Source of the DNA: Macrostomum hystrix
Taxonomy: Eukaryota; Animalia; Platyhelminthes
Direction: 5' to 3'
Length of the DNA: 64,000 nucleotides
Assembly: GCA_950097015.1 (NCBI GenBank)
Contig: CATNEN010000007.1
Location: forward strand, 11,656,001-11,720,000
Position 1 is the first letter of the stretch, and every line of letters starts with the position of its first letter. Of this stretch, positions 1-64,000 are shown one piece after another. Made by a program: the position numbers and the translations under genes. The notes beneath the pieces were generated by a model, which was not told the origin of the DNA, made no database searches, and saw only the letters and a list, made by a program, of their open reading frames with translations.

Positions 1-1
1 A

Positions 2-361
2 CAGCAGCAGCAGCAGCAGCAGCAGGTACCGCTGGCATTCGCTAGCAGGCCGATGGCAGCTTCGGCGGCCACCTCCGCCTCAGCTGTCTCGACCGTCACC
101 GCCGCAGCCGCAGCCTCGTCAGTCTCAACGCTGCAGCCGCAGCATCCGGCGCCGCATCTGGTGCACTTCTCGTTGGCCAGCTCCGCTGAGTCGTCGGACT
201 CACTTGAGGAGGTCGAGTCCGCCTCGTCCTGCTCGTCGGCTGCCGGCCCGGTCTTCTTCATTGGCGCCAGCGGCGGCAGCGGTGGCGGAGGTGGCGGCGG
301 TGGCATCAGCAGCGGCATTCCATTCCTGCACCAGGACTCGGGCTACTTTGGCGCCAACTGA
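2..361 (+). CDS. Probable 3' end of a coding exon entering from the left edge (poly-Gln/Ala/Ser/Gly low-complexity C-terminus); product unknown
   Basis: Frame is open from nt 2 ([25 protein letters not shown]...) to TGA at 359-361, with GC-rich codons like the other genes here. No recognisable domain. Confidence 0.35.
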
Positions 362-822
362 AGCGAGTTCGGGCGCTTTTATTGTCTGTGCAGCGAAGTG
401 GTCGAGTCGGTCACATCGACATTAATTTCTGCGCATCCGATGCGCCCTGACAATTTTGCCTTTCTAATTGTACTTTTCACCCAGTCCCCAGCAGCTACTG
501 TATGATTCGCTCTGTTGCCCTATTCGCTGGTGTGAAATCCACGGAGCAGAAGACTGGAGTCCCTGGTGGCCCCTCTGGCTGAACAGCTTCCGTGACTCGC
601 TTTTCTCCGTTGAGCAGCAGCTCGCCTCGATGCCTCACCGCAATGATGTCCCATCTCCCATGTTGTCATGTTCGTCAGCATCTGTTCGCCGCTGTCGGCT
701 GTCAGGAGCGTGGCGGCAGCTCCTGACCCCAACCGACCAGTCAATCCAGTGCCAGACGCGGATGCAAACCACACAGCGCCTACCTCTTCCGCCTCCTGCA
801 GTCCCTTTGCATATCTGCCAGA

Positions 823-825
<3 letters not shown>

Positions 826-899
<74 letters not shown>
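826..899. repeat. (GCT)n/(CAG)n trinucleotide microsatellite
   Basis: Over 20 consecutive GCT units preceded by GTT units; the source of the poly-A/Q/C ORFs in the track. Confidence 0.95.
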
Positions 900-901
<2 letters not shown>

Positions 902-3900
902 GATTCGCTCGCTGATTTCAGTTTTGGCCAGTTTCTCTTTTGTTGTCCCGCTGCGGCTGCCCGGCAGTATTTCTCCCGCAGTTTTCGGCGCATTGTACAT
1001 TTAGTATGAGCTCAAATCACTCGACTGTCTTTTGTGTGTCCATTCATGTCTAACTGCCTATGCGATCCTGCACTGTTCCACAATCTCCTTAAGTCCCCAT
1101 GTAACTCGTCCATTGCACTCATCCCCAATTGATCACACCGGCCAGGCCTCGAGTCCTCTGAGCTGGCGGTCGTTGTTTTATGCATCTGCGCTCAATTTCT
1201 AGAGACAGATTTTATCATTAGCAGATTCTGTACAGCTTGCCCCAGTTTGTGTTGTAGCTGTGTTCCGTTGACAGAGGCATAGCAGAACAAAGACTTGCAT
1301 TGCTCAATTCTGCAGCGCCAGCCGCTCCCACCAACCTCAATCGATTAGGCTGCACCTGCAGCACCCGGCCTGTGCTGCATTGTACATTTTTGTTGTCAGA
1401 TTTTTCCCATCTCTGCTTGCGCATCGCCCTCCTGTTCGCTGTTCCGCTTACCATCTATGGCCCAGCTCACCAGGTGACCGGCAGCTCAGCTCAGTACAGG
1501 TAAAATGCCCCGGCTCTCGCACGGGTACCTAAATCAGTTTTATTCACTAGAGGCTGCTGTATTTCTCTCCACTGCTTTAACTTTTTTTAGTTTTAATTTT
1601 TTCCTGATTAATAACTTTTGATTTCTCGCTACTGCCTTGTCGTAAGCCCGCCTTGCAGCCCTGTACATAGCAGACTACTATCGCTTAATCCTGGATTTAA
1701 TCCCAACTCAAATACAAAGCGCTTTTATTTCACATTTAAGCACTATAAAATGTTTTATTGCCAACAAAAGCCCCCTTGAACAGTGTGGACTTGCTGCTGC
1801 CTTATCATTTCGGTGGAATGTGCGACGTCGAACAGGTCGACGGTCCCTGACGCCACTTCACTGACGCAAGTTCAGTGGCTGGCCGTGTGAAAAAAAATCA
1901 TTCCTGCGACGGCAAAGTACGCGGCCGCACTGGCGAGTGCCCACCCCTGCTCATGTGACACCGCATGGGAGCTGACCGGGGTCAGCCGAGGTGACCGCCC
2001 AGACAGCCCACCCAGCCCGCAGTCCTCGCGCAGCCCCTTCTCTGGCTGGCTGCCGTGGCTGGCTCTTTCCAAGCCGCACTCCTGGAGCCGCTCTCGGAGC
2101 CGGCGAGCCGGGCTTGTGGGCGGGGGGTGGCTGCCGGAGGCGGAGCAGGAGGAGTGGGCGGCCCCCTGACTGCCTCTCTCTCCCGCAATGCGCCAGTTTG
2201 GTTGCTATGCTGGGCCGGGCCAGGCAGGCAATTGTACCGGGCCACCCACCCCGCCGCACCGGGTGTTCGGTTTAGTGCAGGGAGACTGGCAGCGGCCGCT
2301 CGCCCTTGCAGCGACCCCGCACGCGAAGCGCATCTGCTGCGAGGGCTGGCATGGCCAAGCTATGGGGAACATAAAAAACGGGCCTGAAAAATGACACTGT
2401 GTAAAATTTCCATCGAAACTTGCTGGAATGACTGCCGAGCAAGAGAGTGCCTTCACAGTTGTACCCGACCGGGAGCGGAGCAGGGGAATTAATCCCGTCA
2501 CTTTATTCCCCACTGTCACTGGGATTGCATGGGATTTGAAGCTTTCATCCACATTTCTGCGCGACACAATGCGATTTGGGCCAAAAATAGAACTGCTTTG
2601 TTGGATGTTTCATATTCAGTTTGAATAGCTGCTCTCTATCTTGCCTGACATGAAAATGCCACGAATCCGCCATTGTCAGCTTCACGAGCGCATCTTTTGA
2701 AACCGGTTGATGAGCTACCGACGATACTCCATCTCACTTTGCTCATCCGGCTTGCGAACCTGTCACTCAGCGAGTGCTGGGGACACTTTCTCCTCCCAGA
2801 TCCCACCCGACATTCTCTACAATTCTCATCCCTAACTCCCCAACTACAATTCTCTGCACAGCGTGAAGCCCGGCTTGGGATCAGGTTGCTACGGAGTTCC
2901 GCCGGCCTCACTAAAACACGAGAGGCTTCTCTATCCTCAGGTGGTGACGCATGCCTCAATGCCTGCTTAGCGGTGCGCGCGATGCATTCGCACCAGAGCG
3001 CTTGCATACTGATGCGCGTGCTCGTCTTTGCCGTGTTCCTCCAGTCAGCTTGGTAACCAAGCAGAACCCAGTAATCTGACCTGTCACTCTCCACCGGCAC
3101 ATCTCCGGTGTTGCCAGGCGGGGAAGGTTGCATTTCACTGAATTTGTCTCTTGCAGACAAAGTAGCACCAGGTCGTATGGCAGCTCCGCTTGCGGTAACT
3201 ACAGAACTTGGCCTTCAATCTGAGCTCCTGGAAGTTGCTTTGTGGGGCTGAAACTCCACAGCTCACTAGAAATGGAGAAGGGGGAGCCCTTGACAGCTCG
3301 CAGCTGAGTGCATTTTTTCGTAACAACTAATAGCCGTAGGGCGAGCAGGCAGGTAGTGCCGCAGGTGCAGAAGGACTGGAGAGCAGGGCGCAGCGATTGC
3401 ACTGAGCCGGTGCACTAGGGCCGAGTGAGAGAAGTGAAGTGGCCAACTTAGCGGCAGCGAGGAAACCAGTGCCCGACCCCGCCTGACCTTCGGCTACTTG
3501 GGGTAGGAGTCCGAGGAGTTGACAGATGCAACAAAGACTCAGGTCATTGTGGCTGTACAGCACCAGCTGTAACTGTACTGATGGACCTGTTGAATATCAG
3601 AGGCCTGGCTTTGTGTTCGTACCCAGAGTCCAACTCAAGCTGTTCCAATTAAATGTGCTCAAAGACCCGGTGCAATTGGTGCAATCTTTATTTTCGGCTG
3701 AGTTCAGCTGCACTGGCCTTGATTTTGCTAGGAGCAGCTAACATGTGTTTTTCTCATGGCAGCAAAGTCACTGGTCTCTGCTGAGTCTTATCACGTGTCG
3801 CACTTTTTGACTATAGAAAAACTTTGTGTCAGTGGAAAGTGTTTACTTGGAATTCGCAGCTGCTCAGCACGAGATCCGGCTGCGGTGCAGCTGCACTCGC

Positions 3901-6097
3901 TTGGCAGCCGTTTGGCGGCGAGTTCGCGTTTAGTAGTTGAATGAGATCTTTTTGTGACAATTGTGAGTATAAAATGCCGCTAACTCAGTTTCACGGGTGA
4001 TAATAGCCATTGCATGAACTGCTGATAGCTATGAGTAATGCATGGTACACTGCAGCACATGGGAGATGATGACACACTGCAGGCCAGGTGGGTGGATCTG
4101 CACTTTTCAGCTGTACAGTGGCATCAGACGGCTCATTATTGTCTGATGTCTGATCTACACCGGCCTGTACTCAGCACCCTCAGTCCGAGACATCCAAATC
4201 CCGCTACAGACTACAGACTGACATTTGGCACGATGGCGGGCCGCACAGGCTGTCAATAATTCACCCAGTGGCTGCCTGAGCCTGACGCAGCTGGAGTCCC
4301 AGCTCAACTCCGCTCTCAAAAAAATTGTAAGCCGATAGGAAGCTGCGAAACAGAAATTTAAGGGAACAGATGGGAGGGAGCTACGGGAAGAGAATACGAC
4401 AAGGGATGCGGAGGAGAAGGATAGGGGAAGAGGGGAGAGCAGTCGGCCCCGATCCCCCAAGCTGCCCGCTCAGCACGCGCGGGCCCGCGACCTCGCATGA
4501 CCTCAGCCGGGAGAGCAAGGAGCGAAAGGTCTGAGGGAGAACAGACAGACGGGCGGGTTCAGTGGAAGGACAGCTGAGGGTGGGAGCAGCCAGTCAGCCG
4601 AATTCCACCCGACCTGTTTCTCGATCCTATCCCCAGCCCAAGTCGCCTCAACTTCTGCAGATGAGGCAACGCGGTTGACAATGCGAGTAAAACAGGCTCC
4701 GCTTTGGGCAGCTTACTTGCCTAAGTACATGCCGACCTTTCAATTATTCATCGCGAGCTTCTCGTTTCATTGATTGGGTGAAGCGCTGGGCGGACTGCGG
4801 CTGGGGGCGCAGCCGGCATTTCTAAAAGGCCTAAATATTATCCAAGCATCAAGTGGGCCGCGGACACAACTGCTTCTAGAGCTGGACAGTAGCTGAAATG
4901 GCGAATCTGCGTCAGCTTGCCCAGCTGGCACTGACCTTCATCTCTCATTGCCTGTGTTTCCCACTCCAGCCTGTTCCGCTGCAGCTGCGCTCTTCTGGCA
5001 AGCTGTGCGGCCCCAGCCAAGCGCGGGAACTGAAATATTCGGTCCCGCCTCAGAGATTTGTTTACCTGAGGCTTCACCTCCGACCCTCAGGCCACGCAGT
5101 CCGAGCCAACTGGTGACGCAATTGACACACCGTGCTCGGTGCCAACCCTGGGGCGGAAGTCGCTTTGCATATAAGCTTGAGTTTCACAACGGCTGGTAAA
5201 GAATTAGCCGCTGCTCTTGGGCCACCTCGTCCCACTCGGGCTCACAGCTCACATAGAATTCCTTTGATTTCCTTATCGCCCGTGGGCCTAACACGGCCTG
5301 ATCGGCTTACAGCTTTGTGCAGCTGCAGGCACGGAGCCTGAGACAGCAGGCGATGCGTGTCGGGGCGCACTGGTCACGTGACGCCTGGCCTGGCCGAGTC
5401 AATCGGTGCTTTTGGGGCTTGGATATTACGTAACCGAACACAGTCACATGAGCGGAAAGGGACTCGCGGCCCACCCACCGAGGGCAGCAACAGCAGCAGC
5501 AAAGTTCTGCCGCATGACTGGCTGCGCTAGACTGAGCTTTTGTTACAGAACTGATGGACGGACAGGTGTGGGGTAGGCTCTGCACAATGAACAATGTCCC
5601 CAATGAACCCAGCTCAGGGTGATGCTCTTGCATCCAGCCTGCGCGTGCTCACCCATCGAACAGGTGCTGAGCAAGGTAACAAGCCAAAATGGCCGACCCA
5701 GCAAATTAAACTGCTAGATGAAACTCTCAATTATGCAACCGTTTTCCAGGCCTTTGTGGATTGACGTTTACAGAGCGGCTTCTGCACCACGCCCTGCAGT
5801 ATCGCCCTGCAGATATCAAGCAGCTGCACTCAGGCAGTGCACTTACAGTTTGTTGTCAATGATAACAAATAGCAGCGCCAGCCACAGGTAACTGAGGCGC
5901 ATGGCCACACAGTTCGCACACCAAATGAAATTATGGTTAAACTGTCGCAACATCGATAAACCAGCTACAGGCCATCCATATCGGCTGCGCGGTGGACCTT
6001 TTGTGGGTCTTCACAGAGAACCCAGAGGCTTCTAATAGAGCTTTCAATTGTAGCAAATCATTTCGGATACAGACCGACTGAGTACTGGGAAACGACA

Positions 6098-6856
6098 ATG
6101 CCTCCCTAGGAACCATACTGCCTCCCTTGGAACCCTACTACCTTGTCAGGAACCCTAATGCCTCCCCAGGAACCCTACTGCCTCCCTTGGAACCCCACTG
6201 CCTCCCCAGGAACCCTACTGCCTGCCCAGGAACCCTACTGCCTCCCTTGGAACCCCACTGCCTCCCTTGGAACCCCACTGCCTCCCCAGGAACCCTACTG
6301 CCTCCCTAGGAACCATACTGCCTCCCTTGGAACCCTACTACCTTGTCAGGAACCCTAATGCCTCCCCGGAACCCCACTGCCTCCTCAGGAACCCCACTGC
6401 CTCCCTTGGAACCCCACTGCCTCCCCAGGAACCCTACTGCCTCCCCAGGAACCCTACTGCCTCCCTAGGAACCATACTGCCTCCCTTGGAACCCTACTAT
6501 CTTGTCAGGAACCCTAATGCCTCCCCCGGAACCCCACTGCCTCCCTAGGAACCCTACTGCCTCCCTTGGAACCCCACTGCCTCCCCAGGAACCCTACTGC
6601 CTCCCTTGGAACCTCACTGCCTCCCCAGGAACCCTACTGCCTCCCTAGGAACCCTAATGCCTCCTCCGGAACTCTAATGCCTCCCCAGGAACCCTACTGC
6701 CTCCCTTGGAACCTCACTGCCTCCCCAGGAACCCTACTGCCTCCCTAGGAACCCTAATGCCTCCTCCGGAACCCTACTGCCTCCCTTGGAACCTCACTGC
6801 CTCCCCAGGAACCCTACTGCCTCCCTAGGAACCTCACTGCCTCCCCAGGAACCCCC
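6098..6856. repeat. 20-bp minisatellite, about 38 copies
   Basis: Unit ~CTGCCTCCCCAGGAACCCTA with variants, in tandem. Confidence 0.95.
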
Positions 6857-8453
6857 ACAGTGCCTAAAGTGCAAGAAGAAGGCAGAGTAGGACAAACGGC
6901 TTCCTTAAATACTTTTATAATAGCCGCCAGCTTAATGAAGAGCCTGGCGCTCTTTGAATATGCTAATTCGCTTCTATCAGCCGCTCCCATGGCAATGCGG
7001 CCACGGCAAGTATTTGCATGCCATCGCTCACCCTCCTGAAGCTCCTTGTAGGCTGCAGGCGGCTCGGTGGGCGAGGAGCCACAGGGCACAGGGGGATGGC
7101 GAAAGTCGCTCGCTGCTCCCTCCTCGACGCGAGTATGGGAGAGTGGGGGAGTCGAGTGTTGGCGGCCCGGTGGCAGCTTTGCCAGTCTGGCCGCCCGCTT
7201 TCCTCTCCTCATTCCAAGAGTTCCCAAATCCCCACCCTGTCTGGGGGTCAGCAGCCGTCTGGGCCGGGACGCCAGTTTCTGAGGCCGCTGGGCCCAGCGT
7301 CGGAAAATTGCGGGGACAGGCAAGGAGAGGCTGGGAGGCAGGGGAAGTATTGGGAAAAGCCGGCGGGCAGCAGTCCGGTTGCACTTTTAGTGCGGAGACC
7401 GGGAGCGAGGGTTAGGGGAGTGGGGAGCAGCGAGCCGATGTGGGGCAGATCGGCGGGGCAGGGGAGAGAGGGTGACTCAGCTAAGCTGGCCGCGCAGAAG
7501 GAGTGCCAGAACTGCCGGTTGGGGGAGGCAGCCAGTTTCATTGCACCAGCCGACGGTCCTCGAGGACACAGGGGCTGCAAAAGTGCGCAGCTGGCGGACT
7601 GCGCAGGAGTGCCGCAGGAGGGGCCCGTGACGCCTGCGTGATGCCCGTGTCTGGTCCGGCTGGCCTACCGGCGCAGAAGCAGGGAGCGCAGGGCGAGAAA
7701 GGTCAGGGAAGGGCGAGGAGAGGCAGCACAGGTTCCGCCGCAGCTGGCCGGAATATTTACGGCTGCGCACGGCTCCAGGCGATTGTCGCCGGGTGCACTC
7801 TAGGCTGGGCAGATACTTCACAAGTCACGCGCCGCACAGTGAGAATAGTTAACGAGCAGCCCAGTGAGCTGCAGCTATGTAGACAGTCGAGCGAACTGTT
7901 TTGAGCTTAGCTGGGCGGAGCCGAAACTCGCTACACGCGCTAGAAACGCCTATTTCTTGTCGTCACGAGAATCAGTGGTGCACGATTACTTTTATTACGT
8001 AGCCATGCACGCATTAGACTACTGCCCGCTTTTGTTAGTAGAGCAGTGTGCGAATAATGAGTAATGACCGGCTTGGGAAAATGATCAAGTCGCAAGCAAC
8101 TCGGCAGTGAGTTTCTGGCATTTTGGCATTGCTAACAGTCACTAACCTTGACTGAGTATATTGGTAACAAGGAGCAGCCGAGCATGGCCGGGGCCAATGC
8201 AAAACCAAATAGAGCAAGCGAATGCGCTGAATTAACAGTAAGAATAATCAATGTGGGTTTGCAGGGGGTAGGCAGGCCGCATACAACAGGCAAAATGATT
8301 AACTAAACCCATTCACAACAGCCGGCAAAGCGCACAGCACCGGTGTCTGAGGACGCAGCTCGGTCGCTATGCGAAACAGGGGGGGAGTCTAGGACTGGAG
8401 ACTAGATTTACAGTCTGGAAGGTGAACGGGGTCGGGAAGCAGAGTTCGGATAT

Positions 8454-11400
8454 CTAATGCTCAGAGCTGGCAGCAGCTTCGGCAGCCAGCATTGACGGCA
8501 TGGACAGCATGCTGGTGTAGGGCGGCTGCACCGGGGGCGGTGGCGGCTGCGGGTTGCGCAGGCGCAGCAGGAGGCCCAGCAGGTGCTCGTCGGCCTGGGC
8601 GCCGGTGCGCTGCCAGTCCAGCTGCGGAGCCTTCTTGGTGAACAGGCGCTGCGTCAGGAGGCAGGGCGGGATGAGGTACAGCGCCGCCATGGAGTCTTCG
8701 AGCTGAACCACACCAGCGGAGTCCTTAGCAACCAGGTAGCTGAGCAGGTGCTGGAATGGTCGGGTTGCGGCGGCTGCTTTAACAGCAGCGGCGGCAGCGG
8801 CGGCCGCTTCGCCAGCGGCGGAGTCGGAACCGACTGCCTCTTCAGCTGCGGCAGCGGCGGCCGCGGCGGCTGCTGCGGCGGTGGGGCCTGGCCTGGGCAC
8901 GCAGACGCAGATGCAGAAGCCTTCGACGCTGGCCAGCAAGCGGGCCAGAAGGCGGTCAGAGCTGGCCGGGGTGATGCGGACCCGCTGACGAATCTCCAGC
9001 GGGGGGTCTTCAACGTCGGCGCCCGATGCTGGCTGGAGCAGCGGTGGAGGATCGCGCAGAATGGAAGGCCGGTGGTCCTGTTCTTGGTCCCGCTCACGGC
9101 TGCCAGTTCGGCGGTATGCGCCACCGCCGCCGCCGCCGCGTCTGGCAAAGGCGGAGACCGCGGAAGGGAGCAGCGGAGTCGGGCATAGCGCCAAGGAGTC
9201 CCTAGATGGGAAGTGATCCCTCAGCAGGCGGGCTTCGCCATAGAAGTAGTGCAGAGAAGCGCAGAAGCGGGCGCCCTTGAGCTGCAGGGCGCCGGACCAG
9301 CAGGGCGGCTGCAGATTGCGCACCACGTCGCCGATGTTCGTCGCCTTGTCGATAGGCGGCGGAGGCGGTGGCGGCGGTGGCGGTGGAGGCTGCAGCACGG
9401 AGGGTTGCGACCCCCCGGAGCCGGTTGGAGCGGTCTGTAGCGGGGGCAGCGGCTTCGGACCTTCCCCGGTGTGCCTGGCCAGCAGGTCCAGCTGAATGTC
9501 GATGTCAGGCTCGGCAAAGTCAGTGCGCAGTCGCTTCTCGTCGCCATAGAAGGAGGCACCACGCAGCCGCCTGACAGCCTCGACGGCGGAGTCCTGCCGC
9601 TCGAACAGCACGTAGGCGAACTCGCGCCCAGCCGGCCAGTCCAGCCGCTCCAGCGGGCCGAAGCGCTCGCACTCGGAGCGCAGCTTGTCCTCGGAGAGCC
9701 AGCTGCCCAGGCCGCCCAGCCACAGGCAGCGGGTGGGCACCGGCTTGGCGTAGCCGATCTTGGCGATGTGGCCGCCAATGCTGCTCTGCGACAGCTGCTG
9801 CCGGGCCTTGTGCGCCATGTCCAGCGTCAGAAATTTGATGAAGGCGAACGCCTTCGCACCGGGCGACTGCATGGCGATCTTCGGCGGCCGCTTCACCTCC
9901 AAATCCTGCGGGCGGATCAGGGAAGATTATTGAGCACGGCGGGATCAGGGAGAAATACTGAAACCCATATTAATTGAATGGACAAATAGTGCGAATCCAT
10001 CAGTTATCCCAGATGAGCACTGTGATCCATCAGTTATCCCAGATGAGCATTATGATCCATCAGCTATCCCAGATTAGCATTGAGGTCCATCAGCTATCCC
10101 AGATGAGCACTGTGATCCATCAGTTATTCCAGATGAGCATTGAGGCCCATCAGCTATCCCAGATGAGCATTGAGGTCCATCAGCTATCCCAGATGAGCAT
10201 TGAGGTCCATCAGCTATCCCAGATGAGCATTGAGGTCCATCAGCTATCCCAGATGAGCATTATGATCCATCAGCTATCCCAGATGAGCATTGAGGTCCAT
10301 CAGCTATCCCAGATGAGCATTGAGGTCCATCAGCTATCCCAGATGAGCATTGAGGTCCATCAGCTATCCCAGATGAGCATTGAGGTCCATCAGCTATCCC
10401 AGATGAGCATTGAGGTCCATCAGCTATCCCAGATGAGCATTGAGGTCCATCAGCTATCCCAGATGAGCATTGAGGTCCATCAGCTATCCCAGATGAGCAT
10501 TGAGGTCCATCAGCTATCCCAGATGAGCATTGAGGTCCATCAGCTATCCCAGATTAGCATTGAGGTCCATCAGCTATCCCAGATTAGCATTGAGGTCCAT
10601 CAGCTATCCCAGATGAGCATTGAGGTCCATCAGCTATCCCAGATGAGCATTGTGATCCATCAGTTATCCCAGATTAGCATTGAGGTCCATCAGCTATCCC
10701 AGATGAGCATTGAGGTCCATCTGTTTAGCGGAATTCTCATGACCCGAGAGTAGGGGCAAGTCAGTAAACAAGGAAGGAAGCGCACCTGTATGATTCCGAA
10801 TTTCTCAAACTTGTGCCTGATGAGGTGCTCATCCACATCCGGCGGCATGTTGCCCAGGAAAAGCGTGCGGGTCGCTCGCTCGTCGTCTTCCGGCGCCAGG
10901 ATTTCGTCCGCGGGCGGGCCTCGCCGACCGCCGAAGTCGCCGCCGCGCCTCCTGCCGGCAGTTGAGGAGCCGATTGGCAGCATGTGCTGCTGCTGCTGCT
11001 GCTGGCGCGGCGGAGTCCTCTTCCTGGAGTAGTGCGGGTCCAGGCGGCAGGGCCGGCCGTTGAAGGTGAGGCCGCCGGACTCCAGCTTGGAGGCGCGAGC
11101 CCGCCGGGCGTCGTCCTGGCGGTCGAAGTACAGGAAGGCGATCTTCTCGCCATCGAAGAAGCTGGGTGTGACCTTGACCAGGCCGAAGCGGTCGAACTCG
11201 TCGTGCATCCGCTTGCGCACCTGGTCATCGTCGGCACGCGAGTCGATGTCGCGCACGCACAGCGCTTTGTAGGGCGGCTGCTGGTCGTCGTCTTCGTGCT
11301 GGTCCCGGTCCTGGTCCCGGTCTCGGTCATGGTCCCGTTCCTGATCCCGGTGACGGTCCCGGTCGCCTGAGCGGTGCGAGGACGCGCGATCCTGATCCCG

Positions 11401-11703
11401 ATCCCGGTCTTTGCCGCGATCCCGCTCCCGTTCCCGGTCTCGAGCCCGGTCCCGATCCTTATCTGCGTCCCGATCCCGATCTCTGTCCCGGTTCTTGTCC
11501 CGATCTCGGTCTTTGTCTCGGTTGCGATCATGATCCTTGTCTTTCTCCCTGTTTCGATCCTTGTCCTTGTCTTTGTCCCGGCTTCGATCCTTATTCTTGT
11601 CTTTGTCCTTGTCCTTAGCTCGCTCCCGGTCGCCATCGCCACGCGACTTTTTAGCGCCGCTGCGTCGGGGTGAGCGGTCGCGACTGTCAACGGAGCGCTT
11701 CAT
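8454..11703 (-). CDS. RBM15: RBM15/spenito-family RNA-binding protein (3 RRMs + C-terminal SPOC), 2 coding exons, ~789 aa
   Basis: Exons 11703-10786 and 9905-8454, joined by a phase-0 GT-AG intron (FGIIQ|DLEVKRP). Motifs RTLFLGN, AFIKFLTLDMAHKA, KIGYAKPVPTRCLWLGGLGSW, KRLRTDFA, WSGALQLK and LLSYLVAKDSAGVV match RBM15/Nito RRM2, RRM3 and SPOC. The N-terminus is rich in RD/RE dipeptides. Confidence 0.93.
9995..10721. repeat. 30-bp minisatellite (~24 copies) filling the RBM15 intron
   Basis: Unit CATCAGCTATCCCAGATGAGCATTGAGGTC; lies inside intron 9906-10785. Confidence 0.95.
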
Positions 11704-11807
11704 CAGCGGCTACGGCTGCTGAAAGGGAAGGGACGGGTGGCACTCGAAGGCTGGGGATGTTAGTGAGCCATTGACTTTTTCCCTGCTGCATTAAAACACC
11801 TAAATGC

Positions 11808-12280
11808 ATTGATTTGGGTAGATTCCGAACTCAACTAACTTTCTTGGGCAGGTTCCGGACTAAAAACTGATTTGGGCAGGTTCCAAACTTGACTAACTGA
11901 TTTGGGCAGGTTCCAATCTTGACTAACTGATTTGAGCAGGTTCCGGACTCAACTAACTTTCTTGGGCAGGTTCCGGACTAAAAAACTGATTTGGGCAGAT
12001 TCCAAACTTGACTAACTGATTTGGGCAGAGTCCGAAATCAACAAACTGGTTTGGGCAGATTCCGGACTCAACTAACTGATTTGGGCAGATTCCGAACTTA
12101 GCTAACTGATTTGAGCAGATTCTAAACTTGACTAACTGATTTGGGCAGAGTCCGAAATCAACAAACTGGTTTGGGCAGATTCCGAACTTAGCTAACTGAT
12201 TTGAGCAGATTCTAAACTTAACTAACTGATTTGGGCAGATTCCGGACTCAACTAACTGATTTAGACAGGTTCCGGAATTC
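11808..12280. repeat. ~30-bp minisatellite (~15 copies) upstream of RBM15
   Basis: Unit ~ACTAACTGATTTGGGCAGATTCCGGACTCA with variants. Confidence 0.92.
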
Positions 12281-12861
12281 AGTTCTGATTCGGAAAAGTA
12301 ATACGTGAGACACATTTCACTAGCAAAAAGCGAACAGGAGTTAAGTAGAAACAAAAGCCAGCAAGACAAAGCGCAGGGCATGTCGACATAGAACAGCTGG
12401 AACAGTTTCATAATTCACAACTATGAAATCTAATGCTAGTAAAATGACAACAAAATAATGAGCTAGTGAAGTACCTTACTTGCAGGTAACTAATTGAGCA
12501 ATATCAGCACACACAGAGATGGCACAGCAGCTGAGCAGGTTGGGGGATGGGTAAGGTGAGACAGAGGGGGAGTGGCCTGGAACAAGAGCGAGCGGCTTGT
12601 GACGGAACAGCGTCAGCCAGCCGGGTGAAATGCGCACCGGAGCTGTAGGAACAGTCACTGGCTGGAGAAGCAAGCGCTGAGGAAATACACGGCTCGGTTT
12701 GAAATTTGTAAGAATACTATCTAGACTTGAAATAATAAATGAAAAATTGACATCAGAGCACAGCCTGACTACAGGTGCGATGGCGAAATCGATTGGGTGA
12801 ACAGATTGACAGGCGGCTAGTAACTGCGCCTCACAATGGATCTGGGTAAAGGCTGCTGGAC

Positions 12862-15800
12862 TCAGCCAGACCGCAGCTCCCGGTCTGTCCACCGGCGAAG
12901 TCCGCAGTCCACACAGACGGCACACAGCAGGCCGAGGATGGCCCCGATACCGGCAGCCTCGGCGCCGACCACGCCGAACATCATCCGTGGCGCGAACACC
13001 TTCCAGGCCATGAGGTGGCGTCGGTGCCAGGCGGCTGCGGCCATATCGCCGAGCTGCAGGCAGGCAGCCAGCAGAAGCAGGCGGGCGAGGACACCGGCGG
13101 TCGCGCGCAGCAGGGTGCCGGATGGCAGGTCGACCAAAAGGAAGTCGCCGCTGCTCTGGTCGGCCAGAAGGCGGCGCCACTTGGACTGGGCAGCAAAAGG
13201 AAGGCGGCCGCCAGTGAGCGGCAGCAGCAGCAGCAGCAAGGGCGACGCCATTGCTGTCAGCAGCTGGCCGCAAAACATGCCGCTGAGAATAAGCGCTCCG
13301 CCGGCGACGCGGCCGGCCTGGCCGGAGGTCTCGGCATTATAGGCGATGAAGGCCGGGTCCCAGCGAATGGCAGACAAGGCAGGCTGCAGGCCGCAGGCGT
13401 AGAAGGCGGTCCAGCCGAGCAGCGGGAGGAACAGGAGATCCGGCCAGCTGGCTAGGCCGGACAGAGGGCAGCCGCGGCCGAGGCGAAGCTGGGCGGAGCG
13501 GAGCTCGGTGCGAAGCAGGGCGGCTCCGGCGCAGAGGAGGAAGCCGGGAACGGCGCGGTGGCCAGCCAGGAGCAGCGCTGCGAGGATGGCGAATAGCAGG
13601 AGGCCGCTGGTGGCTGTGCGGTACACAAAGGCAAGGCCGTAGCCCAGGTGATGATTTTCAGCGCCATCTTCGTCCGAATTGGCGATGCCGAGCAGGTCGC
13701 GGCAGATGACGGGCGCCACCTCAGTCAGGTCGGAGCCGCGGGCAAGCGCCAAAGCGATCGCCTGACGCCGCCTTTGTGTTGCCGGCTGGCGAAGCAGGAA
13801 GGCGGAGCTGGGCGCCAGCAGCAGGGTGAGGGCGCCGACAACGGCCAGCACGAGGCCGAGCCTCAGCAGCACAGGCGACGGTGGAGCGCCAGACGCCTGG
13901 AGGGCCCAGTGAATGACTGCACAGAGGCTGATGGGGATGGGCAGGTAGCTGAGGACCATCACAGCTGGAGAGCCGCCGTTGAGGTTGCCGCAGCGGCGTA
14001 GCCACCAGCGGAAGGTTGCCAGGGAGGCGAGCAGGGTCAGCACGCAGGCCAGCAGGCGGGGCTGCCCGGGGGCGGAAGCGGCAAGCCAGTCGTCGCTGTC
14101 GCGGCACCAGCCGGCGCTGCGGGCCTCCTCGCGGCATGTGGCGAGGCCGATCGCCAGACGAAGGCAGAGGGCTGCGGTGGCGTGTAGGGCGGCGGCGATG
14201 GCGCACGGGTGATCAGCCAGTGATTTGCACGGCTTGCGCCAGAGGCCATCGGTGCGGGCGCGGCGAAGGACAGCCACGCAGGTGGCGGCGGCCTGGAGCA
14301 GCAGTAGGGTCTGCAGCAGGTAAAGCAGGCAGCTGGGCTCAGCAATGATGAAGCTGTTGGACATGTGGCTTAGGGAGGCGAACCCGATGCTCAGAAGGCA
14401 GGCGATGCTAGTGACCTGCGCTAGGCGGGTCCCTGTGTCTGCCGGAGGCTCCTCGGCTGAGGGAGCGGGTCGTGAGTGGGTAGATTACGTGTCGAATATC
14501 ATACAGAATACAGCACAGCCGCATGGTTACACCCCAGCAACTTACTAGAGCGGGCTGGCAGCAGGCGGGAGGCCAGGCAGGTGACGCTGGCAGCCAGGGC
14601 GGCAGCGGGGAGGCCCCATACCAGCACAGGCGGCAGAGAATCTCGGGCAATGTGGCTGGCAAAACAGGCCGCGAGAGCAGCGGCCAAGCCGACAGCGGGG
14701 CCGGCATTGCTTCGGCCGTCAACATCGCTGTAGCCTTGACCGAAGAAGGCGGCGCCAGAGAAAGCCAGGCAGACGGCGAAGGCGCACAGGGACACTCGGA
14801 TGGCCGGCTCGTCGAACCGGGCCCACACGGAGCGGCAGGCGTCTTTGACATCGTCTAGCAGGCGGCGAAGGCCTTCGATATCGTTTTCCGCGGCTGCGGC
14901 TGCACCTGCTCGCAGCTCCTTCAGGCGGGCATCGGGCAAGTCAGCGTAGGCGGCCTGGTAGGTCTCCAGGAAGCGCAAGACCTGGCGTGCATTAAGTGCC
15001 ATGGCATTGCGCGCCCCGGCACCGTTGTCGGTGGGACTGCTGAACAAGGCGGGCGTCACGGCGCCAAGGCTGGAGAACGGAATGGGAGCGCCGAGCAGCA
15101 GCGCTAAGGTCGGCACCAGGTCGATCTGCGCCAGCCGAGGCGGCTCGTCGCGCATCGCCAGGGCGTCCTCCTGGCTTAGCAGAGGTCGCGACTTCGACAC
15201 CAAAGCTAGGCCCGCATCGGTTTCGTCAGGGCTCCCGCCTCCGTGGTCGCCACCAGCCGTCATGCCGTGATCGCCCAGCACCACCAGCAGGGTTCTGTCG
15301 TCAAGGCTTTGCAGCAGAGTCCGCAGGACGGCATCGACTTCCTTCAGCTTGCGCCGCATCTCCGGGTGTTCCGGTCCGTAGCGATGCCCGCAGTGGTCCA
15401 CGCCGAGCATGTGGGCCACCAGGATGTCCCAGTCGGGGCGCTGAAGTTCCTCGGCCAGGTGCCGCTCGACTCCACGGTCCACTGTGTCCAGGTCGTGGAT
15501 GTTGAAGGAGGGGAAGGGATAGGCACGACGGAAGCGGTCCGGCAGGAGGCTAAGCCAGGTGTCATCACCCATGAAGACAGCAGTTTGGTTGCCGCGGGCG
15601 CCAAGCAGCTGATCGATCAGGTTGTCCTCAAGCAGGGCGGCGCCGCCAAAGTTCGCTGAAGCATCAATGAAGGTTGGCAGAGTGCCGGTGAGAAGTGCCT
15701 TCAGCCGTTGCAAGGTGGTGGTTGGCGCGTCCGCCTCCACGTGGGCGACGAAGACGTGGCGCGGGCGGGCCTGCTGCAAGTCGTCCAGAGCCAGGATGTT

Positions 15801-16212
15801 GTTGGCCCAGTGGTGTCGGCCGGCCAATGATTGGTTGGGTCGGAGAAAGTCGAACCTGCGGTTTTCAGCGGGGATAACAGCAATAAGATGGCGAAACTGA
15901 ACGATTCGAGATCGAACTGGGGATAAGAGGTTGGGAGGGTGCTCACTTAAGTGCATCAACCAGCAGCAGGACCAGACGGTCGAAGCGGCGCGGCAGCCAG
16001 CAGGAGTCGTCGACAGCCACAGGCCGGGTGCCAGCAAAGCTGGCGGCCTCACGGCACAGCGAACGATTCGGCAGCTCCGTGCGGGACAGCAGCAAGCCGC
16101 TGGCGAACAGTGCCGTGCTGAGGCCCACACCGGCAGCGGCCAGTACGAACAGGACAACGGAGACCGCGGTCCGGTCAGGGCCGCTGTTGCCACTACAGCT
16201 GCTGTCAACTGC
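12862..16212 (-). CDS. PIGO: GPI ethanolamine phosphate transferase 3 (PIG-O/Gpi13), at least 3 coding exons, ~1060 aa; start codon not inside these exons
   Basis: Exons 16212-15947, 15855-14546 and 14456-12862, with phase-consistent 91- and 89-bp GT-AG introns (LVDAL-K-FDFL; ARS-T-EEPP). Motifs ADAPTTTLQRLKALLTGTLPTF, MGDDTW, DLDTVD, HMLGVDHCGHRYGP, GDHGMT, QIDLVPTL, SNSFIIAE and RRHLMAWKVFAPR; many C-terminal TM helices. A possible extra 5' exon lies at 16921-16889. Confidence 0.94.
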
Positions 16213-16342
16213 CTGCAACACCAGCGATTCGCAAAGCCAATTACAAATAAGAAGCCAAGGAATTAAACTGATTGAAATGAGCTAAGAAGTTGGTGGCCCA
16301 CTAACAGCCGGCGAGAAAGAATGCCACCAACAGAGCCAGATA

Positions 16343-16865
16343 AGGGTGCAGCGGCCGCCAACAGCCAGGAGGAGAGGGTGCAGCGGCCGCCAACAGCCAG
16401 GAGGAGAGGGTGCAGCGGCCGCCAACAGCCAGGAGGAGAGGGTGCAGCGGCCGCCAACAGCCAGGAGGAGAGGGTGCAGCGGCCGCCAACAGCCAGGAGG
16501 AGAGGGTGCAGCGGCCGCCAACAGCCAGGAGGAGAGGGTGGAGCGGCTGCCAACAGCCAGGAGGAGAGGGTGGAGCGGCTGCCAACAGCCAGGAGGAGAG
16601 GGTGGAGCGGCTGCCAACAGCCAGGAGGAGAGGGTGCAGCGGCCGCCAACAGCCAGGAGGAGAGGGTGCAGCGGCTGCCAACAGCCAGGAGGAGAGGGTG
16701 CAGCGGCTGCCAACAGCCAGGAGGAGAGGGTGCAGCGGCTGCCAACAGCCAGGAGGAGAGGGTGCAGCGGCTGCCAACAGCCAGGAGGAGAGGGTGCAGC
16801 GGCTGCCAACAGCCAGGAGGAGAGGGTGCAGCGGCTGCCAACAGCCAGGAGGAGAGGGTGCAGCA
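16343..16865. repeat. 32-bp minisatellite (~16 copies)
   Basis: Unit AGGGTGCAGCGGC(C/T)GCCAACAGCCAGGAGGAG. Confidence 0.95.
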
Positions 16866-17817
16866 ACCCATGAAGATTTGCGGATTACCAAATTCCCTAG
16901 TTTCTCAAATAACAAAAGCATATGTCTGTTAGTTCACATTCAGAAATCACGTGACGCCTCAGCCAAGCTGTGCACTTTTACTGTCTTTAGCTCCAAGATG
17001 AGGCGTAGCGAGTCAGAGAAAAACGGAGATATCGATGGGGGTCAGCTACGAAATCGCTGACCCATGATCCCATGCTCAGAGCAGGGAAATGATGCACGCA
17101 TCCAGGGGACGCGGTTCCAGAGATTGGGGAAAAATGCGCACTGGTGCGGCCAGGCCAGGACTATTACAGAGCTGCGGATCCAACACGGAGATCTGCCGGG
17201 CACACCTGGCCTGCTGAACAGAATGGAGCGGGTCAGGCGGACAAAAGCGCAAAATACGATAAAAGCAAGAAAATATGTGCAAAGCAGAATTCCCTAAGTG
17301 ACTATGAGATGCGACCGACCGCCCTGGGAATGCATTCACAATTAGCTGATTTAGAATTGCTTGACAAAACAATAAAAATACTGCGCCGCAGGGAGCGGAT
17401 AGAACATGTGATTAAAGCGAGCTTGCACTGGCGAGCAAAAATAGCTAGTTACTGGCCAGGCTGCCGTGTAAGCCGGTAAAAATTCAAAAAATCTTAGTGC
17501 TCTTGTTTAGCAGGAGCCTCTATAAAATAGTAAAACTAGATTCGATAATGCGAAAATTAAAAATGGATTGATCTGCAACACAAAAACACTGGCCCTTTGC
17601 TTCGAGCAGTTGTGGAAATGACCGCTGGTTGCTATGCTGTAACTAAGTTTGTTGCCATGCAGTAGCCAGTCGGTTGCCATGCTGTCGCTTGCCATGTAAA
17701 ACAGTTCATAGGCGTTGGTAACAGGTCATTCGAAAATAAATACATGTGAATGTCGTTAACCCTGAAAAAATTCTGCGGTAAATTCTTAAACAACCCGCGC
17801 CGGTGAAGTCCTGGTTG

Positions 17818-20745
17818 CTATGCACGCCAGGACCTAACAACGGACGATTGGATTGGACGTGAGCGCCGCTGCAAAGGCGACTTGGAGCGACTGCGGCGGT
17901 GCCGATTGGGCTCGCGCTCCCGATGCCGGGAAGAAGCGAAGCCTGCCCCCTCGCTCTGTCGATCGCCCGATGGTCGGCGCCGGCACTGCTTGGGCGACGC
18001 ACGCGTGTCGCTGGGACCCTGCTTGGACGGTCTTGGCGAAGCCTGGGCGACCTTGGAAAACACAGCCGACCGCATCGGCTCCTGCGCTTTCAGCCGTCGA
18101 CCGCTGGTTTTGTCTCTGTGACCTTTATTGTTCTTGTCGGCGGCTGATTCAAGGTCCGCAACGTAGAGCGCAACTTCAGCAGCGGCTTTCTTACCAGCCG
18201 TCACGAACTCCAGAGGCTCATCGTCGCTGACGATCTCGCCCTCCTCCACCATCTCCGTACCGGCAACTCGGGCATCGTTGGACGACGTCAAAAGCCGACG
18301 CTGCAGCTCCGCAGCTTTCGGCTTTCTGGCCAGGCGCCTCGCCAGCCTTGGCGGCGTTGAGTCTCGAACTCGAGGCGAATGTCGACTATGAAGAGGCTTC
18401 GAGTCGGCTCGATGCTGATAGCTCGAAGATGGGGACCGACGCCCAGGCCTGGGCAAGGACTCCCGACGGTCAGACCGTGACACGCCTCGATGGTTCGACC
18501 GGTCACGCCTGGACTGGACGCTGAACCCCCTGCTACGTTCCCTTGAACGCGATGTCGACTCTGGCGGGTGCCGTCTGTGCGAGGACGCCTTTGACGACCG
18601 GGACTTGGATGAGCTCTTCACGGATCGGTCAGCAGGAGACTTTGACCTCCGCCGATGCAGCTTGGAGTCGGCGGACAGCTGTTCAAGCTGAGGCGAGGCG
18701 TGCGGCGAGCTCGGCGTTTTTTGCGCCGAGGGCTGCGCGTTCGGGCGCACTGCAGGAGTGGGCGGCGGCGACATCGGCAGCGCTGGCTTGGACAACGGGG
18801 GCGTTGGCGGCGGCGTCGTCGAGGGAGTTCTCGGCCTACCGGCCTGCACAGGAGGGTCCTCGATCAAGACCTCCAAAGGCGCCTCAACAGAAGTTGGCGC
18901 CGCGATTCGAAGCGCCGGTCGATGTGGCAGACCCTCGCTCGGGTGGTCCTCAGCCGCTGCTGGCTCATCCGGAGTGTGCGCCTGGTCCGGGTGCGATGAC
19001 CCAACGCCGCTGTCAACCTCGATAGCTTCCGAGTCCCGGAGATGCTGCTTTCTCGCGGCCTCCCTGGCTGCCCAGGAACGATGCATCCGCATCAGCGTAC
19101 AGGCGTCGGTCGCCCGGACCTCGGCAGCGGCTTCAGATTGGGACTTTTCAGAAGCGGTTGCTGCAGCGATGGCCGAAGCCTCTTCCATTGCTTCTTCGTC
19201 GCTAACGACGACACCGGCGGCCGTTCGGTAGGTGTCTGGCACGTTGAAGATTATCTTCTGCTGCGATTGCGGGGCGGATATCTGCTTGCCGGCGCTGCTG
19301 CCGCCAGAGCTGACGACAGCCAACGAAGACGACAACGAATGCAGCTGCGGCTGTGGACTTAACAGCTGTGCCGGCGAATGCAATGGTGAGCACTCCGGGA
19401 CAGATATATCGGCCTTCAGAATGGCGGGTATGTCAACAATAGGCGTTCCTGACAACTTGTTGTTATCCACATCGTCGGCAACGTCTACAACCGCTGCCTC
19501 TGACGGCGATCGAGATCGATGAGCTCCATCCTCGCAGCGCTGATGGGACCGTCGCGTGTCCCTACAAGAGTCGCGGTCCGCAAGTTTGCGCCGTCGCTGC
19601 CGCAGCTGCTGTTGCTGCTGCTTGTGTCGCATTTCCTGATAACGCTGTCGCTTTGAATATGCAACCGCAAATTGCCGCTCTCGGCTGGCATCAGAATGCG
19701 GTTGGAGCTCCTTGTGCCGTGACGACTGCCGGTCCTCTCGGCGGTGTCGCTCCGAGCTGCGGTGCGTCGTAGCTGCGGGCCTACTGACTTTCGGACTTAT
19801 CGATCTGCGACACCGACGTGAATCCACCGAGGCGGCAACTGCAGCAGCTGCCGCGTCGGCCTTGGGCGGCTCAAACGGCTGCTCGTCAGGCGGCTCGGGT
19901 GACGGCGGTGTCTTCGGCCCGTTGAACGGCCTGCAGTCGAAACCATTTGCTTCGGTTGGGGTTATCGGCGAGCGGCCGCTATGCCGCTCGATAGAGCTCC
20001 GACTGCGCCGCCGGCCATGGGGCACCGGTGAGGACCCTCGCACACGTTGTCGCCGTCCCAGGTGCTGTTGCGGCTCGATTCCCCGATGCTTTGATGGCGG
20101 CGGTAGAGCGGAGTCGCGGCTGGCGTCTCGTCGCTGCTGCCGACGCCAACCAGATTCCTCTCGGCTGTTTGATCGACGCCTCTTGTGAGGGGGCGTGGAC
20201 GGGGAGATACCGGAGGCCGGCTGCTGCTGCAACTGGTCGCATGTCACTGCGGCCTCCTTAACGCCATCGCCTTCATTGCCAGCTTTACCGCAGCCCACCA
20301 GCCGTTGGAATCTGTTAAAAAGGTTTTTGTTAGAAAACAGCGTGAATGAAATAACTCGAATTCCAGGAAAGCATGGGTCCAGTCAGTCCAATGACTTTTT
20401 CAGGCACCGACCTTTCGTTGAGGAATCGCAGCTTCCTCTCGTAGAGGTCCTTCTGTTCGGCCAGCAGATGGTTCAGGTTGGCCTTGTCAGCCAGTAGGGC
20501 CTTGTTCTCGCTGGCCAGAGTGCTGATGGTCTCCACCAGTTGCCGGGTCTCCTGCTCCAGGGTGTGGCAGCGAGCCCGCAGTTCCTGCGCGTGACGGGTG
20601 GGAAAAGCGGATTAAAACTGAGTTCAGTGAGTCCCAGCGCCAAATACACCAAAAGACAGCTTTCACTCACATTGTATGACGGCTCATTGGCAACACTGTC
20701 ATCACAGAAATCAGTGTACAAGTCCACTAAGTCGTCATTGCTCAT
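17818..20745 (-). CDS. CASP8AP2: FLASH/CASP8AP2-like histone pre-mRNA 3'-processing factor, 3 exons, ~913 aa
   Basis: Exons 20745-20671, 20584-20412 and 20311-17818, joined in frame by 86- and 100-bp GT-AG introns. The N-terminus VDLYTDFCDDSVANEPSYN|ELRARC...ENKALLADKANL resembles the FLASH LDLY motif plus coiled coil. MVEEGEIVSDDE resembles the FLASH ARS2-binding EEGEI peptide. The rest is S/R/P-rich and disordered. Assignment is by recalled motif similarity. Confidence 0.65.
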
Positions 20746-23274
20746 TTCTGATTCTGGAAAAAGGCAATAACAATGAAAATATGGCTGACTGTTGAAAAAT
20801 TATAATTGGAAAATGTAATTTAATATACTTTACAAAAAGAAAACAGTTCTAGCCATTCTCAACAGATATAGTTTTTTAAATGTTTTTACTTTCCATTCAG
20901 CTACTTTTTTTAATTAATATATCTAATACATCTATCTAATATATCAACAAATTCATATAAACATAGACAAAAAATATACTCAGTAATATACTAAATTTGT
21001 AGATGGCCTATTTTGGCCAAAAAAATTGTCTATCACTAAAAACAAAGATCTGCAATTCCTGACATCTAGTACTATGCATGTGCCTAGCCTCTAAGACACC
21101 TCATCCATCTAATACATAAATAAATTAATACAAAATATTTATTTAATAGTTTATATATTTTAATATACTTATAATATAATATATATTATATTATACTATA
21201 TATCATATTATAATTATATTTTATTATATTATGTATTTAAAATATTTTTTTAATTTATTATATTTTTTATTACATAAAAAATTAAAATAAACATCACCTA
21301 AATTTAATTTACATCAATAAAATGTGGATACATATACTTAGCATTTTAGCTACTAACCATCAATACACATAATAGCTATTAAAAATATTATTTTGTTTGC
21401 AATCTAATTTTTAAAGCAATAAAAAAACAATTATGCAAACTTTGAGTAAACACTTAAATTAAGAAAAATAAAATAAATGTACATTATGTTTATCTATAAA
21501 ATAAAATATGTTAAATATACAAATTTGTCTTAAATATACATATGCTTACTCTATGCAGAATTATGCTTTAAATAACAAAATAGCTATTCTGAATTTTAAA
21601 TTATCTACAAATGTGAATGAAAGAATGTGAAATAAAAAAAGAATAATAACCTTGATTTGTTATAGCAGTATGCACTTTAGTAATCAGTCAATAGAACCAA
21701 ATAGCCTAAGCCAACACACTGTCACAATAGGATTTTATGAACTTTGGTACTAAGTACTTCAGTTCTAGTTAATGATTTTTACTAGGCCTATAGCTCCTAG
21801 CATAGGGAGTGCATTTTAGTACTATGGTTAATAGAAATGGTATTATATATGAGTAGGCTATGTAGGAAAATTACATACAATAGAATTTAAAGCATTAGAA
21901 CCTTTGAATTATAAGATACAATCATGCAAATTTAGAGACTAGAACTGGAAGTGTACAAGAAAATTTTTAGAGCTAATTCAAATTAATAATTTCTCATGTA
22001 TCATCACAGAATAGTCAATAATTTTTTGACTCAGGCAAGAAGCCAATTGTGAAATTGTGATATGTGTATTTGTAAACATACACAAATTAAGAAGAAAAAT
22101 AAGGGAAATATTTAATTGAACATATATTTTGCTATAGGCCTAGCAGGTTTAAAAAATTGAAGCAGATTAAACAATAACATAGAATAATAACTTTACCAAG
22201 GTTCAAGTTTAATATCATCAAGAAAACAGTTTTAATGAAATTAGCAACCCAATTTAAATAATGTAATGTAATATTGTCTGTTTTGTTGATTTACACAATT
22301 TACTTAACTGCTAAGCATTTGAGATAAATTTGTAAAATTCAAAATTTAAGTATATCCGAAAATAGCTTCAGAAGTTTAAATATTTTAGTTCGATGTCAAT
22401 TATCAAATTTATGAATATGACATAGTCGTTAAATTAGGCGTTTAGGCGTTCCTTTTCACCTTTTCAATTAAACTGCTCCGAATTTCTTTTGGCCATGTTG
22501 CCTCAGCACAATTATATTTCAGTAATTTAATTGAATGAATGCATTTTTAATCAAGGTTGTTTTTCCATTGACATACATGCAAGAGTGCCAATTCACTGCT
22601 ACGATTCACTGCTAATCAGTTTATAATCTAGATAAATATCGATGAGGGGAAGATTTTTAATGAAACTCTACAGATCTGCTTCAATTGAATTAGCGCTTTG
22701 TTCTTGCGGGTTTTACTATAAAAACTAACAAAATTCTAGTAATGAGAGTAGTATATTTAAACTCAAGGTAAAAACGAAGCATGTATGCATTTAGTAAAAA
22801 AGCCCTGAAAACAACGATATTTTTTACAACAATATTTTTGCTTGTAAAAAATGCTCTCAATGCAATTTCTTATTTGCCTTACACATTGACAGCTGCTTCA
22901 CTTGTTTTTCCCTTCCAATTCCTCAAAGCAGACAATGGCTTCTTGATACTAAATATGCACGATCATTTACATCTGATGCAATTAATAGATGTGGTGGCTG
23001 CAAGCTGTGCCATACTAAGAGTAGACCCTCTTACCTCTTAGGTATAGATACAATATGCGTTATGTAATATACATACAGTTGCAAAGGAAGTCCTCGCTTT
23101 CCTTGTTGCATCTTGTAGCAGATGTTCGCTTATGGCTTTAACCGTCAGAGAATTCTGGATTCGTTTTCAACTCAGACATTTAGCTCAGAAATACACATTA
23201 TAAAGAGTATGGTCTTCATTGATGGTGATGCGCCCTCGGCATCCTGCACCATCGAACTGAAGTCAATTCAATGG

Positions 23275-24748
23275 TCAGCGATCGATGTTGCCAATGACTT
23301 CCCATGAGTCCGCTGCATCGTCGCCTGCACTGTCTGCCGCAATGCCGACCTGCCACCACTCATTGCTGTCGGTTGGAGCTGCAGCCTTCGGCAGCATGAC
23401 AATGTCCTCGATCATGGGGTAGGCGGTGGTTTCGCGAATCCGGTAGGCCTGGCCAGCGTCGCGGAACGCGCAGCGGATCCGATCGCGCACCGTCTGGCCG
23501 CGTCCGGAGCCGCTGACCGCCGACTCGTCGCCCCAGTTGGTTTCTGGCGTGTCGGGTGGCAGGTCGTGCTGAGCAAAGGACAGCTCTGGCTGCAGCAGGA
23601 TGAACCTGCAGTGAAATGCGTTATTCTTGGCTCTGTTATTGAAATTCTAGTATGCCATTTAATGAGCCACTCCTTGCAACTAACAGTACATTATCTGACA
23701 TTAAAAAACCTGCTAGAAAAAACTGAGGGATTGTTTCTACCAAACTACTCAAGCTTAACTTAAGGAATCAAACCAAGAGACTCAAACCGATGCAGACTCT
23801 AACCAATGCACAGACTCCAACCCATAGACTCAGACCTAGACATTCAAGCCTAAAGACTTAAACCCAGAGACGACAACGCCAATGCAGGGACTCAAACCCA
23901 GCCAGCCAGGTGAGTTTCCCGAGCTCGCACCCATCCGCTGCGCCGTAGGCGAATCGACTGTCTTCGGGGCTGTAGAAGGGCGCGAAGGTAGTGACGAAGA
24001 AGGTCTGGTTGTGGAAGCGGAACACCCAGCCAGGCCGGTGCAGTCGCTGGGTCTCGGCCATGCAGTCTCCACCGCCATCGCTAGTGTTGCAGGCAGCCAA
24101 AGTGCTCAGAGTTCGGTAGACAGCAACGCTGAACCGGCGAAAGTCACCAGCGCATCGCTCGCCCGGCAGGCGGATGACGAAGCCGTCAAGTCCGAGCTCG
24201 CCGCAGACACGGCAGAAGAGACGCAGCCGGGGCGCGCAGGCAGCTGCGTTGGCACTCAGCGACAGGCGACGCCGCCAGGCCGGGCCGCCCCAGAGCCGGG
24301 CGCGCCGGGCAAACACGCAGGCGCTGCCTTGTCGAACCGTTTCGAAGGCTCGCAACGACTCGCAGTCCTCGTCGGTGTCGGCACCATCGATGATGTCATT
24401 CACAGTGTCGTCCAGCACCGCAGTGCGAAGCTCCAGCAGCCGCCTCTCCGGCAGGTCGGACAGCGCCCCGGTGGTGGGCTTGCCGCGCAGCGGATTCTTC
24501 CAGCGGCGCTTCGAGTCTTGGTCGGGTTGATTGACGGCGGCGACGCGGGTGGCCGACCATCGATAGCTGAGGCCTAGCACGCCAGCCAACAGCGCCGTCC
24601 ACCAGCTAAGGCTGACGGAGGTGACCAGTAAACCGGCCAGGCAGGCAATGCGAATGCAGACAAGCCATGTGTTCACGGAGGACCTGAGGCGCAGCACAGT
24701 TTGCCGGCTCGGTGGTGGCACGGACTTTGTTGCTGAATCCGGGATCAT
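23275..24748 (-). CDS. YqcI/YcgG-like protein with N-terminal transmembrane hairpin, 2 exons, ~382 aa
   Basis: Exons 24748-23931 and 23605-23275, with a phase-2 GT-AG intron (AYGAAD-G-FILLQPELSF). Motifs ACVFARRA, WVFRFHNQTFFVTTFAP...SRF, LLQP..SF and RDRIR occur in the order expected for YqcI/YcgG (DcsA/GntA-like). The gene model is solid; the family call needs an HMM check. Confidence 0.62.
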
Positions 24749-25199
24749 TCAGCAGCGACAGCCGATTCAATTGAGCTCTGTCTAAACGCCCCAGAAATAC
24801 AGTTTAATCAAAGCTGTACAGGGTATTTCTACACCAAACACGCATTGTTGCCAGCGTGGAGGGCTGAGCTGGCAGAGGGCGCTGTGAAATGCTGCTATAA
24901 ATAGACACGCGGCGGTGAGGGGGGCGATACGGCCAGTTCCGCACTTGTACATTCGGTGTAGGGAGTGCTGCAGCCGTATGCGTACGAGCTGCTAGGCGTC
25001 TTTCTTGAAATGTCTGTGTGGCCCAAGCTGCTCTTAACGCAGGCGAGATGAGACCATGCACAAACTAAAAGCAGTTGGCATGTGTAATTTGCACTACAGG
25101 AGAAAGCAGTGCCGGTAGCGCTTGATATTCACGTACCACTGGAAATCACTTCGTTATTGTTTTTACTGACAAAAAGTTGTGCGTATTGTGAGGCAGTTT

Positions 25200-28100
25200 G
25201 ACTCTTGTGACAGTCACTTTTTATCGATCTTGTTAAGATGAGGCTCAAATATACTCTGGGAGTTCTCTGAATTCGGGGGAGTGCTTCAGCGATTCGTGGC
25301 GAAATTTTCCCCGTGGCGAAGTCACAGCGCGCACGCACTTTGCGATTTTTCGAATAGCCAGATGGATTCGCGAAGAGGCTGCAGCCTCTGTGGAGAACCG
25401 CGTGGAGTGTGGAACTGCTTTAGGTTTCAACGAATGGAGCCGGAGGTTATGTGGGCGGGAGAAGCAGCTGTGTTTTTGCTGCTTGGGAGCCAATCATCTA
25501 GTAGGCACTTGCAAACGAGCAATGATCTGCGGTGTCGAAGGCTGTAAGGCTGTAAGGCATCATCGACAGCTGCATCGGCAAGGCCCAACGACGCCGGCTG
25601 CGAATCGTCAAGAAGGGGGGTCGCCGAAGAAGATCGAGCGACCGAAGACAATCCAAGGGCAGACGGTTAAGGTCCAGGGCCTGCAAGAGTCGCACACATT
25701 GCTCGCTAGGAACTCGTCATCAATGGCGCTGCAAACCGTGCCTGTAGTTCTGGCAAAAGGTGGCGGGTACGTGCGTGTACATGCCCTGATGGACGATGCA
25801 AGCATCCGCTAGTACTTGACGTGGCGGCGGAACTCGGATTGCGGATGTTGGCCAAGCGGTAGAGTTGTATGAGCAGCTTGCGGAACTCTGGAGCAAAGCA
25901 GGAATGCGAGCTTGCAAGTGGATGTCTAACGTCGTGGAGGTGCTTCACAGAGTTCCATCGGAGGCTCGCACGGCAAAGGCGCTCGGAGTGAACTGGGATG
26001 CAAAGGAGGATGCCATTGGAATTTCAATCAGCCAGATGGTGTCGACCGACCCGACGATGACCAAGAGAGTGCTGCTGCGATGAGTCGGCGAGGTCTTCGA
26101 CCCCTGCGGCCGAAGCAGCCGAAGTACTTGACGGCTCCAGCAGTCGTAGGCAGCTAGTGTTGCAGTTAGCATGGCAGCAAGGCGTTGGTTGGGATGACGC
26201 ACCGGATGATGGTTGGGATGACGCACCGGATGATGGTTGGGATGACGCACTGGATGATGGTTGGGATGACGCACTGGATGATGGTTGGGATGACGCACTG
26301 GATGATGGTTGGGATGACGCACTGGATGATGGTTGGGATGACGCACTGGATGATGGTTGGGATGACGCACCGGATGATGGTTGGGATGACGCACCGGATG
26401 ATGGTTGGGATGACGCACCGGATGATGGTTGGGATGACGCACCGGATGATGGTTGGGATGACGCACCGGATGATGGTTGGGATGACGCACTGGATGATGG
26501 TTGGGATGACGCACCCGATGATGGTTGGGATGACGCACTGGATGATGGTTGAGATGACGCACCGGATGATGGTTGGGATGACGCACTGGATGATGGTTGG
26601 GATGACGCACCCGATGATGGTTGGGATGACGCACTGGATGATGGTTGAGATGACGCACCGGATGATGGTTGGGATGACGCACTGGATGATGGTTGGGATG
26701 ACGCACTGGATGATGGTTGGGATGACGCACTGGATGATGGTTGGGATGACGCACTGGATGATGGTTGGGATGACGCACTGGATGATGGTTGGGATGACGC
26801 ACTGGATGATGGTTGGGATGACGCACTGGATGATGGTTGGGATGACGCACTGGATGATGGTTGAGATGACGCACCGGATGATGGTTGGGATGACGCACTG
26901 GATGATGGTTGGGATGACGCACCCGATGATGGTTGGGATGACGCACTGGATGATGGTTGGGATGACGCACTGGATGATGGTTGGGATGACGCACTGGATG
27001 ATGGTTGGGATGACGCACTGGATGATGGTTGGGATGACGCACCCGATGATGGTTGGGATGACGCACTGGATGATGGTTGGGATGACGCACCCGATGATGG
27101 TTGGGATGACGCACTGGATGATGGTTGGGATGACGCACCCGATGATGGTTGGGATGACGCACTGGATGATGGTTGGGATGACGCACTGGATGATGGTTGG
27201 GATGACGCACTGGATGATGGTTGGGATGACGCACTGGATGATGGTTGGGATGACGCACTGGATGATGGTTGGGATGACGCACTGGATGATGGTTGGGATC
27301 ACGCACTGGATGATGGTTGGGATGACGCACTGGATGATGGTTGGGATGACGCACTGGATGATGGTTGGGATCACGCACTGGATGATGGTTGGGATGATGG
27401 GATCCGGAGCTAGCAGCTCATGCGGCCTTGTGGACACAGCAACTGTCGAAGGCTCCCAGCCTTGTAGTGCCTCGCTGCCTGCGTCCAGACAATGGATCAG
27501 CGGAACTGCACACGTTTGTCGACGCATCTCAGGCGGCTTATAGAGTCGTGTATCTGCGCAGCGTGAGTGGAAAAGGTGTGACGGTTCGTTTTGTGGCTTC
27601 AAAGGTGGCGCCGTTGCTCACCGTAAGCATCCTGCTAATGGATCTGAGGCTGTGGTCCTTGGATTACGGCTTGCAAGTCTAGCGGCGGAAGCATTGCAAG
27701 TCCCGATTGAGTCCGTCGGGTTTCGGAGTGATAGCCACGCGTCAAATGGAGCTTTCAGCCTCCTGTAGCGCCGCATTTTTGTGGTGCGCACGGGTGATGG
27801 TCCGGGCCGCCAAGCGAGCGCTGCACGCGATTCTAAGCAAATGCGGAGGTCAACGACGAGGAGCTGCAGTCCGTGATTATCGGAGCGGAGGCACTTATCA
27901 ACTCGCGCCCAATCACCTATCAATTTGCCAACCCGAGAGACGAGGAGCCGCTGACCCCAAACCATTTTCTGCACGGTTAGGCTGGCGGTCAGTTTGCTCC
28001 GGACGTATCCGATGACATCGCTGCGGATCCAAGGCGGCGCTGGCGGCGCGTCCAAGAGCTGGTGCGGCACGCTAGACTACGCGAGTGGCTGCCTGGGCTC

Positions 28101-28265
28101 CAACCGAGAGCTAAATGGACGTCTCCACAGCGCGATGTGCAGCCAGATGATGTCGTCCTCGTGATTAAAGCCGACTCTCCTCGCGGGCTTTCGCCAAGTC
28201 GACGAGTCGCTGTTTGTCCGCCCGGTGAGCAACCTTTGCTTCATTGTATGATGAAGGCTGATTGA
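25200..28265 (+). mobile_element. Decayed, internally deleted BEL/Pao LTR retrotransposon
   Basis: Fragments in BEL order: Gag knuckles (CFCCLGANHLVGTC...CGVEGC...HHRQLH), protease (ALMDDAS), RT end (KWMSN, KALGVNWD), RNase H (LQLAWQQGVGWDD, ELHTFVDASQAAY, FVASK), integrase tail (EALINSRPIT, PLTPNHFL, REWLPGLQPRAKW). Many stops and frameshifts; LTRs not identified. Confidence 0.88.
26187..27400. repeat. 24-bp minisatellite (~50 copies) inside the BEL/Pao RNase H region
   Basis: Unit GGTTGGGATGACGCAC(T/C)GGATGAT, reading GWDDALDD in the Pao frame. Confidence 0.96.
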
Positions 28266-29227
28266 TGTACTCGAGCACTGTTACGGCTTTAAAGAAGGTT
28301 GACTACTGGTTTATTGTGTTTACTGTTTGCTGTACAACAAAGCTTACTATTCTTTGTTGTGCTTGTTCTTTGTTGTTAACTCAGTATTGGTTTTCTGTGT
28401 GAAATACTGAAGTCGGTGTCAGCTTTTAGCAGTTGCTAACCATTATTCAGCTTTGACTACTTTAGACTTTTTGTTAGCTTTTTTCTCCTGGTTGAGTGTT
28501 TCTATATTAACTTGCGACGCGCGATTATTATTATTACTAATATTCTTTTTTTGGCTCCCGGTTTTGAACCAGGTGTTTTAATGTGCTCGGATTAATTGCA
28601 CGCATAGTTTGCTAATCGAATTATTGTGCATTCGTCCATTTTTCACTCGAGATATTTTTGGGTGAGCTTTCTGTCTAACAGCTACTGAATTATTGTTCGA
28701 GCCTACATGCGTATCTTCTGGGCGGGAGTTGAAATTCTCGTTCTGAGAATTTTCTCGTTTTCTTGTGCTTTGGTGACAGATAAATTCTTTTGTTAGCGCG
28801 ACAAAACATTTTAGCCTTGTTTTTTCTTTCTCTTGTCGAAGAGGTCTTTGTTGCTGACATATGATGTCAGGAAGGGGTATTTTGTGAAGTTATATTTTCT
28901 GACTTAAAAGTCGCGGTCAGTCTCTTACCCCATAATGTTCATTCTACCTCTGCTTCTGTTCTACCTCGTTTCATTCTGTTCATTGTCCTCTGCTTGTCAC
29001 CCACCCCATTCTTGACTATGTTATACTTGTCGTTAAGAAGAGCTCTGCCCAATGTACGAGTTTTTGTTCCGTGTGTTTTTAGCTCGTATTCTGCGAGACC
29101 GCAGTTCCTATAAATAGAAGGCTTTTTAAGGACTGCTGATTTTCACACGATGGACAAGCTGGGCGATTAATTTAATTTTACGTTTTGATTTTCACTTTTT
29201 AGTCCTCATCGAAAAAAATAATAGGAG

Positions 29228-29539
29228 TGAAATAACTCTAGACTGGTGGTATTTAGAACGAAACGTAAACAGTCAGAGCTCCACGCTCCTGAGAACAGCG
29301 ATATATATTTTATGCGACGGCACGTTGGGTGTAAGGATTAGGGGGTGATAAAATAGAGCGAACAATGATTTGAAAGTCAGCCAGTTAACCAAACGGCTGC
29401 CAGCGCGGTGTACTCAGCGTACGCGCGCTGGCTGCACATGGCTGCACCGCACAATGAAATGATATTCAGCCAGTTAACAGACAGATGCCAGCGCGGTGTA
29501 CTCAGCGTATGCGCGCTGGCTGCAAGTCACTACATAACA
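29228..29539 (-). repeat. 3' LTR of the Gypsy element (312 bp)
   Basis: Plus strand TGAAATAAC...TACATAACA; matches 35390-35701 except one G/A difference. Confidence 0.97.
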
Positions 29540-32500
29540 CTTCTCCCACCATAGTTCAGACGGTCTGGGCTCTTGCGGATCCTGGTCGATCTTCGAGGCA
29601 CGTGCTGCGGTGATTGATCCCGCCGCTGCTGCTGCTGCGGTGCCATTGTTGGAGGCGTTGGAGGCGTTGGCGGTGGCTGATGTAGTGATGTCGGCGGCGG
29701 CGGCGGTGGGGGCGGCGGCGGTGCCAGTGGTAGGGGCGGTGGCAGTTGTGGCGGCTGACAGACCAGCCCCCGAGGCTGTTGGTCCACATTGCGGTGAGTC
29801 GTATCGCACCGCATCTGGTTTGCATGGCGCCGAACCGTTCTGTTGTCTGGCAGGTTGCACTGGTACCAGTTGCTGCCTTCAATGCCCACCACCGTTGCTC
29901 GCGTCCAGCTCCGTTCCTTTCCACAGCTGAAGTCTTGAACGAACACTGCCTCGCCCTCCGCGAAGCTCCGCCCGTGCGCCCCAGAGTCATGCTGCAGCCT
30001 TTGCTTCTCCTGGTTCTCGAGGACCCGCTTGGCAATGTCTGGCCTGGGTACATCGAGGAGCGTTCGCAGCGAACGGCGCATCAGTAGCTCACAAGGAGCC
30101 ACTCCTGTCGTTGGGTGCGGCGTTGTGCGGTAACTCAGCAAGAATCTCGCCAGCTGCGTCTCCAGAGAGCTGCCGTCGCTCGCTTGTTTTTTCAGAGAGC
30201 TCTTGACGGTCTGCACAGTTCGTTCGGCTTGGCCATTCGAAGCTGGGTGGTAGGGCGGCGTGCGGATGTGCCGAATGCCGTTCTTAGCACAGAAGGTTTC
30301 GAACTCCGAGCTTGCGAAGCAGGGACCGTTGTCCGAGACAATAGCATCCGGCAGGCCGTGGGCACTGAAGGTCTGTCGTAGCTTCTCTATCGTTGCAGAG
30401 CTTGTCGTTGCCGACGTCACGTGAACGTCGATCCACTTGGAGTAGGAGTCGACTACCACCAGGAGCATTCTTCCTTGGACGGGCCCTGCGAAGTCGATGT
30501 GAATCCGCGACCAGGGCCTTGTCGGCAGCGGCCACGGTTGCAGTGGCACCTCCGGACCGACTCGCTGGTGCTTCTGGCACTCCTGGCATCCCGCTGCCTT
30601 CGCCTCGATATCACGGTCCATGCCGGGCCACCAGATGTAGCTCCTGGCCAGCGACTTCATGCGGGACGCGCCAGGGTGTGCGACGTGCAGCGATTCCAGG
30701 AGACTGGATCGACAGGCCTCCGGAATGACGACGCGGCAGCCCCAAAGAATGCAGCCGTCTTGGACCGAGAGCTCCTGTAGGCGTTTGCCGAAGGGCGTGA
30801 GGTCAGGGGACAGGGATCCCTTGTCCGGCCAGGCAGAGAGACAGAAACGAATTACCTGAGACAATGTGGCATCGCGGCGTGACCAGTTACGCACATCTGA
30901 TGAAGTCACCGGACCGGCGTCGAGGCAGTCCATCACTTGAATGACTTCCGGTGGCACTGGATCGTCCTTGGGCCCGCTTGATGCAGGAAGGCGGCTCAGG
31001 GCGTCCGCCCGGAGCATAGAGGTCCCGCTGCGATGTACTAGACGGTAGCGATAGGCTGTCAGGAGCAGCGCCCATCGTTGAACTCGGCCGGACGCCAACG
31101 TTGGAAGCGGCCGTTCCTGCCCAAGGAGGCCTAACAGCGGCCGATGGTCCGTCAGCAGGTTGAACTCTTGGCCAAACAGATACTGGTGGAATTTTCTGAC
31201 GCCAAAGACCAGCGCGAGTGCCTCCTTCTCCAGCTGACAGTAGTTCTTCTCAGCGGCACTGAGACTGCGCGAAGCGTACGCGATCGGTTTGTCCATGCCG
31301 TTCTGACGATGGAAGATGACAGCGCCCAGGCCGTACTGCGAGGCGTCGCACTCCAGGTAGAGGTCCTCTGCCGCATTGTAGTGCACCAGGACACTTGGAT
31401 GCGTGAGTAGCTGCTTTGCTGCGGCAAACGCTTTGGCCTCACCGCGGTCCCACCGCCACTTCGAGTTTTTCTCCAGCAGCCGGTGTAGCGGTGCCAGCAC
31501 GCTGGAGAGATTCGGCAGGAACTTCCCGTAATAGTTGATGAGGCCCAAGAAGCTCCTGAGCTGAGTCGTGTTCGTCGGTGCTGGTGCATCTAGCACGGCT
31601 TGGACTTTGTCGTCGAGTGGGTGCAGTCCCTCTGCGTCGATGCGGTGACCCAGGTACGTGACCTCGTCCTGGAAGAATCTGCACTTCTCGAGCTTGCAGG
31701 TCAGGCCGGATTCCTTGAAGACCCTCAGGACCTCTCTGAGATTGTGCAGATGGCTCGCGTCGTCCTCTCCCGTGATGATGACATCATCGATGAAGGATGC
31801 TGTGTGCGGAATTCCACGCAGCAGGTTGTCCATCACTCGTTGGAAGACGCTTGGGGCAATCGACACCCCAAAAGGCAGTCGGGTGTAGCGCAGGAGTCCG
31901 ACGGAAGTGTTGATTGTACAGACCTCTTGGGCTTCCTCGTCCAGCGGAAGCTGCATAAATGCGTTGGTCAGGTCCAGCTTAGAGAACTTTTGCCCGCCAG
32001 TCAGCCGGGCGAACAGTTCGTCGATGTTTGGCAGGGGGTACGCCTCCGGCCGAATCGCTGTGTTGACTCCCTGCTTGAAATCTGCACAGACGCGGACGCT
32101 ACCGTCCGATTTCATCACTGGCACGATCGGTGACGCCCAGTCGGAGTTCTTGACCGGCATCAGCACTCCTTGGTCGATTTCCTTCTGCAGCTGCTGTTCG
32201 ACTTTTTCACGCAGCGCGAAAGGAACAGGTCGCGCCTTGAAGAACTTCGGTCTGGCGGTCTCCTTGAGACTGATAGACACTGGCTTGCCGTTGAACTCTC
32301 CCAGGCCTTGGAAGACATCTGAGAACTCCTTGATGAGCTTCTCAGCAGGGTCACCGATGCGCTTGACCGACTGCCAGTCCAGGCGCAGCTGAGCCAGCCA
32401 ATCCCGACCGAGGAGGCTCGGACCGTCGCCGGCGACAACGAGAAGCCGCAGTTGCGCTTCATCAGAGTCGGCGGACACTCGCACGCGGACGGACAGCTGG

Positions 32501-32733
32501 CCGAGCACGCGCACGGTCTGACCGGTGTAGGTGCTGAGTTGAATCGTTGACCGGGACAGTGTAACCAGTCCGTCCAGGTTCGCCTTGAATGTGCGCTCAG
32601 ACATCAGCGATACAGATGCACCTGTGTCTACCTCCATCTCGTGCTGCCGCCCTTCGATAAAAACCGATGTCCTGATCGGTGGAAAACTTGACTGCGGCCG
32701 ATCCGCCCCCAGATGATAAAACGGATACGACAC
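29530..32733 (-). CDS. pol: Gypsy Pol (protease-RT-RNase H-integrase), uninterrupted; no own ATG at its 5' end
   Basis: VDTGAS, LLGRDWL, YPLP, KLDLTNAF, LPFG, FIDD, YLGH, ECDASQYGLGA, LEKEALA, TDHRPL, H-H-C-C, IHIDFAGP, SDNG, NGQAERTVQT. The ORF-track start is a GTG (Val) of the original gag-pol junction. Confidence 0.95.
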   Translation of the reverse strand: MSYPFYHLGADRPQSSFPPIRTSVFIEGRQHEMEVDTGASVSLMSERTFKANLDGLVTLSRSTIQLSTYTGQTVRVLGQLSVRVRVSADSDEAQLRLLVVAGDGPSLLGRDWLAQLRLDWQSVKRIGDPAEKLIKEFSDVFQGLGEFNGKPVSISLKETARPKFFKARPVPFALREKVEQQLQKEIDQGVLMPVKNSDWASPIVPVMKSDGSVRVCADFKQGVNTAIRPEAYPLPNIDELFARLTGGQKFSKLDLTNAFMQLPLDEEAQEVCTINTSVGLLRYTRLPFGVSIAPSVFQRVMDNLLRGIPHTASFIDDVIITGEDDASHLHNLREVLRVFKESGLTCKLEKCRFFQDEVTYLGHRIDAEGLHPLDDKVQAVLDAPAPTNTTQLRSFLGLINYYGKFLPNLSSVLAPLHRLLEKNSKWRWDRGEAKAFAAAKQLLTHPSVLVHYNAAEDLYLECDASQYGLGAVIFHRQNGMDKPIAYASRSLSAAEKNYCQLEKEALALVFGVRKFHQYLFGQEFNLLTDHRPLLGLLGQERPLPTLASGRVQRWALLLTAYRYRLVHRSGTSMLRADALSRLPASSGPKDDPVPPEVIQVMDCLDAGPVTSSDVRNWSRRDATLSQVIRFCLSAWPDKGSLSPDLTPFGKRLQELSVQDGCILWGCRVVIPEACRSSLLESLHVAHPGASRMKSLARSYIWWPGMDRDIEAKAAGCQECQKHQRVGPEVPLQPWPLPTRPWSRIHIDFAGPVQGRMLLVVVDSYSKWIDVHVTSATTSSATIEKLRQTFSAHGLPDAIVSDNGPCFASSEFETFCAKNGIRHIRTPPYHPASNGQAERTVQTVKSSLKKQASDGSSLETQLARFLLSYRTTPHPTTGVAPCELLMRRSLRTLLDVPRPDIAKRVLENQEKQRLQHDSGAHGRSFAEGEAVFVQDFSCGKERSWTRATVVGIEGSNWYQCNLPDNRTVRRHANQMRCDTTHRNVDQQPRGLVCQPPQLPPPLPLAPPPPPPPPPPTSLHQPPPTPPTPPTMAPQQQQRRDQSPQHVPRRSTRIRKSPDRLNYGGRSVM

Positions 32734-32743
32734 CTCATCTGGA

Positions 32744-32746
<3 letters not shown>

Positions 32747-32774
<28 letters not shown>

Positions 32775-34553
32775 GGCCCCTCGGCCAAAGGCCATACAGG
32801 GGGCGCGCCAGCGCGCCCGTTGCCTCCAGGAAATCCAGCACCCTCTCCGGGTGCTCCTGCAACAGGGACATCGAGCCGATGCCTTCAAAGCAGCGGCGCT
32901 CCTCCTCCCATCTCGGGCAGTCCAGCAGGAAGTGTTCCGTGTTCTCGACCGGGGCTTGGCAATGTGGGCAGACCGGGCTCTCCACGCGGCCCCAGCGGTG
33001 TAGGGTGTCCCGAAGGAAAGGGGCCCGGTTGGCCCGCAGCTGATAAAGGGCCACTTCCTGGTCCCGCCGCCTCCTGTTGCTTGGCGGCAGTGGCCTGCCC
33101 CCGCAGCGCCGGTGAGGGTGCTCCGCCGGAACCTCAGCCTCGTACTGGGCTTTGGCCCGGACGACGCTCTGCCGCCGGACCGCAGCCTGAATGGCACCTG
33201 CTGAAGCCCGGGCGCCTTCCTGAGGCAGCGCGCAGCCTTCCCGGGCCAGCGAGTCGGCTTCCTCGTTCAGGTGCAGACCCGCATGTCCCGGGATCCAGAT
33301 GACTGTGAGCCGGTGTTTTTCAGCCAGCTGGTGCAGCAGGGCCACTGCCTGTGCCGCCCCATGGTCGTCCTGACACCGCTCCGGGCGCTGCAGCTTCTCG
33401 AAGAGCGCGCGGGAGTCGAAGAGCAGCCAGATGGTACGATGGGTCTGCCCCTCCAGCAACTCCCACGCCGCCTGCAGCCCCGCCGCTGCCGCCGCCGCCT
33501 CTGCAGATGTTGAGCACGTGAGGCGCCCTGTCGCGACTGACCCGTTGACATCCGGGCCCGGTGCCCGCCGCCGGATCACGTAGCCGCCTCCCCCGTTCCG
33601 GACTCCTTCCTCCGCTGCCCCGTCCGTCCAAATTTGCAGGTCAGGCGGGTCCTTCTGGTGCAGGTTGTCCAGAGTGATCAGGGCTTCCTGCCTCCCCCGC
33701 CACTCCGGGTCCTCCCTCTTCGTGTTGGGCGTGCAGACAAACGACACTGCCGTACCCCTCCACGGCCTCGGCAGCATGGTCACAGGCACCCGCTCCTCGG
33801 GATTATCGGCACTCCTCCTGCAGCCACAACCCCTCAACACTTGCTTGGCGGTATCCCTCCAGCTGGGCCGCAAACCCCCGCCTCGCGCCTTCAGCCTGCG
33901 CGCCGTGCATGGCTCCTGGGCCAGGCCTCCGAGCGGATGGGCAGCCGGGAACTGCCGGCACCTGGTGAGCAGCGCAGCAGCCTTCTCCTCGCAGATGGGG
34001 CCCAGCGACAGCAGCTCCGCGTCCGTCGTCAGCGCCAGCGAACGCGCCCCTGCCCCGACCCCCGTGATGATGCGGGCCGCTTCGGCGTTCAGCCGTTCCA
34101 ACCTCTGCCGGTAAGTTGGGGCCAGGAAGCTCCACCAGACCTCCGCGCAGTAGAGTCCAGCCGGCCTGACGTAGCTGCAATACAGCTGCCGCAGCGTACG
34201 AGCCTCCGCTCCCCAGGTGCGGCCTGCAACCGCACGGAGAGCGATGAGCCTGCGGCGAATGGTGGCAGCCGCAGATTGGGCGTGCTCGGCGAAGGTCAGC
34301 TGGCTGTCAAGGTGCACGCCCAGGATCTTGACCGTGCTGCTGAGCGCGATCTGCTGGCCGCCGACTGTCAGCTGCACGGGGGCCTTGCCCTTGACCTCCC
34401 CCGGGTGCGTGGTAACCAGTAGGGCTTCGGTCTTGTCGGGCGCCAGCTCGAACTGATGATCCTTGCACCAGGAAGCCACTGCATCGATGGCGGTTTGCGA
34501 CAGCTCCGCCGCCTCAGCTGCAGATTTCCCAGACGCGTTGACGGTCAGATCAT
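32747..34553 (-). mobile_element. 5'-truncated non-LTR retrotransposon (I group, Ingi/Nimb-like) with RNase H and CCHC, ending in a (GA)n tail
   Basis: Flanked by a 14-bp TSD CCTCATCTGGACTC (32733-32746 and 34554-34567). Starts at the DD of the RT xADD motif, then WCKDH...KTE, KILGVHLD, TWGA, RNase H (WTDG, SAE, FDS, WIPGH, NEEADSLA) and CPHC...EHFLLDC. The TAG is followed directly by (AG)n. Confidence 0.95.
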
Positions 34554-35376
34554 CCTCATCTGGACTCGCGCTCGTGGTCACCTGCTCCACCAGCTGGTGT
34601 GTCTGCTGCTGCCGCAGTGCATCTGTCTTACAGGCCTTCGCTGTGTGTCCGGTCTTGCTGCACTTAAAGCAGCGCTTGTCCACGAAGGGGCACTTGCTGG
34701 CCAGGTGACGGGTTGAGAGACAGCGAAAGCAGCGCCGACGACTTTCGGCTCCCAGCTGTCTGCTGTCTTCCTCTGGTCGCTGCCGCTCCATCCGTAGCAC
34801 AGCGTCGCTTTCCGTCGATGGCGTCGGTGCTGCCGAGTTCGCTGATCCCAGCGACCGGCAGTTGATGGCTGCCGATTCGCCCGCCCGAGCGATCTCCTTT
34901 GCTGTGTCGAGGGTGAGGGTCGGCTCCATCAGCAGCCGGCGTTGGATTTGCTGATCCGCGATGCCGCACACCAGTCTGTCCCGCAGCATGTCCGACAAGC
35001 TGTTGCCAAAGTTGCAGAACTCGGCCAGCTTCCGCAGCTCTGCCAGAAACTCTGCCACAGTCTCTCCAGCACGCTGGGCTCGGTTGTTAAAGTGGAACCT
35101 TTGGACGATCTCACTTGGTCTCGGGTTGAAATGACCGCTCAGCAGTGAACAGATGTCGTCGTACGATTTGCCAGCAACTTTGGCTGGAGAGCACAGGCTT
35201 CTAGCCAATTGAAACGTCTTCCTTCCACAGACACTCAGCAGGGTTGCTCTCTTCTTGCCCTCGTCAGTGATGTCCTGGGCGAGAAAATGCTGCTCCAGGC
35301 GCTCCTGGTATTCATCCCAGGTTTCGACGGAGTCTTCAAATTCTCCGATTCCGTGGGCCGGCATGGCTGGGCCCAA
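32770..35376 (-). CDS. gag: Chimeric ORF: Mag-like Gag (274 aa) fused in frame to LINE RT thumb/RNase H/CCHC (594 aa)
   Basis: Gag motifs WDEYQERLEQHF, KKRATLLSVCG, LRKLAEFCNF, LRDRLVCG and two CCHC knuckles; junction reads TTSASPDE|DDLTVNASG; 868 aa with no internal stop. Confidence 0.92.
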
Positions 35377-35378
35377 GT

Positions 35379-35388
35379 CTCGTCGCCA
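35379..35388 (-). promoter_or_regulatory. Primer binding site, complementary to the 3' end of tRNA-Ser(GCU)
   Basis: Minus strand TGGCGACGAG, one base after the 5' LTR; complements ...CUCGUCGCCA. Confidence 0.8.
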
Positions 35389-35389
35389 C

Positions 35390-35701
35390 TGAAATAACTC
35401 TAGACTGGTGGTATTTAGAACGAAACGTAAACAGTCAGAGCTCCACGCTCCTGAGAACAGCGATATATATTTTATGCGACGGCACGTTGGGTGTAAGGAT
35501 TAGGGGGTGATAAAATAGAGCGAACAATGATTTGAAAGTCAGCCAGTTAACCAAACGGCTGCCAGCGCGGTGTACTCAGCGTACGCGCGCTGGCTGCACA
35601 TGGCTGCACCGCACAATGAAATGATATTCAGCCAGTTAACAGACAGATGCCAGCGCGGTGTACTCAGCGTATACGCGCTGGCTGCAAGTCACTACATAAC
35701 A
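35390..35701 (-). repeat. 5' LTR of the Gypsy element (312 bp)
   Basis: Near-identical to 29228-29539; adjacent to the PBS and the TSD. Confidence 0.97.
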
Positions 35702-36199
35702 AGGAGGATAATAGTATGTAGTTCAGCAACTGGAGAATAAGGTTAGGCTAATGGATGAAGCATAGACTGAATCGAAAATGATTGAAGACGTGTTAAACTG
35801 GCTGCAAGTTTTAACTGACCATGAATCGGCACTATTCACCTGATACCACAATGACTAATTTGGCGATTAGTTCTCGATATATAAAGTACCCATGTCCTGC
35901 AGGGCAGTCGCAGATGGGTAAGTTATTCTGCAGCCGTGAGCCAAACAGCGGAGACTGCAAGGTGCCACTGCAGCTGAATTCCTGTCAGCACATGCATCTG
36001 ATTCTCATCTTGCCGAATTGTTTACGGCCATTGCCAACAAGCACCTTCCTGAGCTGCTGCTGGCCTGAAGGGCGGATAGAATTTTGCATTAACTGCGCCC
36101 GCTTTCCGACCTGCAGGATGAAAAGTTCCAGTGCTGCCGCATAGACTTGCTGTGAGAGCTGGGCAAGGGCTGCTGTGTTAGTCTGGGAGAGATAGAGAT

Positions 36200-37650
36200 T
36201 GAGGGTAGACTGAGAGAGGGAAGAGAAAGCAGGGTAGACTGAGAGAGGGAAGAGAGAGCAGGGTAGACTGAGAGGGAAGAGAGAGCAGGGTAGACTGAGA
36301 GGGAAGAGAGAGCAGGGTAGACTGAGAGAGGGAAGAGAGAGCAGGGTAGACTAAGAGGGAAGAGGGAGCAGGGTAGACTGAGAGGGAAGAGAGAGCTGGG
36401 TAGACTGTGAGAGGGAAGAGAGAGTGGGCTAGACTGTGAGAGGGAAGAGGGAGCAGGGTAGACTGTGAGAGGGAAGAGAGAGTGGACTAGACTGTGAGAG
36501 GGAAGAGAGAGCAGGGTAGACTGTGAGAGGGAAGAGAGAGTGGACTAGACTGTGAGAGGGAAGAGAGAGTGGGCTAGACTGTGAGAGGGAAGAGAGAGTG
36601 GACTAGACTGTGAGAGGGAAGAGAGAGCAGGGTAGACTGTGAGAGGGAAGAGAGAGTGGGCTAGACTGTGAGAGTGAAGAGAGAGCAGGGTAGACTGAGA
36701 GGGAAGAGAGAGCAGGGTAGACTGTGAGAGGGAAGAGATAGCAGGGTAGACTGAGAGGGAAGAGAGAGAAGGGTAGACTAAGAGGGAAGAGGGAGCAGGG
36801 TAGACTGTGAGAGGGAAGAGAGAGTGGGCTAGACTGTGAGAGGGAAGAGAGAGCAGGGTAGACTGTGAGAGGGAAGAGATAGCAGGGTAGACTGTGAGAG
36901 GGAAGAGATAGCAGGGTAGACTGAGAGGGAAGAGAGAGCAGGGTAGACTGTGAGAGGGAAGAGAGAGTGGGCTAGACTGTGAGAGGGAAGAGAGAGCAGG
37001 GTAGACTAAGAGGGAAGAGGGAGCAGGGTAGACTGTGAGAGGGAAGAGAGAGTGGGCTAGACTGTGAGAGGGAAGAGAGAGCAGGGTAGACTGAGAGGGA
37101 AGAGAGAGCCAGGTAGACTGTGAGAGGGAAGAGAGAGCCAGGTAGACTGTGAGAGGGAAGAGAGAGAAGGGTAGACAGTGAGAGTGAAGAGAGAGCAGGG
37201 TAGACAGTGAGAGTGAAGAGAGAGAAGGGTAGACTGAGAGTGAAGAGAGAGCAGGGTAGACTGAGAGGGAAGAGAGAGCAGGGTAGACTAAGAGGGAAGA
37301 GAGAGCCAGGTAGACTGTGAGAGGGAAGAGAGAGAAGGGTAGACAGTGAGAGTGAAGAGAGAGCAGGGTAGACAGTGAGAGTGAAGAGAGAGAAGGGTAG
37401 ACTGAGAGTGAAGAGAGAGCAGGGTAGACTGAGAGTGAAGAGAGAGCAGGGTAGACTAAGAGGGAAGAGGGAGCAGGGTAGACTAAGAGGGAAGAGAGAG
37501 CAGGGTAGACTAAGAGGGAAGAGAGAGCAGGGTAGACTAAGAGGGAAGAGAGAGCAGGGTAGACTAAGAGGGAAGAGGGAGCAGGGTAGACTGTGAGAGG
37601 GAAGAGAGAGCAGGGTAGACTGTGAGAGAGTGGGGGTAGACTTGAGAGGG
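36200..37650. repeat. GA-rich ~27-29-bp minisatellite
   Basis: Unit ~GGGTAGACT(GT)GAGAGGGAAGAGAGAGCA with variants; strongly purine-skewed. Confidence 0.95.
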
Positions 37651-38949
37651 AATTGAGAGCGCGGAAAACTGAGGGGAGTGCGTGTGAATATGTTGATGCG
37701 AGGGAAGCTTCTGATGTGTTAAAGTCGTTAACTCATCAAGAGACGGACATGCAGTATGGGTGAGAAATATGCCAAAAGTGACATTCCTGTATGGCAATAA
37801 GATGTGGCAAAGGCACAGTCGCAGATTCCATAATTCTCTGCAAGCAGGTCTGGCAGCCGAAGAGCTCTGAGCAGTGCCATGGTCTAAGCGAGCTACATAG
37901 GCTGCCCTGAGTCCAAGCCTTAAGGCTCATTCACACTGCAATCAAACGAGGCTGAAACACACGATTGTACATCCCTCTTATGACCATTCATTTGAACATC
38001 ACAAAAATGTACACCACAAACGAGTCATTTGATGGCAGTGTGAACGAGGCTTTAGCGTTTGCTGCAACACAGGCATCACATATGTTTTATTGTGCTAGTG
38101 GTGAGGCATTCATTCTTCGCGGCAGAAACTGCGCACTTCTCGCTCTTTCTCAACCTCGGAGGGCAATCGCTGCATTTTCTCAGAGGCTCGCATGAACAGA
38201 GTCTACTCTTCTGTGCTCAACTCTAGACTAGCCGAGACAGGATTGTCTAGTCTAGAACCAACAATGCCAAACGGAACACTTCCCTAACTGGAGCAAGAAT
38301 GCCCGGCTGAAGCGACAGAAGCAGTTTGTGTCTTAGTCGATTCTCGTGTTGGAAAAAAACGAGCCGGCAAAAAAGAAGTCGGCCGATTGAATTTCGCGTA
38401 GAGGCAACTTAAGTTAGCGATGTATTTTTACCCGGGGAATACAAAACAAGTCCGGCGGAGCTGTGAGCGATTACAATTTTGTACGTACTGTTTTTTAGGG
38501 GCGAAAGAGCGGAAAACAGTGAAGCAAAGCAGAAGACGGGCAGCTAGCCGGTCGCCCCTAGCAAGAAGGGGCCCAGCAACAACAGAACAGGTTGCAGTCA
38601 GGCTTGAAGGGGCCCAGCAACAACACAACAGGTTGCAGTCAGGCTGTTTGTGTAGAAAGAGAGCCAAGGGCGCCACAAGAAAAACAGAGGCGCAGCACTG
38701 GGGGCAGCACCCACAGGCTAGCAGGTACACAGCAAAAATGGTTAATAAAAGTGGAGACAAGAAGCTGATGGAAGCGACCAGCGGCAAACATTTCTCGTGA
38801 ATAAGAACGGGGAACAGTCGGGAGGGAGCTGGGCGAGTAAAAAAGGCCTCACCGACCGGGAATTCAGGGAGCAGCGAGGCAAGGGAATTTAAGAGCAATT
38901 GATTAGAGCTTTGGGTGTCAGGGAATCAGTCAGCAGCCTCCTGGCCTCA

Positions 38950-39354
38950 TCAGTAGCCAGAGGCAACCAGGCTCTCCTTGAGCTTGGACACGGCCACGTT
39001 CACCTGACCGCCGACGCTGGCACCGATCGCCGACTGGTTGGCAGCGTCGATAACATGGCCGCCGATGACGAAGCACTGAGCGCAGCCCATGACCGTCACG
39101 CTGGAGGGACCCTTCTTGCCGTCCAGCTCGCGGTTCACCAGCCTGATGGTCATGTACTTCTCGTTGTTCAGCTTGAAGGACTGGAACTCGCCGGCGTTGC
39201 TCTTGCCTAGGCCGGCAGCCAGGGCCTGCAGCTCCTCGGGCGTGGCATTGAACTTCTCGGACTTGGCCCACACGCTGCCGTCGTTGCCACAGATGGCGCC
39301 AATGTTGACGCCCGGATACTGCAGGAGGTTCGACACCCAAGAGTCCCAAGACAT
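38950..39354 (-). CDS. Profilin, 134 aa, intronless CDS
   Basis: MSWDSWVSNLL, GAICGNDGSVWAKS, FKLNNEKYMTIR, LDGKKG and a C-terminal helix ending ASGY; Kozak GCCATG; tandem TGA TGA. Confidence 0.93.
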   Translation of the reverse strand: MSWDSWVSNLLQYPGVNIGAICGNDGSVWAKSEKFNATPEELQALAAGLGKSNAGEFQSFKLNNEKYMTIRLVNRELDGKKGPSSVTVMGCAQCFVIGGHVIDAANQSAIGASVGGQVNVAVSKLKESLVASGY

Positions 39355-39500
39355 GGCGACGGTTGCAGCAGCTGGCGGTCACAATGGAATTCAAGGCAGA
39401 GGAGAGTATGGAGAAAGGCGAAAGGTCACTGCCGCAGTTGAATAAAAACTCCCAAGGCAAAATTTTAGCGCAAACAGGCCAGAACGGCCAGTGGCGCCGT

Positions 39501-39507
39501 TTTTATA
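39501..39507 (-). promoter_or_regulatory. TATA box of the profilin gene
   Basis: Minus strand TATAAAA about 150 bp upstream of the ATG. Confidence 0.55.
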
Positions 39508-40276
39508 AGCAAAGCTAACAACAGGCGAAGAAATTGCAGTAGGGCTGGCTGAGAATTCAGTGTACAGTGCGACACCCACCCCATGCGCACCCGCCTCCGC
39601 GCACAAGCCCAGCAGTGAGCAGCAGATTCTCACAGGCATAAACGAGGGGCCAGGCATATACCATCTGAAATGCTCTTGCATTTTCGGTCCCTGCGCTCTG
39701 CATGGTCAGCGGATAAAATCATTTCGCATCAAAGTGGCCCAGAGGGAGGGGGTGGGGGTTTATCGATCGATCAGCCCGGGCCTGGCTTTTGACAGGTGGT
39801 GGCACAGCGCCGCGCACGCGAACTGATAAACATTCTATCTTTAATTATATTTATAAAAACGATGGCAAGCGCTAGCTTTATATTTAGATTCGGGCCAGGT
39901 GGGCTGGGGTGGGCTGCTAGATGGCCAGGTGATAATTGAATGCCAAGCACACTGCACAATTCAATGTCTAAACAGTGTAAGACAAATTCACAATGCATTG
40001 GACTGCAGAATCACTTCTGCAGCTCCACGCTGTTAGCTTTGCTACAAACCCATGGCATTGATTAAGATTTTTGATAACTTTATGAACGAAATCCTTATTT
40101 TTGGACATAAAATAGTAAAAACTGTCCCTTAATTCTTAATCTTGGCGAATTTAGTTATTTGTGAACGACAGGATGCTTTGTTAAACGTGCACAATTTTCA
40201 AACACATTCTTTAATTTGGCGATCTAATTGTAGCGATCTCCCAATTCTCTAATTTGTTGGTCTTCCAATTGTCTCA

Positions 40277-40632
40277 TCTAATTAACGACCTGTGATTTCT
40301 CTAATTCGGTGATCTCTGAAATGTCTTATCTAATTAACGACCTGTGATTTCTCTAATTCGGTGTTCTCTGAAATGTCTTATCTAATTAACGACCTGTGAT
40401 TTCTCTAATTCGGTGATCTCTGAAATGTCTTGTCTAATTAACGACCTGTGATTTCTCTAATTCGGTGATCTCTGAAATGTCTTATCTAATTAACGACCTG
40501 TGATTTCTCTAATTCGGTGATCTCTGAAATGTCTTATCTAATTAACGACCTGTGATTTCTCTAATTCGGTGTTCTCTGAAATGTCTTATCTAATTAGCGA
40601 CCTGTGATTTCTCTAATTCGGTGATCTTCTAA
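40277..40632. repeat. 52-bp tandem repeat (~7 copies) inside a larger degenerate array (~40130-40950)
   Basis: Unit TCTAATTAACGACCTGTGATTTCTCTAATTCGGTGATCTCTGAAATGTCTTA. Confidence 0.92.
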
Positions 40633-41400
40633 TTATCTCATCTGATAATTCTTTAATAATAACAACCTGCAAATTCTTTATTTAGGTGATCTCTTAATTG
40701 TCTAATCTAATTAACGACCTGAAAATTCTCTAATTTGGTGTTCTTTTAATTGTCTTATTTAAAAATATATATTCTACTTTTCTACTTTGGTGAACTTCTA
40801 ATTATCTCATTTGCTAATCAAATTCTATAATTAGGTGATCAATTCATTCTATAATCTAGTAGTTCTCTAGATCCTCAGATTAGATTATCTAATTTGGCAA
40901 TTTTTTAATTCTCTAATCTGGTGCTTCTTTGATTCTCCAATCTAAGAATCAAATTATTATTAAATGGTTAAATTTTGTAATCTTGAGATGTTATCATTTC
41001 TAGAATTAGTATAATATTTTTTACAAACTCTTATAGGCCATATTTCTTTCCTAGCTATTAAATACATTGCATCGACCCATCAAGTTCAAAATCAGACAAT
41101 TAATTATAGTTTCTAATGTACTTAGTGGCAGGGAGCCTCCATGATAGAAATTTCTAATGTAATCAAACAACTCATTGTGTCACACATTTGTATGTTCAAA
41201 TTAGTTATAAAATGTCCTAGAAAAATTCTCTGGCTCTGTATTATGTAAAAAAAGCATGAAAAACTATTTTGAAATTTATTGAAAACTGATAAGAACTACA
41301 ACAAATCAAAAGGATTGCAAAAATTAAAATCTTGCTTGTTTGCTTAGGCTGGTTAGATACATTCCCATTTACTATACAAAATATGGCAATGACTTAATTA

Positions 41401-41717
41401 GGCTATCCTTCAGTTTCATTTGTTTATTATTATAAACCTGTTTTAGCATGGCAAGTTATCAAGCTGCTGCCACAAATATCATTCCACTGGCTGAGGTCAG
41501 GCCAACAACAGAACTCAGCAATCAGCTATTCATGAAGGTGAAGATGTGTGGCTTGACTGTCTTAACTGCTGACACAGAAAGGCAAGAATTTCTGTGGTGC
41601 TGGCTGTACCTAGAGGATCAGCACTTTAGCAACTTCCTCTACTGGGTGACTCACTGCTACCTTGTCTAAATTATTGTGGAAAAAAAACAAATGAAACTGA
41701 AGTCAGAAGGATAGCCC
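41401..41717. mobile_element. PIF/Harbinger (Tourist)-like MITE, old
   Basis: Left end GGCTATCCTTCAGTTTCATTTGTTT. Right end AAACAAATGAAACTGAAG[tcagaag]GATAGCCC is its inverted copy with a 7-nt insertion. TTA on both flanks. Confidence 0.7.
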
Positions 41718-44700
41718 TTAGTCTTAATTAGATAGCATATTATTAGGCAATGTGTTAGAATTATGTTCTAAATATAATTTTATGCCTAGAGACCCACACT
41801 TTTACCCTGTCAATTCATTATTCTTATATGCTAAGCCAGCTAGGTCTTTATCAACACAAAAAGAAAACAAGTTTGTAAGCACAGTATTGCAAACTTTTTG
41901 TAAGAGTATAGAATCAGCTAAAAATAAGTCTGCACTTTTTAATATGAAAGAAGCAGTATACATTTACAAGCAAAACAAATACTTTAGTGATCTGGCATCT
42001 AGCAATAGATTATTAATTTGAGTTTTAAAAAGGTTATAACTGTTAAATGCTAAAAAATAGTTCTGATTTTATGAATTAAATTATTTATTACATACATATC
42101 ATACATGCATAAAATGAAATTTCGGTTGGAACGGGCAAAATATAATATGACAAGGATGAGTGTTTATAGTGCACTTGGCATGGATGATAGATACAGCAGC
42201 GTGTAACGCACATCAATGACACAAGAAATGTACTAAACACTTATACTAGCTAGGCCCCTTAGTTAAAGTTACAGACTCGTAAAATGAGTCATCATATTTG
42301 CATGTATCAAGTACGGATAGAAAAAATATTTAACATTTTATTTTAAGTTTTATAATAAAGGAATTCAATACGTTTGTACTTTCCACGGGTGATACATGTG
42401 GTAAAAATGCAGAAAAGTTCGTTTTAGCGATATAAAAATTACCGGTGTTTTTTCACCTGAATAGTTTTTACCCATAAAAATCATAGTTCTACTGCACCTT
42501 CTTAAAAAATATTCTGTGTTTTGTCAGCCGGCCAACCAGACAGCATGCTTGAAATGTAGCGTTCAATTCTTGAGTAATAGATGTCAAGTAAGATACTGAA
42601 ACATTATATTTTATTTTACAGTGTAAAACACTTGTACGAAGTCAGTACCATCTCGAAATATCATACATTTTATAACGCTAAACCATCTCATAGTCTCATT
42701 ACCATGATATTACGAGATCCACTAGATCACGAAAGTATGCGAATATTAATATGAATTGATTATTCATCAATTAGAATAAATAAAAGAAATTGGAGTAACT
42801 AAATCCCCCCATACTAAATCTCGCATCGATTTCCGTTATATTCTAATCAGCCTTTGGTGCCAAAACAGTTCTAAGTTCATGATTGAAATACAAATTTTGA
42901 ATTAGAGTTAGAAATTTATTTATTTAAATTTACATAAACTCCTAGTCATAGCGACGCATGGCATTACGGGCTACTTTGTGCAACGGCAACACCAATCAAT
43001 CTTTACCACGTACCTAATTATGTATCCAACACGTTCGGAAAAGTACATCGGAAATGTATGTTGCAGCCATTTATAATCCTTAGAAAGGTTCTTGAATTCT
43101 TTTGTGATCTTTGATAGAGTCGAAAAAAGTCCAAGGCAATTGGCGAAACATGCACAATTCTTGGGGTATTTTTGTAGTCAAAACCGCATAGCACGACATG
43201 GCTCCGTCTGAAAAAAGCAAAAACAAAGGCACCTACTGAGGGCCGGAAAATCTGACAAGCCGCTGCTGGTGTTGCCACGGAGGGTAGCGAATCGATTTCA
43301 ATTGAAAAATTCCCCGAATTTTAAGCGACTGCTAAAGTTCAGAACATTCTTTTTTGTAGTGTGCAGAAAGTAAAAATATTTAAAATTTTCTTTTGCAAGC
43401 AAATAAGACTGTACGTTTCGATCTTCGCCCCATCTTTGCATTCGGCGCACTTTGTGTGCCTTTTAACGCTCCCAACTTTAATATAGCTTCCCCGGCCTCC
43501 CACACCGATTGATTAAAAATGGGATTAGAGAATCCTGTCCCACCTGAGCAGCAGATGCGATACAGGGCGCTCTGCTCTCACAGCTGTACGAAGCTGCTAA
43601 ACCAATGGCTGAGTTTGGCGGACGGCAGGGGACTCAGAGACGGAGTTGACGAGATAGAGAAGAGAGGCAGAGAGACGGAGAGGAATGGCGGGAGCGGAGG
43701 TGCGTGAGAGCAGTCGGCGGGTACCCGGGGAGTGGCTGAGGGCGAAGCGCGAGTGGAGGAGAGAGCAGGGGAGCGGGGAAGCGCCTGCACATGCTCCGTT
43801 CACACTGCAGCCGGGCAAAGCGCTTGGTTGGTGAGGCCGGCAGCCGCTAGGGGGACAATACGGTGAGTCATCGTGAGTGCGGACTGGGCTGTCCTAAGGA
43901 TTCTGCGCCCTAGCCGTCCTCCCCATTTTGGCCAGTTGCTAAAAATTGCTCCCAGCGTCTGTCAGCCGAGCTCCTGAGTTGCTTCTCTTGGGCGCGTTTC
44001 GCCTTCCGTGCTCCGCCGGTCAGCGAGAAGTCTCTGCAAAAACGAAGCGGCACCGGCAATCGGGTAGACGCCACCAGACGGCCGGAGTTGTCGCATTTTT
44101 TGTAATTTTCCAGCCTAAAAGCCTCAGTCCGCACGCCCTGCCCTTCTCTGTTTCTCTTCCGCAGGTGAGTCTCGTGAATAATAATTAAGCAGCGTGCATG
44201 TTGTGCGGGTCAATCTGAGTTTGGCCAACCCTCTATGTCTCTTTTCTTCGAGTGAGTCACGGCCAAGCTGAGCGAATTATTTTTTGCCCGAGACACTGAA
44301 AGGTTTGCGTCTCCCTTAGTCGCACGACAATCGCGGAGAGAAAGAAGGCAGACCCGGTGTACGGAGCCGCACTTTGGGCAGCAAGGCGCAGCTGGGGAGC
44401 TACGTGGGCGCGCACGAGAGCAACGCGAGGCTTCCAGCACCCACCCCGCTTTTATCGCTCACCCCAGCACGTTCACGGCTGCGTCAGCTTTTTTTAAAGG
44501 CAACACCCGCCCCTCACGGAGTATAGAGAGCTCTGTGCTCAGACTGGCAGCGATCGCATTGTGAATCAGGGCGCAAACGAGCCGCACCCTTTCATTACCG
44601 CTGTAGCTCCCGTCTGTCATCGACTGAATTATCCCCTCAGCTCTTGGGAGAGGCTAGAATCGGTCTGTAGCAACTTCCTATCCTTCCACACCCTACCAAC

Positions 44701-44824
44701 ACAGAAGCCAACGGTCGAAGGTCGGAAGTTCTGCACTGTCGTTCACTACATCTGATTATCAGTCGAGTTCAACACCAACCGCCGGCCAGAGACGCGGGCG
44801 GCCTAAAAAAGCTCCGGGCCTTCA

Positions 44825-46490
44825 ATGTCGGCGGAGGTCCGGTCGCAGAACGATGATGACCCGTCCGCTACCGCCACAACAGATCTGGAGAAAATGGCGG
44901 AACTGCGAGACGAACGGTACAGCGCGATGGAGACTGTGCTAAGCGAAGTGAAGCGGGACATGCTGAGCATCAACTCAAAGCTCCAGCTACCGGAGCAGCA
45001 GTATTCGCAGCCAGTTCCGCTGGAGTCGCCCAGTCAGGACGAGTGCCGCGAGTTCCGAGACGAGAGCCTGTCGGACTCGGACAGCCTTGACGGCGAGGGA
45101 GCCGATGGCCACGCGTACTATTCACCGCTGAAAGGTCGCTCGGGTGCCAGAAGTTCGGCAGTGCAGCCGCCGCTGTGGTCTCAGCCACGGCAGCCGCCAG
45201 ATGGAGCCTCTAGCATCGAGGACCTGATGACCTCGGTGAAGTCAGACTTCACAGCCCTGGCAAGAATTTTGGACACAGAGGGAGACTCTTCTCGGCAGCC
45301 CCATCATCACTCCGGACGAGGCTCGAGTGACGACTTGCACCTCGAGAAGCTGCAGAAGGCCGGGGCGGGGCTCTCCATCACCACAAACAGCTTGGCAATG
45401 TCCGGTTCGGATGACCTGGACGCCAGCTTCACGGAGGAGTATCAAGAGGACGACCTGAAGATTGCGCTGAGGCACCGGAGGCACCCGGAGGACCGGACCC
45501 AGAGTGACCCCACCTGCGCCCGGACAATGGATCGGGACTCCTTGGAGCCACTCGAGCCGCATGACGCTGGAGTTTACGGCGCCGGCGGCCTCTGGGGAAC
45601 ATCGACATTCCGCAGCGGCGATGCGAACGCCACGCAGCAGGACGCCGCCTATTACCCCGAGTTCAGCGACAAAACACGTGACATCCTCATGAAGATCAAA
45701 GCCAAAAGTGGCCAGCCGCAGCAGCCGCCGTCACGTCCTCCGCCGCTACCGCCGCTGCCAAAGCCAACGGAGGGAGGAAGTACATCCTCTGGGACAGCAG
45801 CTGACGGGACGGCATCGGAGGAGACGGACGCTCCGCCAGGATCTCCGGCGGAGTCGAGTGAGGACGAAGAGAGCGACATCTCGGACTTCATCATCAACAC
45901 CTACGAGAAGGACGCTTCCTACGACCAGCCGAGCTTCGAGTACCAGAGCATCCACGACATCCTGCGGGCCAGTAGCCAGATGATCGGCAGTAGCCGCTGC
46001 CTCTTCCCGATCCTGGAGGAGAGCTCCGATGAGATCAGCAGCTCTGAGGATGAGGAGGACGACGAGGATGACGAGGCATGGCTGCCGGCCGCCAAGATCG
46101 AGGAAAAGTACGCCAGCCCGATGGAGACGGAGGAGGAGGAGGTGGCGCTGCGGTCCCGAGTGGCGGCCACGCACCGAGACATCGAGATGCAGGAGATCCG
46201 CAAGAGCGACCCCGACTTCGGCTCAGCTGTCGCAGCCGCCGCAGCAGCCGCCCTCAGTCAGGAGAATCGCCTGCGGGCAGCACGCAGCGCCGAGGAACTG
46301 CAGAGCGGCGGTCTGCAGAGCGACTCCGCCACCACCTTTTACACGGCACGCGAGAGCTGCGAGTCCTTTGCCACCGTTACCGAGGGCCGCGCCGGCAGCG
46401 GTGATAACAGCCTGCGAGGCAGCCAGCTGATTGAGACTGAGGAGGAGAGCGATGAAGCAGAGTTCGAGGAGACAGGAAACGCGCTGCTAG
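44825..46490 (+). CDS. Alternative N-terminal exon A of the AJM1-like gene (acidic, disordered)
   Basis: 555 codons plus 1 nt, ending at CTAG|GTGAGT (phase 1). Compatible with the acceptor at 51100/51101 but not with the one at 50257/50258. Confidence 0.7.
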
Positions 46491-47961
46491 GTGAGTGTGC
46501 GTTTTGGGCTGCCTTTCTTAAGCCTGCTGTGAATTGATCGAAAAAGTACACAGAGTACTTTAACTGATGACTGGTAGGACAATGACAGGCCGGATTTTAT
46601 TCTGTACTCTGGGAACCGCATCAGAACTAACAGCGCCCCAGAACTAACGCAAATGTTGCTTCACTCTGCAAGAAGTTGCATTGTAGCAAATTCATAAAGC
46701 TGCATGAAAAATGTGCCTCCGTAAGAAGGCGTCAGAAAATGAAGGCACTCGCAATCGAGCTTGCATAATTAGCACCCAGAATCGGGAGCCTTTGCTATAC
46801 AGAGCTCCGGCTTCTCTCGGCGCGGCACCGGTAGCCCATTGGACTGGAAACTGCCGCGTGCGACTCTCACCTGCCCACCAGAGGCGCTGGGCAGGTCGCC
46901 ACCCCCAGGCCAGTGTGGCGTGAGAACCAGGGCTGCAACTTTACACCCAATTAGCAATAGCTATTTTAGCCCATTCGGCACCAAGGAAATCCAAAATTGG
47001 TAGAAATGGCCGTTGAGAGAACAAAGCCTCAGGTGTGGTAGCAGACTTGCTTGCTGCCTCGCCCACCTGCCTGGCCCAGTCTCTGGCAGAGCACATGTCA
47101 TGTTTATTCTACCCAGCTGCTCAGCCACACGTGACTCACTGGGGCTATTTGGCATCATCCCAGTAGGGGAGGCCTGCGGTGCAGTTGGTCTCAGAAGGGC
47201 TGAGTCCATCCCCGCTGCTGGCCAGCTGAATAATTGATGCGGCAGCTGAACAAGGCGCTGAAATCTGCAATAGATGCTGGCTGGCTTTGTTGCTCTGCAG
47301 TCTATGGCAAAGCTAGTCAGCCGAGCTTATCTCACAAGGCCAGCATTGTAAAAGAATCACAGCTGGATTTAGCCTTTTGCATTTCACCCAGTCTAATCAG
47401 TTCTAATCAGTGCAAATCACTGAGTGACTCGCAAAGCACAATGTCAGCCAGAGTGCTGGTTCGCATCAGAGAGAAGCGCTGCGCAGCTTGCGGGCAGAAC
47501 CTGACAATCGAGCTGCTGCCGGCCAGCCCGCTTGGGACCACGCATCGTGAGTTGTCTGCAACGCACTTGGGAGTCGAGTTTCAATAATCCACCGCTCGGG
47601 TAGGGGGTAATCTGACCCGCCTTGTGTAGGATAAAATGCCGTCCTGAGGAGAGCTGATCTGGCATCTGGGGGACTTTTATCCCCATGCCAGCTAATGAAA
47701 CGGGCCGAGGCGGTCCGGAAGACACCAAATCCCCTTGGGGAATGCAATTATCTTCTTTACAGCAGACTAGGCGGCTGAGACGACTCAAACTGGCATTTAG
47801 TGCATCAGCCCGAGCTGGCGAGTTTGCAGTTTTGATTGGATCTGGCACTGGGGAGCCGCCCTGCTGTCTAGGCGGAGCCGAAGGGCGGGACTTCTCTTAT
47901 CAGCGGACCGAGCTGCCTGCCTGTCTCACACTGCTCACGCTTGGCTCCAAGCGGAATAGGC

Positions 47962-48082
47962 ACAGACAACTGAGCTGAGCAATGCTGTGTGAGCATACAA
48001 CAGACAACTGAGCTCAGCAATACTGTGTGAGCATACAACAGACAACTGAGCTCAGCAATGCTGTGTGAGCATACAACAGACA
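47962..48082. repeat. ~38-bp tandem repeat, 3 copies
   Basis: ACAGACAACTGAGCT(G/C)AGCAAT(G/A)CTGTGTGAGCATACA repeated. Confidence 0.85.
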
Positions 48083-48567
48083 GGGAGAGGCTGGGGGGGA
48101 TGGGTGGGGCCGCAAGGATCGAAGATTTCGGCGAGATCCGGCCCTGGGGGTGGGTTGCACAGAGAGCAGCTTGGCACCCGCAGCGGCCGTGAGGATCAGT
48201 TGCTCAGCTCTCATTTCGATACCCCCTTTGCAAAGAAAGAAAACAGGAGAAATACTATATTGTACCAAGGACTGTGTTAGGGGTAGAGAATGGCCAAATC
48301 GATTTATCGGTGATTTTTTCAGGGTTGTTGCCGTGCAGGCGCGGGTGGAGGTTCTGCCAGCATAAGTGCACTGAGCAGAGTGGCCGGTCCTTACAAACGG
48401 CCTTGGCGAGTTGGCAGCGGCGGGTGGGGCGGCCGCTCCCGCTAGGACCGAGCCCTTTGAACCAGGGCCGGGTGGAGAAGCGTTTGCTTTTCCCCGCTGA
48501 GATCGGTGAGAGTAAGAACACAGCTCAAGTAGCAGGTGACTTATGACTGGACAGTGCTCGCCAAGGC

Positions 48568-49013
48568 CACTCACTCACTCACTCACTCACTCACTCACTC
48601 ACTCACTCACTCACTCACTCACTCACTCACTCACTCACTCACTCACTCACTCACTCACTCACTCACTCACTCACTCACTCACTCACTCACTCACTCACTC
48701 ACTCACTCACTCACTCACTCACTCACTCACTCACTCACTCACACACTCACTCACTCACTCACTCACTCACTCACTCACTCACTCACTCACTCACTCACTC
48801 ACTCACTCACTCACTCACTCACTCACTCACTCACTCACTCACTCACTCACTCACTCACTCACTCACTCACTCACTCACTCACTCACTCACTCACTCACTC
48901 ACTCACTCACTCACTCACTCACTCACACACTCACTCACTCACTCACTCACTCACTCACTCACTCACTCACTCACTCACTCACTCACTCACTCACTCACTC
49001 ACTCACTCACTCA
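48568..49013. repeat. (CACT)n tetranucleotide microsatellite
   Basis: About 110 near-perfect units. Confidence 0.97.
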
Positions 49014-50269
49014 GTGTACTGTATAATAAGTATTAAAGGTACCAGGTAGCAGAGAGTAGGGACAGTTGCAATCTGATCTACAGCCAGTCAAAATTAGCAC
49101 CTAAGCAGTGTTTATGCCAGCTCGAATGCTAAGCAAGCCATAGTCCGTGAGTGCTTATCGGGGGAGGCTTGTGTTGCTGCGCAGGTAGGCTGAAGCGCTG
49201 AGGGCTGACACCCTCAAGCCACTGACTCAGTGCCATCGTATCTGACTGCAGCACAACCCAGCGCAGCGGTCCCTATAGAGCTCCTCATTCGCATGCGGGT
49301 TGAACAACGAACTGTAGTCATGCCTCAGCCAACTGTGAGCTACCTGCCCAGTACTAAAGCGGGCCATAAAAAGGTTGCGACATTGTGACCCACCCGCTTC
49401 CCCGTACCCGAGCTGCTTTGTTCCCAGAAGAATGCAAAAGTTCTCGGACTCACACAACCATTCCTGCCCCACCTTTCATTTATAACAGACGAGCCAATGA
49501 AGCAAGTTGCGGCTGCGGCGGCGGCGGCTGCGGCAGTTCAATCGAGCTTAGCTGAAAAAGTGAGCAGCGGGGTGTGAATGAAGACTGTTTCTACATTCCT
49601 TGCGTGCTTATTTGTCCACGGGCCTTTGCGTCTGTGCTCGGCCCCCCTTCCCGTGTTTACAATCACCGCGCGTTCGTTTTCTTCTCTGGCGCCACGCCTC
49701 AGCCTGTTCTCTCCCCGTGCGACTCCGCTGTGAGTTCTCTCGCCCGGCGGGGCCATTCGAGTCCCCTGAGCTCGCACAGATATGGCGTGCAGTCCGCCAA
49801 CTCATTAGAGCGAATGCCAGTTCTTATCTGTGCGCCCTTCCCCGCCTCATTCTCCGCCACCCACCTCAACTGCCTCTGCTAACAAAAAGGCACAAGAGCT
49901 GTGATGCTCCGTTCTGCCAACAGACCGGAGGGCGGTGGCTCGGCTAACTTGTCTCTCTTGTTCCGCACTCACTCCCATCCAAGCCTGTCATTGCTTGTGC
50001 CGAGGTCAGGCTCACACCACAGCCGAGGTCATCAGAGATCAGTTTGTGCCTGAGGTTTTCTGGGCCTTTGTTTTGCTGTTGTTTTTGCTCGGGCTTTGAT
50101 AGAGAGGCAGCTTGGCCGACCGACTTGTCGTGAGCAGGAAATGCAGGCAGAAACTGCGGTGAGAACCTCGGGCGCGCGGCGCTGGGCGCTTCTTCGCAGG
50201 TTCCAAAACCTATTTTGATCTTCATTTCAACCTCGTCTTTCGCCGTTTAAATTGCAGACTCCGACGCCA

Positions 50270-50861
50270 ATGCCGCGGGCTGCCCTGAGGCGGCTGGAGC
50301 CGGAAGCGGCGGACATCGAGTACTCGACCAGCGATGAGGATGATGAGTCCAGCAGCTCCACGGCGACCTCCTCCAGTGCCACCAGGGACGGCGACGACGA
50401 ATCGACTGACACGGAGCCTTCCTATGGCGAGGACGGGGTGCGTGACGAAGGAGTAGAAGCGGAAGTCACCGAGGCCGCTGACATTGCTGACAGCATCCAG
50501 CAGCCAATGGATGATGACGTTGAACAAGCGCGAAAGCGAAAAGCTCAGGAAGAGCCACCTGTGGTGAAGGTGCCGCGGCTCGATGACGAGCCATCCGTTT
50601 CTTCTGAGCAGTCGGCTGAGCAGAGCGAGTCGGAGTCAGCCTCCAGCGAGTCGTCATCTGAGCAGTCGGCAGCATCGGAAACGTCGGAGCGGTCTGGCCC
50701 GGTGGCTCCGCAGGCGAACAACAGCAGTTGCGCAGAGCTGCTGGGAGAAGTGACAGCGGTGGAGGCGGCGCCAGCAGTCGAGAAGCCCTTGACGCTGGAG
50801 CGGGTCAGCGCCAGTTCGTACCAGTATTTGCCAGCCGTTGCGCTAGATCCTTGGCGTGGGG
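50270..50861 (+). CDS. Alternative N-terminal exon B of the AJM1-like gene
   Basis: Acceptor TTGCAG|ACT at 50257/50258, ATG at 50270, donor G|GTAAGT at 50861/50862 (phase 1), in frame with 51101. Confidence 0.7.
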
Positions 50862-51100
50862 GTAAGTACTCTAGCATTTCGTGCTTGCATCCCAGCCTAA
50901 TCTCAAAGCCCTTCGACTAGCCAAATTCCGCTCTGCATGTGCGCAGAACCGAGGGGCCCCCTGCTGCGTGTGCGGTCTCTGCACGGAAGCTCGTTCATTT
51001 TTATAAAGTTCCCGCATAATTTCGTAGAGCGTCTGCAAATTCGCTCCCTGAGAGTTCGTTTTCTCTAGCGCCGAACTTTTATCCACGCCGCGAATTGCAG

Positions 51101-54100
51101 GTGGCGGAGCCGTCCAGGCTGTCGCATCCTCGCGGGCTCGCATCACCACGGCGAAGGGAGAACGGCTAGATCTCATCGGCATGGAAACGGCTGATGACGT
51201 AGCCGACGACTCCGAAGTCTCCGGCGGCTCAGAGGCCTTCGTCACAACGGAGGCCAGCGGCGCCAATCCCAGTGCGGCGATCGCGCGGGCTACCGCCCGA
51301 GCTGCCAGTATCGCAGGCGCGGCGCTGGCCCGCGGCCGGGCCCGCCAGGGCGCCGAGGAGTACCGCATCTTCATCTCGACCTCTTGCACTGTGCGGCCCA
51401 GCCCGGTGCTGGAGCCTAGCCGCTTGCAGATCACCGTCAGCAGCGACAGCGAACTTCAGCAGCGACAGCAGCCCGCCGATTCCAGTTTGGTAATTGGAGA
51501 GGCCGAGAAGAAGCGGGTCGTGAGTTCGCCTCGCCGTTTGGATAGTCGGGACAGCTCGGAGAACGTCTTCTCCCTGCTGCGCCTGGGCCGGCAGGACACC
51601 ACACAGGAGACGATCACACAGGAGCTGCCGTCTCCAGCCAAAGGCGACAAGACCGACTACGCAGACTTCGAGGCCGTCACGCGATCCGTCATCCAGAGCC
51701 GCTACAACACTGAACGGCGCGAGGACATTGCTGACGACTACTGCCGCCGGGCATCTAAGGCCGTGCAGGCCGAGGTGCAGCTCATGGAGCAGCTGAAAGC
51801 CGACGAGTCAGCTCAGCCGACCGACCTGCTGGGCCGCATCCGCTCCGACCAGGAGCGATTTCACGACCTTAAGCGTCAGCTCGACGCTCTAAAGGCTCGC
51901 CAGCTTGCCAGGCAGCGCTTGCTGGAGACGCCGCGGGAATTGACGACGATTCCGCCTCGATCACCGACGGTTCCCTCGCCTAAGACGCCTGAAGAGCAGC
52001 GGCCGCCGACCATAAGTCCACAGAGCGGGGACTCCACCATGCTGGGCGGCAACATGGCGGAGAGCGCGTACATATCAGACAGCAGCGATCCCAGCTCGCC
52101 AACATCGGCAGAGAAAGCGAACCCGCATGAGCCGCAGCGGCTGCCCTATCGGTCTGTGCTACAGGAGGCCGCTTTGCTTCCAGGGGGTGCCCGGCCGACG
52201 CCCCGTCACCACCAGTCGTCGCTCCAGCTGGATCAGGAGCGGTTGCAGCGGGCTCGGAACGAATACTTCCGACGACCCATGTTCGATCCTGCGTCCAAAG
52301 CCGGCCAGTCCGGCTCCATGCGTTCGGGCGGCAGCAACAGCCCCAGCGACTACCGAGCTCGAAGTGCCTCCAGCACGCTCAGCAAGACCTCATCCCAAAG
52401 CATGTACCAGCTGAGGGAGCTGATGGATGACCAGAGCGCCCTGCAGGCCTACTCGCAGCTCACCGGCTCCGGCCGGCGGCGTTATATGTCCACGGACATC
52501 GACGACTTGCCGGACGACGGCAAAGCTGGCGGCACCCCCGAGGGCGGCTCGACGTACGACCTGAATGCGTTTGATACGGAGCCCGGAAACTACAAGTCTG
52601 TGTCCCTGTTTGACCTGCGGCGCAGCATGCTGGCCAACGATGCGAGAGTGGCAAATGTCACGGCCAATGACTCGAAATCGTACGTTTCGCTGATTGAGAC
52701 GGACGTCGACACTGGCGAGGAGCTGAGCCACGAAATCGTGATGGAAACAGATGTGGACATCGACTCGCCGTTAAGCCCGGCGCCAAAGTCGCAGAGTTTG
52801 ATGGACCTCGCCGGCATGCCGCGGCCAAATCCTGGCGGCATCTTCGACGGCCTGGGCGCCCGGGATGCCGAACTTGACAGGCGGCTTAATCGTGCCAACA
52901 GTGAGGACATGCTGGACTCGGGCGCGGCGCCCACCACCGCCAGACGAGTCAAGGCCAGCCGCAACAACTCGAAGCGCCTGCAGCAGCAGCAGCAGCAGCA
53001 GCAGGAGAAGACATTCATTCAGCGCCTGGAAGAGCGGGCAACTTCGGAGAGCGAGAAGGCCATCTGCAAGTCTCTGTCTCGGCTGGACATTCCAAAGTGG
53101 ATGGACAACCTGAAGCTGAACCAGAACTCGGCTTCGGCTGTCACAGTGATGGCGTCCGCTGTAGATGCGCCTAAGCCCTGGTCTGCTAAGTACCGTGATG
53201 GACCCGGGTCGACCGCAGGAATCGATCACACCGACCAGAGCCTGCAGCCACTCATCATCCCAAAGTTTGTTAGCCTCCCTGTGCGGCCTGCCCTGTTCAG
53301 CCCAGGCTACAGCTCGCTCAGCGTCCGGCGAGACGAGGCCACCGAGAGTGACTTTGAGAGAACGCAGGTCGCGACAGAGCGGTCTCAGCCTCCGCCGCAG
53401 ACAGCGCCGGAGGAGCCCAGAAAAAAGTACTTTACGGAGAGCAGCATCCGGCGAGATAGTCTGTCGGTCGCTGCGGTCGCTGCGAGTGTTCGCCAGCAGC
53501 AGGCCGCACCGCCAGCACAAGCCAGGCCGCCGATTTCACCGAGCCTGGTTCTGGCGCCGTTGAAGTTGGACCCGAGCGATTTTTTGCCGAAGACAGAAAA
53601 GTCCGCAGCCGTGGCTGACGAGCCTCGGTTAGAGCCATCCGTGGCGCCGAGAACGGCTGTCGTTTCAGAGTCGTCTGCGCTTCCACCAGCACCGTCACCG
53701 CCAAGGCTGTCGACGCTGCCGCCAGAGTTACTTGATGGCTCTTCAGACGAGTCACAGAACGTCGGTGACGATCAGCCGGTCAGCGAAGCCAGCAACATCA
53801 TGTTCATCGACCGCAGCTTCCGGGAGAGCTCTGAGCAGCAGCTGCAGCAGCATTTCGGCGACACCAGCACGACCGTCTCCACTGACTTCCCCTCTGACTC
53901 CCAGTCAGACAGCGGATCCGCCTCGGCAGACAGGCAGCAGTACGAAGACGATGAGGAAACTGAATCGTCCGGCTCGTCCGAGGACTCGTCGGATGACTCG
54001 TCCACTACAGGGAGCTCGTCCTCCAAGTCATTCTCTTCCGGTTCACCGGAGACATCCGAGGCTGAGGATTCCGGTGATGAGGAGGAAGAAGTGCCGCAAA

Positions 54101-55638
54101 AGCCGCAGCCGCAGTCAGAGCCGCTGACGCAGACGCAGTACCAGCTGACGAACGGATCAGCTAAAAAAGGCAGCAGCGAGTTCAAAGGACCAGAGAGCGA
54201 GCAGTCAAGCAAATTGTTGAGCAGCAGCTCGCAGCTCCAGAAGAAGCAGCACAGCCGCACAGCCAGCAGCAGCAGCTCTGAGGGCAGCTCTGGTAGCAGC
54301 GGCAGCGGAAGCAGCGAAGATGAGAGCGCCGAGTCAGAGGAGGAGACGGTGATTGAGACTTCGATGATGCAGTCGCGTCTTGGGCGGCAGCCGGAGCTCG
54401 ACGAGCGGCTTCTGGCCAGCCAAGCAGCGGGCGCAGCCATAGTCACCTTTGCGGACGGGCTGGGCCGGCAGTCGCAGACGGCAGCTGCGCTGGCCTACGC
54501 AGAACAGCAGCTTGCGACTGCTCGGAGCAGCAGGCTATCGGCGCCCCTAGCGGCGGCCGCCGCAGCGCTGCCCATACCGCGGTTTTCGCAGAACGGGCGC
54601 AACTCTCCGTCGGTCAGTCTCGCTACCGAGATTCCGCTAGCGGCTGGGCAGAACCGCGGCATCATCCGAGACGCCGGCCGCTACCTGGTAGAGTGCGTGA
54701 ATCCCCGGTGCGCCAGGCGAGCTGAGCTGCCCGAGGCTCAGCGGAGCTTTGTGGCCTGCAGCAGCTGCTACACCTACTACTGCAGCGTGGTGTGCCGCCG
54801 GAGCCACTGGGAGGCGCACAAGCGGAACTGCGCATTCGCTCGCGCTGCCGATGCGTGCCGGAACGCTGCAAAACGCCTTCTGAATGACCACACAACCTAC
54901 CGGGCCTTGTCGACGCTGGCCCGAGCTGGCAACCGCAACCTTGGTCGTGGCTGCGTCCTGCTACTGCTGGCTGACGTCGGCGACAGCTCAGCGCCGCTCC
55001 GCCCACCCGTCTTCGCGCCTGTCGGCGACCTTGGTGCCTGCGGTTTAGTAGGCGAGCAGCTCAGCGAGGTAGCCGCAGCGTGTCGCAGCTTCGATCCTTC
55101 AAACGCCTTTGTGCTCTGTGCGGGAGTCAGCGTCGGCACTGAGAGCAGTGCAGCGGGCTCAGGATCTGGAGCCCTGGTGACCGCTTGGTCTGTCCTGCGC
55201 CTCGCTCCCGAAGATCCAGCGACAAAGGAAGCGGTTGCGTCCGTTTCAGCCGCTGCAGCAGCGGCAGAGGCAGCAGCCGAGGCGGCAGCTGCGGAGGCGG
55301 AGCGTCGCCGGGAGGAGCAGATGCGGCAGTCACGCGCTGACCTGCTTGACCGAGTGCGGCGCGAGCTGCGGCAGCGGGGCGTGAGCCTGCGGCACCACTA
55401 CCCGCGCCTAATGTCCGCGCTGCAGGAGTTCGTGGACACGGGCGCGGAATTCCCGCCGCAGGTTATCCGGCCTGTGGACACGACCTGCGGCAAGACCTTC
55501 GAGTACTGCGTGCAGCCCGGCGCGGATCCCGTCACCCGCTGGGTGGAGCCGCAGCAGCCACCACAGCCAGCTCCGCGCAGGCAGCAACTGCAGCCGCCGG
55601 CGCCGATTCGACGCAGCGTTGTATCAACAGACTTGTAG
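51101..55638 (+). CDS. AJM1: Apical junction molecule AJM1 (C9orf172)-like protein, common terminal exon
   Basis: Acceptor TTGCAG|GT. The C-terminal CVNPRC...ACSSCYTYYCSVVCRRSHWEAHKRNC (MYND-like), followed by ALSTLARAG...GRGCVLL and LRQRGVSLRHHYPRL...EFVD...P.D...GKTF, matches the AJM-1 conserved domain. A long disordered region precedes it. Confidence 0.88.
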
Positions 55639-56771
55639 ATTTTCCTGATGGCTAAATATTGATACGACCCGTGCAGTGATGAGTGCTTGATTACCTGTTG
55701 CCAATGTTTACTATTTTTAAATCTGAAAATCACCTTTAAAACTATCATTAAACCAAGGAATTTGTCAGCTATCAACCTGCATCGGTCATAATCGTGACCT
55801 TTGTTGCCTAGCAACTGTTGCTAAGCTGGCCGCTAAGTCGAGTGCTCAAGTATCGCATAGCCTAAAATCCCCTCAGTCAGGTATTGCTTTTGAGTCCCGT
55901 GTGCTGTTTTTTGCTTTTATTTGCCTTTTAGCCCTCCCACTCTGGTACTGTGCATTGATTGCTTGGCTTGTTCACTCCATTGTGCTCAATCCTAGCGCGT
56001 AGAATGATTGCCCCGCAATGGCCCAGCTGCTGTCACAGCCACCAATCAGATCAAAGCGGACCCGGCGGCTCCCCAGTGCGCAATCGAGTCCTGAGTACAG
56101 CTCTTGTGACATTTGAGAAGCTTTTCTTTCATTGCTTTGAATGTTTCAACTTTCGAAATGATTTCGTTCGAGCTCGCGGCTCCAGTGAGCAGTGAGCACT
56201 GCTCAGCCCAAGCTTCATCTCTTCCCCACCGCCAGTGCGCCAGGCCTTGGCCCGATTCGATTTCGATTTCTGTATCTGGGCCGCACTGATTGATTTTCGA
56301 TGATTTCCGATTCGTTGCACTTTTCATTTCTGAGACATGGAAGAGACTTAAATCCCCCCTGAATTTGTGCCACCGTGTCAAGCTGTGTGATTCCCAGCTA
56401 TCTAAACATTCCCTACGCAACTGGAGAAATGCGCTTAGATTTTCAAACTGTACAACTGTACTGCCTGCTTCTCACCATGCGAGTTCACCTGTCTAAAAAT
56501 GCTAGCTGATTACCTGTAGCGCTACTAATTACTTATCTATTACAGCCTATGCCTTCTGACTGCGGATCACCTTTGACACTACAGTAATGGCTGCATTCCA
56601 ATAGTGTAACCAACCAATATATATATCATTTTGTACATCGGCCTACCGTACACTGTACTCACTTTGCGTGGGACTATTGTGCCCCAGGTGGCAAACTAAA
56701 ATAATAGAATTTGCCTTTACTTGATCCTTTCCTGAACTAACGTCAGCTGAGTATCAGCTGCGGCGGCTTAG

Positions 56772-57149
56772 CTGCATCCCACAGGATTCACCCCACAGAC
56801 TGCACCCCACAGACTGCACCCCACAGACTGCACCCCACAGGCTGCACCCCACAGGCTGCACCCCACAGACTGCACCCCACAGGCTGCACCCCACAGACTG
56901 CACCCCACAGACTGCACCCCACAGGCTGCACCCCACAGACTGCACCCCACAGGCTGCACCCCACAGGCTGCACCCCACAGGCTGCACCCCACAGGCTGCA
57001 CCCCACAGGCTGCACCCCACAGACTGCACCCCACAGGCTGCACCCCACAGACTGCACCCCACAGGCTGCACCCCACAGACTGCACCCCACAGGCTGCACT
57101 CCACAGGCTGCACCCCACAGACTGCACCCCACAGGCTGCACCCCACAGA
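56772..57149. repeat. 14-bp minisatellite (~27 copies)
   Basis: Unit CTGCACCCCACAG(A/G). Confidence 0.95.
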
Positions 57150-57532
57150 GTCCAAGAATGACGCAGCAGATAGTCATGGAAGGAACTTCTGCTGTCGAGG
57201 ACTATTTTTAGTCTCTGAGCTGCTCAGAGCAGGGAGCCAATTTTGACAGTGCTCCTTGCAGTTAATAGCTCAATCAGATTAATTAATGCTAATCTCTGAC
57301 AACTGACGCGCTTGAACAGATAAGGAAACTGCAGCTAAGAATTCCGAAATATAAATTTGGGTTGAAATGCGCAGCTCAATGACTAGTAAGTAGTATGCAG
57401 TGCACATGCAATTTGAGAGCTATTAAGTATCAACTTTAAATCAAGTAGTAAAAGAACCGGCGATAAAAAAATCGACGGTCTAATAGAAGAATCAGTGAAC
57501 AAATCAAGACATTTTCTGTACTTTCTAAGCAC

Positions 57533-58240
57533 TGGAGACTGCCCGAAGGAGCCGGTGTTGGAGGCTGCCCGAAGGAGCCGGTGTTGGAGGCTGCCCGAAG
57601 GAGGCGGTGTTGGAGACTGCCCGAAGGAGCCGGTGTTGGAGACTGCCCGAAGGAGCCGGTGTTGGAGGCTGCCCGAAGGAGGCGGTGTTGGAGACTGCCC
57701 GAAGGAGCCGGTGTTGGAGGCTGCCCGAAGGAGCCGGTGTTGGAGGCTGCCCGAAGGAGGCGGTGTTGGAGACTGCCCGAAGGAGCCGGTGTTGGAGACT
57801 GCCCGAAGGAGCCGGTGTTGGAGGCTGCCCGAAGGAGGCGGTGTTGGAGACTGCCCGAAGGAGCCGGTGTTGGAGACTGCCCGAAGGAGCCGGTGTTGGA
57901 GGCTGCCCGAAGGAGCCGGTGTTGGAGGCTGCCCGAAGGAGGCGGTGTTGGAGACTGCCCGAAGGAGGCGGTGTTGGAGACTGCCCGAAGGAGGCGGTGT
58001 TGGAGGCTGCCCGAAGGTGCCGGTGTTGGAGGCTGCCCGAAGGAGGCGGTGTTGGAGACTGCCCGAAGGAGGCGGTGTTGGAGACTGCCCGAAGGAGCCG
58101 GTGTTGGAGGCTGCCCGAAGGAGGCGGTGTTGGAGACTGCCCGAAGGAGCCGGTGTTGGAGGCTGCCCGAAGGAGGCGGTGTTGGAGACTGCCCGAAGGT
58201 GCCGGTGTTGGAGACTGCCCGAAGGAGTCGGTGTTGGAGA
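57533..58240. repeat. 26-bp minisatellite (~27 copies)
   Basis: Unit TGGAG(A/G)CTGCCCGAAGGAG(C/G)CGGTGT. Confidence 0.95.
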
Positions 58241-59019
58241 CGGCACGAATGAGCCGCAGGTCTGCAAGCCCTGGCCCGAGTCTAATTGGCGCCACAGCTC
58301 CCAATGTTCCTGGAAACTGAGTTAAATTGCAGCCAAATAAGGCTTCAGCCCCGCCCACCCCAGCAGCCATGTTTCTAGCAAAGTCAATTTCCTGCGCCCT
58401 TGAATTTCAATCTGCGGCGGCAGCCAGCCCCGTGCGATAATCCCACGGGGTTAATTTTATTTAAATTGATGACAAAACATATTTTCACGAGCACAGCTGA
58501 AATTCGGCGGGCCAGACTGATTGGGCCCGATAGGCCTGAGCTGGGCTGCTCAAAATAGACAAAGCAGACAATTCTGCAACTGCGGGTTGTTGAGTAGCGT
58601 ATTTTGAGCAGGGCCGGGACTGCAGCTCGGGAATCGAATATTTATAGCCGCACAAAGCAGGGCTTTCCTACTGCAGCGGAACTAAAAAACTCAAACCCCA
58701 ACTGCTCCACTAATGTTATATTGTACGTCACGTGAGCTCAAACTTTAAATTTGAAATGACCAAGTTTTGCAAACATTCCCGAAATTATTTTTCAATCGCT
58801 CGGCTTTGGCTTCTGGGACTTTAAACTGCACAACAGGTGAAACACTGCAGGTGAAACAGCCGTTCGAGAGGGTGGATTCGGAAGCCTCCCGGATTATCCG
58901 CTGTGCGCCGGCCGGCAGTGATTTAGCGATTGAGAATTCTATACCTGGCGCAGTGATTTAATTTTTTTCTATTTTTAATCAGGCTTAAGCCAGGAATCAA
59001 TTGCAATGGTTGGGATTGG

Positions 59020-59195
59020 GAATTGTCAGGTGGAAATTGTGATAGTTGGGAATTGTGAAAGTTGAGAATCGTGATAGGTGAGCGTTATGGCAGGTGAAAA
59101 TTGACAGGTGAGAATTGACAGGTGAGAATTGACAGGTGAGAATTGTGACAACTAAGAATCGTGACAGATGATAATTATGATAGGTGAGAATCGTA
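59020..59195. repeat. Degenerate 13-15-bp repeat array
   Basis: GACAGGTGAGAATT / GTGATAGGTGAGAATC variants in tandem. Confidence 0.7.
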
Positions 59196-59201
59196 ATATG
59201 T

Positions 59202-61294
59202 GAAGACCGGCTATGCGGGCATCAATGTCTGTGACCGAGGGCGCGCAGCGCCCGATGTCATAGACATTGATGCCCAAATAGCCAGTCTTCTTTGGCATTG
59301 TAATATGTCCGAAAGCGTGCTTCTAAAAATAATCACGTTAGCGGTCACCAATCAGAACGAACGAATCAAATAAATGCAGCTAGCTTGTTTTAGTCTACGC
59401 CTTTCAGCGGTCACCAATTCGAATTTAGATTGATGACCGCTAAGGCTGTCTATGGGCGAAGTTTTCTTGTCCAGATTAGTTGGAAGAAAGTGACAGAAAA
59501 CTGGCACACTGAGAATAGATTAAGCTGTGATAATCGTATAAAACCTTTGGCAGAGGCATGTCTTGTCCATACCCATTAGGGTTGATTCACATGTCGCAAG
59601 GTGATGTGACTGGTTCTACCTTATACGAAATAAAGGATCGCATGGATCGTGAAAAGGATATGGACGCCATGATACTCGATGTGGACGATATGGATCAGGC
59701 GGCTCTTGCGGCCATTGACGAACTTTTTCAAGAAGATGATCCGACTATTGAGGCAATGACTGAACAGCTGAACCAACTTGAAATGGAGAATTTGCCGAAA
59801 TCAGCTATGAATCAGGAGGACTGGGCTGTCCGTAAGTTTGGTGAAGTCTTGCAAGCGAAGGGTGTAGCCTGTGTTTTGGCTACTGCCGAAGTAGAACAGT
59901 TGGCTGTGGCCTTACGCATTTTCTATGCGTTCATTCGGAAGCTGGACGGCTCGTTGTATGCACCTGCTACGCTCATCACGGCCAGAGCCGGCCTTTTTCG
60001 CTACCTTCTGCGCAATCGTGGGATCATCATAATCGCTGATGAGCAATTCGCAAATGCAAACAGGATGCTCCGAGTCACTGCCAGCCTTTTGTGAAGAACG
60101 GAGGCGCCGTACGTCAGTTTGTGTCGATTGAAACGTGCGATCTAGAGAAACTACGCTATTACTTCGATCGTACCACTCCCACAAAACTACAGCACGAAGT
60201 CTACTATCTCATCGCGCTTCACTTCGGACTACGAGGACGCGAATAGCTTCGTAAGCTTTCCATGGAATCCTTTGAGAGAATTTCAATCAACGGTCGCCGA
60301 GCTTTTAAGCTAGTTCCTATGAAAACCAAAAATGTTCGGGGCAGCCTGGAGACGAAGACTAGCGAAGACAGGAAGCAGTCGGTGCTTGCTGAGACTGGAA
60401 ATGCTAGTTGCCCCTATGCTGCGCTGGATACCTACATGACGAAAATCGGTGAGGCCAAGTCCAAGGAGAATGTCAACAGCGCGCATTTCTTTCTACGCCC
60501 ACGCACACGTGGATTAGACGCTTCTTGGTACTTTGCAAAGCAGGTTGTTGGCACAACACGCTCGGAAATATGATGTCCGATATTTCTGCTGCTGCTGCGC
60601 TTACCAAGAGCTACACAGGACGCTGCATCCGGGCTACTCGACGCAAATGGTGTACCCCTCAAGGACATTGGATCAATTACTGGCCATAAGTCCGTGACTG
60701 CCACTGAGCGCTACATTCGGCACGGTCGGAAGCGCGATGCTGAAATGGCAAATTTGTCAAGCGTCATCAGTTCCATCGGATGCAATGACAATACCAAGGC
60801 AGTCGCATCAATCGCCTTGCCTGCCGCAAGACCCTCTGTTGGGGCTGGTGCAATGACGACTCCTGACCAGCCTGGGCCGTCGAATCCTGACCTGGACCGT
60901 ACGATTCAAGCCAGAATGCATGCGATGAGTTCCGCCATCAATGGGACATTTTACAACTGTGCATTCCACCTGCACTTTTCCACTGGACCCTGAGTACTGG
61001 AACTGTTACGAAACTGTTTTCTGACATCTGTGACGTCAAGGAACATTCCTTAAAACTGACAGTTGCGCAACATTTAGAAAGCATTGATAAAATTGCTTGC
61101 AATACCAAACCTGTTCACATTCTTTTGCTTCCCCATGTTTTGCTTATATGGTCCTTAACGTTATTGTTCTAATTATTGCTATCTCTTATTAAAGTTATCC
61201 TATTAAATACAATGCAATAAAATCTATGGTTACCCCGTTTATTTGGGCCACAGAAATTAGAGGCTGTCCCAAAATTTATCTGTTGGTGACCGCT
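59202..61294 (+). mobile_element. Decayed Crypton-type (DUF3504-like tyrosine recombinase) DNA transposon with 5' hairpin
   Basis: 89-nt hairpin at 59202-59290, repeated AGCGGTCACCAA motifs with an inverted copy at 61283-61294, and a YR pseudogene between them. Exact ends are uncertain. Confidence 0.75.
59558..60993 (+). pseudogene. Crypton tyrosine recombinase pseudogene
   Basis: RKLDGSLYAPATL..ARAGLFRYL, KLQHEVYY...HFGLRGRE*LR, KTKN, CPYAALDTY, FFLRP, WY, YTGRCIRAT, ITGHKS...ERY. In-frame TAG at 60244 and frameshifts near 60090, 60560 and 60640. Confidence 0.85.
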
Positions 61295-61559
61295 CGGGCA
61301 GAATACAATTGTGGCCTAATGTCACAGAAACTTCACATGGCAAAATTCTAATGGAAATTGTGGTTGTGGCAAAAGAGGTGTGCAGAATTTTCCGCCAGCC
61401 AATCATGAAATGCATGGCCTCCCAGCCTCCAGCCAAACATGCCGGCCCTACGCGGGCTGCTGCTCAGTGGGGAATAAAAGCCAAGCGGTCGATCTGCTCC
61501 ACAGCGCCTGATAAAAAAGCTGCAAGTGAAAGGTACTACAGATTCAGAGTGCTAAGAAA

Positions 61560-61948
61560 ATGAAATCCTCAGCCGCCGCTCTGCTGCTTCTGCTCTGCTG
61601 CGCCGTGGGACGCCAAGCTCAGGTGACGGCTCAGGGTGTCAGGGCTGAGGTTACTGTAAGACGCTAACTGTCTATCCCGATCCCCTGCAGGCGTCCCCGT
61701 TGCCGCTACCGCCGCCGTCAGATGACGACGAGTGCGCCCGCACCGGCCGCGGCTGCCTCGGTGGTGTCGCCGATATCGGCGTGATGCGCGCCGAGGTGCG
61801 CCTGATGCGGCTGCTGTTCCGCGAGATGGCTGCCTCGGTGCCCGCCGCCTGCAACTGCTCCGACGAGTCGACCAGGTGTGTGCGCAGGTGCTACTATGCC
61901 ATGCTGCGCTCCGTGAACCTGGACCGCGGCCTGCAGCTGCTCAGCTGA
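61560..61948 (+). CDS. Small secreted cysteine-rich protein, 2 exons, 106 aa, unknown family
   Basis: Exon 1 61560-61622 (MKSSAAALLLLLCCAVGRQAQ, signal-peptide-like). 68-bp phase-0 intron GTGACG...CTAAC...CTGCAG. Exon 2 61691-61948 with 6 Cys. AATAAA near 62022. Confidence 0.75.
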
Positions 61949-63810
61949 CCGGACTTTGTTGACACAGGCTAGTTAGATAGGCTGACAGCTGCCACCGATC
62001 CACCCAACAGATTTCAAAAAAATAAACTCGCTGACTCTGACACTGCGGTTCTTGGGCATTAAAAGCGTTGCAGGCTTTCATTCTTGCACTTAATTAATTT
62101 GCATTCAGCTTCCCCAATCGGCGATGAAAGCCTGCGGGGCTCCGAGCTATCCCACAATGGCTTCGACTCCTGCACGTTGGGTTTGCAAACGTTTTTAGAA
62201 TTATCCAATCGAATGGAGCAACATAAAAAGCTCCGCCGCCACTCATGTCGGGTAGAAAACTGAATTATTTTGAAAGTAAATATCTATGACTTCCCTTGCG
62301 AGCTGCAGTCCAGAGCGAGTCGAGATGCTGACTCAGCAACCAACCGGTTCAGGCTGGTATTTCTGAGCACACCTGCCTCAAAAATTGACACGAAATTGCA
62401 GTTTCTTTTGTTCAACAGGAAGCTGAAAGAGGAACTGCTGCTGCAGTGAGCAGTGCTCAGATTGGGGCAAACTCCGCTTGAGCTGCGAGTCGACTTATCA
62501 ATATTTAGAGAAGCGAATGAAAAGGCATCACTGCAGCAGCAGCTCAGAATCTCTCAAATTTCCCACAGAGACCGTAGAAAGCGAAGCATAGGCTGCTTGA
62601 GCTGGGCGAGCACCATGAGACACATGCCTCACGCGTCTCAACTGAGCCCCGGCTCAAGGACAATCAGAAACAGAATTGCGAATCAATGACTCTTCGATGC
62701 GAGACTGATGGTGCGGCCCATCTAACGCTTGTCGAGACGGCAACTCAGACATCAACCAGGCCAGACCACATGATAAAAACGGTGCCAAAGAATTACAACT
62801 ACTGTACAGTGCTGGTAGGGCTTGGGATTAATTCAATAAATTCCTGTCAAGTCAGGCTTCCTGCTGTCACAGGTCAAGCAGAGGACAAAACCTCGGCGAC
62901 CCATCAGGTGAATTTTAGCTGGAGGTGCAAAGAAGGCCGAACCAGTGCCGCAGTTCACACGGCTGAAAACAGGCAGGTCAGGCGGCAGTGGACCGAAATC
63001 AATTCACCTCGGGAGAGCTGCTGCAGTGCTCAGCCCCGCCGACCACCTGACCCACAGGCCATCAGCTAATTGCATAGGCGCATAGGAGAGACAAACAGTT
63101 ATTTCGTGGAAAGAGAAAGTGCCAGCAAATTTTTAATTTCAACTAACTGTTCTCCCAGCTTTTCAATAACCAGTCAGGAGAGCTGTCACGAGAACTGTTG
63201 CTAATGAAGCTCTTAGTATCAGGTTTGCTGACACTCATCGACTGGCAGCCCGAGTCTAGCCGGCACAATTCAGGTCTAAGAGAACGCGAAGCTGTGGACA
63301 GTCATAGCAAGCATAAAATGAAGATTTTGAGCATAAGAAGAGCCTTGGAGGACTGGCCTCTGTAACTGCCTGCGTGGGTGCAAGTGAGCTGCAAGGGTTC
63401 GAGCAACCCCAAATAACTATGCGGAGAGTCCTCACGGCCTGCAAATGACTTGCCTGTACTATTAGGCGAAGCTATTCTCGGAGCAAGGCCTTGTTGATAA
63501 GCAGCATCGCTCAAACCCGGCGCCCCACTGGGACAGACAGCTAATTACTGCTGGACCCCACCTGAATAATGCAGCATCATTCATGCAACTGGGCTGCAGC
63601 GGTGCGTCACAGCCTCCACAGCGGAGAATGCTGGCCATCCATCCACCAGCCATCAGTCACATGAGCAGAGCCCGCTCGAGACGTCCGCGGACACTTAATA
63701 AAATTAGATTTTTACACAATTTCATTAATTTCGGATGTCATTCAAATAGATAATCAGCAGTAAGCACGAGGCCGGAAATTCATATTTGCTGTGAAGTGTA
63801 AGCCTTGCCT

Positions 63811-64000
63811 TGGAACTGAGGCATCTGGAACATTGGAACTGAGGCATCTGGAACAGTGGAACTGAGGCATCTGAAACAGTGGAACTGAGGCATCTGGAAC
63901 AGTGGAACTGAGGCATCTGGAACAGTGGAACTGAGGCATCTGGAACAGTGGAACTGAGGCATCTGGAATATTGGAACTGAGGCATCTGGAACAGTGGAAC
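63811..64000. repeat. 23-bp minisatellite running off the right edge
   Basis: Unit TGGAACTGAGGCATCTGGAACAG. Confidence 0.95.

What the first reader, a model, noticed from the sequence alone, without database searches (positions are those of the whole stretch)
32733..35376. LINE RNase H module captured in frame inside a young Gypsy element: Gag-[RT thumb-RNase H-CCHC]-TAG-Pol
Seen: a 1807-bp LINE 3' fragment with a 14-bp TSD sits exactly between the Gag knuckles and the protease. Removing it restores one gag-pol ORF (...TTSASPDEVSYPFYHL...). Insert plus TSD is 1821 nt (607 codons), so both junctions keep frame: Gag reads into 594 aa of LINE protein, and after one TAG the frame continues RERERERESPDEVSYPF into an intact Pol. 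All RNase H catalytic positions (D, E, D, H, D) are present. Established: some LTR lineages carry a second RNase H (vertebrate retroviruses, plant Tat elements), with non-LTR elements proposed as donors, and gammaretroviruses make Pol by reading through a single UAG. Inference: this may be a snapshot of such a capture, or even a propagating dual-RNase H chimera. Caveats: double in-frame junctions arise by chance about 1 time in 9, and TAG-A is not a classic leaky context.
Basis: partly seen in the sequence, partly recalled or inferred. Interest (0 to 1): 0.85.

Follow-up and report, generated by a model that had tools for sequence, protein, structure and literature searches.

The report
LINE fragment interrupting a young Gypsy
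A piece of one jumping gene (a LINE) sits inside another (a young Gypsy element) in the same reading frame, but it ends in what is likely its own stop signal, so this is likely one disabled copy rather than a new working hybrid.

Summary
The anatomy is confirmed. A 1807-nt LINE 3' piece (end of RT, RNase H with all five catalytic residues, zinc finger, TAG, (GA)n tail) lies between 14-nt target duplications inside a Gypsy element whose LTRs differ at 1 of 312 bases. Both joins keep the gag frame. The hybrid reading is not supported. All 6 of 6 runs laid hold uninterrupted family copies. The 3' junction stands in 2 of 6 runs (one study), with the window's tail length; the 5' junction stands in 0 of 6. 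The deepest run assembles both families unbroken across both joins. The TAG lies at the LINE family's C-terminus, in a poor readthrough context with no downstream structure (z 0.59). Both partners carry amino-acid changes at conserved sites. Given sense orientation, both joins fall in frame by chance in about 11-15% of cases. No Gag-plus-LINE protein was found among 174 relatives. One open point: in two RNA-like runs the junction form is about as deep as the uninterrupted form, so this copy may be transcribed and could be copied in trans. The scan noted no look-alike DNA before, only other LINE-in-Gypsy insertions.

The parts
35702..35706 (-). host target-site duplication of the Gypsy element, left copy (CTCCT)
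35390..35701 (-). 5' LTR, 312 bp, TG...CA
   Evidence: 1 mismatch to the 3' LTR
35379..35388 (-). primer-binding-site-like TGGCGACGAG; the match to tRNA-Ser is recalled, not tested
   Evidence: no tRNA gene in the window
34568..35364 (-). gag from ATG 35364, with two CCHC knuckles (34731-34690, 34671-34630)
   Evidence: 57% identical to Gag of gag-pol protein P0022
34554..34567 (-). LINE target-site duplication, 5' copy; its last bases also match the LINE (5' microhomology)
32747..34553 (-). 5'-truncated LINE, 1807 nt, beginning at the DD of RT YxDD, open in the gag frame
   Evidence: family contig runs 2340 nt further 5' (X1 record 5)
33232..33639 (-). LINE RNase H domain (PF00075, E 5e-11), D-E-D-H-D present
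32914..33018 (-). LINE C-terminal zinc-finger region (zf-RVT, below Pfam cut-off)
32770..32772 (-). TAG at the C-terminus of the LINE ORF; context CAG-TAG-AGAGAG
32747..32769 (-). (GA)n tail of the LINE, 23 nt, directly behind the stop
32733..32746 (-). LINE target-site duplication, 3' copy
   Evidence: junction present in contigs of X2 and X4
29530..32732 (-). pol: protease, RT, RNase H, integrase, proline-rich tail; no env; its stop lies just inside the 3' LTR
29540..29550 (-). polypurine tract
29228..29539 (-). 3' LTR, 312 bp
29223..29227 (-). host target-site duplication, right copy (CTCCT)

Best explanation
A 5'-truncated LINE copy sits between gag and protease of a young Gypsy element, flanked by a 14-nt duplication and ending in a stop codon, and is likely a one-off insertion that would end this copy's translation before Pol. 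Shown: TSD, tail, truncation against a longer LINE family, both joins in frame, uninterrupted sister copies. Inferred: the LINE endonuclease nicked the target, the (GA)n tail primed on the target's GAG, reverse transcription stopped at the YxDD codons and joined by a short microhomology. This LINE has no 3' UTR and its tail has no stop in any frame, so frame at the 3' join depends only on tail length. An LTR-driven RNA would give an 864-aa Gag-LINE fusion with a dead RT remnant and a probably foldable RNase H, and at most basal readthrough into Pol. The copy is then dead in cis and drifting, though probably still transcribed.
For: Uninterrupted gag-TSD-pol contigs in 6 of 6 runs. In X1 that contig (record 4) has depth 764, beside 737 and 880 for its neighbours and 88 for the unique flank; the 4150-nt LINE contig (575) crosses the truncation point unbroken; none of the 7 X1 pieces laid on 32500-34800 is a junction. 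The 3' junction contigs have the window's tail length (0 gaps); X4's is identical over 1106 nt and X2's pol contig is identical to the window over 2957 nt, where X1, X3 and X5 differ: one haplotype. Relatives end at the same place (P0001 ...RPPYGL, P0003 ...AAGQ). UAG-A fits none of the three readthrough motif types and +4 A ranks low (PMC4615788 passages); the 123 nt from the stop fold no better than shuffles (z 0.59). The insert has Gly where 18 of 19 relatives and the family contig have Arg; at one Pol RNase H site 0 of 27 relatives share the window's residue. Frame odds 0.11-0.15 given sense, 0.06-0.07 overall. No protein with both Gag and the LINE part in 172 + 2 hits; 0 of 55 LINE loci have Gag or Pol hits.
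Against: No genome or raw reads, so copies and flanks were not counted. Contig depth is no copy number and contigs drop rare variants; X1 may be a strain that lacks the insertion. In X2 and X4 the junction form is about as deep as the uninterrupted one (10.2 vs 12.5; 2.7 vs 2.0). X2's junction contig differs from the window at 4 places, all within 33696-33805; I read that as a mosaic with another LINE copy but did not test it. The insert is not visibly younger than the Gypsy copy (4 of 1781 vs 5 of about 3990 differences from X1 contigs, p 0.47), so insertion into a parent copy is not excluded. Tca2 bypasses a gag stop without a standard signal (PMC2194720, abstract).
Confidence: 0.8

Rival explanations
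1. The interrupted element is a non-autonomous passenger: it is transcribed, keeps LTRs, PBS and PPT, and is packaged and copied by proteins from uninterrupted sisters, so the insert could spread without any readthrough.
For: All cis signals are present; uninterrupted sisters exist; the junction form is about as deep as the uninterrupted form in X2 and X4, whose record sizes (258 and 316 nt mean) look like RNA assemblies (inferred; the tool guesses DNA). LTR elements carrying foreign inserts undergo further rounds of copying in Drosophila (PMC5131818 passages).
Against: No junction contig in the deepest run, where both families assemble unbroken; a single haplotype for all junction evidence; absent from 4 of 6 runs.
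Confidence: 0.1
2. A working dual-RNase H element: ribosomes read through the TAG and make Gag-LINE-Pol, from which the protease frees a second, fully catalytic RNase H.
For: Both joins in frame, all catalytic residues present, Pol open. Gammaretroviruses read through one UAG (PMC4178896, search listing). Tat lineages I and II carry the extra RNase H upstream of RT (PMC4408406 part 2).
Against: The stop is the LINE's own C-terminal stop, in a non-leaky context without structure. Every Gag would carry 594 foreign residues. The native RNase H keeps its motifs (CDAS, EKE, TDH, DALS). Conserved-site changes in both parts. No such protein.
Confidence: 0.03
3. The junction RNA comes from a start inside the LINE piece (near 33820-33880) rather than from the LTR, giving a pol-only RNA.
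For: The X2 and X4 junction contigs begin at 33879 and 33822 with no loose end, and no run shows the 5' junction. A minor promoter at a gag-pol junction is known from Tca2 (abstract).
Against: Those ends lie 4.6 kb from the 3' LTR end, near where the uninterrupted form also thins out (4.0-4.1 kb), as 3' bias would give; the gap is the most GC-rich part of the insert (0.73-0.74). The first ATG behind the TAG is 3 codons before the protease DTG, so protease would be cut short. Both runs are from one study and contigs cannot show a start.
Confidence: 0.05
4. The 5' junction is an assembly error in the window.
For: It is seen in 0 of 6 runs.
Against: A 14-nt duplication flanks the insert (chance about 1.5e-6), only a few bases are shared at the join, and the 3' junction is confirmed in 2 runs.
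Confidence: 0.02

Closest known systems
5'-truncated LINE insertions made by target-primed reverse transcription (L1 data: PMC2912911, passages)
   Same: TSD, simple-repeat 3' tail, 5' truncation, short 5' microhomology (reported there for nearly 80% of truncated L1), target not deleted.
   Different: Donor is an RNase H-bearing APE-type LINE with a (GA)n tail and no 3' UTR; both joins fall in frame with the host element's ORF.
Dual-RNase H LTR elements: Tat (PMC4408406 parts 1-2 of 6 and passages; PMC10508981 part 1 of 3), Chronos and Archon (PMC5348765 passages), Odin and retroviruses (PMC9040795 passages)
   Same: An extra RNase H with a full active site lies inside an LTR element, in frame with gag and pol; the His-type site is the kind retroviruses carry; Tat I/II place theirs upstream of RT.
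   Different: Those are fixed lineages in which the extra domain is part of Pol and the native RNase H has degenerated. Here a stop separates it from Pol, the native domain keeps its motifs, a dead RT piece and zinc finger come along, and only one haplotype is seen.
LTR-mediated retroposition (PMC5131818, passages)
   Same: Foreign coding sequence inside an LTR element, transcribed, able in principle to be copied again in trans.
   Different: There part of the element's ORF was replaced by template switching in all cases; here nothing is replaced and a TSD and tail point to LINE-driven insertion.
Mag-lineage Ty3/Gypsy elements (PMC3286476, passages and part of Table 1)
   Same: Short LTRs, 5-nt TSD, about 4.6 kb apart from the insert, single gag-pol frame in relatives, no env.
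   Different: Clade not tested by phylogeny against named references; the PBS-tRNA match is recalled.
Ingi-type LINEs (PMC3708506, passages)
   Same: Full-length relatives have endonuclease, RT and RNase H in one ORF; 2 of 12 carry a 2A-like GDVHxNPGP motif near the N-terminus.
   Different: 2A-like motifs occur in five other clades too; no tree with named references was built.

Membership tests
TPRT insertion of a 5'-truncated LINE | target-site duplication | tested here: met
   14 nt
TPRT insertion of a 5'-truncated LINE | 3' simple-repeat tail after the ORF end | tested here: met
   23-nt (GA)n behind TAG; a distant relative, L003, also ends in (GA)n
TPRT insertion of a 5'-truncated LINE | 5' truncation against a longer family member | tested here: met
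   contigs of X1, X2 and X3 run on beyond 34559, X1's by 2340 nt; relatives have 660-820 more residues
TPRT insertion of a 5'-truncated LINE | target sequence kept whole | tested here: met
   25 + 35 Gypsy residues between last knuckle and DTG; 39 of 40 measurable relatives have 45-91 (14 of 54 not measurable)
Dual-RNase H LTR elements | extra RNase H with full catalytic set | tested here: met
Dual-RNase H LTR elements | extra RNase H encoded within the Pol frame without a stop | tested here: not met
   TAG 32772-32770
Dual-RNase H LTR elements | native RNase H degenerated to a tether | tested here: not met
   PF17917 E 2e-31; CDAS, EKE, TDH, DALS motifs present
Dual-RNase H LTR elements | structure shared by a lineage of copies | tested here: inconclusive
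   one haplotype, 2 of 6 runs, none in the deepest run; no genome to count copies
Programmed UAG readthrough (gammaretroviral type III; type I) | UAG-G plus downstream pseudoknot, or UAG-CAAUYA | tested here: not met
   UAG-AGAGAG; fold z 0.59, first 29 nt unpaired (the folding tool does not model pseudoknots); motif types from PMC4615788
Programmed UAG readthrough (gammaretroviral type III; type I) | measured readthrough | not testable with these tools
   needs reporter, Ribo-seq or proteomics
LTR-mediated retroposition by template switch | part of the LTR element's ORF replaced, no TSD | tested here: not met
Ty3/Gypsy (Metaviridae) | LTRs, PBS, PPT, order PR-RT-RH-IN | tested here: met
Mag lineage of Gypsy | RT phylogeny with named Mag elements; PBS for tRNA-Ser or tRNA-Leu | not tested
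   no named references at hand; 5-nt TSD fits most Mag rows seen
Ingi clade (I group) LINE | RT phylogeny; single APE-RT-RNase H ORF with 2A-like peptide | tested here: inconclusive
   domain set met in relatives, 2A-like in 2 of 12, no tree built

The most novel reading that the evidence does not exclude
This is a transcribed Gypsy sub-lineage that carries a LINE RNase H in frame between Gag and protease and is being copied in trans (or by low readthrough): a caught-in-the-act first step of RNase H capture from a non-LTR donor by plain LINE insertion, one stop codon away from a Tat I/II-like layout.
Probability: 0.08. Interest if true: 0.75.

Novelty: new member of a known kind. Interest (0 to 1): 0.25.

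Why it matters
As a single dead copy it is an ordinary nested insertion. It does illustrate one route by which the proposed non-LTR donation of RNase H to LTR elements could start: a LINE without a 3' UTR and with a stop-free tail lands in frame at both ends in roughly 1 of 14-18 insertions into a gag-pol ORF. If the copy proved to have spread, it would be a living intermediate for a step so far inferred only from trees, and its fate could be tested.

Tried and rejected
No whole genome is held, so copies could not be counted. BLASTN within the window found no second copy of the LINE, gag or pol. TAG read as glutamine in this host: rejected, since ten long frames (7001 codons, up to 1528 aa) hold 284 CAG and no in-frame TAG and three host frames close with TAG; partly circular because the frames were chosen as stop-free. 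Exact removal of the insert by splicing: no GT-AG pair in any register of the TSD. Repeated site-specific LINE insertion at this Gypsy site: no sign; both junction contigs have the window's tail length and no loose Gypsy end. The metagenome scan with the single protein found no relative; the profile scan gave 55 distant loci, none with Gag or Pol. Cluster look-up gave no useful names. The Atlas held no model of P0001, so no taxon or clade lead came from it. Uncovered parts of low-depth runs are no evidence of absence. Structure and complex prediction were not run: they could not decide copy number or readthrough. The host taxon was not determined.
Full report
Anatomy. On the minus strand lies a 6474-nt Gypsy element (35701-29228) with 312-nt LTRs differing at one base, a 5-nt host TSD, a PBS-like and a PPT-like stretch. 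Its gag starts at 35364 and has two CCHC knuckles; its pol has protease, RT, RNase H and integrase and no env. Between them sit two copies of a 14-nt word, 1821 nt apart, around an 1807-nt insert. The insert is richer in G+C (0.68 against 0.59-0.60; third positions 0.80 against 0.70), encodes 594 aa in the gag frame, ends in TAG and a 23-nt (GA)n tail, and the frame resumes into pol.

What the insert is. Its protein is 69% identical to the last 590 residues of a 1249-aa endonuclease-RT-RNase H protein (P0001) and 23-49% to 25 others. It begins at the DD of the RT YxDD motif, so most of RT is missing and the remnant cannot polymerise (inference from established RT anatomy). The five RNase H catalytic residues are invariant in 20 of 20 aligned sequences. 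The closest relatives end at the same place, so the TAG is likely the LINE's own stop. A 4150-nt contig of run X1 is the same LINE family and runs 2340 nt further 5'. Its alignment reaches 6 nt into the TSD, which points to a short 5' microhomology, as reported for nearly 80% of truncated L1 insertions (PMC2912911, passages). The Gypsy target lost nothing: 25 + 35 residues lie between knuckle and protease DTG, and 39 of 40 measurable relatives have 45-91. This is the signature of target-primed insertion, not of template switching, which replaced part of the ORF in all Drosophila cases (PMC5131818, passages). The clade is Ingi-like or another I-group LINE; this was not settled.

Is the double frame match special? 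Hardly. Words of 2-6 nt shared by the Gypsy ORFs and the LINE ORF are in frame 36-44% of the time rather than 33%, so a microhomology join leans towards frame. The tail has no stop in any frame and its length sets the 3' frame at one in three. Together that gives 0.11-0.15 for sense insertions and 0.06-0.07 overall.

Has it spread? No genome is held, so I laid contigs of 6 of the 18 listed runs. The uninterrupted gag-TSD-pol form stands in all 6. In the deepest run, X1, it is one unbroken contig at depth 764, against 88 for the unique flank, and the LINE contig (575) crosses the truncation point unbroken; none of the 7 pieces laid on 32500-34800 is a junction, although variant pieces of depth 93-199 are kept. 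Depth is no copy number, but the figures suggest roughly 8-10 Gypsy and 6-7 LINE copies per flank, most Gypsy copies uninterrupted. By my recall of the assembler, a junction carried by several copies would have split these contigs; X1 may also be a strain without the insertion. The 3' junction stands in 2 of 6 runs, X2 and X4, from one study. Both have the window's tail length. X4's contig is identical to the window over 1106 nt, and X2's pol contig over 2957 nt, where X1, X3 and X5 differ by 1-4 bases per contig. All junction evidence thus fits one haplotype. Against this, X2's junction contig differs at four places clustered in 33696-33805, probably a mosaic with another LINE copy, untested. 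The 5' junction is in 0 of 6 runs.

Is it expressed? X2 and X4 look like RNA assemblies by record size and by depth falling towards the 5' end (my inference, the tool guesses DNA). In them the junction form is about as deep as the uninterrupted form (10.2 vs 12.5; 2.7 vs 2.0). That is a weak hint that this copy is transcribed and supplies a good part of the family's pol RNA. The junction contigs stop at 33879 and 33822, which fits 3' bias or an internal start; contigs cannot tell.

Can Pol be reached? The context is CAG-UAG-AGAGAG. It fits none of the three viral readthrough motif types, and +4 A ranks low in most data sets tabulated there (PMC4615788, passages). The 123 nt from the stop fold no better than shuffles (z 0.59; 145 of 200 fold as well). 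No GT-AG pair removes the insert in register, and the first ATG behind the stop is 3 codons before the protease DTG. Tca2 shows that a gag stop can be bypassed without a standard signal (PMC2194720, abstract only), so this is not proof.

Signs of drift. Against X1's family contig the insert differs at 4 listed places: 2 silent, 2 amino-acid-changing, one giving Gly where 18 of 19 relatives have Arg; X2's junction contig has the family base there, X4's has the window's. The Gypsy part differs at 5 places, 2 at second codon positions; at one, in Pol's RNase H region, 0 of 27 relatives share the window's residue. The numbers are small, and the two rates do not differ (p 0.47), so the order of the two insertions is not dated.

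Other chimeras. Among 172 distinct proteins (the latter lists the best 150 of 34,080 hits), 80 match only the LINE part, 92 only the Gypsy part, none both. A search of longer proteins gave 2 hits, both LINE-only (weak evidence by the tool's own note). None of 55 metagenome loci of related LINEs has Gag or Pol hits.

Comparison with what is known. Dual-RNase H elements (Tat, Chronos, Archon, Odin, retroviruses) have the extra domain inside Pol and a degenerated native domain (PMC4408406 parts 1-2 of 6 and passages; PMC10508981 part 1 of 3; PMC5348765 passages; PMC9040795 passages). This element meets only the catalytic-residue criterion. Tat I/II do place the extra domain upstream of RT, so position alone does not exclude the analogy. 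The non-LTR donor proposal (Malik and Eickbush 2001) I saw only as cited in PMC4408406. Five searches of the held library (listings only) showed no report of an in-frame LINE RNase H between gag and protease; the library lacks most subscription papers and no supplements were read. Earlier notes of this scan show no look-alike DNA, but several LINE-in-Gypsy insertions in other genomes. One prompted the check for repeated site-specific insertion, another the in-trans rival; neither note was checked here.

Verdict. The feature is real and well described, and is most likely an ordinary one-off nested LINE insertion that disables this Gypsy copy in cis (0.8). Copying in trans (0.1) is the live alternative, and functional readthrough is unlikely (0.03). 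Interest 0.25; 0.75 if further copies with other flanks are found.

Noticed in passing
window 35701-35390 and 29539-29228: Each LTR holds an internal duplication of about 78 nt (LTR positions 16-92 and 104-181, 86% alike).
   Followed up: no
window 35647 and 29485: Both LTRs of this copy share a base that differs from most LTR contigs in the four runs, so the variant likely came from the parent copy.
   Followed up: no
window 34548: LINE pieces of two runs (X5, X6) both begin exactly here, 5 nt inside the insert; unexplained.
   Followed up: no
window 34099 (X2 contig): A LINE contig of X2 leaves the window's sequence here into 111 unrelated letters that begin like an LTR; perhaps another element inserted in another LINE copy.
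   Followed up: no
window 23858-24748: A 296-aa ORF with a weak YqcI/YcgG match (PF08892, E 2e-4, below cut-off) behind a predicted hydrophobic N-terminus; the family is mostly bacterial by my recall.
   Followed up: no
window 8454-16262, 38950-39378, 51052-55638: Host genes: RRM plus SPOC protein (RBM15-like, recalled name), a phosphodiesterase-domain gene (PIGO-like, recalled name), profilin, and a MYND-finger protein.
   Followed up: partly
window 25237-25812: A Cys/His-rich frame that looks like a BEL/Pao Gag remnant by recall; no Pfam hit.
   Followed up: partly
window-wide: At least ten tandem arrays with units of 8-52 nt, including a 27-29-nt array at 36186-37700 next to the element.
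   Followed up: no
P0006, P0007: Two full-length LINE relatives carry a 2A-like GDVHxNPGP motif near the N-terminus.
   Followed up: partly
P0187, P0188: Two UniRef entries named as Macrostomum lignano kinases include LINE RT-tail or RNase H pieces 26-31% identical to the insert; possibly gene-model fusions.
   Followed up: no
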